This document shows positions 1 to 49,191 of a DNA stretch of 49,191 nt, in pieces. The notes beneath the pieces are model-generated. The model made no database searches, was not told the origin of the DNA, and was given only the letters and a program-made list of their open reading frames with translations. Source of the stretch: Rhodothermales bacterium (GTDB lineage Bacteria > Bacteroidota > Rhodothermia > Rhodothermales > VXPQ01). Each line of letters opens with the position of its first letter. The stretch's first letter is position 1. Position numbers and translations under genes: made by a program. The DNA is taken from assembly GCA_040904565.1 (NCBI GenBank), contig JBBDTI010000020.1, forward strand, positions 1 through 49,191, given 5' to 3'.

Positions 1-3000
1 CTAACCGGTTCGAACGAAGTCCTCACGGAGGATTTCGTCGAGCGTCGCCGCGTACCGATCCACGTCCGTGCCGCCTATGACGAGCGGCGGCTTGATCTTG
101 ATCACGTTCCCGTGCGGACCGTCTCGGCTTGTCAGTATCCCTTCCTCCCGCATCCGGTTCACGACGTAGTCCGCCGCCATGCCGGCCGGCGCCTTCGCGT
201 GCCGGTCTCGCACGAGCTCAATACCGAGAAAAAGTCCCGTGCCTCGCACGTCACCGATCACGTCGTGATCAGCCGCGAGCTCGTGCAACGATGACTTGAA
301 TCGACGTCCGATACGGAGCGCGTGCTCCCGAAGTCCATCTTCCCGTATGACGTCCAGCACGGCGAGTCCGGCCGCGCAGGAGACGGGGTTGCCGCCAAAC
401 GTATTGAAGTATTCCATCCCCGAATCGAACGACGCGGCAATCGCCCGCGTCGTTACGACGGCGCCCAGCGGATGGCCGTTTCCGATGGGTTTGCCCATGG
501 TCACGATGTCGGGCACTACGTCCTGCAGTTCGAACGCCCAGAACGCCTCACCCACACGGCCGAAACCCGTCTGAACCTCATCGGCGATGCACGCGGCTCC
601 CGCACGTCTCGCGTGACGGTAGGCCGCCGCCAGGTATCCGTCCGGGTAAAACACCTGCCCGCCGCATCCCATGGCTGATTCCGCCACGAACGCCGCCAGG
701 CCGTCGCTTGCTTTTCCGGCCGCGCGCCGCAGCGCCTCGGCGTGCGCAGCCCCCGATGCATCGCTCCGGTAGGGATCGGGCATGGGCGCGACGTGCACGT
801 GCGGCCGCCGGCCCGCGCCGCCCTCGCCCGCGAATTTATATGGGCTGATTTCTATAAGCGAAGAGAGGTTGCCGTGATAGGCGTGTTGGTGGACGAGGAC
901 ATCGGTTCGTCTCGTGTGAGAGCGCGCGAGACGCAGGGCGAGATCGTTCGCCTCACTTCCGCTGTTCACGAAGAAGCACGCGTCCAGCGCATCGGGTAGC
1001 GTCGCGGTAAGCCGCTCCGCGAAGCGATGGAGCTCTTCGTAGAGGTAGCGCGTGTTGGTGTTGAGCACGCGCAGCTGCTTTGAAACCGCCTCCACGACCC
1101 GGGGATGTGCGTGTCCGACGTGGGCCACGTTGTTGACGGTGTCGAGATACGCCTGCCCGTCACGATCGTAGAGCCGGGTCATGAAGCCGCGGTGGACCGG
1201 GACGGGCGCACGGTAGGATACGCTGAGCGACGGGGCCAGATTCCGCCCTCTCGCCTCGAGAAGCGACGCGGCGTCCGGGGACGTGCTCGCCGCGGCACCT
1301 TCGGCCAGTCCGAGCAGGTCGACCGGGCTGGGCGAGATGCCCTTCCATACCTCCGCCATCCACGGTTCACACGCGCCGGGGAAGTCGCCGGGGGGCCTTA
1401 CGGGCCGTACGCCGGGAGCGTCGTCGGCAACGCTTTCGGAGCCCGGGACGCTGCCGGATCTATCGCCGGATCCATCCATAAGATCGGCGACGATCTGGAC
1501 GTGCACGTGAGGCACCCAGCCGCCGTTCTCGTCTCTACGTCCGACCCGCGCGAAGTCCTCGCCGGCGCGGACGCGGTCGCCCGTCTTCAGCCGGACGAGC
1601 GTATCGCGGTCGAGGTGCCCGTAGAGCGTGTAGAAGGTCGGACCGCCGACCGGTGCGTGTTTCAGAATGACCGTCGGTCCGTAATCGTACGACCGGTCGT
1701 TGTCGGCCAGGGCATAGATTTCAGCGTCGAGCGGTGCGTAAACCTTACTGCCGGCCGGCTGAAAGAGGTCGATGCCGAGATGAACGGTTCTCGTCTGCGA
1801 GTCTCCGGTGAACTGCTCTCCGCGATACACGAGCCGTACTTCGCCATATCTTCCGACGCCTGTCGGCACGCCGGCCCTTTCTAGATGCCGCCTCACGGCC
1901 CGGCCCCCGCTTGCGGGTTCCGTGAGCTCCTCGAATGTCCACGTCGACCTCGTGCTGAAATCCAGCACGCACGTCACCTCCTCCGTGGGTGCTGGACGGA
2001 CGACGGGAGCGGCTTCGCTCCGATGCAGGCGGCACCACCGTGCCACCTCCTTCCCGCGCGGGCATGGCTCGAACCCTGCGTCGCGTCGAAACACGTACTC
2101 GGCCAATCGGGCAGGAATCGCCGCCAATCGCTCCAGCATCCGAAGGGCCGGCGCGCGCGACACGGTCAGATAGTCATCGTCCGGATAGTCATCGTCCGGC
2201 TCCAGGGTCCGCTGCTGGGATGAGATGGCGACGCTGACGCAAAGCCGCATCCCGATCATCGGAAAGAGGACCGACACCTCATCCTCACGAAGAGGAAAAA
2301 CGTCGCAATAGCGTGCCACGAGCGTCGAGGCCGCCCGAAGCGGGTCCCGGGCATCCAGGATGCCATAGGCGACGGCGACGGCAAGTTCGGTCACCGTGTA
2401 GGAGGCCACCATATCACCGAAGTCGATGATACCGCACCCTCCTCGTTCCCACCGATCGGGCTCATCGATAAGGACGTTGTGATCGTTGAGGTCGTGGTGC
2501 ACGACGCTGCGGCGAAGCCGACTCCCGCGGCGTTTCATCGCATCGTGGAATCGAGCGACGAAGGGCTCGAGGAGCCGCCGTTCGTCCGCATCCACATACT
2601 CCAGCCGATCGGCCACCGTTTGTCCCGCGTGTCGCATGTCCCATATCAGATCGCGCTCGAAGGCCGGATGATCAAATCCGTCCAGCGCCTGAGATAACCG
2701 TCCGACCATCGAGCCCACCGTGGCCAGAAGGCGCCGCGAGCGTGGTCGCGCGGTCGCCAGCGGCACGCCGTCGACGAACGTCAGCAGGCGCGCCGGGTAG
2801 ACGACTCCGTTCTTCCCTCGTACGTCGACGAGTTCTGCGCCTTCTCGCGTCTTGACGACATTCGGAACGCCTATCCCGCTGCCGGCGACCCTCTCCATGG
2901 CACGATGCTGGGCGCAGAGCACCTCTCGATCTTCCAGGGCGTGTGCGATCTTGAAAACGAACCGCGCTCCTCCCTCCGATCGAACGGCGAAATTCGCATC

Positions 3001-3135
3001 CCTATCGCCCGGCAAGGCGGCGAGTCCACTCTCGCCGTTCCGGACGCGGAGACCATAGTGCGCCTCGAGCGCACGACGAACGTCGTCGGGCGCGACGAAT
3101 GGACGGCGGACCCCTGCGAATCTTTCTCGAAACAT
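1..3135 (-). CDS. Fusion of APH/choline-kinase-like phosphotransferase, M23 peptidase-like domain and class III PLP aminotransferase/phospho-lyase
   Basis: Kinase motifs [21 protein letters not shown]; M23 motifs HLGID and YTLYGHL..PHVH; class III PLP motifs [31 protein letters not shown] at 3135 (TTG at 3138 is an alternative); stop at 1-3. Confidence 0.9.
2169..2198. repeat. Perfect 15-bp in-frame tandem duplication ([10 protein letters not shown])
   Basis: gatagtcatcgtccg occurs twice in tandem. Confidence 0.9.
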
Positions 3136-3401
3136 CAATGTCTACCGGACGAGGAGTACCATCTGGGTCAAAACGTCAATGTAGCAAGATCTTATCTTCT
3201 GCATGCGACCGCGGAACGGAATAGCCATAAGGCAGTGAAAAGAGCGCGAAAAGCGCTTTCGGAATTCGGTCGCAAGACCGCTGCCGGATGGCCGCCGGTT
3301 CCACATCAGTTACCGAAGGTCGAGGATCCTGTCACCGCGGGGAGCCCGATTCTCGGGTGCGCAGCCTCATCGCGTCAACGCTTCCACCAATACGAGAAGT
3401 C

Positions 3402-5768
3402 ATGATAAAGAATAGCATCTGGTTCCTCCTGCTTGCGGCCGTCACTATGATGAGTGCCTCCCCCGCGTCGGCGCAAAAAGGGTTCGGCAAGTCCGTGTTG
3501 ATTGCCGCGGGCGAGATTTTCGTCGGCGAGTCCGACAACGTATACCGATCCGGTGCCGTGCACGTCTACGGCGGCGCGGAGGATGGCTGGGCGCAGCGCG
3601 CCGAGCTCACCGCTCCGGATGCACGTATGGGCGATCATTTCGGACAGAGCGTCGCGCGTGACGGCGACCTGCTCGTGGTCGGATCCACGGGCGGAGAAGG
3701 TCATCCCGGCGCGGCGTACGTATTTTCGCGCAGCGGCGGCGCGTGGACGTACGAGGCGACGCTGGCTCCGGAAGGCATCGTTTCGGAGGACCAATTCGGA
3801 CTGACCGTGGCCGTATCCGGCGATTTCGCTTTCGTAGGCGCTCCGGCGGGCGATGAAGCACCGGGGATCGTCTACGTATACGAACGCGGGGGCGACGGAG
3901 CGTGGACCGAATCGACGCGACTCGAAGGCAGCTCGACGGACGAAGGCGCGTCGTTCGGGCGGGCGCTCGCCGCCGACGGGGACCGGGTGTTCGTGGGGGC
4001 ACCCGACCAGAACGACGCCTCAGGCGGCGTATACGTATACGAGTACGACGGCTCAAACTGGATCGAGTCCAGGCTGCTTGAAGGCCGGATCACGGATGCC
4101 GGAGATCGATACGGCGCGTCGCTGGACGTCGACGCGGGCGACCTGATCGTGGGCGTGCCGCTCTTCGGCAACCGCGTCGGCGGCGCGATCGTCTACCGCC
4201 TCAGTCCGGAGACGGACGAATGGCAGTCGGCCAACCTCCTTCTCCCCTACAGCACGCCGAACGCACCGTCCTTCGGCTCGGCGGTGGCCATGAACGGCGA
4301 CGAAGTGTGGGTCGGAGCGCCTCAGGGGGCCATCCTCAATGGAAGCGCCTACCGGTTTATCCGTGCGGGGGACGACTTTTCGGCCTCGACCTCGATCTCG
4401 ACGTCCGACCTCCAGCGCGGCGATCGATTCGGCAATGCCGTCACTGTCGACGGGGACGTCGCCGTCGTGGCCGCCATCGGAGACGATTACGGCGCGGGAA
4501 GCGTCGTGGTCTTCGAGCGGGACGAGAGCGGAAACTGGTCCGAGACGCAGACGCTGCGCAGTGCGTCGGTCGGATTGGAACCCGTTACGGGCGGGGCGGT
4601 GATGTGCGACGACGGTGCCGCCGGCATGTTCGACTGCAGCCAGGTAAACCTCCTCGCATTTCTCCCGATCAGCGAGCTGGGCGGCGATCGCGGCGTGCAG
4701 CTGAACGACATCTGGGGGTGGACGGATCCGGACACGGGTCGTGAGTATGCACTGGTCGGAAGGGTCGACGGCACGTCGTTCGTCGACGTCACGGATCCCT
4801 CCAATCCGCGCTTCCTCGGCGACCTGCCCAAGACGCCAGGCTCACCCGGTTCGGCGTGGCGCGATATCAAGGTGTACGAAAACCATGCCTTCATCGTAGC
4901 CGACAACGCCGGCCGGCACGGCATGCAAGTCTTCGATCTCACCCAGCTCCGTACCGTCGGCCCGGAGCCGATGACGTTCGAACCGACGGCGCTCTACGAC
5001 AAGATCAACAGCTCACACAACATCGTGATCAACACCGACACGGGATTCGCGTACAGCGTCGGTAACAGCGGCGGTGGTGAAACGTGCGGCGGCGGACTTC
5101 ACATGATCGACGTGCAGGACCCGACGAATCCGACCTTCGCAGGCTGTTATGCGGCGGAAGGTACGGGTCGTGCCGGTACGGGGTACACGCACGATGCGCA
5201 GTGCCTCATCTACGCGGGGCCCGACCAAGAGTACGTAGACCGGGAAATCTGCTTCGGCTCGAACGAGACGGCGTTCCACATCGCCGACGTAACCGAAAAG
5301 AAAGCGCCCGTCGGTATCTCGACGGCGTCGTATCCAAACGTCGCCTACACGCACCAGGGCTGGATCTCCGACGATCACCGATACTTCTACGTCAATGACG
5401 AACTCGACGAGGTCAGCGGCAACGTCGACGAGACGCGGACGCTTATCTGGGACATCACCGATCTGGACGATCCGCAGCTGGTGCGGGAGTATTCCTGGGG
5501 CAATCGGGCGACGGACCACAACCTGTACATCCGGGGCGACCTGATGTATCAGTCCAATTACGTAAGCGGACTTCGAATCCACGACATCAGCGACCCGGAG
5601 AACCCCCGCGAAGTCGGATTCTTCGACACGATGCCGGTGGGTGATGATGCACCGGGCTTCGCCGGCTCGTGGAGCAACTATCCCTTCTTCGAGAGTGGTA
5701 CCATCATCGTGTCCAGCATCGACGAAGGACTCTTTCTGCTCCAGAAAAACGAAGAGCTCGGCCTGTAA
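3402..5768 (+). CDS. Secreted choice-of-anchor B family protein with N-terminal FG-GAP repeats and LVIVD-like C-terminal propeller
   Basis: Signal peptide from ATG 3402 (MIKNSIWFLLLAAV..ASA-Q); FG-GAP repeats (FGQSVA, VGAP, GAAYVF); NDIWGWTDP, WRDIKVY, YTHQGW, DHNLY, GSWSNYPF. Confidence 0.85.
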   Translation: MIKNSIWFLLLAAVTMMSASPASAQKGFGKSVLIAAGEIFVGESDNVYRSGAVHVYGGAEDGWAQRAELTAPDARMGDHFGQSVARDGDLLVVGSTGGEGHPGAAYVFSRSGGAWTYEATLAPEGIVSEDQFGLTVAVSGDFAFVGAPAGDEAPGIVYVYERGGDGAWTESTRLEGSSTDEGASFGRALAADGDRVFVGAPDQNDASGGVYVYEYDGSNWIESRLLEGRITDAGDRYGASLDVDAGDLIVGVPLFGNRVGGAIVYRLSPETDEWQSANLLLPYSTPNAPSFGSAVAMNGDEVWVGAPQGAILNGSAYRFIRAGDDFSASTSISTSDLQRGDRFGNAVTVDGDVAVVAAIGDDYGAGSVVVFERDESGNWSETQTLRSASVGLEPVTGGAVMCDDGAAGMFDCSQVNLLAFLPISELGGDRGVQLNDIWGWTDPDTGREYALVGRVDGTSFVDVTDPSNPRFLGDLPKTPGSPGSAWRDIKVYENHAFIVADNAGRHGMQVFDLTQLRTVGPEPMTFEPTALYDKINSSHNIVINTDTGFAYSVGNSGGGETCGGGLHMIDVQDPTNPTFAGCYAAEGTGRAGTGYTHDAQCLIYAGPDQEYVDREICFGSNETAFHIADVTEKKAPVGISTASYPNVAYTHQGWISDDHRYFYVNDELDEVSGNVDETRTLIWDITDLDDPQLVREYSWGNRATDHNLYIRGDLMYQSNYVSGLRIHDISDPENPREVGFFDTMPVGDDAPGFAGSWSNYPFFESGTIIVSSIDEGLFLLQKNEELGL

Positions 5769-5814
5769 CGTGACGGCGAATACGGTCGACGGCGATACAC
5801 GAATTCAGTACCCC

Positions 5815-7167
5815 ATGCGACCAGGCTTCACGTCCATCTTCTGCTGCCTTCTCCTGGCCGGCTGCGCGTCCCTCATCGGCCCCGGTGAGCCGGCCAGCGA
5901 CGAACCGGTGTTCTCGGAGGACGTCCTTCCCGTCATCCGGGAATCGTTTCTGCCGCTGCTGACGCAGGACACCGGTATCGATGCGAGCTCGTGGTCCGCC
6001 TTGCTCCGCGGCTCCGACCAGGGTGAGCTGCTCATCCCCTACGACACCGACAGAAGCCTGCTGATCGAGCGGGCCCTGCAAGCCGGTCCCGACGGGCCCT
6101 CCGAGGAAGAATTCGACGTCGTTCGCCGCTGGATCGACGCGGGAGCTCCCGACGACGCCGGACGGGTGGCGTTTGCGGACGCGGACGAGCTGCTGTACGT
6201 ATGCAACCAGGGCTCCGCCGTCATTTCCATCGTCGACATGGCGACGAACGTCGTTATTCGGACGGTCGATCTTCGCGAACTCGGCTTTTCCGAAAACGCC
6301 AGTCCGCACCACATCGCGGTCGCACCCGACGGCGAGCACTGGTACGTGTCCCTTATCGGTGAAGGCGTCGTGCTGAAGTTCACGCGCGATAACGAACTGG
6401 TAGGCCGCGCTGATTTCGACGTCCCGGGCATGCTGTCGATCTCATCTACCGGCGAGAGCCTCTACGCCGGCCGATCCATGAGCGCCGTCAACCCGCCCCA
6501 GCGAATCGGACGGATCGATCCCTCCGATATGTCCGTGGAGGAGATCGACGTCTTCTATCCGCGTCCCCATGCGCTGATTGCCGCGCCCGGTGGACGGCAC
6601 GTGTACAGCGCGAGCCTGGGTGTGAACCAGATCGCCGGCATCGATCCCCAGTCGCTCGAGATCGAGCTGACCGAAGTGGAGGGTCCGCACCACGGATTCG
6701 TACAGTTCGCCGTGGCACCGAACCGTCCCCTCATGATCGTCGGGGGAGAGATGAGCGGTCAGCTTCTCTTCTTCAGCCTGGAGGAGCCTATGTCGCCGCA
6801 TGTCGTCGAGGTGCTCGACGTCGGCGGGGCGCCGTGGCACCCAACGTTTCTACCCGACGGCTCGCGTGCCATCGTTCCGCGCAAACGGGCCGACGCCGTT
6901 TCCTTCGTGGACGTGCCGACCCTGTCGGTCTCCGGCGTCGTGTCCGGTCGCGGCCTCGCACAGCCGCACGGCAGCGCCGTGCGGTCCGACGGCCGATATG
7001 CTTACGTATCCAACAATAATTTGAACGGTGCCTTTGAATCGCGGTACGAGACGGAGGGCGACCCGCACGGTAGCGTCGCCGTCATCGACACCCGGACGCT
7101 TGAAATCGTCAAGATCCTGGAGGTGGAGCACTATCCGACAGGAATCGGCAGCCGCCCCCCACGATAA
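5815..7167 (+). CDS. Lipoprotein, YncE/YVTN-like beta-propeller with an N-terminal planctomycete-cytochrome-c-like domain lacking CxxCH
   Basis: Lipobox LLAGC after ATG 5815; LYVCNQ, PHHIAVAPDG, PWHPTF, PHGSAV, YAYVSN repeats; FSEDVLPVI...SLLIERA...RRWIDAGA segment. Confidence 0.75.
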   Translation: MRPGFTSIFCCLLLAGCASLIGPGEPASDEPVFSEDVLPVIRESFLPLLTQDTGIDASSWSALLRGSDQGELLIPYDTDRSLLIERALQAGPDGPSEEEFDVVRRWIDAGAPDDAGRVAFADADELLYVCNQGSAVISIVDMATNVVIRTVDLRELGFSENASPHHIAVAPDGEHWYVSLIGEGVVLKFTRDNELVGRADFDVPGMLSISSTGESLYAGRSMSAVNPPQRIGRIDPSDMSVEEIDVFYPRPHALIAAPGGRHVYSASLGVNQIAGIDPQSLEIELTEVEGPHHGFVQFAVAPNRPLMIVGGEMSGQLLFFSLEEPMSPHVVEVLDVGGAPWHPTFLPDGSRAIVPRKRADAVSFVDVPTLSVSGVVSGRGLAQPHGSAVRSDGRYAYVSNNNLNGAFESRYETEGDPHGSVAVIDTRTLEIVKILEVEHYPTGIGSRPPR

Positions 7168-7292
7168 CGGGGCCCCGGCGTCGTTCGGCACGGGGCCGGA
7201 GACCCTTAGCCGGCCGCGATCCGCGCGAGGCCGGCGCCTTCGTCCGACCGACACGGCCCCCACGCACAAGGAAAGCCACCATCACCCAGAAC

Positions 7293-9329
7293 ATGCACCG
7301 CCTGCTGCTCGCTTTCGTCGCCCCGTGCGGACTGTGGCTCGTCACGAGCCTGGCCGGATGCTCGGTCACCGGGCCGTCGCTCGACGACGGCGGAGAACGG
7401 ATGGTCGCGGCGATCCCTTCGCTGCGCGTCGTCGCGCCGTTCGAGGTCATCAAACCGGACGGCACGCCGTACGACCTTCCTTTTCTCGGGGGGATGAACG
7501 TGCCGCGCCCGCAGCTCGTCGACATCGACGGCGATGGCGATCTCGACCTGTTCGTACAGGAATACACGGGCGCCGTGATGTTTTTCGAGAACACCGGCTC
7601 GGCGAACGCGGCGGAGTATACCTGGCGATCCGACCGCTATGAGGGCCTCGATGTGGGGGAATGGTACCGCTTTGCAGACCTCGGCGGAGACGGTCGCATC
7701 GACCTTCTCGCCGAGCAACCATTCAGCTACATCCGCTACTATCGAAACGTAGGTACGCCGACCGAACCGGCGTTCGAGCCGGCGGCCGACACGCTTCGCG
7801 ACGTGGATGGCGATCCGGTTTTCTCGGACCGTCAGAACATTCCCAACGTCACCGATATCGACTGCGACCGACTCGCCGACCTCTTCATCGGACGCCTGGA
7901 CGGCACGGTGACGCGGTACGAGGCCGTCGATTCCACTGCGGTTCCCGTCTTTCGCCTCGTCACCGAGCGCTTCGAAGACATCGAGATCGTCGCACAGTTC
8001 GGACAACCCGGCGATGCCAATCCGGCTCCCATGCCGAACATTCCCGGTGACGATCCTGCATATCGTGGGCCCGACCTCGGACCTGACCGACGAACCGCTA
8101 CAAACACGACGGCACCTTCGCGCTCGACCTCAAGCGGAGGTAGACACGCCGTAGCGCTGCATGCCGACCCGCTGCACGGCGCGAACACGATGACGTTTGG
8201 GGACATCGATGGGGACGGCGACATGGATCTCTTCTGGGGAGATTTTTTCGAACCCAGCCTGCTGCGCATCGAAAACAGGGGGTCCTGCAGAAATCCCGAC
8301 CTGAGCGGCGAGCCGATGCCCTTCCCTCCGCCCGAACCCATTCAGTCGAGCGGATACAACGCACCGACTTTCGGCGACCTCGACGGAGACGACGATATGG
8401 ATCTCCTCGTAGGCGTTCTCGGGGGTGCGTTCAACCCGAACCGCACGGCCGCGAACAACCTCTATTTCTACGAACAGATTGGAGACGGACAATTCGAGCT
8501 CCGGACGCGCCGGTTCCTGGATCAGATCGACGTGGGGAGTGAAAGCTATCCCGTACTCGTGGATCTCGACGGCGACGGGGACGACGATCTGCTCGTCGCC
8601 AATAAGATCTCCTCGCAGGATAGCCGTACGTCCGTGCTCGTGCGGTTCGAGAATGTGGCCGGCGCCGCTACGACCGGTAATGGGATGGGCGGCGTACATG
8701 CGAGCGGTCGTTTCGAGATGCGCGATTCGATCGCGTTGATGACGGCCTATCATTACGCGCCCGCCTTCGGCGACCTCTATGGGGACGGCGACCTGGATCT
8801 GCTGCTGGGAACGTGGAACGACGGCGTCGCCCTGTATCGAAACGACGGTTCGGCAACCCATCCGAGCTTCGCGCTCGTCGAGGCGGGCTTCGTAGAACTC
8901 ACCCGTGGAAGCCATACGACACCGGTGCTGGTCGACATCGATGGGGACGGGGATCTCGACCTCTTCGTCGGAGAGACGTCGGGTACGATCAATTTCTACG
9001 AGAACACGGGGTCCGCCGCAGAGCCCGAATTTACGCTCGTGTCGGACGAATATGCAGGCATCAGCGTGGGTCGCCGAAGCGCGCCTACATTCTGGGACGT
9101 CGACGGGGACGGCGACATGGACATGGTCGTCGGCAGTGAGTCGAGCGGACTGATCCTGTACCGGAACGAGGGGACGCCGTCCGCGCCGCGCTTCAATCGC
9201 GGCGAACCGCTGCCGATGGACGTACCCCCTACCGCCGTACCGACGTTCGGTGACGCGGACGGCGACGGGGGGATCGAGCTGATCGTAGGCGGACTCGGAG
9301 GCGGCCTGTTCTATTTCGACCGGCCGTAG
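7293..9329 (+). CDS. FG-GAP/VCBS-repeat lipoprotein (Ca-binding beta-propeller)
   Basis: Lipobox LAGC; many DxDGDGDxD motifs followed by YxNxG. Confidence 0.85.
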   Translation: MHRLLLAFVAPCGLWLVTSLAGCSVTGPSLDDGGERMVAAIPSLRVVAPFEVIKPDGTPYDLPFLGGMNVPRPQLVDIDGDGDLDLFVQEYTGAVMFFENTGSANAAEYTWRSDRYEGLDVGEWYRFADLGGDGRIDLLAEQPFSYIRYYRNVGTPTEPAFEPAADTLRDVDGDPVFSDRQNIPNVTDIDCDRLADLFIGRLDGTVTRYEAVDSTAVPVFRLVTERFEDIEIVAQFGQPGDANPAPMPNIPGDDPAYRGPDLGPDRRTATNTTAPSRSTSSGGRHAVALHADPLHGANTMTFGDIDGDGDMDLFWGDFFEPSLLRIENRGSCRNPDLSGEPMPFPPPEPIQSSGYNAPTFGDLDGDDDMDLLVGVLGGAFNPNRTAANNLYFYEQIGDGQFELRTRRFLDQIDVGSESYPVLVDLDGDGDDDLLVANKISSQDSRTSVLVRFENVAGAATTGNGMGGVHASGRFEMRDSIALMTAYHYAPAFGDLYGDGDLDLLLGTWNDGVALYRNDGSATHPSFALVEAGFVELTRGSHTTPVLVDIDGDGDLDLFVGETSGTINFYENTGSAAEPEFTLVSDEYAGISVGRRSAPTFWDVDGDGDMDMVVGSESSGLILYRNEGTPSAPRFNRGEPLPMDVPPTAVPTFGDADGDGGIELIVGGLGGGLFYFDRP

Positions 9330-9391
9330 CACGCCGAGGTACGACGCCTTTTCACAACATCGCTTTTTTCACCTTCTCCGCCGTACCGGAC

Positions 9392-10606
9392 ATGCAAGAA
9401 ATGATCGCCTTTACGGAGGCACGCGCGATCGTGCTCGAACACGTGCATCCGCTAGGCACCGTGCGCATCGATCTCGAAGAAGCGCTCCACGCCACGCTGG
9501 CGGACGACGTGGTGAGCCGCGACGCCATTCCGCCCTTCGACAACTCGGCCATGGATGGCTTCGCCCTTCGGTCGGACGACGTACGGGAGGCCGGCAGATC
9601 CCTGGAGATCGTCGGAGAAACGGCTGCCGGTTCGGCCGAGTCACCCGACGTCTCTCAAGGCACGTGCGTACGCATCATGACCGGTGCGCCGATGCCTGAA
9701 GGGGCCGACGCCGTTCTTCCCATCGAGGTCGCTTCCGTGAACGACGCCGGGCGCACCGTAACCTTCGAAAAAGCGGCGGCTCCGGGTGAGAACGTCCGCC
9801 GTTCCGGTGAAGACATTCAGCCTGGCGCCCGCGTGCTCGAAGCGGGCCACGTGGTGGGGCCACCCGAGATCGCCGTGCTGGCTTCTCTGGGGTACGCTCA
9901 CGTCGACGTCGCGCGTCCGCCCTCCGTCTCGATCGTGACGACGGGAGATGAGTTGATCGAGCCGTCGGAGCCGCTGCGACCGGGCAAAATTCGGGATACA
10001 AACGGCCCGGCTCTCGCCGCGCAGGTCAACATGGCGGGAGGACGCGTGATCGGCCGATTTCGGGCGCGTGACGAACGTGCGGACGTGCGGTCAACGCTTG
10101 CGGATGCGATGAGAGCGGATGTGCTCATCGTCTCCGGCGGGATCTCCGTCGGAGAATACGACTTCGTCAAAGACGAGCTGGAGGCGCTCGGCATGGAGCT
10201 GCTCTTCTGGCGCGTTCGCCAGCGACCGGGAAAGCCGCTCGCTTTCGGCCTCCTCGACGGCAAGCCCGTCTTCGCGTTGCCCGGCAACCCCGTCTCCTCC
10301 GCCGTCTGCTTCGAAATCTACGTGCGTTGCGCCCTCGCGGCCATGCTCGGACGCCGCGAGGTGGTTCGCCCGACGGAACCGGCCATCCTGGGATCCGGCA
10401 TCTCGAAGCGCCACGGCCTGCACTACTTCGCGCGCGGGCGATCGAGCTGGTCGGACGGACGGCTCGTCGTCGAGCCGGCGAAACGTCAGGGATCGCACGT
10501 CGCCTCGTCGCTCGTTGAGGCAGACGGACTCATACACCTCTCCGAAGAGCTGGACGCGGCTCCCGCGGGCACCAAGGTGCCCTTCGAGCGGCTGAGAAAC
10601 GCCTAG
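9392..10606 (+). CDS. moeA: Molybdopterin molybdotransferase
   Basis: PPFDNSAMDGFA, RIMTGAPMP, TGDEL, SGGISVGEYD, LPGNPVS. Confidence 0.95.
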   Translation: MQEMIAFTEARAIVLEHVHPLGTVRIDLEEALHATLADDVVSRDAIPPFDNSAMDGFALRSDDVREAGRSLEIVGETAAGSAESPDVSQGTCVRIMTGAPMPEGADAVLPIEVASVNDAGRTVTFEKAAAPGENVRRSGEDIQPGARVLEAGHVVGPPEIAVLASLGYAHVDVARPPSVSIVTTGDELIEPSEPLRPGKIRDTNGPALAAQVNMAGGRVIGRFRARDERADVRSTLADAMRADVLIVSGGISVGEYDFVKDELEALGMELLFWRVRQRPGKPLAFGLLDGKPVFALPGNPVSSAVCFEIYVRCALAAMLGRREVVRPTEPAILGSGISKRHGLHYFARGRSSWSDGRLVVEPAKRQGSHVASSLVEADGLIHLSEELDAAPAGTKVPFERLRNA

Positions 10607-11583
10607 CCTCCGATCAGGATCATCGGTCTGTTTTCCTCATCCAGGAGCTGGTGCATCCCGGCGTGAGCGGCCTGTTTTCGCGTCACGGCGGCTTGAATGG
10701 CCTCCGCCAGCTCGTCGTCCGTCGCCCCGCCGCGCATGATGTCGCGCAGGCTGACCTCCGCGTTGCCGAACAGACATACCTTGAGCGACCCATCGGCCGT
10801 AATACGCAGCCGGTTGCACGTTGAGCAGAATTCGTCGCTCATCGACGTGATGAAACCGACGCTGCCCCGAAATCCGGGTACGTGAAACACCTTGGCCGTC
10901 GCGTTCGGTCCGTCGTCCCGCCGCTCCAGCGTCGGGTGCTCTTCCTCGACCCGCTTCTTGACGTCCGCGTACGACACGAACGCATCGTCCGACCAGCCGT
11001 TACCCTGGAACGGCATGTATTCGATGAACCGTACCTGGATGGGCCGATCCCTGGTAAGATCCACGAATCGGCCGACTTCGTCGTCGTTCACGCCCCGCAC
11101 GACGACGCAGTTCACCTTTACTGGATCGTAGCCGTAGTCGACGGCCATATCGATGGCCTTGAGCACCTGCTCGAACCCTTTCCTCCGTGTAATGGCCTCG
11201 AATCGGTCTCTGTGAAGGGTATCCAGGCTGATGTTGAGCAGATTGACGCCGGCCGCGTGCAGCCGGCGCAGCTTCTTCGGCAATAGAAGTCCGTTCGTCG
11301 TAATCGCCAGCGTCCGCAGTCCGGGCAGCGCACCCAGCCGCTCCACCAGCTGCTCTACATCCTTCCGGACGAGCGGCTCGCCGCCGGTCAGCCGGATTTT
11401 GTCGACGCCGTGATCGACGAACACGCGTGCGAGGCGCTCGATTTCCTCGAAAGAGAGAATGGCATCCCGCGGCGACAGATCGACGCCCTCCTCGGGCATG
11501 CAGTACCGGCAGCGCAGGTTACACCGCTCGGTGAGGGAGATCCTCAGATACGTATGAATGCGGTCGAAAGAGTCGACGAACAT
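10603..11583 (-). CDS. moaA: GTP 3',8-cyclase (radical SAM)
   Basis: YLRISLTERCNLRCRYC, LTGGEP, CSTCNRLR..KVCL, C-terminal IGG. Converges on moeA with a 4-bp overlap. Confidence 0.97.
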   Translation of the reverse strand: MFVDSFDRIHTYLRISLTERCNLRCRYCMPEEGVDLSPRDAILSFEEIERLARVFVDHGVDKIRLTGGEPLVRKDVEQLVERLGALPGLRTLAITTNGLLLPKKLRRLHAAGVNLLNISLDTLHRDRFEAITRRKGFEQVLKAIDMAVDYGYDPVKVNCVVVRGVNDDEVGRFVDLTRDRPIQVRFIEYMPFQGNGWSDDAFVSYADVKKRVEEEHPTLERRDDGPNATAKVFHVPGFRGSVGFITSMSDEFCSTCNRLRITADGSLKVCLFGNAEVSLRDIMRGGATDDELAEAIQAAVTRKQAAHAGMHQLLDEENRPMILIGG

Positions 11584-11622
11584 AGGCGTCAGCGGATACG
11601 GGACAGATCGGTGACATTCAAC

Positions 11623-12426
11623 TCATGCATCCGCGTTTCGGTCCTTGAAGACCGGTTCGAACTCCGTGTGCGGGATCTCGTCATCGGTACCCTCACCGGA
11701 CGGCATCATTCGTGAGAGTTCAAGTTCGTAGGCTACGCGATCGCACCTGTAGTACCGGCGCTGAAAGTACACGCGGCGCTCCGGCTCGGTAAACGAGATT
11801 CGGTCGATAAGAAGCAGGGCACAGCCCACCGGAACGCCTAGGCGTCCGGCCACCTCCTCCTCCGCATTCACCGCCTCGATGCGAAAGCGCCCACGCGTAA
11901 CGGGGATATCGTATTCTTCTTCGAGAATATGATAGATCGTTTCGCGTTCGAGATCGTGATCGTACAGCAATTGCGCGTAAAAGGGCATCATCCACGTGCG
12001 GTCGAACGCAAACGGCTCGCCGTCGCCGACACGGACGCGATCCAGACGAAACACCTTTTCACCCACGGCAACGTCCAGCGCCACTGCGACGTCGGCCGAC
12101 GCGGGCTCGGCATCGAATCGTAGAATCCGCGATCGGGCCTCTATCCCGGCCGCCTCCATGTCCTCAGCGAAGTCCGTCAGCCGTACGAGCCGCTGGCTGA
12201 CTCGCGTTTCCTTCACGAACGACCCCAGTCCCTGCCTTCGATAGATGAGATCTTCGTTTTCGAGGGTCTGCAGCGCTCGGCGCACGGTAATGCGACTCAC
12301 GTCAAACTGCTCCCCCAGCTGACTTTCGGAAGGGAGCTTTTCATTCGTCTGATACGAACCCTCTTCGATCCGCTGCCTCAACCAATCGCTGATCTGCGCG
12401 TGTCGCGGTCGTCCCGGTTCAAGCAT
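11623..12426 (-). CDS. GntR family (HutC/UTRA) transcriptional regulator
   Basis: LPSESQLGEQFDVSRITVRRAL..RRQGLGSFV wHTH plus UTRA domain. Likely start ATG 12426; the track's longer N-terminus overlaps the sigma gene. Confidence 0.92.
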   Translation of the reverse strand: MLEPGRPRHAQISDWLRQRIEEGSYQTNEKLPSESQLGEQFDVSRITVRRALQTLENEDLIYRRQGLGSFVKETRVSQRLVRLTDFAEDMEAAGIEARSRILRFDAEPASADVAVALDVAVGEKVFRLDRVRVGDGEPFAFDRTWMMPFYAQLLYDHDLERETIYHILEEEYDIPVTRGRFRIEAVNAEEEVAGRLGVPVGCALLLIDRISFTEPERRVYFQRRYYRCDRVAYELELSRMMPSGEGTDDEIPHTEFEPVFKDRNADA

Positions 12427-12592
12427 GGCCTGTCGAATAGTGACGCGTGGATTGACATTCGGCCGGGTTTGCCGGATCCCGGCCGGTACCGATGTCTGCC
12501 CGGCCGCCATCAAACATCGGCCGCCGAATCCGGTAGACAGTGTATGGTCGTATTGCTCATACCTCGACAAGATCCTTGCAGTCATTCTTAGG

Positions 12593-13210
12593 ATGTCGTT
12601 CATGACCAGTCGTCCGACACGACAGGCGCTGCGCATCGCACTCAGTGAGATGAGTGATGAGGAGCTCATGCGCCAGCTGCAGTCCGGCGTCGAGGAAGCA
12701 TTCAACCTCCTGGTGGAGCGGTATCGGGACCGGCTGGCCTCCTACCTGTATCACTTTCTCCACGACGACGACCTGGCGGAAGACTTGCTCCAGGAAACGT
12801 TTCTTCGCCTGTTTCGCAATCGTCATTCCTACGAGCCGATCGCTAAATTCTCGACGTGGCTCTATACGATCGCAGGCAACCTCGCTCGATCGGAGTACAG
12901 GCGCCGCAAGCGCCACCGCACGCACTCCATCCACTCGGAGAGCGACGGAGAAGAATACGAGATGCCGATACCGGCGGACGTCCTGGCGCCGGACCGCTTC
13001 GCGGAGCGCGGCATCCATAGCGAGCGCATCCACCAGGCCCTCGACGAGCTGGCGGAGGATTTCAGGGAGGTCGTCGTCCTGCGCGACGTGCAGCTGCTCA
13101 GCTACGAGGAAATCGCGGAAATCACCGGTTTGCCGATGGGGACGGTCAAGAGCCGCATCAACCGCGGCCGCGCGAAGCTCCAGAAGAAGCTGAAGGACGT
13201 CTACGGCTAA
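12593..13210 (+). CDS. ECF RNA polymerase sigma-70 factor
   Basis: AEDLLQETF, FSTWLYTIA, LSYEEIAEITGLPMGTVKSRINRGR. Start 12593 or 12602. Confidence 0.93.
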   Translation: MSFMTSRPTRQALRIALSEMSDEELMRQLQSGVEEAFNLLVERYRDRLASYLYHFLHDDDLAEDLLQETFLRLFRNRHSYEPIAKFSTWLYTIAGNLARSEYRRRKRHRTHSIHSESDGEEYEMPIPADVLAPDRFAERGIHSERIHQALDELAEDFREVVVLRDVQLLSYEEIAEITGLPMGTVKSRINRGRAKLQKKLKDVYG

Positions 13211-13464
13211 TCCGATAAGCGGGCGACGATAAGAGAGCTCTCCTGACGACTCGCGTGTTCGCTCACAGATGGCTTATGGAGTGGGAAACGCTGTGCCCCG
13301 CGCGTACTTCTCGTGAAATTGGATCGCGTGACGACGCCGCGGCGCACCTCGTGGCATAGCTTTGCGTAGGGACTGCAATCATGCCGCGTGCCGTCGAAAC
13401 CCGGCCCTCGTACGCTGCGGCACGCAGTCGGAAGCCCCCCATCGTTGACGCCCCCCTAGAGCGC

Positions 13465-14892
13465 ATGGCTCGCCAGGATTCCCCCGACGACAACAGACGT
13501 TCCGCGTCGAGAAGATGGTGGACGGCGCTGGCGGAGGCCATACGCGGATCCGAACAGGATTTCACATCCGGCAAACTCGGGCGCGCCATCGTTCTGCTGG
13601 CCGTGCCGATGGTCCTCGAAATGTTGATGCAATCGGTCTTCGAGCTGGCCGACATCTATTTCGTGAGCCGCCTGGGGGCCGAGTCCGTCGCCGCCGTCGG
13701 CATTACGGCGTCGCTGCTGATTTTCGTCTTCGCCACCGGCATCGGTCTGAGCATGGCCATCACGGCCATGGTGGCGCGGCGCATCGGCGAGAAGGATCCG
13801 ATTGCCGCGTCGGCCGCCGCCTTTCAAGCGATCGTCGTCGCCGTGGCCGTCTCCGTCCCGTTCGCCGTGCTGGGCATTGCATTCGCACCGGACCTGCTGC
13901 GAATGATGGGTGCGACGGAGGCCGTCGTCGGGATGGGGACGCTCTATGCCGCCATCCTCTTCGGCAGCAACGTCACCATCCTCCTTCTCTTTCTGATCAA
14001 TGCGATTTTCAGAGGGGCCGGCGACGCGGCCCTCGCCATGCGGTCGCTGGCGCTGGCGAACGTGCTGAACATCATTCTGGACCCCATCCTGATATTCGGA
14101 CTCGGACCGATTCCGGAGATGGGGATCACGGGAGCGGCCGTTGCCACCGTCTTCAGCCGCACCGTCGGTGTAACCTTCCAGCTCACCGTCCTCATTCGCG
14201 GCACCGGGCGCCTCCGAATGGGGCGCGAGGCCATGCGTCTGAACGTCGAGGTCGTCCGGCGCATGCTGCTGATTTCGGGTCCAGGAGTCATCCAGTACCT
14301 GGTCGGATCGGCTACGTGGATTCTCATCATCCGCCTCGTGGCGGAGTTCGGCAGCGAAGCCGTGGCTGGATACACGATCGGCGTACGGATCATTATCTTC
14401 GGGCTGCTCCCTTCGTGGGGCATGGGGAATGCCGCCGCAACGCTGGTCGGGCAGAACCTCGGTGCCCGCCTGCCGGATCGAGCGGAACGCGCCGTCTGGA
14501 TCACGGCCGGATACAATACCGTCTTCCTGACGCTTGTCGGCGTGGGGCTCCTCTGCTGGGATCGGGAACTGCTGCGTCTCTTTAGCTCCGAGCCGACCGT
14601 AATCGCCGTCGGTGCCGAGTTATTGCGCTACGTGGCCTACAGCTATCCCTTTTTCGCCCTGGGCACCGTCATGGTACAGGCCTTCAACGGGGCCGGAGAC
14701 ACGGTGACGCCTACGTGGATCAATTTCGTCTGCTACTGGCTGTTTCAGATCCCGCTCGCCCTCGTTCTGGCCCACCCGGTCGGACTCGGCGTCGAGGGAA
14801 TCTTCATCGCCATTGCCATCGCCCAGACCGCCTTCGCCCTGGTGGGGATTCTGCTATTCCGACGGGGGCTTTGGAAACACAAGGTCGTCTGA
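13465..14892 (+). CDS. MATE family efflux transporter
   Basis: About 12 TM segments; LAVPMVLEM, IFRGAGD, NIILDPILIFG, GITGAAVAT, GQNLGA. Start uncertain (13381 or 13465). Confidence 0.92.
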   Translation: MARQDSPDDNRRSASRRWWTALAEAIRGSEQDFTSGKLGRAIVLLAVPMVLEMLMQSVFELADIYFVSRLGAESVAAVGITASLLIFVFATGIGLSMAITAMVARRIGEKDPIAASAAAFQAIVVAVAVSVPFAVLGIAFAPDLLRMMGATEAVVGMGTLYAAILFGSNVTILLLFLINAIFRGAGDAALAMRSLALANVLNIILDPILIFGLGPIPEMGITGAAVATVFSRTVGVTFQLTVLIRGTGRLRMGREAMRLNVEVVRRMLLISGPGVIQYLVGSATWILIIRLVAEFGSEAVAGYTIGVRIIIFGLLPSWGMGNAAATLVGQNLGARLPDRAERAVWITAGYNTVFLTLVGVGLLCWDRELLRLFSSEPTVIAVGAELLRYVAYSYPFFALGTVMVQAFNGAGDTVTPTWINFVCYWLFQIPLALVLAHPVGLGVEGIFIAIAIAQTAFALVGILLFRRGLWKHKVV

Positions 14893-15031
14893 GCGTTGTA
14901 TGCACGAAGCCGGGAGGAATAGAACCTCATAACGGGGATCCGGGTACGATGCGTGGCACGTGACGACATCGCGTTTGCTACGACCGACGAATGCGGTCGC
15001 CGCCCTACCGTCCACTGATCTCGAGCTACTG

Positions 15032-15802
15032 ATGCGAGCCCTACTACTTGCCGTGACCGTCACCTTCGTGACCGCCGGATGCGGCAGCACGGTTGCCCTC
15101 GAAAGCAGCACGCCGGATGAACCCGTAACCGTCGACGCCAGCCTGGCCGAATGGCCCGGCAAGCTGCAGCGCATCGACGGCGAGAACCTTTCGGTGGGCG
15201 TGCAAAACGACGGAGACTATCTGTACGTCTCGATGAGCACGCGCGACCTGCGCAAAATCGGGCAGATCATGCAGCAAGGGATGGTTCTGTGGATCGATCC
15301 CGCGGGCGGCAAGGCGGAAACGTTCGGTCTCCGTTATCCGGTAGGGATCGCAGGCTCGGAGGATGGCGGCAGGCGTCTCAGCGACGATATGGCCGCCAAT
15401 CGAGTCCGGATCGAGCGCTCCATGCAGGAAGTCGAGCTCATTGCCGGCGACGGACAGCGTTCTCGCCGCAGCAAGGACGCCGTGCCCGGCATCTTGCTAC
15501 ACGCCGAGGTCGATCAGAGCCTGTTTACGTACGAAGCCAGGATCCCGCTCGCGCCCGGCGAAGGCATCATCTACGCCATTGGAACCGAGCCGGGGCGCAC
15601 GATCGGCGTGGGCCTTACCACGCCCGAGATGGAAGGGCAGAACCTGGCCCAGCAGCCGGGCTCCGGCGGGCTCCCCGCGGGAACGCTCTCCAGTGCCGAC
15701 GGGCGAGGTCGCTACGGGTCGCAGTCCGGCCGCGCGCCCATCTCCACGCTCCCGGCGTCGATGAGCCACTGGCTGACCGTTACGCTGGTAGCTGGACCCT
15801 AA
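15032..15802 (+). CDS. Hypothetical lipoprotein
   Basis: MRALLLAVTVTFVTAGC lipobox; VDASLAEW and QNDGDYLYV suggest a DOMON/CBM9-like beta-sandwich. Confidence 0.65.
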   Translation: MRALLLAVTVTFVTAGCGSTVALESSTPDEPVTVDASLAEWPGKLQRIDGENLSVGVQNDGDYLYVSMSTRDLRKIGQIMQQGMVLWIDPAGGKAETFGLRYPVGIAGSEDGGRRLSDDMAANRVRIERSMQEVELIAGDGQRSRRSKDAVPGILLHAEVDQSLFTYEARIPLAPGEGIIYAIGTEPGRTIGVGLTTPEMEGQNLAQQPGSGGLPAGTLSSADGRGRYGSQSGRAPISTLPASMSHWLTVTLVAGP

Positions 15803-15857
15803 GCGGGCCGATCGGACCGCATCCACTGCGGCATGCCTGCAACACCTCGCATCGCAG

Positions 15858-17642
15858 TTATGTAAGACGCCGAAGTCGCAGGCACTTTTCCAGCCAGTCA
15901 CGCTTTTGCGTCAGCTCCCGAATGCTCAGGTCCTGTTGGGCCTTCGAGAACCGTTTTTTGGCTTCCGCGTGAATCGTTCGAATCTCTACGGACCTGCCGG
16001 CAGACTGCAGCGTGAAGGCCAGCTCCGACGCTAGCGCGGCACATTCTTTTCTCAACTCCTTTTCTTTTTCGTTCACGTCGGTCACTTGAGATGCCGGCTC
16101 GTCAACGCGTCGCGGCGGCGCCTTGTGATGAAAGTCGACGCTGTGCGTGCGCAGCGTTCGATGCTCGACGCCGGCGAGCTCCCACGGACTCACTTGCTGC
16201 TCGCCCCGGCCGGGTGGCGCCTGGTTGGACTTCTTCGCGCGTATCTTTACGCCGATCTGTTCCTCGGCCATAATGCGGTCCAACGTATGTACGAGGTCTG
16301 AGTCGTTTGCCGCGTAGATGTCGCAGTGGTTCGCCGCTTCCGGCCATTCGTCGAGATATCTCATGCCGCGAAAGACCTGCTGCATCGTCTTCGAGTGGGC
16401 TCGCACGAGGTCGGCCTTGACGATCGTGCTGATCGACTTGATGTCCGTCCCTTCCCCGATCATGTCGACCTGCACCATAACGTCCAGCTCGCCGTCGCGA
16501 TAATCGACGAGACGCCGATTCCGATCGTAGATCCCGACGTCCTGTCCGATGCGGTCCGAGCTAAAATCGGGAAATCGGCGGCGGATGAAATCGAGGATGG
16601 CCGCGGCGTGCCGGTTGCTCATGGCGATGACGAGCATTTGATGATTCCGGAAGGCGGACCGTCCGCCCCCCTGCATCGCGCGTTTCAGACCGGCGCGCTT
16701 CTCCGAGAAGCGACGGAAGGCAGGCGCCAGAAGCGATTCCAGATACACCTCGTGAAAGCGCAGTTTACGTCGGGCGAGATAGGCATCGAGATCGCTCTCG
16801 TTCCGAGCGATCTCCATCATGCCGGATAGCGACACCTCGACCTCCTCTCCCGTGTCCTGGCGAACCATCTTGAGGCGATAGTCGATGGTGTGGGCATCCA
16901 CGCGTTTGAGAATCCTGCCCTCGGCGTGCGCGTCGCGCATGGACACCTCGTGGAGGGCAACGTAATACTGGTCGCCGTCGGGGCCGACTTCGAACGGTAC
17001 GCCGAAGAGCGTCTTGTTATCCGACCGCATCGGCGTCCCGGACAGAGCCACACTCATACCGAAAGGAAGCTGCTCGATCATGCTCGCCCACGTGCCGTCG
17101 TCCGACAGGTGGTGCACCTCGTCGAACACGAACATGCAGGACGTGCGGCGACAAAACTGCAGCAGCGCACGATGGCCCCCTTCGCCGCTCGCATATTGAT
17201 AGGTTGTGATGATGATCTGCGTGTCCATATTCTTCAGGAACACGCGCTCCGAATCGGCTACGCAGTACGAAAACGGGGGAGCACCGAGGCTCCTGAAAAC
17301 GGCGCTTAGCTCTTCCCGATCGGCGTACTGGTCGCGCAGGTTTCCTCGCGGGACGAAGACGACGAGGCGATCGGCCATACCCATCTCGAACGCTACGACG
17401 AATGCCGCGAGCGCCGTGATCGTTTTCCCGTATCCGGGGACGAACACTCCGAGGTGGTTCGTTTCGCCTTTGCGCAGCGCATCGGCAAACTTATAGAGAA
17501 AGGCTTCCTGCCCCCTGCGAAACTGGAATCCGTCGCCCAGCTCGATCCCCGGCAACGGACCGAATGCCGCCTCCAGATCGACGGGGAGGTCGGGGGACTC
17601 ATCGTCAAATTGGAGGGCCGACTCGATTCCGGATCGACTCAT
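15858..17642 (-). CDS. Superfamily 2 DExH helicase (ResIII-like)
   Basis: Motif I GYGKT, II DEVHH, III SGT, V MIGEGTDI, VI QQVFRGMR. Confidence 0.88.
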   Translation of the reverse strand: MSRSGIESALQFDDESPDLPVDLEAAFGPLPGIELGDGFQFRRGQEAFLYKFADALRKGETNHLGVFVPGYGKTITALAAFVVAFEMGMADRLVVFVPRGNLRDQYADREELSAVFRSLGAPPFSYCVADSERVFLKNMDTQIIITTYQYASGEGGHRALLQFCRRTSCMFVFDEVHHLSDDGTWASMIEQLPFGMSVALSGTPMRSDNKTLFGVPFEVGPDGDQYYVALHEVSMRDAHAEGRILKRVDAHTIDYRLKMVRQDTGEEVEVSLSGMMEIARNESDLDAYLARRKLRFHEVYLESLLAPAFRRFSEKRAGLKRAMQGGGRSAFRNHQMLVIAMSNRHAAAILDFIRRRFPDFSSDRIGQDVGIYDRNRRLVDYRDGELDVMVQVDMIGEGTDIKSISTIVKADLVRAHSKTMQQVFRGMRYLDEWPEAANHCDIYAANDSDLVHTLDRIMAEEQIGVKIRAKKSNQAPPGRGEQQVSPWELAGVEHRTLRTHSVDFHHKAPPRRVDEPASQVTDVNEKEKELRKECAALASELAFTLQSAGRSVEIRTIHAEAKKRFSKAQQDLSIRELTQKRDWLEKCLRLRRLT

Positions 17643-17876
17643 CTAACCTGCTACAAAACGCACTTCTTTCGAAACCACAGCGTCCCGGCACGACGCGCCG
17701 GGTACTTCGGAATGGACCTGTAAGTAACGGACCGGGCGCGAGGCTGTCCAGTGAAGAAAAGAAGGGATCCGGAAACGGCCCGGGCGCTAAAAACATGGCT
17801 GGCCGCGTTGCATGGCGCCTAAACCGCGCCGTAGCCGGCGTGTTGGACAGCTGCGTACGCATGGGTGCCGCGCACG

Positions 17877-20483
17877 CTACCGCAGAAAAGCGTAATTCAG
17901 CTTGACCAGGATGGTATTGTCCGGCAGCACGTCGAACGTGTCTCCGATCTGATCGCCGATGGGCCGGTCGTAGGGTGAGTACGTCCAGGGCCCGAGCGGA
18001 TTGAGTGCATCGTCGGAGCGCCGGCCGTGCGTCCACACGAGAAAGAGGGTGGATCCGGGTCGATATTCCCAGCGCAGCACGGTATTGGACTGCAACCGGC
18101 TGAAGACGAAGTTGTCGCGTTTCGGATAGGCGTCGAACGCGGCGAGATCGTCTCGATTCTGCTGTATCTGAAACGTATCGTAGCGGCCTCGGGCGACGAA
18201 AAACTGACCGTAGATCTGGAGCGAGAGATTCGGCCTGAACGTGACGGCGCCGCGCAGGGTCAGGTCGATCGAGCGGGTATCTCGCGCGCCGAACATCGAT
18301 ACGTAGTACAGGTCGTCGGCCCAGCGGTCGACGCCGGCCATCACGGCATCAAGTCCCCCTGCATCGGCAATCTCGACATAGTCGCCGTCCCCCAGCACGT
18401 CTGGAGAAGCCGACCGCGTACCGATCAGCCAGCGGTCCGGCGCACGCAACAACGATTCGTTCGACATCCACGCCGTGACCTCATCCTCCCATTCCCCCTC
18501 GAGCGTGCCCGACAGCTCGATGCGTGATCCGGCCGTCCAGTTGCCTTCGAGTCCGAGCCCGTACGCACGACCGTCGTCGTCGTCGAAACGGATGGATCCG
18601 GTCGGTCCGAGCTGCCAGCTCCGGCGCACGTCCGACGTGTAGGCCCCGGAATACTCGACGCTCGGCGGGCGCGCCCACGGACCGAGACCTCGCGTCTCGA
18701 AGATATCGTATCCCCCGAACGGGCGGGAGATCGTCGTCCCCAGCTGGATCTCCTGGAGGCTTCGCAGCGTCCAGTTCGAATTGATACTGTGCCGCTGTCC
18801 CTGGTCCAGTCCGTCGCTGTACGAGAACTTCTGGCTCCCAAAGTCGCCGATACTGGCTCGCTGGAAGGGTCCGAACGGACGCCCCCCGTTCAGGTTGTAC
18901 TCGAACCGGAGAAACAGCGATACAAAGTTATTCTCCTGAACGCGCCCCCAATCGTTGTAATAGGCCAGGTCGCTAAACCCTTCCACGCCGGTAAACCCAT
19001 TCAACACCCCCTGCCTTTTCGCCACGAGCACCTTCCCCCCGTGACCCGTCCGGGCTTCCGGGCCGGTGGGCGTCCAGTACCGGTGCGTGACCGTGGCAAA
19101 GCCTTCCACGCCGTACGCATTATCTACGAATCGAAAATCGTAATCCATTCCGGCGATGACGCTGCGGCGGCGTCCGGATACGTCGGGACGCTCGCCGTCG
19201 AAACCGGTCACGATCCCGCCGACGGAGGAGTAGTTTCCGATCTGCTGGCTCATGCGTGCCAGTCCGTAGAAGCGTGACGGATCCAGATTATCGCCCGTTG
19301 CCGCACCGAGGACGCCGAAGGAAAGTCCACCAGCGGACCGCCCTGATAGCTTGGCGGCCCCGATGATCGGCGCCGCTCCACCGATGCGACGCGTATAGGG
19401 AAGGCGGCCCGGACCCAGGTCGAACTGATAGATCTGCATCCCCTCGATGAAGAAGGGCCGGCGTTCCACGAGGGGCGTTTCGAATGCCGTCAGATTGAGG
19501 ACGGCCGGGTCCGCTTCCACCTGACCGAAATCCGGATTGAGCGTCGCATCCAGCGTTACGTTGGGTCCAAAGCCCATCTTCACGTCACCGCCTACGTCGA
19601 GGTCACGCACCCGGTCCAGAGAGCCGGGCGTATCGACGCTTTCCGACGACCGCATCCGGGCTACCGAATAAGGGGTAACCTGCAGATTGCCGCGGGGCTC
19701 GACGTCGCGTATTCCCGTAAGATGCCCGAAATAGGACACGAGATTCCCGCGGTCCGTCCGCGGGACGTGCGGCCACTCCGACTGTTCGCCCAGGCGCGGA
19801 ATGAAGCGGCTGATCTGGACGCCCCAGGTCTGCCGCGGGGCATCGGAAAACCGCAGCATGCTGTAGGGGATGCGCATCTCGACGACCCATCCCTGGGATG
19901 TTACGCGACGGCTGACATCCCATATCGCGTCCCACGACGGATCCATCTGATTCGGGGCATTACCGGTGCCGCTGGGACCGCGCCGCGCGCCCGTCTGGAT
20001 GGCGTCGAACTGGACGCCGCCGGCGTTGACGCCGAACGTATAGGCCGTCTTCTTATCGAAATAAGAGTCGATAGAGATCAGGAACCAGTCCGCCCGATTG
20101 AAATCATCCCGTCGGCCGAGCGACATCTCGATGAGATCGGGATGCTCGTCATAGAGCACGGCGCCCACGTAGAGCGCCACCTCACCGTAAAGAATCCGAA
20201 CGTCGGTCCGCTGCGATTCCGGCGCGCCCTCGGTCGGCTCGAACTGAATCAGTCCCGTTATAGGCTCTGCCGACTGCCAGTCCGCCTCATCCAGCACCGC
20301 GTCGATTTGAAACACGGCATCGGTACGTACGGCGGTCGCGGACGGCGTGCCGGGATCATCCGCCCGAGAAACCGTTTCATTCTGAGCCAGGGCACCCCGG
20401 CTTCCAAGACACAGCAGCAACATGCAGAGGACGAACGTCGAGCATGCGTCAGGAGAGGTGCAGGTCGGTACGCTTCGCGCCAT
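17877..20483 (-). CDS. DUF5916-like outer-membrane protein with an N-terminal CBM9-like domain
   Basis: Signal peptide; IDAVLDEADW, GWVVEMRIPYSMLRF, LDATLNPDFGQVEAD, ERRPFFIEG, LRWEYRPGS; C-terminal beta-strand. Start uncertain. Confidence 0.82.
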   Translation of the reverse strand: MARSVPTCTSPDACSTFVLCMLLLCLGSRGALAQNETVSRADDPGTPSATAVRTDAVFQIDAVLDEADWQSAEPITGLIQFEPTEGAPESQRTDVRILYGEVALYVGAVLYDEHPDLIEMSLGRRDDFNRADWFLISIDSYFDKKTAYTFGVNAGGVQFDAIQTGARRGPSGTGNAPNQMDPSWDAIWDVSRRVTSQGWVVEMRIPYSMLRFSDAPRQTWGVQISRFIPRLGEQSEWPHVPRTDRGNLVSYFGHLTGIRDVEPRGNLQVTPYSVARMRSSESVDTPGSLDRVRDLDVGGDVKMGFGPNVTLDATLNPDFGQVEADPAVLNLTAFETPLVERRPFFIEGMQIYQFDLGPGRLPYTRRIGGAAPIIGAAKLSGRSAGGLSFGVLGAATGDNLDPSRFYGLARMSQQIGNYSSVGGIVTGFDGERPDVSGRRRSVIAGMDYDFRFVDNAYGVEGFATVTHRYWTPTGPEARTGHGGKVLVAKRQGVLNGFTGVEGFSDLAYYNDWGRVQENNFVSLFLRFEYNLNGGRPFGPFQRASIGDFGSQKFSYSDGLDQGQRHSINSNWTLRSLQEIQLGTTISRPFGGYDIFETRGLGPWARPPSVEYSGAYTSDVRRSWQLGPTGSIRFDDDDGRAYGLGLEGNWTAGSRIELSGTLEGEWEDEVTAWMSNESLLRAPDRWLIGTRSASPDVLGDGDYVEIADAGGLDAVMAGVDRWADDLYYVSMFGARDTRSIDLTLRGAVTFRPNLSLQIYGQFFVARGRYDTFQIQQNRDDLAAFDAYPKRDNFVFSRLQSNTVLRWEYRPGSTLFLVWTHGRRSDDALNPLGPWTYSPYDRPIGDQIGDTFDVLPDNTILVKLNYAFLR

Positions 20484-20638
20484 TACTTCGAACCCGATAC
20501 GGAGGAGCAACGTGTACGCAAGACGATCGCAATAGGAGTGGCTTCCACGCTGACGAGCCGTTATCTGCAGGACTATCCGCTGAGGAATCAACCGGCCGGA
20601 CTCGACGCGTCGGATATTGTTTTCTTACGTAATGGATA

Positions 20639-20666
20639 ATACGTTGTAGGAAGCAACGTATACAAC
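20639..20666. promoter_or_regulatory. Candidate operator: overlapping inverted repeats between divergent genes
   Basis: ATACGTTG-N7-CAACGTAT plus GTTGTA-N12-TACAAC in an AT-rich patch. Confidence 0.4.
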
Positions 20667-20737
20667 TCGCGAGACGGCCTTGCCGGACGATCCGGCGCCA
20701 TCATTTTTCCTTCAATCGCCGGATAACGACAAGACAT

Positions 20738-21772
20738 ATGCGCATCGGACCCTTCCTTCTCATCGCGCTCCTCTGTTCCGCGAGCCTGCTGCCGAACGAT
20801 ACAGAGGCGCAGGATCTGGGTGAACTCGTCGACGGTGTCGGCCGGTCGTACGCCGAGCTGTATATGCAGCCGCTGGCAGACGGACTCGGAGCCGACCTGA
20901 ACAGCGGCCTCTTTCATACCGCACGCATCGGCGGGGGCTTGCTGCCGCTGGTGGATCTGTACGTCGGAGCCAAGGTGATGGGCGCACTCGTGACGGACGC
21001 GGACAAGACGTTCGACCTCTCGTATCGGACGGAGCAGGTCTTTCGGGCATCGGACGGAAGGCGTTACACGGTCCCCGTCACGTTCGAGATCGCGAACGGC
21101 CCTACCGTCTTCGGACGTCGCGAGCCGGGCACGGCGACCGTGTCGATCAACGAAACGGTCAGCAACGGACCCGACGGCGTGCGAGGTACGTCCGACGACG
21201 TCGTCATCGATACCACCGCCACGTTCGACGTCCTTCCCGGACTCATCGACACGCCCGTCGCCCCGCTGATCGTCCCGCAATTCGGCTTCGGATCGATAGC
21301 CGGAACCGATCTCGTCGTTCGGTACCTCCCGCGCATTGGGCACGACGAATTTGGTTCGATCGGACTGATTGGCGTCGGCGTCCGACACAGTATCAGCCAG
21401 TATCTCCCTCTCCTTCCGGTCAACGTTACCGGACAGTTCATGTGGCAGAAGCTCTCGATAGAAAACCAGGCTGACGACGAGATCTTCAGCGCATCCGCCT
21501 GGGCGGCCAACATTGCGGCGAGCAGGCGGTTGCTCATTCTCACGGTCTACGGAGGCCTCCAGATGGAAGGATCGAGCGTCGACATCGACTATACCTTCGA
21601 GCCCGAGGATCCCGACCTTCCCTCTCAGTCGGTGGCCTTCGACCTGACCGGTGACAACACGTTCCGGGTTCTCGGCGGGATCGCGCTCGGACTCGGCCCC
21701 ATCGTGATCAACGCCGACGCGGCCGTCGGTCAGCGATCCGTTTTCAGCGCAGGCGTGGGACTGTCGCTCTGA
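20738..21772 (+). CDS. DUF6588-like secreted/outer-membrane protein
   Basis: Signal peptide; YMQPLADGLGADLNSGLFHTA, GTDLVVRYLP, GVGVRHSISQY; ends GLSL. Confidence 0.7.
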   Translation: MRIGPFLLIALLCSASLLPNDTEAQDLGELVDGVGRSYAELYMQPLADGLGADLNSGLFHTARIGGGLLPLVDLYVGAKVMGALVTDADKTFDLSYRTEQVFRASDGRRYTVPVTFEIANGPTVFGRREPGTATVSINETVSNGPDGVRGTSDDVVIDTTATFDVLPGLIDTPVAPLIVPQFGFGSIAGTDLVVRYLPRIGHDEFGSIGLIGVGVRHSISQYLPLLPVNVTGQFMWQKLSIENQADDEIFSASAWAANIAASRRLLILTVYGGLQMEGSSVDIDYTFEPEDPDLPSQSVAFDLTGDNTFRVLGGIALGLGPIVINADAAVGQRSVFSAGVGLSL

Positions 21773-21840
21773 ATCCGGCGCAGCCGGTACGTGTTAGATC
21801 CGGCGCACGCACTACCGTTTAGATCCGACGAACGCGCTGC

Positions 21841-23448
21841 ATGACGTCTCGAACAGGGCCCACCTCCATGCCGGTAAACGCGAACGATCTTATCGACGTG
21901 CTGCGCTCGCCCGAGGCGTATCCACACGACCCGGAGAGCGTTCAGGTCAAGCAGACCCACGCCTCCTGGGTCTTTCTGGTGGATGCGTACGTGTATAAGA
22001 TCAAGAAACCCGTCTCGCTCGGGTTTCTCGACTTTTCCACGCTGGAGAAACGAAAGCATTTCTGCGAGCAGGAAGTGCGCCTGAATCGACGGCTCTGTCC
22101 GGATCTGTACCTCGGCGTCGTGCCGATTTCCCGAAGTAAGGACGGCTATGTCCTCGAAGACGATCGTGACATCGTGGAATATGCCGTCAAGATGCGGCGC
22201 CTCGACGGGGGAGCGTTCGCCGTCGATCTTGTGGACGAGGAGAGACTCGAGACGAGTGACCTCGACCGCGTCGTGGACGTCCTCGCCGCGTTTTACGACG
22301 AGGAAACGCCTACACCTGAAATGGCGGCGTGGGGTCGCCCCGATCGCCTCGCTCTCAGCACGGATGAAAACTTCGAGCAGACGCTCGACTTCACCGGCAT
22401 GCTCCTCTCTCCACCCGCTTTCCACACGATACAAACCTACACGGACGGCTTTCTGGATGCCCACGTGCGCCACTTCAACGAGCGCCGTGCCGGCGGGCAT
22501 ATACTGGACTGCCACGGCGACCTGCACCTCGAGCACGTCTACCTGAAGCCGGACGGCGTCTGCATCTACGACTGCATCGAATTTAACGAGCGCTTCCGCA
22601 CGATCGACGTCGCCAGCGACGTCGCGTTTCTCGCCATGGATCTCGACGTTCACGGCCGACCCGACCTCTCCATGTACTTCGGCGAGCGCATGGCGGACCG
22701 GCTGTCGGATCCCGATCTGCTGCGCTTGCTCGACTTCTACAAATGCTATCGTGCCGTCGTGCGCGCGAAGGTGGAAGGGATGCGCAGTCTCGATGAGAAC
22801 GTGGACGAGGTGGAGCAAACTCACAGCGCGGAACGCGCGCGCTCCTATTTTCGCCTCGCGCTCCGATATGCGACAGGCGGCTCCCAACCCCTCGTGCTGG
22901 TCGTCATGGGAGGCGTCGGCACCGGAAAGAGCACGCTGGCCGGACAGCTTGGAGAGGCCCTCGGCTGCGACGTCGTATCGTCGGACCGCGTGCGTAAAGA
23001 CCTGGCCGGCGTCGATCCCTATTACAGGGGAAGCGCGGACGAGCGCGCCGCGCTGTATTCCGACGAGCGCACGGAGGAGACCTATCGAACGCTCTCACAG
23101 CGAGCGACGGACGCCGTGCACGTCGGACGCGGCATTATTCTAGATGCCACGTACTCCCATCGGACCTACCGCGACGACCTGCGCGCGGCATTGCAAAAAG
23201 CGGGAGCGTCATATCAGTTCATTGAAGTCACGGCTTCCGGGGAGACCGTCAAGGAGCGATTGGCAGAACGGGCGGCCGCCGCTACGTCTGTTTCGGACGC
23301 CCGTCTGGAGGACTTCGAAACGCTCCGCCGCCGTTACGAGGCACCTGACGAGCTTGAAGATGCCTGCCACGTGCGCGTGCCATCCGACGATCCGGGAGCC
23401 TCCCCCCTGGAAAGCGCCCTCTCCTACCTGCGCCGATTCGATTTCTAA
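21841..23448 (+). CDS. Bifunctional aminoglycoside-phosphotransferase-like / AAA_33 P-loop kinase (COG2187+COG0645)
   Basis: THASWVFL, YKIKKPV, DCHGDLHLEH, DCIEFNERFR, Walker A GGVGTGKS. Confidence 0.88.
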   Translation: MTSRTGPTSMPVNANDLIDVLRSPEAYPHDPESVQVKQTHASWVFLVDAYVYKIKKPVSLGFLDFSTLEKRKHFCEQEVRLNRRLCPDLYLGVVPISRSKDGYVLEDDRDIVEYAVKMRRLDGGAFAVDLVDEERLETSDLDRVVDVLAAFYDEETPTPEMAAWGRPDRLALSTDENFEQTLDFTGMLLSPPAFHTIQTYTDGFLDAHVRHFNERRAGGHILDCHGDLHLEHVYLKPDGVCIYDCIEFNERFRTIDVASDVAFLAMDLDVHGRPDLSMYFGERMADRLSDPDLLRLLDFYKCYRAVVRAKVEGMRSLDENVDEVEQTHSAERARSYFRLALRYATGGSQPLVLVVMGGVGTGKSTLAGQLGEALGCDVVSSDRVRKDLAGVDPYYRGSADERAALYSDERTEETYRTLSQRATDAVHVGRGIILDATYSHRTYRDDLRAALQKAGASYQFIEVTASGETVKERLAERAAAATSVSDARLEDFETLRRRYEAPDELEDACHVRVPSDDPGASPLESALSYLRRFDF

Positions 23449-26135
23449 TGGAGATACCACACATGGTTACCTTGTGCGGATCACGTCATCCGGAGGATGC
23501 TCCGGTCGCCGCGATCGAAATCTCGGTATTCCTCCTGCTGCTCGTCCTGCTCGGCTGCGGCACGGAGCTGGCGTCGGGGCCCGACGCGCTGGACGACCGA
23601 ATTGAGGTCACCCTCGTGGCGTCCGACCCTCAAATCGTCACACCGATCGGACTCGCCGTCGACGACCGGGACCGTCTCTTTGTGCTTGAATCGCACACCC
23701 ACCTCGAACCGTCCGACTACGACGGTCCGGATGGAGATCTCGTCAAGATATTCTCGGTAGACGGCGACAGTCTCCGTCACGAAGGAATCTTTGCCGACGG
23801 CATCGACGACGGAATGAACATCGCCTTTGCGCCGAACGGGGCGCTGTACGTGGTCGCCGCGCAAGCCGTCTGGGCATTCCGCGACAGGGACGGGGACGGC
23901 GTCAGCGACGAGCGCGAGCGCGTGCTGAACATGGATCCGCCCGACTACGTCTACGATCACGCCGGCCTCATGGGCATTGCCTTTTCGGATGACGGGTGGA
24001 TGTACGTGTCCCGTGGTAACGTGGGGGGCGCCGCATGGCATCTTACGGGAACCGATGGAAGCTGGGTGGAGGGCTTCGGCGACGGCGGCAACATCGTGCG
24101 GGCGCGATTGGACGGCAGTGACGTCCAGGAAGTGGCCACGGGGTTCTGGAACCCGTTCCATCTTTTCGTCGACAGCGCGGGGCGGCTCATTGCCACGGAC
24201 AACGATCCGGATAGCCGCGGCCCGAACCGTCTCCTTCACATTATTGAGGGAGGTGACTACGGGTATGAGTCGCTTTACGGCGGCAGCGGCATCCATCCCT
24301 ATCTCGCATGGAACGGCGAACTGCCGGGGACACTTCCTTACGCAGCCGGCCTCGGCGAGGCACCCACCGCGTGCCTCGAACTGGAATCTGAGTCGTTTCC
24401 TTCGGACTACAACCAGAGCCTGCTCTGTGCCATCTGGGAGGAAAGCACGATCGTACACGTCCGCCTATCACCGCGTGGGTCGTCGATTCAAGGTGAGATC
24501 GTCCCGGTAATCCGCGGAGATGCGACGTTCCGCCCCGTCGTCATGGCAGCTACGAGCGACGGGGACGTGTATGTGACCGACTGGGTGGTTCGCGACTATC
24601 CGAATCACGGACGAGGCCGTATCTGGCGCCTGTCGGCATCGGAAGCAAGCGCAAGTCCCGGCCGTGGCTCCGACGCGCCGACATCCTCCGAAGCGACGAC
24701 CACACTGTCGACGTCATCGGAACTCGATGCCATCTACTCCCTGACAGGTTTGGCGGCGTTTCCTCAACTGAGAGCGGCGCTGACCTCCGACGATCCCTTC
24801 GTTCGCACGGCTGCCGTCACTGTACTGACGCGCCCGATATATCGAGACCGCGTGGTAGAGGCGACGCACGATGGCGATGCGGACGTTCGACTGGGTGCGC
24901 TCCTTGCGCTTCAGCGCGCCAAGCACACGCCGGCGGAGCCTGTCGCGCGGCGCCTTCTTCGAGACCCCGACGTCCGAATTCGGCGCATGGCGCTGATCTG
25001 GATCGGCAAGGCAGGGATGGTCGATCTCAGGTCCGACGTAGAGTCCGTCGTTAATGAGGACATGCTTCCTTCGGCACTTTTCGACACGTACCTGGCCACC
25101 ATCCGCCACCTTCAGCCTGCGTTTGTTGAGGCGTATCATGGGCGGACCAACGACCGCGCGGGACAGATCGAGCGGCGTCTGCCCGACGGCTTCGTTGCCC
25201 GATTCGCTGCCGATGAAAGGCGGCCGTCGGACCTCCGGGCCGCGTCGCTGGCCTACCTCACGGAGAACGGGACACGACTGGACGACCACTTCGATCTGCT
25301 CGTACGAGTGGCCGGCTCCGACAGCGACGACGTGCGCAGGCAAGCCGTCCTCACGCTCGCGCGAACGACCCGTCCGGAGCGCGCCGACGTGCTGCTTGAG
25401 ATCGCCGAAGACCCTGACACGCCGCCCGAACTTCGCGCCGAGGCATTGCTTGGGTTATCCGGTACGGCGATAGACGCCGAACGCATCACCGCCTTGCTCG
25501 ACGATCCGAGCGAGGGCGTACGCGTCGAGTCCGCCCGACTCCTGCGCACCCTGGAGATCGACGAAACGGTCCGGGACGAACTGGAAACGCGTTTCGCATC
25601 GCTGCGGGATGCCGGCACGGAGGAGGCACCGCGCGTGAGGCAGCAGCTGGCCATGGTGCTCGACAGGCCGTCGGGCGACCGGCCCGATACGCCGGAGGAG
25701 TGGCTCGAGGCAGCGCGGCGCGGCGGGGATCCTGACATCGGACGGCGCGTGTTTTTCTGGCCGCAGGCGCAATGTACCCAGTGTCATACCGTAGACCATC
25801 TTGGCGGCGACGTCGGTCCCGACCTGTCCAATGTCGGAGCATCTAAATCGCTCGAGCAGCTCGTGGCTTCCATCGTCGCGCCATCCAGCGAGATTGCGCC
25901 GGACTGGCAGACGTGGTTCGTCGTAGATTCTACCGGGACGAGGCACCTGGGCCGCCAGATCAACGTCGGGGGGAACAGCGTCGAACTTTATACGATCGAC
26001 GGACGATTTACCGACTTCGAGACGCCGCTGGACTGGGGCATTTCCGATCGGTCGCTCATGCCCGAGGAGCTGCATGGCCATCTTACTACGAGAGACTTTC
26101 GCGACCTTATCGCTTACCTGCAGTCGAATAGGTGA
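23448..26135 (+). CDS. PVC-type heme-binding CxxCH protein (dehydrogenase-like propeller, HEAT repeats, cytochrome c)
   Basis: Lipobox LLGC; GFWNPF, DNDPD, GRGRIWR propeller; HEAT-like repeats; CTQCH...GPDLS...SLMP. Start overlaps the upstream stop (TAATG). Confidence 0.88.
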   Translation: MEIPHMVTLCGSRHPEDAPVAAIEISVFLLLLVLLGCGTELASGPDALDDRIEVTLVASDPQIVTPIGLAVDDRDRLFVLESHTHLEPSDYDGPDGDLVKIFSVDGDSLRHEGIFADGIDDGMNIAFAPNGALYVVAAQAVWAFRDRDGDGVSDERERVLNMDPPDYVYDHAGLMGIAFSDDGWMYVSRGNVGGAAWHLTGTDGSWVEGFGDGGNIVRARLDGSDVQEVATGFWNPFHLFVDSAGRLIATDNDPDSRGPNRLLHIIEGGDYGYESLYGGSGIHPYLAWNGELPGTLPYAAGLGEAPTACLELESESFPSDYNQSLLCAIWEESTIVHVRLSPRGSSIQGEIVPVIRGDATFRPVVMAATSDGDVYVTDWVVRDYPNHGRGRIWRLSASEASASPGRGSDAPTSSEATTTLSTSSELDAIYSLTGLAAFPQLRAALTSDDPFVRTAAVTVLTRPIYRDRVVEATHDGDADVRLGALLALQRAKHTPAEPVARRLLRDPDVRIRRMALIWIGKAGMVDLRSDVESVVNEDMLPSALFDTYLATIRHLQPAFVEAYHGRTNDRAGQIERRLPDGFVARFAADERRPSDLRAASLAYLTENGTRLDDHFDLLVRVAGSDSDDVRRQAVLTLARTTRPERADVLLEIAEDPDTPPELRAEALLGLSGTAIDAERITALLDDPSEGVRVESARLLRTLEIDETVRDELETRFASLRDAGTEEAPRVRQQLAMVLDRPSGDRPDTPEEWLEAARRGGDPDIGRRVFFWPQAQCTQCHTVDHLGGDVGPDLSNVGASKSLEQLVASIVAPSSEIAPDWQTWFVVDSTGTRHLGRQINVGGNSVELYTIDGRFTDFETPLDWGISDRSLMPEELHGHLTTRDFRDLIAYLQSNR

Positions 26136-26141
26136 ACCGAC

Positions 26142-27050
26142 ATGCCGAACCAACCCACTCGTCGGGCCTTTCTCAAGTCCGCCGGCGCCGGTCTGGCCGG
26201 CCTCAGCGCGACCTCACTACCACGACACGCTACCGGGGAAGCAGTCCGCACGGTCGACGACGTGGACGAACGCGACGGGATCGAGCTTGCCATCGCGACG
26301 ATCTGTACGGACGGGTTCGGAGATGAAAATTTCGAACCCGCTTTTCGACTCATCCCTCAAATCGGCATCAAAAATGTCGAGTTCAACGTCTGGTATCCGC
26401 GCACCGTCACGATGGAAGGCATTCTGAGTATCCAGGAGCGCTGCTATGACAGTGGCCTGCGTCCGATTAGCCTCCAGGGCTCCAGCTTCGGCGGAAACGT
26501 CCTCAAGGACGTTACACACAAGCTCTGGCTCATGGAACAGGCGAAACTACTTGGATGTCGACGGGTCAAATTTACGGGAGCCGGACGTGGTACCGCAGGC
26601 GGCCTGGACACGGTAATCGACGTATTGCAGCACATCGCTCCTGCGGCAGAAGATCTGGACGTCCTGATCTGCGTCGAAAATCACCGGAACAACAACATCG
26701 AAAACATGGAGGACTACGACCGCATTTTCGACGCCGTCGACTCCTCTCACGTAGGGATGTGCCTGGATACCGGCCACTTCGCCGGCGCCGGCATCCGCAA
26801 TCTCGACATCGTCGAACGATTCCATGAGAAGATCAATCACGTGGACCTGAAGGACACGATTGCATTCGGCACGTACGAGACGGTCCCTTTCGGCACGGGA
26901 TCCATCGACCTTGACGCGGTTGCTTCACGGCTGGTCGAACGTGGATACAGCGGCTATTTCGTCATCGAACAGGCCCCTCCGCTCGATGCCGAAACGCTCG
27001 TAGCGGATCTTTCACGCGCCCGCGAACTCTTCGAACGATTCGAGCGGTAG
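26142..27050 (+). CDS. Tat-exported sugar phosphate isomerase/epimerase (AP endonuclease 2 TIM barrel)
   Basis: TRRAFLK Tat motif; ENH, LDTGH, HVDLKD, IE metal ligands. Confidence 0.88.
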   Translation: MPNQPTRRAFLKSAGAGLAGLSATSLPRHATGEAVRTVDDVDERDGIELAIATICTDGFGDENFEPAFRLIPQIGIKNVEFNVWYPRTVTMEGILSIQERCYDSGLRPISLQGSSFGGNVLKDVTHKLWLMEQAKLLGCRRVKFTGAGRGTAGGLDTVIDVLQHIAPAAEDLDVLICVENHRNNNIENMEDYDRIFDAVDSSHVGMCLDTGHFAGAGIRNLDIVERFHEKINHVDLKDTIAFGTYETVPFGTGSIDLDAVASRLVERGYSGYFVIEQAPPLDAETLVADLSRARELFERFER

Positions 27051-27102
27051 TCCGTCCCTGGCGGCGTGTACTCGAAGCCGGAGAACCAGGGGAACTTACT
27101 GG

Positions 27103-27140
27103 CGTATACAACATGTCATAACATGAGATAACATCTACAT
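27103..27140. promoter_or_regulatory. Candidate operator with 10-bp-periodic ACAT repeats upstream of the persulfide dioxygenase
   Basis: CGTATACA ACATGTCATA ACATGAGATA ACATCTACAT; includes near-palindrome ATGTCATAACAT. Confidence 0.45.
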
Positions 27141-27203
27141 CACGGCATGAAAAGCGACGTTTCGCTGTTCCGCAGTACCTTCCGACACTAGCACGACACT
27201 GCC

Positions 27204-28673
27204 ATGCTATTTCGACAGATATTTGACCCGAAACTGGCTCAGTACGCCTACCTGATCGGCTGTCAGCAGACCAAGGAGGCGCTCATTATTGACCCGGAGC
27301 GCGACATCGACCGCTACGTCGACCTGGCCGAAGCGGAAGGCTTAAACATCGTTGGCGTTGCGGAAACGCACATTCATGCCGACTTCCTTTCCGGCGCCCG
27401 CGAATTTGCCGAGCGTTTCGACATCACCCTTTACCTGTCGGACGAAGGTGATGAAGACTGGAAATATGAGTGGGTACGAGGTACGCGTGGAGACGGCAGA
27501 CCCTACGACGTCACGCTCCTTAAAGACGGCCACTCCTTCACGATCGGCAACATCGAGATTCAGGCCGTCCATACTCCGGGGCATACCCCCGAGCACCTAA
27601 GTTATCTCGTGACGGACCGGGGCGGTGGCGCGACGTCTCCGATCGGCATCGCTACGGGAGACTTCGTCTTCGTGGGAGATCTCGGCCGCCCGGACTTGCT
27701 CGAACAGGCGGCCGGCATGCACGGCCTGCAGGAACCGTCCGCCCGTATGCTGTACGGCTCCCTACCCGAATTCACGAAGCTGCAGGAGCATCTTCAGGTG
27801 TGGCCGGGACACGGTGCCGGCTCGACGTGCGGCAAGGCCCTCGGAGCCGTACCGACGACGACGGTCGGCTATGAGAAGCGTTATAATGCGGCGCTCGCCG
27901 TCGCCGAAGAAGGCGAAACCGCCTTCGTGGATGCCATCCTCGCCGGTCAGCCCGAGCCGCAGATGTACTTCGCCCGTATGAAGCGGGACAATAAGAGCGG
28001 CCCTCCCTTGCTGGACGGACTCCCGCAGCCCCGGAAACTGACCTCCTCGGAGCTGTCCAAAATGACGCAGCGGGACGACGTGCTTATTGTCGACGCCCGG
28101 ATAGACCGCAACGCCTTCATGGATCGCCATATTCCCGGTTCGCTGCATGCACCGATGAACAAGACGTTCAACACGGTCGTCGGCTCACTGGTGGTGGACG
28201 AAACGACGCCGCTCGTTCTCGTCCTCAATCAGGAACGTGCGGAGGAGGCCGTTCGCGACCTGGTCCGCATCGGCTATGACAACGTCGTTGCCTTCGTCGA
28301 CGTCGCTACCCTGCAGCGCTATTTCGCGGACGGCGGCCCGAGCGAACATACCGACGTCATCGACTTTGCCGACGTCGAAGTGCTTCGCAAGCAGACCGAT
28401 ACGGTATCCCTCGACGTCCGCTTTGCGTCCGAATACGATGAAGGGCACGTCCCGGATGCCGTCAACGCCTCCTACACGCGGCTGCCGGACTACGTCGCAG
28501 ACCGGGTTCCGCGCGATAAGACGCTGCTGGTATATTGCGGAAGTGGAGCCCGCTCCGCAGCGGCGAGCGCCTACCTTGCACGGGCAGGATACGACGTCAA
28601 GTTCGTCGACGGCGATTTCGCCCGGTACGGCGAGATAGGACAGCTCGAGCGGGAAGAGCACGTGCCGGCCTGA
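27204..28673 (+). CDS. MBL-fold persulfide dioxygenase with tandem rhodanese domains (CstB/Blh-like)
   Basis: ETHIHADFLSG, TPGHTPEH, GDFVFVGDLGRPDLLE, PGHGAGSTCGK; rhodanese YCGSGARS. Confidence 0.9.
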   Translation: MLFRQIFDPKLAQYAYLIGCQQTKEALIIDPERDIDRYVDLAEAEGLNIVGVAETHIHADFLSGAREFAERFDITLYLSDEGDEDWKYEWVRGTRGDGRPYDVTLLKDGHSFTIGNIEIQAVHTPGHTPEHLSYLVTDRGGGATSPIGIATGDFVFVGDLGRPDLLEQAAGMHGLQEPSARMLYGSLPEFTKLQEHLQVWPGHGAGSTCGKALGAVPTTTVGYEKRYNAALAVAEEGETAFVDAILAGQPEPQMYFARMKRDNKSGPPLLDGLPQPRKLTSSELSKMTQRDDVLIVDARIDRNAFMDRHIPGSLHAPMNKTFNTVVGSLVVDETTPLVLVLNQERAEEAVRDLVRIGYDNVVAFVDVATLQRYFADGGPSEHTDVIDFADVEVLRKQTDTVSLDVRFASEYDEGHVPDAVNASYTRLPDYVADRVPRDKTLLVYCGSGARSAAASAYLARAGYDVKFVDGDFARYGEIGQLEREEHVPA

Positions 28674-28722
28674 TCGGGCGTCCCGCCGCTCCGGCCTCGA
28701 ATGCGCCATCCCGCGCGATACG

Positions 28723-29280
28723 TCACGTAAGATCACGCGGACGGTTCACGTTCCGGAGGACCTCCGACGGAAGACGCACCTCACGGACCGCGAGCCGATC
28801 CAGCAGGCCATGCAGCGACAATTCGGACGCTGCGACCTGTTCGTCGATCCTGCGAAGGACAGACCGATGGAAGCACGCGCAGAGGGGATGCCTGCGGCCG
28901 TCGTCGTCCGTCGCGACAACCGCATGCAGCCCTGGATCGCATGCCTTTATGAGACCCCCGAGTGCGTCGGTGGTTACGTACGGCATGTCGCAGGCTACGA
29001 CGAGCAGCCACGGCGTGTGGGTTTCTGAGAGTCCGGAGCGGATCCCTCCGAGCGGACCCAGCCCAGGTACGGCATCGGTTACGACCCGTCCGGTCAGCCC
29101 CTCGGGCGCCTGCCCTTTCTCTGCCACACTGATCATCACATCCAGTACGAGGGGCCGGACGGCTGAGACGACCCTGTCTATCATCCGGCGGCCCTCGACG
29201 ACGTAGGTAGACTTATCCCTTCCGAAGCGGCGGCTTTGTCCGCCCGCGAGAACGAGCCCCGTATGTGTACCTCCACGCAT
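28723..29280 (-). CDS. mobA: Molybdenum cofactor guanylyltransferase
   Basis: LAGGQSRRFGRDK, GPLGGI, VACDMP, HPL, NVNRPRD. Start ATG 29280. Confidence 0.92.
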   Translation of the reverse strand: MRGGTHTGLVLAGGQSRRFGRDKSTYVVEGRRMIDRVVSAVRPLVLDVMISVAEKGQAPEGLTGRVVTDAVPGLGPLGGIRSGLSETHTPWLLVVACDMPYVTTDALGGLIKACDPGLHAVVATDDDGRRHPLCACFHRSVLRRIDEQVAASELSLHGLLDRLAVREVRLPSEVLRNVNRPRDLT

Positions 29281-29530
29281 CACGACGTCTTCCAAGAATA
29301 GCGGCTTTCGAATTCCCGAACCGATCCGCCGGTAAAAACGGCGGTTCCTCGTATTCATCTACACGAAATCTTGACGAAGGTTGTAAAACCCGATATGTTG
29401 CCGGAGAAAGGGCACGATCGATTCCGTCTGCAGGTGGACGGTGCGTGGTCGTCGGCGTCCTACGAAGCGCATCGTTTTCGAGCCACGCCACCTGGGCGCG
29501 ACTCGACTCGTCCGCACGGAGAGGAATTGC

Positions 29531-30886
29531 ATGTCGAAGTTGTCGTTTCGCGGAACGGACTCCTCGCTCGAGGCCACGGGCCACCGGCCTGGGGATATCG
29601 GGAATGCAGCACCCGTCATGCGGCGCCCACGTCCACGCACGGTGATCGTCGGAGGCGGGATCAGCGGTCTCGCGGCCGGCTGTTTTCTGGACCGCACCGG
29701 CACGGAGATTCTCGTGCTCGAGGCATCCTCCCGAACAGGAGGCGTGATCGAGAGCCGTACCATCGACGGTCATCTGGTGGAACTAGGCCCGCAGCGAACG
29801 CGCCTGTCGAAACCGCTGCAACAGCTCGTCGAATGGCTCGGCATCAGCGATCGGCTCGTTACGGCCCCCGAGCTCCCGCTATATATCTATTCGCGGGGCC
29901 GGCTGCGGCAGGCGCCGCTGGACCTGCGCACGGCGCTCTCGACGGATCTCATCTCCTGGGCCGACCGGCTTCGCGTACTGATGGAACCGTTCACGGCCGG
30001 ACTCGACCCCGACGAGTCGGCGGCCGATTATTTCATCCGTAAGTTCGGGCGCGGAACGTACCGACGTGCCATCGCCCCCCTCTTCGGCGACCTGTACGGA
30101 TCGGACCCGGCCGAGATGCCCGCGCGACATGCCCTGGCGACCATGCTGCGGGCCCTCCGCATCGATGGCAGCCTCCTTCGGGTGCTGATCCAGGGGCTTC
30201 GCAGCGAGCGTCGACCGCCGGCCTGTTCGTTTTCGGGCGGACTCCAGACCCTGACCGATGCGATGGCCGCGCGCCTCGGCGAGCGCGTCCGCGCGCACGC
30301 CGCCGTACGGGCCATTTTTCGCGATGGACCGTATTTCCGGGTCGTCACCGACGAAGATGAGGTCCTGGCCGATCGGGTCGTGCTCTCCTGCCCGGCCGCA
30401 CCCGCCGCGCGGGCCACGGTCTCGCTCGACGCCGATCTATCCAACCGCCTGGCCGACCTCCGCTACAACACGTTCGCCGTCGTTCATCTCGAGAGCAACG
30501 CCACGTTTAAAGGAACGGGATACCAGTTCGCTCTAGAGACCGGTTACGCCACGCGGGGCGTTACGGCCAACGGCGCCCTGTTCGACCGCCCCGGCCTGTT
30601 CACGGCCTTCCTCGGCGGCGCGACGCACCAAGGGGTGACGCAGCTGTCGGAGGAGCATCTCGGAGCCATCGCCGCATCAGAGTTTCGCGCCGTGACGGGG
30701 TTCGACGCACGGCCGCTCGCCGTTCATCAGACGTACATGCCGGCCTGGGACGGTTCGTGGAACCGGTTGGATGATCTTCGTCTGCCCGACGGCGTCCACC
30801 TTTGCGCGAACTGGATCGGACGACCGGGAATCACCGGCCGCATCAACGAAGCCGCCGCGCTGACCCGGGAGCTCACGATGAGCTGA
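29531..30886 (+). CDS. hemY: HemY-type protoporphyrinogen/coproporphyrinogen oxidase (FAD)
   Basis: IVGGGISGLAA FAD motif, ELGP, GDLYGSDP, FSGGLQTL. RBS-like GGAGAGG before ATG 29531 (alternative 29618). Confidence 0.85.
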   Translation: MSKLSFRGTDSSLEATGHRPGDIGNAAPVMRRPRPRTVIVGGGISGLAAGCFLDRTGTEILVLEASSRTGGVIESRTIDGHLVELGPQRTRLSKPLQQLVEWLGISDRLVTAPELPLYIYSRGRLRQAPLDLRTALSTDLISWADRLRVLMEPFTAGLDPDESAADYFIRKFGRGTYRRAIAPLFGDLYGSDPAEMPARHALATMLRALRIDGSLLRVLIQGLRSERRPPACSFSGGLQTLTDAMAARLGERVRAHAAVRAIFRDGPYFRVVTDEDEVLADRVVLSCPAAPAARATVSLDADLSNRLADLRYNTFAVVHLESNATFKGTGYQFALETGYATRGVTANGALFDRPGLFTAFLGGATHQGVTQLSEEHLGAIAASEFRAVTGFDARPLAVHQTYMPAWDGSWNRLDDLRLPDGVHLCANWIGRPGITGRINEAAALTRELTMS

Positions 30887-31922
30887 CGGATGCCTCGTAC
30901 TCGAGGCGGTCGTTCAGGCAATACGCTCCGGGCCGGCATCGACAGGCCCTTCGCTCTACGGCGCACGCATTCTGTACGAGCTGCGCGAGAAGCATCACAA
31001 ACTGCGGGTCGTCATACGGGATCGGCACGCGGTGGAACGACACGCCCACCGAATCGGCGTCCTCCCGCAGATCCAGATCGAGTTCGACGAGCGTCTCGGA
31101 CTGTTCCTGCATGAAGCTGACGGGGACGACGACGACGCGCTCCGCCTCGACGTGCCTGACGACCTCGCCGATTTCCGGAAGCGTCCATTCTACGTCAGGT
31201 CGATTGTCGTGATTCTGGTATCCGAGCTCATAGTGCTCGACGCCCAGCCTTCGCGCCAGCTCTCTACAGTGATCCCGGACGTACAGGTCGTAGCGATTCC
31301 CCTCTTCCAGGTATTTGAGCGGCGTCCCGTGGGCTGAAAAGACGAGGCGCGTATCGACGCCGCCGAGATCGATCTCGGCCTCTTCGCAGTACATTCTAAC
31401 GGCACGAGTCCGAAGGATGGAATAATCGGGATGCCGATGCCACCCCGTAATCTCCGTCACGTCCGGGTGCCAGTCGAGAGCAGCCAGTGCGTCCTGAAGG
31501 CGCTCCAGCGCCATAATCGTGGTCGACGCCCCGCACAGCGGATACAACGGGAGTCCGACGAGCCGGTCGACCCCGGCGCGACACAGCGTGCGAACGGCAT
31601 CTACGATCGAGGGACCGGTGAACTGCATTCCGACGGCAACCCGCGCTTCGAATCCGCGCCGCCGCAGCGCTACGTCCAGCGCACGAGCCTGTGCCCTCGT
31701 CTGCTCTGCGAGCGGCGACGCCCCCATCCTCCGATAGTCTGCGACCAGCGCGGGGGCCCTTCGCTCGGCCAGCATGCGAGCCCGCCGGCGGCCGGCTTCG
31801 GCGTCGGCGGCATGTTCCAGCCGCATATTGGCGAGAAAGATGGCCTCCAGAAACGGTACGACCTCGTCCAATTCCGGTCGCTCGGGCTCTCCGAAGTTTA
31901 GCAGCAGAATTCCTGTCGTCAT
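30873..31922 (-). CDS. hemH: Ferrochelatase with C-terminal Cys cluster
   Basis: GILLLNFGEP, SPL, PLYP, FSAHGTP, YQN, W.LP, PVSF..EQSETL.ELD. Confidence 0.92.
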   Translation of the reverse strand: MTTGILLLNFGEPERPELDEVVPFLEAIFLANMRLEHAADAEAGRRRARMLAERRAPALVADYRRMGASPLAEQTRAQARALDVALRRRGFEARVAVGMQFTGPSIVDAVRTLCRAGVDRLVGLPLYPLCGASTTIMALERLQDALAALDWHPDVTEITGWHRHPDYSILRTRAVRMYCEEAEIDLGGVDTRLVFSAHGTPLKYLEEGNRYDLYVRDHCRELARRLGVEHYELGYQNHDNRPDVEWTLPEIGEVVRHVEAERVVVVPVSFMQEQSETLVELDLDLREDADSVGVSFHRVPIPYDDPQFVMLLAQLVQNACAVERRACRCRPGAYCLNDRLEYEASVSSS

Positions 31923-32076
31923 GCCGTCAACATACGGCACCGGACAGCAGATGAAAAAGGGGAAGCGACGGGGAAACGCGCACGGCTCGATCAGACGCGG
32001 GCTACGTACCGTTGGAGATTAACTCGACACACCGATTATATAATTTGTGTGAAGCCCCGATACTAGTTACACACGC

Positions 32077-32346
32077 ATGACTCACCACAAGCGATCAACG
32101 CCCATGCGCAACGCCTTCAGCAAAGAGCCCCTTCTGGATCTCCTGTCGCTCGCGGTCGAGCGACAGGTCATCGACGAGTGGACCGTCGCAGACCGCTATT
32201 TCGTGTTTCAGAGCGGCCCCTCGCGTTTCCACGTCCATCCTTCCGTCGTCGGCGAATTCCTCCAGAAACTCCTCGGTACGGATCGGAATGTCGCGACGAC
32301 CTCGAGGTTGTCGGACGCACCATCGAACCATCGTAAGGTAGCCTGA
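32077..32346 (+). CDS. Small hypothetical protein
   Basis: 89-aa ORF after an AT-rich promoter-like patch, filling the hemH-kinase gap; no recognisable motif. Confidence 0.5.
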   Translation: MTHHKRSTPMRNAFSKEPLLDLLSLAVERQVIDEWTVADRYFVFQSGPSRFHVHPSVVGEFLQKLLGTDRNVATTSRLSDAPSNHRKVA

Positions 32347-32439
32347 TGGGAGCCTGAGACCCAAACGCTACCCCTGACGCCGGCTTGTTCGGCAGGTCGT
32401 TTGCAGATATCTTGCTGTGAACAACCTGTCGCACCCGTC

Positions 32440-35400
32440 ATGATCGGTTCGGTCGTCTCCCATTATCACATCGTCGATGAGCTCGGGCGGGGCGGAATGG
32501 GCGTGGTATACCTGGCCGAGGATACCCGTCTCAGACGAACCGTCGCCCTGAAGTTCCTCGCCGATCACGGCGTCGCCGCCGAACAGGCTCGCGAGCGATT
32601 TATGACGGAGGCGCGGGCCGCCGCGGCCCTTAACCATACTAATATTGCCACGCTCTTTGATGTCGTCGAGGACGGTGACGCGCTGTTTATAGCGATGGAA
32701 TACGTCCATGGCAACGATCTGGGCGAACTCATCCACCGGCAGGAGCTTACCCCCGATCAGGCGATCGACTATGCCATTCAGATCGCGCGGGGGTTGGATC
32801 GCGCGCACGAAGCGGGAATCATCCACCGTGACATAAAGCCCGCCAATATCGCCGTCACGGTTCGGGGCGAGATAAAAATACTGGACTTCGGGCTTGCGAA
32901 GCTTACTGGAGCGATAAGCACCTCGCAGCCGGGCACGATGGTAGGCACGCCGGTTTATTCGAGTCCGGAGCAGATCGCGGGGGGAGAGATCGATGGTCGA
33001 TCTGACCTGTGGTCGCTCGGCGTGGTACTGTACGAGATGCTCACCTTCGAAAAACCCTTTAGCGGCGCGTACCGGGAAGCGGCATATTATGCTATTCTCA
33101 ACGTCGACCCCCCTAGCATCTCTTCGATCCGACCGGAGCTCGGAACGGCATTTGACGGCGTTGTTGGACGACTGCTGAACCGGGATCTCGCGCAGCGATA
33201 TCCCCGTGCAGGCGTTCTCATCGAGGACCTGGAGCAACTACGCGCCCCTGCTTCGTCCCCGTCCGCACCGGTATCTTCATCCGCGTCTCCTATCCCTTTC
33301 CCGCCCGGCCGCACGCCCTCTTCCGTGCGTGAAGAGCGCCGTCAGCTTACCGTAGTCTACGGAGAAATCGCGGGGTTCGGCGATCTGCTCCATGCCATGG
33401 ACCCGGAGGACGTGCTCGAACTGACTGACGTCTATCGATCCCTCTGGCAATCGCAGGTCGACCAGTTCGACGCGCTCCCCGGATCGACCACGCAGGGCGC
33501 CTATTATGCTTACTTCGGATATCCCACGGCGACGGAAAACGACGCGAGCCGGGCCATTCGCTTCGGCCTGGCCTTCAATAATTTGGTGGCCGGACTCAGG
33601 AAACAGGGACCCGATAACGCTACCCCCCCGGTACGCATCGGCATTCATACGGGAACGGCTATCGTAGGAGAAGACGGCGGAACGTATCAGGTGCATGGAA
33701 GCATCGGTCACGTTGCGGCGAGAATCACCCAAGTCGGTTCATCGGGCTGCGTCGTTGTCGGCGCAACTACCTCCCGCCTCGTTCAGGGCGACTTCGAGCT
33801 CGAACCGCTCGGTGCCGGTGCGGTTCAAGGCTTTTCGGAGCCGGTCGAGATCTTCAAGGTCGTTCGGGAGACCGGAGGACACTCCCGCCTCGATTTTGTC
33901 GATGCCGCCGACCTCTCCCCTCTCGTAGGCCGGGATACCGAGATGGCGATGCTCCGACAGCGCTGGAAACAGGCACAGTCAGGTCAGGGCTCCGTCGTCC
34001 TCATCGCCGGTGAAGCAGGGCTCGGAAAGTCACGTCTGGTAGACACCTTCGTCCGAGACGTTGCGACCGACCGTCGCGCATGGCACACTATCCTATACTG
34101 TTCGTCCTTCGAATCAAGTAGTGCGCTTCATCCCCTCACCGCACACCTCAAATACCACGTCCGTCCACCCGGCTACGGCGAGGATGAAGAGGATATGGAA
34201 GCGACCCGATTCGATCGGCTTCGTCGGTATCTGTCCGGTACCGGACTCTCGGACGATGCTGATACGGCGCTTCTGGCGGACCTGCTGAACATCCCGATCC
34301 CGGACGGTCGGCAGCCTCCAGCGCTCGCGGCGGCGGAACGGCAGCGTCGCACGATGATCGCGCTCTTCCACCTCCTGACCGCCCGTTGCCGCGACACGGC
34401 GGGCATGATCGTCATGGAGGATCTTCACTGGGCCGATCCATCGACGCTGGAATGGATGGAAATGCTGGCTGCGCAGACACCCGCCCGACCCCTCCTCGTG
34501 ATTTGCACGTCCCGCTCGCAGTTTCGCCCCGGATGGCACGGCAAGCCCCGAACGGTCGAAATTACGCTGAATCGGCTCGATCCTGAAGATCTGGTCACGA
34601 TCTCCGAGCACAAGAGCCGCAAGAAACTGCCCCGGGAAATTCTGGATCAAATTATCGAAAAAACGGACGGCATCCCCCTGTTCACGGAGGAGCTGACCCA
34701 GATGATTCTCGAGTCGGATATCTTGATGGACCGCGGCGAATACTTCGAGCTAACCGGACCGATACCGCATCATGCGATTCCGTCCACCCTCCAGGGCTCC
34801 CTCGTGGCACGCCTCGACCGGCTTCCCGCTGAAAAATCCATCGCTCAAATCGGCGCCGTGCTGGGTAGAGAGTTTTCCTTCGAGATGCTGCGGACGGTAT
34901 CCGGCGAGGACGAAGACGTCCTCGCCCGAGCGATCGAGCGGCTGGTCGAGGCAGAATTGATCTATCAGCGCGGGTTCATTCCAGATGCCAGCTTCATATT
35001 CAAGCACGCGCTCATTCAGGATGCTGCCTACCAGACGCTGGTTCGAAAGCGAAAGAAGGCCCTTCACGGAAAGGTGGCTCGCGCCCTGGAAGACGTGCCG
35101 ACCGAATCCCATCCGGAGCTCATCGCATACCATTACACCCAGGCCGATCAAGCCGCCCGAGCCATCCCATACTGGCTCCAGGCCGGGCAGCGTGCCATGG
35201 CGCGCTATGAAAATATGGAAGCCGTCCAGCACCTGTCTGAAGGACACCGTCTCGTGGCCTCGCTGCCTCCAGGAAGCGAGCGCGACCTGACGGAGCTCAG
35301 CCTGCTGGTTCCGCTTGGCCACGCCCTCAACATGACGAAAGGCTGGTGGGCACCGGAAGGCGAGGCCATTTTTTCCCGTGCGGCCGAGCTCTGCCAGGTC

Positions 35401-36447
35401 ATCGACGAAGTGGAGCCGCGCGTGCTGACCTTGTTGGGACTCGGATCGACGTCGATGATTCGCGGCGATTATGGAAACGCACGCGACGCCGCGCTCAAGT
35501 TACTTGAGGCGGTTCGAGGCACGGAAATGGAAGACCTGTCGGTCGTCGGTGACGCCCTGCTTAGCGCTTATTACTTATTCCGTGGGGAGTTTGAGGCGTC
35601 TATCGCTCACGCCGACGACGTCGTACGCACCTACGATCCGGTTCGGCACGACCCCCTTCGAAAGTTCGGCTCCGGGTCCCTGCACAACAGCTGCCGCCTG
35701 TACAAACTGCTCGCTACGCAGCTGATGGGGTACCCCGAGCAGGCTTGCGTACAGGCCGCCGAAATGCTCGACGTAGTGAAGGCGGGCGATTACCACTTCG
35801 ACCTGTACATGGCCTATCTGTATCGTGGACTTACCCTTTTGACGGGGCGGTCGTGGGAGGCGTGTCGAGACACCATGGAAGAATACCTGAACGTCGGCCG
35901 GGAGTATGGCGACCCGTTCCCTATACTGATCACGACGATCGTGCACCACCTCGCCCTGCGGGACGAAGCCGACGAAATCACGTTTCGTAGTGCCAAACCG
36001 ATGCTGGATCAGCTGCAGGGCGCCGGCTATGGGTTGGGGTGTTCGCTTCTTCTAGGCGAATATGCGGCTGGACTCCTACATTATGGGCAGGTAGACGGTG
36101 CCCGGTCGGCACTTGACGAAGCGTTCCGGCACATAAAACGGGTCGGGGCGGAAATCTGGGAAGCCGAGCTGCATCGCCTGAAGGGCGATATCCTGCTCGA
36201 AACCGACCACCCGGCGGATGAGATCGAAGCCTCTTACCAGCACGCGCTTCAGATTGCCAGAAGACAGGGAGCCAGGCTACTGGAGCTGCGATCGGCAACA
36301 AGCCTTGCCCGATTTCGGACCGGTCAGCAGCGCAGCGAAGAGGCGCACGACGTGCTGGCCGGCATCTATCACGAATTCACGGAGGGATTCGATGAAGTGG
36401 ACCTGCGAGAGGCGAGAAACCAACTTGACGCTTTTCTCATGTCGTAG
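32440..36447 (+). CDS. Ser/Thr kinase fused to a class III cyclase-like domain, STAND/AAA_16 ATPase and TPR-like tail
   Basis: GRGGMGVVY, VALK, HRDIKPAN, DFG; RRQLTVV..YFGYP..RIGIHTG; GEAGLGKS, EDLHWAD, FKHALIQDAAY; ELRSATSLAR. ATG 32440. Confidence 0.92.
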   Translation: MIGSVVSHYHIVDELGRGGMGVVYLAEDTRLRRTVALKFLADHGVAAEQARERFMTEARAAAALNHTNIATLFDVVEDGDALFIAMEYVHGNDLGELIHRQELTPDQAIDYAIQIARGLDRAHEAGIIHRDIKPANIAVTVRGEIKILDFGLAKLTGAISTSQPGTMVGTPVYSSPEQIAGGEIDGRSDLWSLGVVLYEMLTFEKPFSGAYREAAYYAILNVDPPSISSIRPELGTAFDGVVGRLLNRDLAQRYPRAGVLIEDLEQLRAPASSPSAPVSSSASPIPFPPGRTPSSVREERRQLTVVYGEIAGFGDLLHAMDPEDVLELTDVYRSLWQSQVDQFDALPGSTTQGAYYAYFGYPTATENDASRAIRFGLAFNNLVAGLRKQGPDNATPPVRIGIHTGTAIVGEDGGTYQVHGSIGHVAARITQVGSSGCVVVGATTSRLVQGDFELEPLGAGAVQGFSEPVEIFKVVRETGGHSRLDFVDAADLSPLVGRDTEMAMLRQRWKQAQSGQGSVVLIAGEAGLGKSRLVDTFVRDVATDRRAWHTILYCSSFESSSALHPLTAHLKYHVRPPGYGEDEEDMEATRFDRLRRYLSGTGLSDDADTALLADLLNIPIPDGRQPPALAAAERQRRTMIALFHLLTARCRDTAGMIVMEDLHWADPSTLEWMEMLAAQTPARPLLVICTSRSQFRPGWHGKPRTVEITLNRLDPEDLVTISEHKSRKKLPREILDQIIEKTDGIPLFTEELTQMILESDILMDRGEYFELTGPIPHHAIPSTLQGSLVARLDRLPAEKSIAQIGAVLGREFSFEMLRTVSGEDEDVLARAIERLVEAELIYQRGFIPDASFIFKHALIQDAAYQTLVRKRKKALHGKVARALEDVPTESHPELIAYHYTQADQAARAIPYWLQAGQRAMARYENMEAVQHLSEGHRLVASLPPGSERDLTELSLLVPLGHALNMTKGWWAPEGEAIFSRAAELCQVIDEVEPRVLTLLGLGSTSMIRGDYGNARDAALKLLEAVRGTEMEDLSVVGDALLSAYYLFRGEFEASIAHADDVVRTYDPVRHDPLRKFGSGSLHNSCRLYKLLATQLMGYPEQACVQAAEMLDVVKAGDYHFDLYMAYLYRGLTLLTGRSWEACRDTMEEYLNVGREYGDPFPILITTIVHHLALRDEADEITFRSAKPMLDQLQGAGYGLGCSLLLGEYAAGLLHYGQVDGARSALDEAFRHIKRVGAEIWEAELHRLKGDILLETDHPADEIEASYQHALQIARRQGARLLELRSATSLARFRTGQQRSEEAHDVLAGIYHEFTEGFDEVDLREARNQLDAFLMS

Positions 36448-36566
36448 CGGATGGATTGGAGTTGTCCCGCTTTCGTAAACGGTCGATGGATTCGGCTTCG
36501 AGTCCATCAATCTTCCTGCGGGTCGATCCAAGCCATCACGCACCTGACCCACTATGAGACGAACCG

Positions 36567-36998
36567 ATGGGTACGCTAAAGAACCTCGTGCAGAAGATCG
36601 TTTTCATCTTTCTGCCCAGCGAGCAAAAGGAAGTAATCGTGACGCTGCAGGACTATGCGGAGTCGTTCATGGCGTTCGAGCCTGAAGGGGTTCTGGGGTA
36701 TTTCGACCTCCCCATGACGTTTCTATCCGACGACGGCACCGTCATCTTCACCAGCCGACAGGAGATTGCGACGTACGTATCCGGGTTGATGCACGATCTG
36801 AAGGAGGCGGAGTATGCCAGGGATAAGCTCTCGAAATTCCGTATCAACGCCCTGTCCCCCAACGTAGCCGTTACCTCGTTCCACCTCGTTCGTGTGAACA
36901 GGTCCGGCGAATCGATCGGTCGGTTTCGCGCCGCCTATACCTGGCGGAAGTCCGACGGCGCCTGGAAGCTCGTCATCGCCGTCCTCATGACCAGGTAG
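36567..36998 (+). CDS. NTF2/SnoaL-like fold protein
   Basis: Y.ESF...YF..P pattern and C-terminal Y.WRKSDGAWKLV strand typical of NTF2-like folds. Confidence 0.7.
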   Translation: MGTLKNLVQKIVFIFLPSEQKEVIVTLQDYAESFMAFEPEGVLGYFDLPMTFLSDDGTVIFTSRQEIATYVSGLMHDLKEAEYARDKLSKFRINALSPNVAVTSFHLVRVNRSGESIGRFRAAYTWRKSDGAWKLVIAVLMTR

Positions 36999-37075
36999 GT
37001 GCCTACCTTCTGCCCGCTCGTCGACGATATCGGCGGTCCCCGACAACGTATCCTACCATCCGGCGCAGGCCGACC

Positions 37076-39016
37076 ATGACGAATCCACGACGCCTACTCC
37101 TGCTCGGAGTATTGCTCCTGCTACTTCCCCTCCTCGCCGGCCATCTATTTTTTTATTTCTTCGTAACGCGATCGATCCTGCTTCCTCCGTACGAATCCGT
37201 GGACGTTCGGTACCAATCCGAGCAGGGTTGGACGGACGATGAGAGACAGTGGTTCTACCATGAAACGCAGGGGGGAGCGTTTGAGCTGATCGTCGAATAC
37301 GACTGGTTGATGGCACTCGAACAGCCGACGCTTCCGCCGCTGTTCCTGGGACCCGTACCTCGTCTGATGGACGAATCCTATATCACCCGGTTCGGATTCT
37401 TACCAAACCCGAAAACGCACTACGATCCGGCCGGCATCGATATCGATCGCGTACGCGAACCGGCGTACGCGATCGCGCAGGGCGGCGTCGAATCCACGCT
37501 GATCAACAACCCCGACCGACTGCCGGTCGGATTCGCGCGCGACTCTACGTACGTCCTCCCCACCACGGGGGAACGGCTCGACGTGATCGGATTCACCTGC
37601 GCCGCGTGTCACGTTGGACAGGTCAACTTTCAGGGTACCGGGATACGGATCGACGGCGGACCGGCCATGACGAACCTGACGAAGTTTCAACTGGCCGTCG
37701 GTTACGCGCTCGCCCTGACGTATTACGTGCCGACGCGCTTCGATCGGTTCGCCACCGCCGTTCTGGATCCGCATCACTCGGCCGCCGCACGCACGGGTCT
37801 GCGCGTCAAGCTCAAGGCGCTGATCGAGGAAGGCGAGACCCTCCAGAAAGCCGTCGAGAGCCGGCACATCTATTCCACACGCGACGGATTCGGTCGACTC
37901 GATGCACTCGGACGTATCGGCAACTTTGTGTTTGCCGAGGAGCTCGACGATCGAAATTTGTCGCTCTCAAACGCGCCCGTGAGCTTTCCGCCCATCTGGG
38001 ACACGCCCTGGTTCGAGTGGGTGCAGTACAACGGATCCATCATGCGCCCGATGATCCGCAACGCGGGAGAGGCGATGGGCGTCTTCGCCCGCGTCAACTT
38101 TCAAGACCTGGACGATCCGGCACGGCTCTTCTCCTCCACCGTCAAGTTCCTCAATCTCTTCGAGATGGAATCCCTGATTCGCGGCGATGCACCGTTCGAG
38201 GGACTCCGTGCTCCCGTCTGGCCCGAAGACGTGCTTCCGCCTGTAGATCGAGCGAAGGCGGCACGCGGCGCCCGGCTATACGAGCAACATTGCCAGCCGT
38301 GTCACCTTCCCGCCCCAACACCGTCGTCTCCGCTCTTCACCGACGATAGATATTGGACGCCGGAGGACGCCTACGGCAACCGCTACCTTAAGCTGAACAT
38401 GAAGAACATCTACCAGATCGGTACCGACTCGCTCCAGGCGTCCAACTTCGCCCGACGCATCGTCGAAGTCGGGACGCTGGGCGAGAAGTTCAGAGATCAG
38501 CTCAGCGAGGGCGGCGGGGGCCTCTTGATGGCCGGGGAAGCCCTCCCCTTCCTCGTTCAGAATACGATCGAAAAAGGGTATGAGGACCTCGGGATTACCC
38601 CGGCCGACTCGTCGCTCCGCGATACGCTCAACGGGCTTCGTCCGAACAGCATACGCGCCCCGCTCGCCTATAAGGCGCGCCCGCTCGATGGCGTGTGGGC
38701 CACGGCCCCGTACCTGCACAACGGATCGGTCCCGACACTCTACCAGCTGCTCGGCCCCTGGGAAGAGCGCGACCGGACATTCTTTGTCGGAAGCAGGGAA
38801 TTCGACCCGCTTCACGTCGGACTGCAAACGACCGGCAGCAAGGGGGCCTTCAAGTTGGATACCACCCTCCCGGGCAATTCGAACCGAGGGCATCAGTTCG
38901 AAGGCGACTTCGACCCGGACACGGTCGATTGGTGGGGCCTCGATGAGGGCATCATCGGACCGACACTTGCCGACGACGACCGCTGGGCCATCATCGAGTT
39001 CCTCAAAACGCTGTAG
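37076..39016 (+). CDS. Membrane-anchored RoxA-like / di-heme cytochrome c peroxidase-like protein
   Basis: N-terminal TM; QGW..ERQWFYHETQG; CAACH and CQPCH; YKARPLDGVWATAPYLHNGSVPTL; GNSNRGH; IEFLKTL. Confidence 0.85.
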   Translation: MTNPRRLLLLGVLLLLLPLLAGHLFFYFFVTRSILLPPYESVDVRYQSEQGWTDDERQWFYHETQGGAFELIVEYDWLMALEQPTLPPLFLGPVPRLMDESYITRFGFLPNPKTHYDPAGIDIDRVREPAYAIAQGGVESTLINNPDRLPVGFARDSTYVLPTTGERLDVIGFTCAACHVGQVNFQGTGIRIDGGPAMTNLTKFQLAVGYALALTYYVPTRFDRFATAVLDPHHSAAARTGLRVKLKALIEEGETLQKAVESRHIYSTRDGFGRLDALGRIGNFVFAEELDDRNLSLSNAPVSFPPIWDTPWFEWVQYNGSIMRPMIRNAGEAMGVFARVNFQDLDDPARLFSSTVKFLNLFEMESLIRGDAPFEGLRAPVWPEDVLPPVDRAKAARGARLYEQHCQPCHLPAPTPSSPLFTDDRYWTPEDAYGNRYLKLNMKNIYQIGTDSLQASNFARRIVEVGTLGEKFRDQLSEGGGGLLMAGEALPFLVQNTIEKGYEDLGITPADSSLRDTLNGLRPNSIRAPLAYKARPLDGVWATAPYLHNGSVPTLYQLLGPWEERDRTFFVGSREFDPLHVGLQTTGSKGAFKLDTTLPGNSNRGHQFEGDFDPDTVDWWGLDEGIIGPTLADDDRWAIIEFLKTL

Positions 39017-39117
39017 TGCCTCCGTTCCGTTCATTGCCTGCACCGCACGCAACGCGTCACCGTCCGTCTCCAACTGATCCGCCGCACCTTCTCGGCCCTT
39101 TCATCACGGAACGACCC

Positions 39118-40425
39118 ATGAGCACCGCTTCCACCGTTTCGCCGTCAGATCCATCCCACTCGACCCTCGACCCGGACTGGCCGCCGGCTCCGCCTCCGAA
39201 GGGACGCGCCGCACGGATCCTGCAGTATCTCATCGAGAAGCGCATCGATACCCTTTACTTCGTCCTGCGCGCCGTGAAACCCATTCTGGGACTTCCTAAG
39301 GGAGGGCCGGTCTTCGTCACGCGATTCAAGGACGTCCAGGAAGTATTGCAGCGGCCGGAGATCTTCGGGGTCATGTACGCGCCCATGATCGACAAGTCGG
39401 TCGGCAAGTTTATGCTCGCCCACGACGCCTCGGTCTACAATCAGCGCGACAAGGGGCTGATGCGCAGCCTGATCCAGCAATCCGACCTGCCGGCTATTCG
39501 TACGAGCGTCGCACGAATCGCTGACCGATGCATCGACGACGGGACCCGCCCCGACGGCACGCTGGAGGTCGTCTCCCAGCTTTCGCGGAGGGCGCCCATC
39601 CTTCTTACGGGCGAGTACTTCGGCTTTCCAGGTCCGGACCTCGAATCCATGTTCCGGTGGTCGCGGGCCACCCAATACGACATGTTCCACAACCAGAACA
39701 TGTCGGGGAAAGTCCACGACGACAACTTGAAGGCGGGGCGGGAAATGCGTGCGTATCTATCGGACGAGCTGCTGCCGCAGCGCAGAGCGGAGCTCGCCCA
39801 GGACCCGTCCCTCGACGACGTGGTGTCGCGACTGCTCAAGTTGGAACTACCTGAGAGCGTGGGCTTCGGGGAGGAGCAGATATTGCCAAACATCATGGGG
39901 CTGCTCGTCGGCGGTGTGGAAACGACCTCTCAGGCCGTCGTCCAGATTCTCGACCAGCTGTTCCGGCGACCCAAGGCGCTCGAAGGTGCCCGGCGGGCGG
40001 CACGCCACGACGACGACCGCCGCGTATTCAGATACTGCTGGGAGGCGCTTCGCTTCAATCCTATCAATCCGTTCGTGATGCGGCAGTGCAACCAGGATTA
40101 CCTCGTCGCGGCCGGGACCTTCCGCAACAAGAAGATCAGACAAGGCCGCGTCGTACTTGTCGGGACGCGCTCGGCCATGAAGGACGGTCGCGAGCTACCA
40201 CGTCCGCATACATTCAGCGTCGACCGGCCCGACTACCACTACATGCACCTCGGATACGGATCCCACCGCTGCCTGGGGGATCAGGTGAGCAAAGTACAGG
40301 TCCCCCAGATTGTCAAGACATTGCTCTTGAAGGAAAACCTCCGTCGTGCACCGGGCGCGGCTGGACGCATCGATTATGGGGACGGACCGTTTCCGGAGCG
40401 GTTCACGGTCACTTTCGATCGCTGA
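39118..40425 (+). CDS. Cytochrome P450
   Basis: I-helix GGVETTS, K-helix EALR, heme ligand HLGYGSHRCLG. ATG 39118 preferred over GTG 39016. Confidence 0.93.
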   Translation: MSTASTVSPSDPSHSTLDPDWPPAPPPKGRAARILQYLIEKRIDTLYFVLRAVKPILGLPKGGPVFVTRFKDVQEVLQRPEIFGVMYAPMIDKSVGKFMLAHDASVYNQRDKGLMRSLIQQSDLPAIRTSVARIADRCIDDGTRPDGTLEVVSQLSRRAPILLTGEYFGFPGPDLESMFRWSRATQYDMFHNQNMSGKVHDDNLKAGREMRAYLSDELLPQRRAELAQDPSLDDVVSRLLKLELPESVGFGEEQILPNIMGLLVGGVETTSQAVVQILDQLFRRPKALEGARRAARHDDDRRVFRYCWEALRFNPINPFVMRQCNQDYLVAAGTFRNKKIRQGRVVLVGTRSAMKDGRELPRPHTFSVDRPDYHYMHLGYGSHRCLGDQVSKVQVPQIVKTLLLKENLRRAPGAAGRIDYGDGPFPERFTVTFDR

Positions 40426-40441
40426 AAGAGGACGAATTACG

Positions 40442-42616
40442 GTGTCTGCCCCCCCTTCCTGCATCCATCCCGTATCCGTCGCCGACCTGGCCGAGGCTCG
40501 CGCGCAGGGCGTTCCCGACAGGGGATCGCAGCAAGTGTTGGAAGCAGAACGCGCGTACGTCGATGCCTGGCGGACGCGGCGCGGTCTTCCACCTACCGAG
40601 CAGCTTAGCCCCTCGGCACTTTGCATCTCCGGCGGCGGCATCCGATCGGCGTCGTTCGCCGCCGGCGTGCTTCAGGCCCTGGCCGCCGCAGACCTGCTAA
40701 AGACGTTCGACTACCTCTCAACCGTGTCCGGCGGTGGATACATCGCCTCGTCGCTCACGTGGCTCTTGCATGATTCCGGACGGACATCCGTCGGTACGGC
40801 AAGTGCTGCGGCATGCGGCACGGCATGCGGACTGGGACCGGACGACTTTCCCTATGGAACGGAGAACCCGTCAGCCCGAGATGATGCGCCCGACAGGCAC
40901 CGCGACGGGGCGGCGCAGTTCAGGCGGCTCTCCTATCTGAAAACGCACGGGGCCTACCTCACTCCGGGTAACGGGATCGGCTTGGCATCGCTGGTTGCCG
41001 TACTGCTGCGGGGAGCGTTTCTCAGTCTGCTGGCGGCCATCCCTTTGACCGCGACCGCGTTTGCCGGCGTAATCCTTCTCTCTACCACGCTGACGCAACA
41101 TCCTACGGAAGGCTTCGCATTCATCTGGAAGCTGGGCCTGGGTGTGATGGGCTTTCTGATCGTATCGGCACTACTCTATGCCGTGGGCAGCGTTTTAGAC
41201 CGTCCGCTCGCCGAGACGAAGTCGAAATATGCATTCCGGCGACGCTACGATACGTATGCTGGATCGCTTCTGACCGTCGCCGCTGCACTCGGCGCCATCA
41301 GCTTCATTCCAAACGTGCACGTTCACGTAGGCACGGGGGCGCTCGCCGGTGGTCTCGCTGCCGCCGGTCTCGTTTTCGTCCATGCGTCCCGGAAAATGTC
41401 CAGGCGTTTTTTGAGGACCCTCGCTCAGACAGGCTCGCTGCTGATCCTCTATGCCGTCCTCGTCCTGTCCTTTCACCTCGCGACCTGGTCCGTCGACATT
41501 CTCAACACACCATCCGGCATCCTCCGATGGGTGCCCGTCGGATTGCTCTTGGTCTCGCTGCTGTGCGGGCGATTGGTAAACATCAACATCATCTCCATGC
41601 ACCGGTACTACCGCGATCGTCTGATGGAGACGTTCTTGCCGGACGATGCGTCGGAACTCGACGACGCGACCGGGGCCTCACCCCGCGCAAATACGGCCCG
41701 CCTGAGCAGCATCCTCAGCGCGTCGTCTCCGACCGGGCCCTATCACATCCTCAACACGAACCTGAACCTCGTCGGGGCTCGCTCGAGAGTACGACGAATC
41801 CGAGGGGGCGACAGCTTCATTCTAACCCCACTGTACTGCGGAAGCAATGAAACGGGATGGAGGCGGACGGATGAATTCCTGCGGAACGGGCTTACCCTGG
41901 CCACCGCCATGGCCGTATCGGGGGCGGCCGTCGAACCGGACGCGGGCGTGGCTGGTCGGGGGCCCGCCCGCGATCCGAGCGTGGCAGCGCTGATGACCCT
42001 CCTAAACCTGACGCTCGGTTTCTGGATACCTCATCCGCTGAAGGAACAGCGGCGCCTCGCCTTCCCGAACCATTTTAATCCAGGCTTCCGTTCCTTTCTC
42101 GCCAGCGCGTACGACGGACGTCGCACCTACCTCGAACTCGGAGATGGCGGCCATTTCGAGAACCTCGGTCTCTACGAGATGATCAGGCGCCGTGTGCGCC
42201 TCGTGGTCGTGAGCGACGCGGGAGCCGACCCCGAATACCGGTTCAACGACCTCCTCAATGCCATGCAGCGGGTCCAGGCCGATTTCGGCACAAAGATTCT
42301 CTTCACGACGGGTGGCGCGCCCGTGAACCTGCATGCTCTGTTCGACGTGGATGGTGCGCATCATCCCTCGTGTGGCCACGTGATCGGCACCATCGCCTAT
42401 CCGGACCGTTCGACGGGCGCTATCGTGCTCGTCAAGGCATCGATGATTAATGACGTGGACGACGCCCTGCTCACCTACAAGCATGACCACCCCGCATTTC
42501 CCCACGAAAGCACGATGCAGCAGTGGTTCGACGAAACGGATATAGATGCCTATCGGCGGCTGGGCTACGAGATCACGCGCCGGATGATCGACGCCGTCGG
42601 CGTCAATAATTTCTGA
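40442..42616 (+). CDS. Multi-pass membrane patatin/cPLA2-like phospholipase
   Basis: SGGGIRSA oxyanion loop, YLSTVSGGGY nucleophile, DGGHFENLG, FPHEST; central TM helices. GTG 40442 follows a purine-rich RBS. Confidence 0.85.
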   Translation: MSAPPSCIHPVSVADLAEARAQGVPDRGSQQVLEAERAYVDAWRTRRGLPPTEQLSPSALCISGGGIRSASFAAGVLQALAAADLLKTFDYLSTVSGGGYIASSLTWLLHDSGRTSVGTASAAACGTACGLGPDDFPYGTENPSARDDAPDRHRDGAAQFRRLSYLKTHGAYLTPGNGIGLASLVAVLLRGAFLSLLAAIPLTATAFAGVILLSTTLTQHPTEGFAFIWKLGLGVMGFLIVSALLYAVGSVLDRPLAETKSKYAFRRRYDTYAGSLLTVAAALGAISFIPNVHVHVGTGALAGGLAAAGLVFVHASRKMSRRFLRTLAQTGSLLILYAVLVLSFHLATWSVDILNTPSGILRWVPVGLLLVSLLCGRLVNINIISMHRYYRDRLMETFLPDDASELDDATGASPRANTARLSSILSASSPTGPYHILNTNLNLVGARSRVRRIRGGDSFILTPLYCGSNETGWRRTDEFLRNGLTLATAMAVSGAAVEPDAGVAGRGPARDPSVAALMTLLNLTLGFWIPHPLKEQRRLAFPNHFNPGFRSFLASAYDGRRTYLELGDGGHFENLGLYEMIRRRVRLVVVSDAGADPEYRFNDLLNAMQRVQADFGTKILFTTGGAPVNLHALFDVDGAHHPSCGHVIGTIAYPDRSTGAIVLVKASMINDVDDALLTYKHDHPAFPHESTMQQWFDETDIDAYRRLGYEITRRMIDAVGVNNF

Positions 42617-42637
42617 GCGGACGCCGACAGCCAGGTT

Positions 42638-43315
42638 CTAATTCAGCGTGCCGTTTTCCGCGGCCTGCTTCAATGCGTCGTTCGCAAAAATGGCGACCTC
42701 AACGCGCCGGTTTGCCTGACGGCCGGCAGCGGTCTCATTTGAAGCGATCGGATTCATCTCACCCATGCCGACGACCGAAATGCGCGATGCCGCAATCCCC
42801 AGTCTCGTATGATAGTCTGCCACGGCCTGAGCACGGCGTTCAGAGAGCGTCTGATTGTATTCCTCCGCACCGTCACTGTCGGTATTTCCTTCGATCAGGA
42901 TGTTGGACTCAGGATAGTCGTTGAGAATTTTCGCCATGCTCTCGATGCTCGTTCGGGCTCCGGACTGAAGCTCGTAGGAATTCACGGCGAACAGTAGGCC
43001 CGAATCGAAGGTGATCTTTATGCCTTCGGCGACGCGTTCGATTTCTGCGTTTTCGATCTCTCTGCGCATCTCTTCAGCCTGCTTATCCATGTGGCGGCCG
43101 ATGAGCACGCCCGCCGTACCGCCGACGGTTGCTCCGATAATCGCACCCGCAGCCGTATTGCCGGCCTGATTCCCGATTACCCCGCCGACCGCGCCCCCGG
43201 CGCCGGCCCCGATCGCGCCGCCTTTAATCGCATTACTGAGTCCACATCCCGCCAGCACCGTAAGGGAGACGGCGAGCATCACGACAATAATTCTGTGTAG
43301 TGTAGTCTTCATCAT
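42638..43315 (-). CDS. OmpA-family lipoprotein (glycine zipper plus OmpA_C)
   Basis: Lipobox LAGC, Gly-zipper, EGNTDS.G...YN..LSERRA, NRRVEV. Confidence 0.93.
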   Translation of the reverse strand: MMKTTLHRIIVVMLAVSLTVLAGCGLSNAIKGGAIGAGAGGAVGGVIGNQAGNTAAGAIIGATVGGTAGVLIGRHMDKQAEEMRREIENAEIERVAEGIKITFDSGLLFAVNSYELQSGARTSIESMAKILNDYPESNILIEGNTDSDGAEEYNQTLSERRAQAVADYHTRLGIAASRISVVGMGEMNPIASNETAAGRQANRRVEVAIFANDALKQAAENGTLN

Positions 43316-43550
43316 AGTTCTCTATAGGAAGTGAATGTTTATCATGGGATGCTTTGTGTCCCGAGATCTCTCTCGATCTCCAGAGCATATCAAATATGGT
43401 CGATAGTGCAGATATGTTACTTCGCGGAATCACGGAAAGCAGTCATCTTATCTCGTAACTTACTGTAAGCGCGGTGCTTACAAGCCCTTATGGCAGTGAT
43501 TTCCTCCGCGCCTCGGACGACCAACAGACCAAGACCAAAGCCCCTAAACC

Positions 43551-43592
43551 AAAAAACGCCCCAGCGTCGCCGTTTCCAGGCGATCTGGGGCG
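43551..43592 (-). terminator. Rho-independent terminator downstream of the tRNA-Thr fragment
   Basis: Minus strand CGCCCCAG-atcgcc-tggaaac-ggcga-cg-CTGGGGCG followed by TTTTTT. Confidence 0.75.
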
Positions 43593-43612
43593 TATTGTAC
43601 GGTTGGAAGGTG

Positions 43613-43655
43613 AGCCAACGACCGGACTTGAACCGGTGACCTGCTCATTACGAGT
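43613..43655 (-). pseudogene. Displaced 3' half of tRNA-Thr(CGT); att site of the integrated element
   Basis: Minus strand A-CTCGTAA-TGAGC-AGGTC-ACCGG-TTCAAGT-CCGGT-CGTTGGC-T: anticodon loop, T-arm and 3' acceptor strand. No 5' acceptor or D-arm upstream. Confidence 0.85.
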
Positions 43656-43775
43656 TTCTTTCCATGGGTGCCCATACGGGCCGGAATCGCCATTTCTGAT
43701 CCGTATGCCGTGGTTTACGGTGCACATTCATGCACAAAACTGCGCCGCTTTCTTGCATATATCTTGCACGGAAGC

Positions 43776-44312
43776 CTAGACGTCGACTGGCCTAAGAACG
43801 TACTCGTTGCGACCTTGAGGCACCTTGCCGATAGCATCGACGTGAATCTCCGAACGGTCCGGGGCAATGTGAATCTCATGGATGCCCCAATGGCCTTTCT
43901 TGCTGCCGGTTGACTCCCCGTCTTTTGTATACCTGAAGAATCCCTTGGCATGTAGTGGCGTTGCGTCAGATACCGGCAGAAAGCTTTCCCAGTCGCCACG
44001 CTTCCCAACCTGTCGCAGCTCCAAGATCGGGCGAACTCTGGCAAGGTTAGTCAACCCAAACTGGAAGGTGGTTACCTGCTCTTTCGTGCCGGACCCATCT
44101 AGATTGTAACCGTGATAGTCCCCATTGAGGCGCCGAAGATAGAAATACGTTCTCGTTCTTGCAGTCACGCCCAGCACGATAACCGTAAGGAGGGGCACTG
44201 ATACGATTGTCCAATCCGCACCGTCAGCAACGTGGAGACCGAAAATGAATGCGACCGCTACGTAGCCCACAGTCACTAGAATTACCTCGATTCTCAGTCC
44301 TATCGAGTTCAT
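43776..44312 (-). CDS. 2TM plus beta-strand-rich protein (Cap15/S_2TMBeta-like architecture)
   Basis: Two N-terminal hydrophobic helices, then LNGDYHGY and alternating beta-strands (WESFL, KGFFRY, WGIHEI). ATG 44312. Confidence 0.55.
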   Translation of the reverse strand: MNSIGLRIEVILVTVGYVAVAFIFGLHVADGADWTIVSVPLLTVIVLGVTARTRTYFYLRRLNGDYHGYNLDGSGTKEQVTTFQFGLTNLARVRPILELRQVGKRGDWESFLPVSDATPLHAKGFFRYTKDGESTGSKKGHWGIHEIHIAPDRSEIHVDAIGKVPQGRNEYVLRPVDV

Positions 44313-44364
44313 GGTTCTTGCCCGATGAATGTTACGAGATTGAGGATAGCCTGACGCAATTGCT

Positions 44365-45579
44365 TCAGTTGCTGGCAACCGTTTCGCGCCACTCATTCAT
44401 CTTCGATACAGCGTCGTGAAGATCGCCGCCGGCGACGTGGACATATTGCATCGTAGTGGATATGTCGGCGTGGCCCGCGAGCTTCTGCACGACCGGCACC
44501 GGCACGCCCCGCTGGACCATCCACGTGATGAACGTGTGTCGGAGGGAATGGAAGGTGAGATCGTCGGAGAGCTGCGCCAGCTTGACGTATTTCTTAAACC
44601 GCTTGCTGACGTAGGAGGCATCCAGCCTGTCGCCGTTCTTCTCGCCCTTGAATACATAGTCGTCGGCCTCCGACGTGCGGGCCTCGTGCAGCGTCCAGAG
44701 CACGTCCAGGCACGCCCCGGAGATCGGCACGGTACGTTCATGGTGAGATTTCGGGATGAAGCCGTCTGAGCGCCTCACGACGATCTGGCCGGCGTCGAAG
44801 TTGATCCACGACCAGCGCATGTGAACGATCTCCGTCTCACGGAGCCCGGTCGATACGGCAACCTCAATAACGTCCAGGAGCCAGCGTATCGCGCCCTCGT
44901 GCAGCCCTGTATGCCTCACGGCCTCCCCGTTGACGATGCCCGCCTCCTTCATCATTACGTCGGCCTCGATCGCACGGCGGAGCCGCTGGTACTGCTCGTG
45001 CGTGAAGAACGACTTCTCTTTCTTGGCGAGCTTGGGCCGCTCGACCTTCACGGTAGGCTCGTGCTGCATCCATCCCTGCTCGCGGCACCACGAGAAGAAC
45101 GCACGGATGCGCGTGTAATAGGTCTGGCGAGTCGCTGAGGAGAGTTTTTTCTTCTTGGCCTTCGCCTTTCCTTGCCTTGACTTCTTCGGAGCGTTCAGGA
45201 AGTTTTCAATGTGACGGGCCTCGACGTGCGAGAGAAGCGATCCGGCCGGGAGTGAATCCACGAACAGGTTCAGCGTCGACTCGTCGGCCTTGACGGTCTT
45301 CGGCCTCCGCGTAACCTTCCGCTTCTTCACGTACTTCTCGGCCGCTTCCGCGACGGAGACGCCTTTTCGCGGTACGGGATCAACCCAAGGGTCGAACAGC
45401 CCGAGCGATTCCTTTTTCTCATAGTCGACGAGCCGCCGGTTCGCAACGCGCTCGTCTTTCGTCCGCAGCGTCACGTACTTCTCGTTCGGCTGCCGAAGCG
45501 GGTCATAAAAGACGGCCGCGTATCCGGTGAAAATCTTCTCTCCGCCCTTGTAGCGGTAGCGTTCGCGCAGCTTTGCCAT
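44365..45579 (-). CDS. Tyrosine recombinase/integrase
   Basis: TGLRETE (R), PKSHHER (K), FHSLRH (HxxR), LAGHA (H), TTMQY (Y); N-terminal arm-binding and SAM-like regions. Confidence 0.95.
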   Translation of the reverse strand: MAKLRERYRYKGGEKIFTGYAAVFYDPLRQPNEKYVTLRTKDERVANRRLVDYEKKESLGLFDPWVDPVPRKGVSVAEAAEKYVKKRKVTRRPKTVKADESTLNLFVDSLPAGSLLSHVEARHIENFLNAPKKSRQGKAKAKKKKLSSATRQTYYTRIRAFFSWCREQGWMQHEPTVKVERPKLAKKEKSFFTHEQYQRLRRAIEADVMMKEAGIVNGEAVRHTGLHEGAIRWLLDVIEVAVSTGLRETEIVHMRWSWINFDAGQIVVRRSDGFIPKSHHERTVPISGACLDVLWTLHEARTSEADDYVFKGEKNGDRLDASYVSKRFKKYVKLAQLSDDLTFHSLRHTFITWMVQRGVPVPVVQKLAGHADISTTMQYVHVAGGDLHDAVSKMNEWRETVASN

Positions 45580-45776
45580 CAGTCCGCCTCTCCAAACAGT
45601 GAATCAACTCGTTCCTGCCCGCCTAGATACTTCTCGAGATCGGCGCGCGTGATGATGTACGATTTGCCCGGCTTCGCAGACGGCAACTTGCCGGAGCGAA
45701 GATGCCGGTAGATCGTCTGGATACTGACGCCCGTGGCGTCGGCTATCTCTTCAGGTGTGAACATGGTCTTCGGCAT
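45579..45776 (-). CDS. Excisionase-like HTH_17 DNA-binding protein
   Basis: FTPEEIADATGVSIQTIYRHLRSGKLP..K.GKSYII; stop overlaps the integrase start (TGATG). Confidence 0.88.
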   Translation of the reverse strand: MPKTMFTPEEIADATGVSIQTIYRHLRSGKLPSAKPGKSYIITRADLEKYLGGQERVDSLFGEAD

Positions 45777-45802
45777 TGGTCTTGGCTTTCTTCGTCTACG
45801 AC

Positions 45803-45850
45803 CAATGTAATACAATGTTCAGTAAACGTTACTATTGATATTTATTGATA
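45803..45850. promoter_or_regulatory. Symmetric operator-like array upstream of xis-int
   Basis: CAATGT x2 (10-bp period), palindrome AGTAA-ACG-TTACT, TATTGATA x2 (10-bp period). Confidence 0.5.
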
Positions 45851-46014
45851 GGCACCAGCAATGTAGAAATACGCCGATGAACCGATGCGGACACCTCACG
45901 GCTCAATAGTTACACACCACTAAATCGATTACGACGGGCATCGGCTTCCGGTGGCGCCCCGCTCTTCGCGTTCTTACCTTCCGCTTATAATTCAGGTATT
46001 GCTGAGCTACGCGC

Positions 46015-46386
46015 ATGCTTTTTAGATGCATCCCTATTGTTCTCATCTTACTGACTGGCTGCACTACGGCGAATGTCGGCTCAAACGCAGCGGAGAACCA
46101 GACTCAGGAGTTGATGCTTGATGGCGTTGCGTACGAGCAAGCCTTCCGAGCTGCCGCCCAAGCCGCCGCTGCTATTCAATGGCAGATCGCTAGCAGTGAC
46201 AGGGACACCGGCGTTATTTCGGCTTCGTACGACGGTACGATTTCTCGGTGGGGTGATAATGTGAACATCATGGTATCCGAATCCGGTACTGGCTCACGTG
46301 TCACTGTGCGCAGCAACCTAGGCCAGCGCCCAAATCGAAATCATGTAGCGGAATACCTCGACATGCTACGCGCCTCTGTCGAGTAG
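46015..46386 (+). CDS. Hypothetical lipoprotein
   Basis: Lipobox LLTGC; small alpha/beta domain. Confidence 0.75.
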   Translation: MLFRCIPIVLILLTGCTTANVGSNAAENQTQELMLDGVAYEQAFRAAAQAAAAIQWQIASSDRDTGVISASYDGTISRWGDNVNIMVSESGTGSRVTVRSNLGQRPNRNHVAEYLDMLRASVE

Positions 46387-46412
46387 AGCCGACCAATTGA
46401 GACGGAGGTACG

Positions 46413-46547
46413 ACATCCCTCCTCTACGCCGTCGCACGCCGGTTAGGAGACGTGAACGCCGTGAAGAAAGGCAACGTAGGCAAGTGCATCGGCAGACGCC
46501 TCTCAGGCAAGGCTACGGGACGGCTGCTGCGGAAGCTGTTTCGGTAG
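46413..46547 (+). pseudogene. Start-less remnant of a small basic protein gene
   Basis: Reads TSLLYAVARRLGDVNAVKKGNVGKCIGRRLSGKATGRLLRKLFR*; in-frame TGA at 46398 and no ATG before it. Confidence 0.45.
46507..46546 (+). repeat. 40-bp direct repeat, copy 1
   Basis: GCAAGGCTACGGGACGGCTGCTGCGGAAGCTGTTTCGGTA; 35/40 identical to 48640-48679. Confidence 0.85.
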
Positions 46548-46686
46548 GCTCCGGCGGGCGTCGGGTCTACTAGCTTTCGTAGCCTTACGATTGTTTGTAG
46601 ATCCGTTGCTGAACCATGATCGAACTGTGCTCCGCCGCCGCAGCCGTTTTACTTATGAAGAAGAACCAACCTACCGGTACAGGATC

Positions 46687-47145
46687 ATGAGACTTGCCTC
46701 CATTCTCGTCATCGCCACTCTCCTTTCGATTCCGACCTATGCACAGGAGCCGACGCGTTTGCAGTCGATGCCGCCAACGCTAGCTGAAAAAGGCAGCATC
46801 ATTGTGACTTCGATATTGTCGAAGGAGGTGTCGAAGCAGGAATATCAGGAGTTTGTATTTTTTGATCTACAGCACATCGCTACGGGCTTGGATCGCCCGG
46901 CCCGTGCCATCAAAGGGTCTCTCAAAATCACCGACCTATTTGGTGAGCCGGTCCTCTCGATCTCGTGGACATTGACAGACCCACTCAGCCCTGGCGAGAT
47001 CCTTTTTGAGAATGGCGTCGGGTTCAAGTACAACCAGTTCATCGACGAGCATCGGTGGGTTCGAACGAATGCGGTCAAAGACATGGACGCAACATTCGTC
47101 GTCGAAAGTATCATTTACGCTGACGGGTCTCGCAAGGACTTATGA
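46687..47145 (+). CDS. Hypothetical secreted protein
   Basis: Signal peptide MRLASILVIATLLSIPTYA-Q; AIKGSLKITDLFGE; C-terminal IIYADGS. Confidence 0.75.
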   Translation: MRLASILVIATLLSIPTYAQEPTRLQSMPPTLAEKGSIIVTSILSKEVSKQEYQEFVFFDLQHIATGLDRPARAIKGSLKITDLFGEPVLSISWTLTDPLSPGEILFENGVGFKYNQFIDEHRWVRTNAVKDMDATFVVESIIYADGSRKDL

Positions 47146-47391
47146 CTAAATCTCCGCGACGGCGGAGAACCTTGGCGTGTCCGGCTCGCCCTCCAGCAGC
47201 ATTTTATCCAACAGGCGACGGGACGCAATCTCCAGCGTGGGATAGTAACCGTCCGTCTTCCAGTTGCCCATTTCCGTACGCCGTTCGATCGCCCAGTTAT
47301 AGGAATCCTGCTTACGGAGCCGGAAAGGCGTCGTATGGGCGTCAGATCGTCCCGTCTCCCCATTACGTATGTTCTGCATCGTCTCAGGCAT
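47146..47391 (-). CDS. Phage-type small protein (DUF5405-like), possibly truncated
   Basis: DSYNWAIE...W..DGYYPTLE.A..RL pattern; stop directly abuts the stop of the convergent gene. Confidence 0.45.
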   Translation of the reverse strand: MPETMQNIRNGETGRSDAHTTPFRLRKQDSYNWAIERRTEMGNWKTDGYYPTLEIASRRLLDKMLLEGEPDTPRFSAVAEI

Positions 47392-47520
47392 TGCGCTCGT
47401 CTCCTCGCTCGTGATACACTCGTTTCAGCAGCACCGTGAAAAGCTCGAGCGGGATCGTTACCACGGACTCGCCCCGGTCCTCTCGCACAATCGCCACGTG
47501 CGCCCCGGTTTCGGGGGCCG
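47384..47520 (-). pseudogene. C-terminal fragment of a phage PD-(D/E)XK resolvase-like gene
   Basis: APETGAHVAIVREDRGESVVTIPLELFTVLLKRVYHERGDERNA*; overlaps the next ATG (AATGCCTGA); no upstream ATG in frame. Confidence 0.35.
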
Positions 47521-47565
47521 TCGAAAATCCTGAACTGATCTAGTCTAGCATACCAGTTGATCACG

Positions 47566-47594
47566 AGGGGCATCCGAGAGGATGCCCCTTTTCT
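47566..47594 (+). terminator. Rho-independent terminator
   Basis: Perfect 10-bp stem AGGGGCATCC-GAGA-GGATGCCCCT followed by TTTCT. Confidence 0.8.
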
Positions 47595-47648
47595 GTACGA
47601 CCACTATATTGTTTCTCGTTGACAAGTCACGCGCACCGACTCTCTACC

Positions 47649-47948
47649 ATGAAGCACAGATGCTATGGCTGCGGGCATAAAGCTGAGATGCCCAACGACG
47701 ACGAACTTATGCTCGTCCACGGTCCGAAAGACGAATCCGGCATCCAACACTTCTTCCTCTACTGCCGCCGGTGCCATCGCGTATCGGACTTGATCGGATC
47801 ACTCAATCCGCTCAAATTCCTAACCGGCAAGATGAAGTGCATCGGGACGTATGATCCACGAGAGGTGCAGCAGAAAGCCCCTGAGTATTTCGGAATCTTC
47901 GCGCCTAAGATTCAGCAGGCAATGCGGGTTGACGGCGCTATTGACTAG
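47649..47948 (+). CDS. Hypothetical Zn-finger-like protein
   Basis: CYGC...CRRC pair; ATG 47649. Confidence 0.65.
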   Translation: MKHRCYGCGHKAEMPNDDELMLVHGPKDESGIQHFFLYCRRCHRVSDLIGSLNPLKFLTGKMKCIGTYDPREVQQKAPEYFGIFAPKIQQAMRVDGAID

Positions 47949-48037
47949 AAGGGACTCTCTCCAGAGAAGTGGATGATAATTAACGGTATTATACAATGCG
48001 TTATCGTCCGGTATTTAGAGTTCGTCGAGGATAGGAG

Positions 48038-48544
48038 ATGCGATCAATACGAAATAAGATGGCAGCGGCATTCTCTATTTTATCCATTATCGGCGTGCCA
48101 GTTTTATCGGCTCAAGACAATGACTTCTCTCGCTACTTTGATCGCAGTTGGCAATACATAGTCGTGGGTCCAGAACAGGAAACGCTAGCGAGCAACGAGC
48201 AATATCCGTGTGCAGTTAAGGGTTACGGATGGCAGCTCTTGGGCACCGAGCGGAGACGCAATGTAGACACGCCGTGGTACTCGCTCGGAGACACTTGGCA
48301 AAAATGGGGATGGCGGGTTATTGTGACATCAAATCGAGACGGACCTGTCAGATTCTCCTTCACGCCCCGGCTAATTAGCGAAACTGGATATGAACTCGAT
48401 TCCGACTACCTCGCCAGCAAGGTTCTTCGACCCGATCGGCATGACGCGTTTCAAGGCGTGGGGGAATACAATGCCTCTCAGCGGAGCGACGAAGGCTCAC
48501 CGGGAGTGCTAACCTGGAACATCAGTTGTTCTGAATATCCTTAA
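48038..48544 (+). CDS. Hypothetical secreted protein
   Basis: Signal peptide ..IIGVPVLSA-Q; beta-sandwich-like with two Cys. Confidence 0.7.
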   Translation: MRSIRNKMAAAFSILSIIGVPVLSAQDNDFSRYFDRSWQYIVVGPEQETLASNEQYPCAVKGYGWQLLGTERRRNVDTPWYSLGDTWQKWGWRVIVTSNRDGPVRFSFTPRLISETGYELDSDYLASKVLRPDRHDAFQGVGEYNASQRSDEGSPGVLTWNISCSEYP

Positions 48545-48639
48545 CAAATATGCGCCAAGCAGTGGCGAAATATCTCAAGAACGCCTTTCCAGACGTAACG
48601 TCAACGTCATAGTCGTCCGCATTAGCCAATATATTGCGA

Positions 48640-48679
48640 GCAAGGATACGAGCCGTCTGCTGCGTAAGCTGTTTCGGTA
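48640..48679 (+). repeat. 40-bp direct repeat, copy 2
   Basis: GCAAGGATACGAGCCGTCTGCTGCGTAAGCTGTTTCGGTA. Confidence 0.85.
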
Positions 48680-48742
48680 CGCGCGTGTGGGCTTACACGA
48701 GGGCAGTGCGAGTAAACGTGATCCCAATTTAAGAGCAGGCCG

Positions 48743-48910
48743 ATGGCACTGGTCGAATGTCGAGAGTGTGGACGTGATGTATCCGACGAGGCTGACAAGT
48801 GCCCGCACTGCGGCGCGCCTCCAACGACGGCGGCCCGGATGCAGCAGATCGCGTGGGCGGTATCGATGATCGGGCTGATCATTTTACTTTTCGCGATCTT
48901 CGTGCTGTGA
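48743..48910 (+). CDS. Zinc-ribbon protein with a C-terminal TM anchor (55 aa, absent from the ORF track)
   Basis: MALVECRECGRDVSDEADKCPHCGAP...IAWAVSMIGLIILLFAIFVL*. Confidence 0.85.
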   Translation: MALVECRECGRDVSDEADKCPHCGAPPTTAARMQQIAWAVSMIGLIILLFAIFVL

Positions 48911-49027
48911 GCATTTCCCACCCACTCCCACGCTTTCTGATTCACCAACACCGCTTCAACTAACCGATGCAATCGGCCATGCCATAAGGAGGGCCGTCTT
49001 CGGCAGACACGCTCCACCGTCCAAATC

Positions 49028-49189
49028 CTAACCAAACAGGTCTTCGCATATCTCCCGAATGTTATTGGGCGTGAAGGGAGACTCTATGACCCCGTCCTGA
49101 ATGAGCGCCAATACTCCCGGTTCGCAGTCCGAATGCGCGTACCCCGGAAAGTCAAGAAGCTGCGCGATTTTATTGGCAGGAGCCTCCCT
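49028..49189 (-). CDS. Possible 3' end of a gene running off the window
   Basis: Open frame from the edge: REAPANKIAQLLDFPGYAHSDCEPGVLALIQDGVIESPFTPNNIREICEDLFG*. Confidence 0.35.
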   Translation of the reverse strand, partial: REAPANKIAQLLDFPGYAHSDCEPGVLALIQDGVIESPFTPNNIREICEDLFG

Positions 49190-49191
49190 AG

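What the first reader, a model, noticed from the sequence alone, without database searches (positions are those of the whole stretch)
32440..42616. Candidate kinase-gated lipid-oxygenation (oxylipin-like) module: STAND kinase, NTF2, RoxA-like di-heme, P450, cPLA2-like lipase
Seen: five co-oriented genes with gaps of about 16-120 bp. Known: cPLA2/patatin lipases release fatty acids, RoxA is a di-heme dioxygenase acting on C=C bonds, P450s tailor fatty acids or their hydroperoxides, NTF2/SnoaL folds include cyclases and epoxide hydrolases, and STAND ATPases are switch-like sensors. Inference: this mirrors the eukaryotic release-oxygenate-tailor logic of eicosanoid/oxylipin signalling, but with a c-type di-heme enzyme in place of lipoxygenase or cyclooxygenase, under kinase/STAND control. 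It could make a signal lipid or act in stress or phage response. I know of no description of this combination. Caveat: the heme c protein should face the periplasm and the P450 the cytoplasm.
Basis: partly seen in the sequence, partly recalled or inferred. Interest (0 to 1): 0.85.

Follow-up and report, generated by a model that had tools for sequence, protein, structure and literature searches.

The report
Bacterial di-haem plus P450 oxylipin-type module
Five neighbouring genes encode a membrane phospholipase, a two-haem oxygenase related to the enzymes that make signalling lipids in Pseudomonas, a dedicated P450 with a small helper protein, and a large kinase-type regulator, and the core pair recurs in many bacteria, so this is probably an undescribed bacterial pathway for oxygenated fatty acids.

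Summary
The di-haem protein belongs to NCBIfam NF040606 (502 bits). A tandem pair in genome G214 scores in the same model; its lengths and haem positions match the published PA2078/PA2077 oleate-diol synthase of P. aeruginosa. So a c-type di-haem enzyme acting as an oxylipin dioxygenase is already known.

What appears to be new is the partnership. I fetched 80 metagenome loci using the P450 as anchor:
- 51 carry a di-haem homologue, 48 of them within 500 bp.
- 14 carry a cyclooxygenase-like haem peroxidase instead (best solved match PGHS-1, E 6e-57).
- None carries both.
- On the P450 tree, the di-haem versus COX-like partner label needs only one change.

Elsewhere the same di-haem family sits beside mini-catalases related to allene-oxide synthase, DyP peroxidases and several lipases.

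Accessory genes recur with the core pair:
- The NTF2 gene is fused to the P450 in two relatives.
- The lipase model matches human cPLA2 best and carries a six-helix membrane insert.
- The kinase/cyclase-homology/STAND gene recurs, once in a permuted gene order.

Function, substrate, order of steps and regulation are all inferred. The P450 looks cytoplasmic and the di-haem periplasmic. I rate it a new variant of a known kind.

The parts
32440..36447 (+). Regulator candidate, 1335 aa: Ser/Thr kinase (residues 9-221), cyclase-homology domain (299-466), AAA_16 STAND-type ATPase (494-688), C-terminal TPR.
   Evidence: Pfam. The TIGR03903 'TOMM kinase/cyclase fusion' model is matched end to end at 585.9 bits, below its 705.75 cut-off. 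Full-length homologues sit in the same module in L002 (49% identity), L093 (59%) and L138-140 (45%, permuted gene order).
36567..36998 (+). NTF2-like protein (DUF6841), 143 aa, with no predicted membrane segment.
   Evidence: PF20795 at 49.2 bits. It is conserved next to the pair in L002, L003, L093 and L138/L140. It is fused to the C-terminus of the P450 in P0126 and P0127. Invariant residues are listed in A5.
37076..39016 (+). Di-haem c-type protein of the NF040606 (FadCcp-type) family, 646 aa. It has an N-terminal membrane helix (residues 3-32), CAACH ending at H179, CQPCH ending at H410, PYLH548NGSVP and an invariant H606.
   Evidence: NF040606 at 501.8 bits, cut-off 150. Invariant residues in A1. 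Hydropathy. The model matches RoxA 4b2n (Foldseek E 3e-5; VIA Z 10.6). It is 28% identical over its full length (E 2e-54) to the PA2078-like protein of G214.
39118..40425 (+). Cytochrome P450, about 435 aa from the probable ATG (the ORF opens at GTG 39016). It carries the I-helix GGVETT, the EALR motif and the Cys pocket HLGYGSHRCLG, and has no signal peptide.
   Evidence: Pfam p450 at 58.3 bits. Relatives are 408-430 aa long and align from residue 36 onward. Motifs are conserved across the family. No hydrophobic segment was found.
40442..42616 (+). cPLA2-like patatin phospholipase, about 724 aa from the probable GTG (the ORF opens at 40346). It has SGGGIRS (residues 95-101), the nucleophile motif TVS128GG and D600GG, with six membrane helices (about 213-410) inserted between the Ser and the Asp.
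   Evidence: Pfam Patatin at 33.6 bits. The residues are invariant in 34 of 34 aligned homologues. Model pLDDT is 82.8 with six long helices. The top ten Foldseek hits are all human cPLA2 (1cjy, E 1.6e-7). Homologues lie directly after the P450 in L003, L098, L103, L107, L133 and L172.
42590..42604 (+). Terminator-like hairpin at the end of the last gene. This is a weak consensus match.
   Evidence: The scan found 10 such sites in the region against 8.5 expected in shuffles, so the hairpin is not significant on its own. None of the 10 lies in the four intergenic gaps of the module.

Best explanation
This is a fatty-acid oxygenation (oxylipin-type) module built around a conserved pair: a periplasm-facing, membrane-anchored di-haem c enzyme of the oleate-diol-synthase family, and a dedicated cytoplasmic P450.

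Likely sequence of events (all inferred):
1. The six-helix-anchored cPLA2-like lipase frees an unsaturated fatty acid from inner-membrane phospholipid.
2. The di-haem enzyme dioxygenates it to a hydroperoxide, as PA2077 does with oleate.
3. The lipophilic product crosses the membrane. The P450, working with the NTF2 protein that is fused to it in some relatives, converts it to a stable diol, epoxy-alcohol or hydroxylated product.
4. The kinase/cyclase-homology/STAND protein senses or controls the pathway.

Shown here: the domain identities, homology to the characterised Pseudomonas enzymes, tight co-conservation of the pair, exchange of the di-haem for a COX-like enzyme beside the same P450 family, the P450-NTF2 fusion, and the cPLA2-like fold.

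Inferred: substrate, order of steps, topology, product and regulation.
For: 1. Family. P0003 scores 501.8 bits on NF040606. The tandem 624/634-aa pair in G214 scores 491.5 and 530.4 bits on the same model, end to end. That pair matches Table 1 of PMC4496055 for PA2078/PA2077 in lengths, gene order and His positions 130/365 and 130/375/553, and its two members are 44% identical to each other (the paper gives 43.4%). P0003 is 28% identical to the 624-aa protein over its full length, E 2e-54.

2. Pairing. Of 80 metagenome loci anchored on the P450, 51 hold a di-haem homologue, 48 of them within 500 bp. It occurs in three arrangements: upstream, divergent and downstream. Of the 15 loci with neither partner, only 5 have at least 2.5 kb on both sides.

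3. Partner exchange. 14 of the 80 loci hold instead an An_peroxidase (144.7 bits), all within 157 bp of the P450. No locus holds both. The representative of these proteins that was searched (L173:6473-8092) has PGHS-1/2 as its best solved relatives (E 6e-57). 11 of 15 such ORFs carry the YRWH motif. On the P450 tree the COX-linked rows lie in one starred clade, and the label needs one change.

4. Other neighbours of the di-haem family:
- mini-catalases in 12 loci, whose profile best matches PDB 3e4w (3e-14), with coral allene oxide synthase 1u5u fourth (1e-7)
- DyP peroxidases
- patatin, Hydrolase_4 and Abhydrolase_3 lipases

5. P0126 and P0127 are P450-NTF2 fusions. SnoaL-type NTF2 genes accompany both versions of the module.

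6. The lipase model matches cPLA2 best, and patatin genes also occur in the COX-type loci.

7. PMC4496055 (section 21 read) reports that PA2077 alone is toxic unless the hydroperoxide-converting partner is co-expressed. That gives a reason for tight linkage of a dioxygenase with a second enzyme.
Against: - No biochemical or expression data. No RNA run holds the region.
- The P450 has no export signal, while the di-haem must be matured in the periplasm. The two steps would therefore be separated by the membrane.
- The P450 keeps the classical acid-alcohol pair (G/A)xETT of O2-activating monooxygenases. As I recall, hydroperoxide-rearranging P450s such as CYP74 and CYP8A lack it. No ferredoxin or reductase recurs in the loci.
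- In the 80 di-haem-anchored genome loci, only 3 have the P450. P450-linked di-haems are scattered over the di-haem tree, with at least 14 changes forced. The pairing is therefore not a property of the whole family.
- Counts include near-identical loci (L100-102, L138-140, L150-153, L164/166/167).
- All five genes together are seen only in the window. L003 and L093 are cut by contig ends.
- The P0003 model is only moderate (pLDDT 73.6, with residues 266-333 under 50).
Confidence: 0.6

Rival explanations
1. This is a membrane lipid-peroxide repair or detoxification module. The di-haem protein acts as a peroxidase on lipid hydroperoxides in the periplasmic leaflet. The patatin lipase excises oxidised acyl chains. 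The P450 and the NTF2 protein dispose of the oxidised fatty acids. The kinase-STAND protein senses oxidative stress.
For: The family name and fold belong to the di-haem cytochrome c peroxidase/MauG superfamily. Its neighbours elsewhere are peroxide-handling haem proteins: catalase-like, DyP and An_peroxidase. PMC4496055 (section 21 read) proposes a detoxifying role for PA2078.
Against: The characterised relatives make hydroperoxides and diols from free oleate rather than only reducing them (PMC4496055, abstract). The alternative partner beside the P450 is cyclooxygenase-like with the Tyr-radical YRWH motif, which is a dioxygenase signature rather than a scavenger signature (the motif's meaning is recalled).
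Confidence: 0.17
2. This is an oxidative cleavage or tailoring pathway for a non-fatty-acid lipid, such as a polyisoprenoid, carotenoid, quinone side chain or xenobiotic alkene. The di-haem would act as RoxA acts on poly(cis-1,4-isoprene), and the P450 would tailor the fragments.
For: RoxA is the only clearly related solved structure. The P450's nearest solved relatives act on polyketides, sterols and cyclic dipeptides rather than fatty acids.
Against: The RoxA, RoxB and RoxC models are matched only over the roughly 40-residue MauG-type motif, at 45-51 bits against cut-offs of 900-1000. Recurrent neighbours are acyl-lipid hydrolases and a PlsY-type acyltransferase. The exchangeable partner is COX-like.
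Confidence: 0.1
3. This is a peptide or protein-modifying (RiPP or MauG-like) pathway. The kinase/cyclase fusion resembles the TOMM-associated family, MauG-type di-haem enzymes cross-link protein side chains, and P450s cross-link RiPPs.
For: TIGR03903 is matched end to end at 586 bits. Weak P450 hits go to cyclodipeptide- and RiPP-associated P450 models. MauG scores VIA Z 6.6.
Against: TIGR03903 is below its cut-off. No precursor-peptide, cyclodehydratase or peptidase gene recurs in the clustered loci. The 89-aa ORF upstream (32077-32346) has no Pfam hit and falls in no recurrent cluster: it is a singleton in the locus map. This rival does not explain the lipases or the COX-like alternative partner.
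Confidence: 0.05
4. There is no common function. The five genes are neighbours by chance or by shared horizontal transfer only.
For: An integrase and a drop in GC lie just downstream. The module is patchy among relatives: NF040606 scores above cut-off in 4 of 41 genomes of the window's order.
Against: Adjacency of the pair survives rearrangement and wide taxonomic spread. A P450-NTF2 gene fusion exists. The same four genes occur in a permuted order in L138-140.
Confidence: 0.03

Closest known systems
Pseudomonas aeruginosa oleate-diol synthase, PA2077 (10S-dioxygenase) and PA2078 (7,10-diol synthase), the 'FadCcp' di-haem cytochrome c peroxidase subfamily (PMC4496055)
   Same: Both fall in NCBIfam subfamily NF040606. 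They are similar in size (624-646 aa). They share two CXXCH motifs, the PY(L/F)HNGSVP motif and a C-terminal GH histidine that aligns. Both are exported or periplasmic. In both systems a hydroperoxide-forming step is genetically tied to a second haem enzyme.
   Different: Identity is only 27-28%. In the window the second enzyme is a cytoplasmic P450 with an NTF2 partner, not a second periplasmic di-haem paralogue. The window's module adds a lipase and a kinase-type regulator. In the tree the tandem pair and the window's protein lie in different parts; the pair sits on a long branch, so its placement is unsure.
Fungal dioxygenase-P450 fusion enzymes (linoleate diol synthases, Ppo, DOX-AOS); reviewed in PMC13049297, of which I saw passages only
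   Same: The logic is the same: a fatty-acid dioxygenase coupled to a P450 that transforms its hydroperoxide. Sister loci of the window's P450 family carry a COX-like An_peroxidase with YRWH directly beside the P450. The Cys pocket is of the bacterial HxCxG type that the review notes in the fungal fusion partners.
   Different: In the window the dioxygenase is a c-type di-haem protein, not An_peroxidase. The genes are separate, not fused. The two proteins are predicted to lie on opposite sides of the membrane. The P450 keeps the acid-alcohol pair.
RoxA rubber oxygenase (PDB 4b2n)
   Same: It is the only clearly related solved structure: phmmer E 1e-7, Foldseek E 3e-5 and VIA Z 10.6 over 385 residues. 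Both are double-size di-haem CCP/MauG-type proteins.
   Different: The RoxA, RoxB and RoxC equivalog models are matched only locally, at 45-51 bits against cut-offs of 900-1000. Identity in the structural alignment is 20%. No rubber-degradation context is present.
Animal cPLA2 to COX or LOX to P450 (TXAS, PGIS, CYP epoxygenase) eicosanoid cascade
   Same: The module shows the same release, oxygenate, tailor arrangement. The lipase model's top ten solved matches are all human cPLA2. Sister modules use a true COX homologue.
   Different: The lipase has no C2 domain and carries a six-helix membrane insert instead. The oxygenase is non-homologous. The products are unknown.
Catalase-related allene oxide synthase paired with a lipoxygenase (coral 1u5u/3dy5; bacterial mini-catalase 3e4w, whose identity as a mycobacterial catalase-related protein is recalled)
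   Same: Other members of the di-haem family are adjacent to roughly 380-aa catalase-related proteins in 12 loci. Their profile best matches these structures.
   Different: This applies to the family, not the window: the window's partner is a P450. The upstream oxygenase is a di-haem protein, not a lipoxygenase.

Membership tests
NF040606 di-haem cytochrome c peroxidase (FadCcp-type) | Score above the curated cut-off over the whole model | tested here: met
   501.8 bits against 150, model positions 1-524 of 524.
NF040606 di-haem cytochrome c peroxidase (FadCcp-type) | Two CXXCH haem-attachment motifs plus the MauG-type PY(L/F)HNGSVP motif | tested here: met
   C175/C178/H179, C406/C409/H410 and H548 are invariant in A1. 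All 114 family ORFs of at least 520 aa have two CxxCH, and 111 of them have the motif.
NF040606 di-haem cytochrome c peroxidase (FadCcp-type) | Export to the periplasm | tested here: inconclusive
   An N-terminal hydrophobic helix at residues 3-32 follows two Arg. No signal-peptide predictor was available. c-type haem attachment implies export (established knowledge).
NF040606 di-haem cytochrome c peroxidase (FadCcp-type) | Fatty-acid dioxygenase or diol-synthase activity | not testable with these tools
   Known only for PA2077 and PA2078 (PMC4496055).
RoxA/RoxB/RoxC rubber oxygenases | Equivalog model score above the cut-off | tested here: not met
   45.2, 50.8 and 49.6 bits against cut-offs of 1000, 900 and 900, local to residues about 521-566.
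Cytochrome P450 | Cys-ligand loop, EXXR motif and I-helix | tested here: met
   HLGYGSHRCLG (C419), EALR (343-346) and GGVETT (299-304). These are invariant or nearly so in A2. Pfam 58.3 bits.
Hydroperoxide-rearranging P450s (CYP74, CYP8A, CYP5A type) | Loss of the I-helix acid-alcohol pair (recalled feature) | tested here: not met
   ETT is retained in the di-haem-linked and COX-linked members alike.
Patatin/cPLA2 acyl hydrolases | GGGxR oxyanion motif, nucleophile Ser motif and DGG/DGA Asp (motifs recalled) | tested here: met
   SGGGIRS 95-101, S128 in TVSGG (the first Gly is replaced by Thr) and D600GG, all invariant in 34 of 34 homologues.
Patatin/cPLA2 acyl hydrolases | Fold of the cPLA2 catalytic domain | tested here: met
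   The top ten Foldseek hits are human GIVA and GIVD cPLA2, probability 1.00, E 1.6e-7 to 6.5e-3, TM about 0.33-0.41.
Patatin/cPLA2 acyl hydrolases | N-terminal C2 domain of animal cPLA2 | tested here: not met
   Pfam finds no C2 domain. Six membrane helices are present instead.
TIGR03903 TOMM-system kinase/cyclase fusion | Equivalog score above the cut-off, and a TOMM neighbourhood | tested here: not met
   585.9 bits against 705.75. No cyclodehydratase or precursor gene recurs in the loci.
NTF2-like DUF6841 | Pfam gathering score | tested here: met
   49.2 bits against 27.
Fungal DOX-CYP fusion (linoleate diol synthase type) | An_peroxidase dioxygenase domain joined to the P450 | tested here: not met
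   The window has no An_peroxidase. In 14 of 80 sister loci a separate An_peroxidase gene lies within 157 bp of the P450.
Known anti-phage defence systems (PADLOC) | System-specific protein models | tested here: not met
   Only the kinase domain of P0001 matches kinase models (PD-T4-6, mad6). P0002 to P0005 have no match.

The most novel reading that the evidence does not exclude
A widespread bacterial counterpart of the eicosanoid cascade exists. In it a membrane-embedded cPLA2-like lipase, an interchangeable first oxygenase (c-type di-haem or true COX homologue) and a dedicated P450-NTF2 pair make a specific signalling oxylipin across the inner membrane. A kinase/pseudo-cyclase/STAND receptor reads or gates that signal. 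On this reading, the COX-P450 partnership of animals and fungi has a bacterial precedent as separate adjacent genes.
Probability: 0.3. Interest if true: 0.85.

Novelty: new variant of a known kind. Interest (0 to 1): 0.72.

Why it matters
Bacterial oxylipin biology rests on very few characterised systems. In the papers I read here, the di-haem oleate-diol synthase is described only for P. aeruginosa. A 2026 review of dioxygenase-P450 pairs treats a single prokaryotic dioxygenase and no bacterial dioxygenase-P450 pair (PMC13049297, passages seen).

If this reading is right, it would change that picture in three ways:
- The di-haem family would be the hub of a large, taxonomically broad set of lipid-oxygenation modules, found in Rhodothermales, Verrucomicrobiota, Pseudomonadales, Bradyrhizobium, Acidobacteriota and others.
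- A c-type di-haem enzyme and a cyclooxygenase homologue would be functionally interchangeable beside one P450 family.
- Adjacent bacterial COX-like and P450 genes would offer a candidate ancestor for the fungal fusion enzymes.

It would also supply cultivable, non-pathogenic hosts and new enzymes for regio-specific fatty-acid oxygenation.

Tried and rejected
- Complex prediction. Complex prediction for P450 (residues 35-469, alignment A2) with NTF2 (A5) gave no verdict: score 0.00, controls not run. I count it neither for nor against binding.
- Expression. No RNA holder was listed for window 36400-42700, so co-transcription could not be tested.
- Promoter and terminator scan. Counts did not exceed shuffles: 2 promoter-like sites against 3.2 expected, and 10 terminator-like sites against 8.5. 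The scan is uninformative, and its sigma-70 consensus may not suit this phylum.
- tRNA scan: none in the window, so no attachment site was identified for the downstream integrase.
- Solved structures. phmmer of the lipase against solved structures found nothing meaningful. A single mini-catalase sequence also found nothing. Only its 11-sequence profile did.
- Octadecanoid review. PMC11719350 contains none of my six terms in the 300,000 characters held.
- Control genomes. NF040606 matched in 0 of 14 unnamed control genomes. I first took this as a hint that the Pseudomonas enzymes lie outside the model. One search showed that the PA2078/PA2077-like pair scores well above the cut-off, so I dropped that reading.
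- Literature. The searches returned no paper describing a di-haem/P450 pair or a bacterial COX-like/P450 pair. Subscription journals are not covered. Supplements were not opened; those of PMC4496055 might list further homologues.
- Ferrochelatase. The divergent upstream ferrochelatase gene is not conserved beside the module in L002, so I did not count it as part of the module.
- Phage defence: rejected for lack of any system-specific match.

Full report
**Observation**

The window is a whole 49,191-bp contig (C20) of a 4.0-Mb, 95-contig assembly. Five + strand ORFs occupy 32440-42616. Relatives of the P450 are 408-430 aa long and align from residue 36 of the long ORF. Its start is therefore most likely the ATG at 39118. 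Homologues of the lipase align from about residue 37. A GTG at 40442 is preceded by AAGAGGA.

The flanking genes are unrelated. They include ferrochelatase (divergent), an amine oxidase-like gene, an OmpA-like gene and a tyrosine integrase; further upstream lie molybdenum-cofactor genes, a MATE transporter and others.

**What the five proteins are**

It matches the TIGR03903 'TOMM kinase/cyclase fusion' model end to end, but below its cut-off (585.9 against 705.75).

*Gene 2.* An NTF2-like DUF6841 protein.

*Gene 3.* It carries two CXXCH motifs and PYLHNGSVP. It scores 501.8 bits, end to end, on NF040606 'di-heme-cytochrome C peroxidase' (cut-off 150). The RoxA, RoxB and RoxC models are touched only over about 40 residues. 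RoxA (4b2n) is still the only clearly related solved structure: phmmer 1e-7, Foldseek 3e-5, and VIA Z 10.6 over 385 residues, with MauG at 6.6 and CcpA at 6.2. The model itself is moderate (pLDDT 73.6, pTM 0.79).

*Gene 4.* A divergent bacterial-type P450 (Pfam 58 bits). It has the Cys pocket HLGYGSHRCLG, EALR, and an I-helix GGVETT. Its nearest solved relatives are generic bacterial P450s.

*Gene 5.* It has the patatin oxyanion motif, nucleophile motif and DGG motif, invariant in 34 of 34 homologues. Six long helices are inserted between the Ser and the Asp. Its model (pLDDT 82.8) has human cPLA2 as all ten of its best solved matches. The membrane insert is new information.

**Link to a characterised system**

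PMC4496055 (abstract and sections 14 and 21 read) describes P. aeruginosa PA2077 (10S-dioxygenase) and PA2078 (7,10-diol synthase). It presents them as periplasmic, RoxA-related di-haem proteins that convert oleate to oxylipins.

I searched 301 genomes of the family of locus L074 with P0003, and 135 had a homologue. One of these, G214 (6.32 Mb), has a tandem pair of 624 and 634 aa. The pair matches the paper's Table 1 in gene order and in His positions 130/365 and 130/375/553. Two things differ. One motif His falls at 544 rather than 543. The haem-motif letters of the 634-aa protein differ from those printed in the table. The two proteins are 44% identical to each other, against 43.4% in the paper.

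Both score on NF040606 end to end, at 491.5 and 530.4 bits. P0003 is 28% identical to the 624-aa protein over its full length (E 2e-54). It matches the 634-aa one in two blocks (E 3e-33).

The window's di-haem protein is thus a distant member of the family that holds the only characterised bacterial di-haem oxylipin enzymes. A c-type di-haem enzyme standing 'in place of lipoxygenase or cyclooxygenase' is already in print.

**Co-conservation, anchored on the di-haem**

I fetched 80 genome loci with a 26-sequence di-haem alignment. The P450 is present in 3 of them (L002 Rhodothermales, L003 Verrucomicrobia, L004 Pseudomonadales). NTF2 is present in 2, and the lipase in 5 (L003, L013, L032, L055, L063). 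A full-length kinase/cyclase homologue is present in 1.

Among 41 genomes of the window's order, 4 have an NF040606 match above the cut-off. Two of these carry the module:
- G003: kinase, NTF2, di-haem, P450, cut by the contig end; 59, 58, 73 and 78% identity respectively.
- G023, which is the same record as L002: kinase, NTF2, di-haem, P450.

**Co-conservation, anchored on the P450**

The P450 family has 379 hits, at 51-68% identity among the best 120. I fetched 80 metagenome loci with a 26-sequence P450 alignment:

| Partner in the locus | Loci (of 80) | Distance from the P450 |
|---|---|---|
| Di-haem homologue | 51 | 48 within 500 bp |
| An_peroxidase (COX-like) | 14 | all within 157 bp |
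| Both | 0 | n/a |
| Neither | 15 | n/a |

Of the 15 loci with neither partner, only 5 have at least 2.5 kb on both sides of the P450.

The pair occurs upstream and co-oriented, divergent, and with the P450 first. Other genes in these 80 loci:
- The lipase follows the P450 in L098, L103, L107, L133 and L172.
- Kinase/cyclase plus NTF2 follow it, in a permuted order, in L138-140.
- L163 has the P450 followed by the kinase.

Near-identical loci inflate these counts (L100-102, L138-140, L150-153, L164/166/167).

**Partner exchange**

The An_peroxidase partner scores 144.7 bits in Pfam. The representative searched (L173:6473-8092) has PGHS-1 and PGHS-2 as its best solved relatives over nearly its whole length (E 6e-57). 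11 of 15 such ORFs carry F(N/S)x(L/V)YRWH. I recall this as the tyrosyl-radical motif of cyclooxygenase, alpha-dioxygenase and linoleate diol synthase.

On a FastTree of 59 P450s, the COX-linked rows fall in one starred clade (98). The di-haem versus COX label needs one change. The root is at the midpoint only, and there are no bootstraps.

Three further links tie the two versions together:
- A secreted protein of about 200 aa with no Pfam match accompanies both: 6 di-haem and 7 COX loci in the clustering, and 15 loci by tblastn.
- SnoaL-type NTF2 genes accompany both.
- Patatin genes also occur in the COX loci.

This is what one expects if the di-haem enzyme and the COX homologue do the same job beside this P450.

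**The wider di-haem family**

I counted neighbours within two genes of 126 di-haem ORFs. This union of the two samples over-represents the P450 by design.

| Neighbour | ORFs (of 126) |
|---|---|
| P450 | 45 |
| Cyclase-TPR | 13 |
| Catalase-like | 12 |
| Cytochrome c-containing protein of about 475 aa | 11 |
| Patatin | 9 |
| Kinase/cyclase | 7 |
| Hydrolase_4 | 5 |
| Abhydrolase_3 | 3 |
| DyP | 2 |

The catalase-like profile best matches PDB 3e4w (3e-14). Coral allene oxide synthase 1u5u ranks fourth (1e-7). The distal His and proximal Tyr are conserved. The DyP call comes from TIGR01413 at 106.8 bits.

Second haem enzymes of the kinds that handle fatty-acid hydroperoxides, together with acyl-lipid hydrolases, are thus the recurrent company of this family.

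P450-linked di-haems are scattered over the di-haem tree, with at least 14 changes forced. The window's protein lies in a fully P450-linked clade of five (support 100).

**NTF2 and P450**

P0126 (584 aa) and P0127 (602 aa) carry both Pfam domains. In P0127, residues 1-436 are 68% identical to the window's P450. Residues 474-599 are 31% identical to the window's NTF2 protein (E 3e-23). This gene fusion supports a joint function for the two.

**Mechanism and its weak points**

The most economical reading is release, dioxygenation, conversion, as set out under Best explanation. PMC4496055 (section 21) reports that the hydroperoxide-forming enzyme is toxic unless its partner is co-expressed. That would explain selection for tight linkage.

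Four weak points remain:
1. The P450 and the NTF2 protein have no export signal, while the di-haem has an N-terminal membrane helix and needs periplasmic haem attachment. The intermediate would have to cross the membrane. This is plausible for a fatty acid but is not shown.
2. By the positive-inside rule, the lipase's catalytic halves would face the cytoplasm. This is my inference.
3. The whole P450 family, COX-linked members included, keeps the ETT acid-alcohol pair. It may therefore be an ordinary monooxygenase rather than a hydroperoxide isomerase. No redox partner recurs nearby.
4. Regulation by gene 1 rests on adjacency only.

A defence role has no support.

**Novelty**

Six literature searches found no description of a di-haem/P450 module or of adjacent bacterial COX-like and P450 genes. 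'FadCcp' occurs in one paper only. The 2026 review of dioxygenase-P450 pairs, in the passages I saw, treats a single prokaryotic dioxygenase and no bacterial pair.

I therefore rate this a new variant of a known kind: di-haem oxylipin synthase on one side, dioxygenase-P450 coupling on the other. Its function is not demonstrated.

**Scores**

Confidence in the lipid-oxygenation reading is 0.6. Interest is 0.72.

Noticed in passing
window 44365-45579 (- strand) and 42000-49191: A tyrosine integrase (Phage_integrase 123.5 bits) lies 1.7 kb downstream of the module. GC falls from about 0.62 to 0.55-0.57 from 42 kb to the contig end. No tRNA gene is present. This may be the edge of an integrated element.
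   Followed up: partly
window 32440-36447, residues 299-466: By recalled class III cyclase motifs, the cyclase-homology domain of gene 1 seems to have Glu, Gly and His where the two metal-binding Asp and the catalytic Asn are expected. It may be a pseudo-cyclase. This was read by eye and not aligned to a reference.
   Followed up: no
L164:9261-9869 and 14 other loci: A secreted protein of about 200 aa, with a signal peptide and no Pfam or NCBIfam match, lies next to the P450 in both the di-haem and the COX-like versions of the module. It is absent from the window.
   Followed up: partly
P0033 (953 aa) and P0121 (1066 aa): These are longer di-haem family members. P0033 has a GST C-terminal domain ahead of the di-haem part. 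Its contig has the same length (20,686) as that of P450 P0156. P0121 has a roughly 400-aa N-terminal part with no Pfam hit in my scan.
   Followed up: partly
L040-L042, L046, L051, L054, L059, L060, L062, L065 (Bradyrhizobium and other Alphaproteobacteria): Di-haem ORFs of about 920-960 aa, with an unexplained N-terminal extension of roughly 300 aa, are directly preceded by a cyclase-TPR gene. They are often followed by a Hydrolase_4 esterase and an MCP chemoreceptor gene. The starts were taken from the longest ORFs and may be too early.
   Followed up: partly
L173:2-2500: A second, larger An_peroxidase (832 aa open frame, 312 bits) lies upstream of the COX-like/P450 pair in the same locus.
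   Followed up: no
L103:7230-7757 and L107:4619-5197: A PlsY-type glycerol-3-phosphate acyltransferase gene (121 bits for the L107 copy, the one scanned) lies just beyond the lipase of the di-haem/P450/lipase module.
   Followed up: no
L160:12050-12415 and L155:6259-6627: A DUF1304 membrane protein (146.5 bits) lies between the P450 and the di-haem gene in L160, and after the P450 in L155.
   Followed up: no
G214 (L177, L178, L179): The genome with the PA2078/PA2077-like pair holds two further NF040606 members, at 594.5 and 453.4 bits. The first groups with the mini-catalase-linked Pseudomonas proteins.
   Followed up: partly
window 30873-31940 (- strand): A ferrochelatase gene (226 bits) is divergently transcribed from the module, which encodes two haem proteins. 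It is not conserved beside the module in L002.
   Followed up: partly
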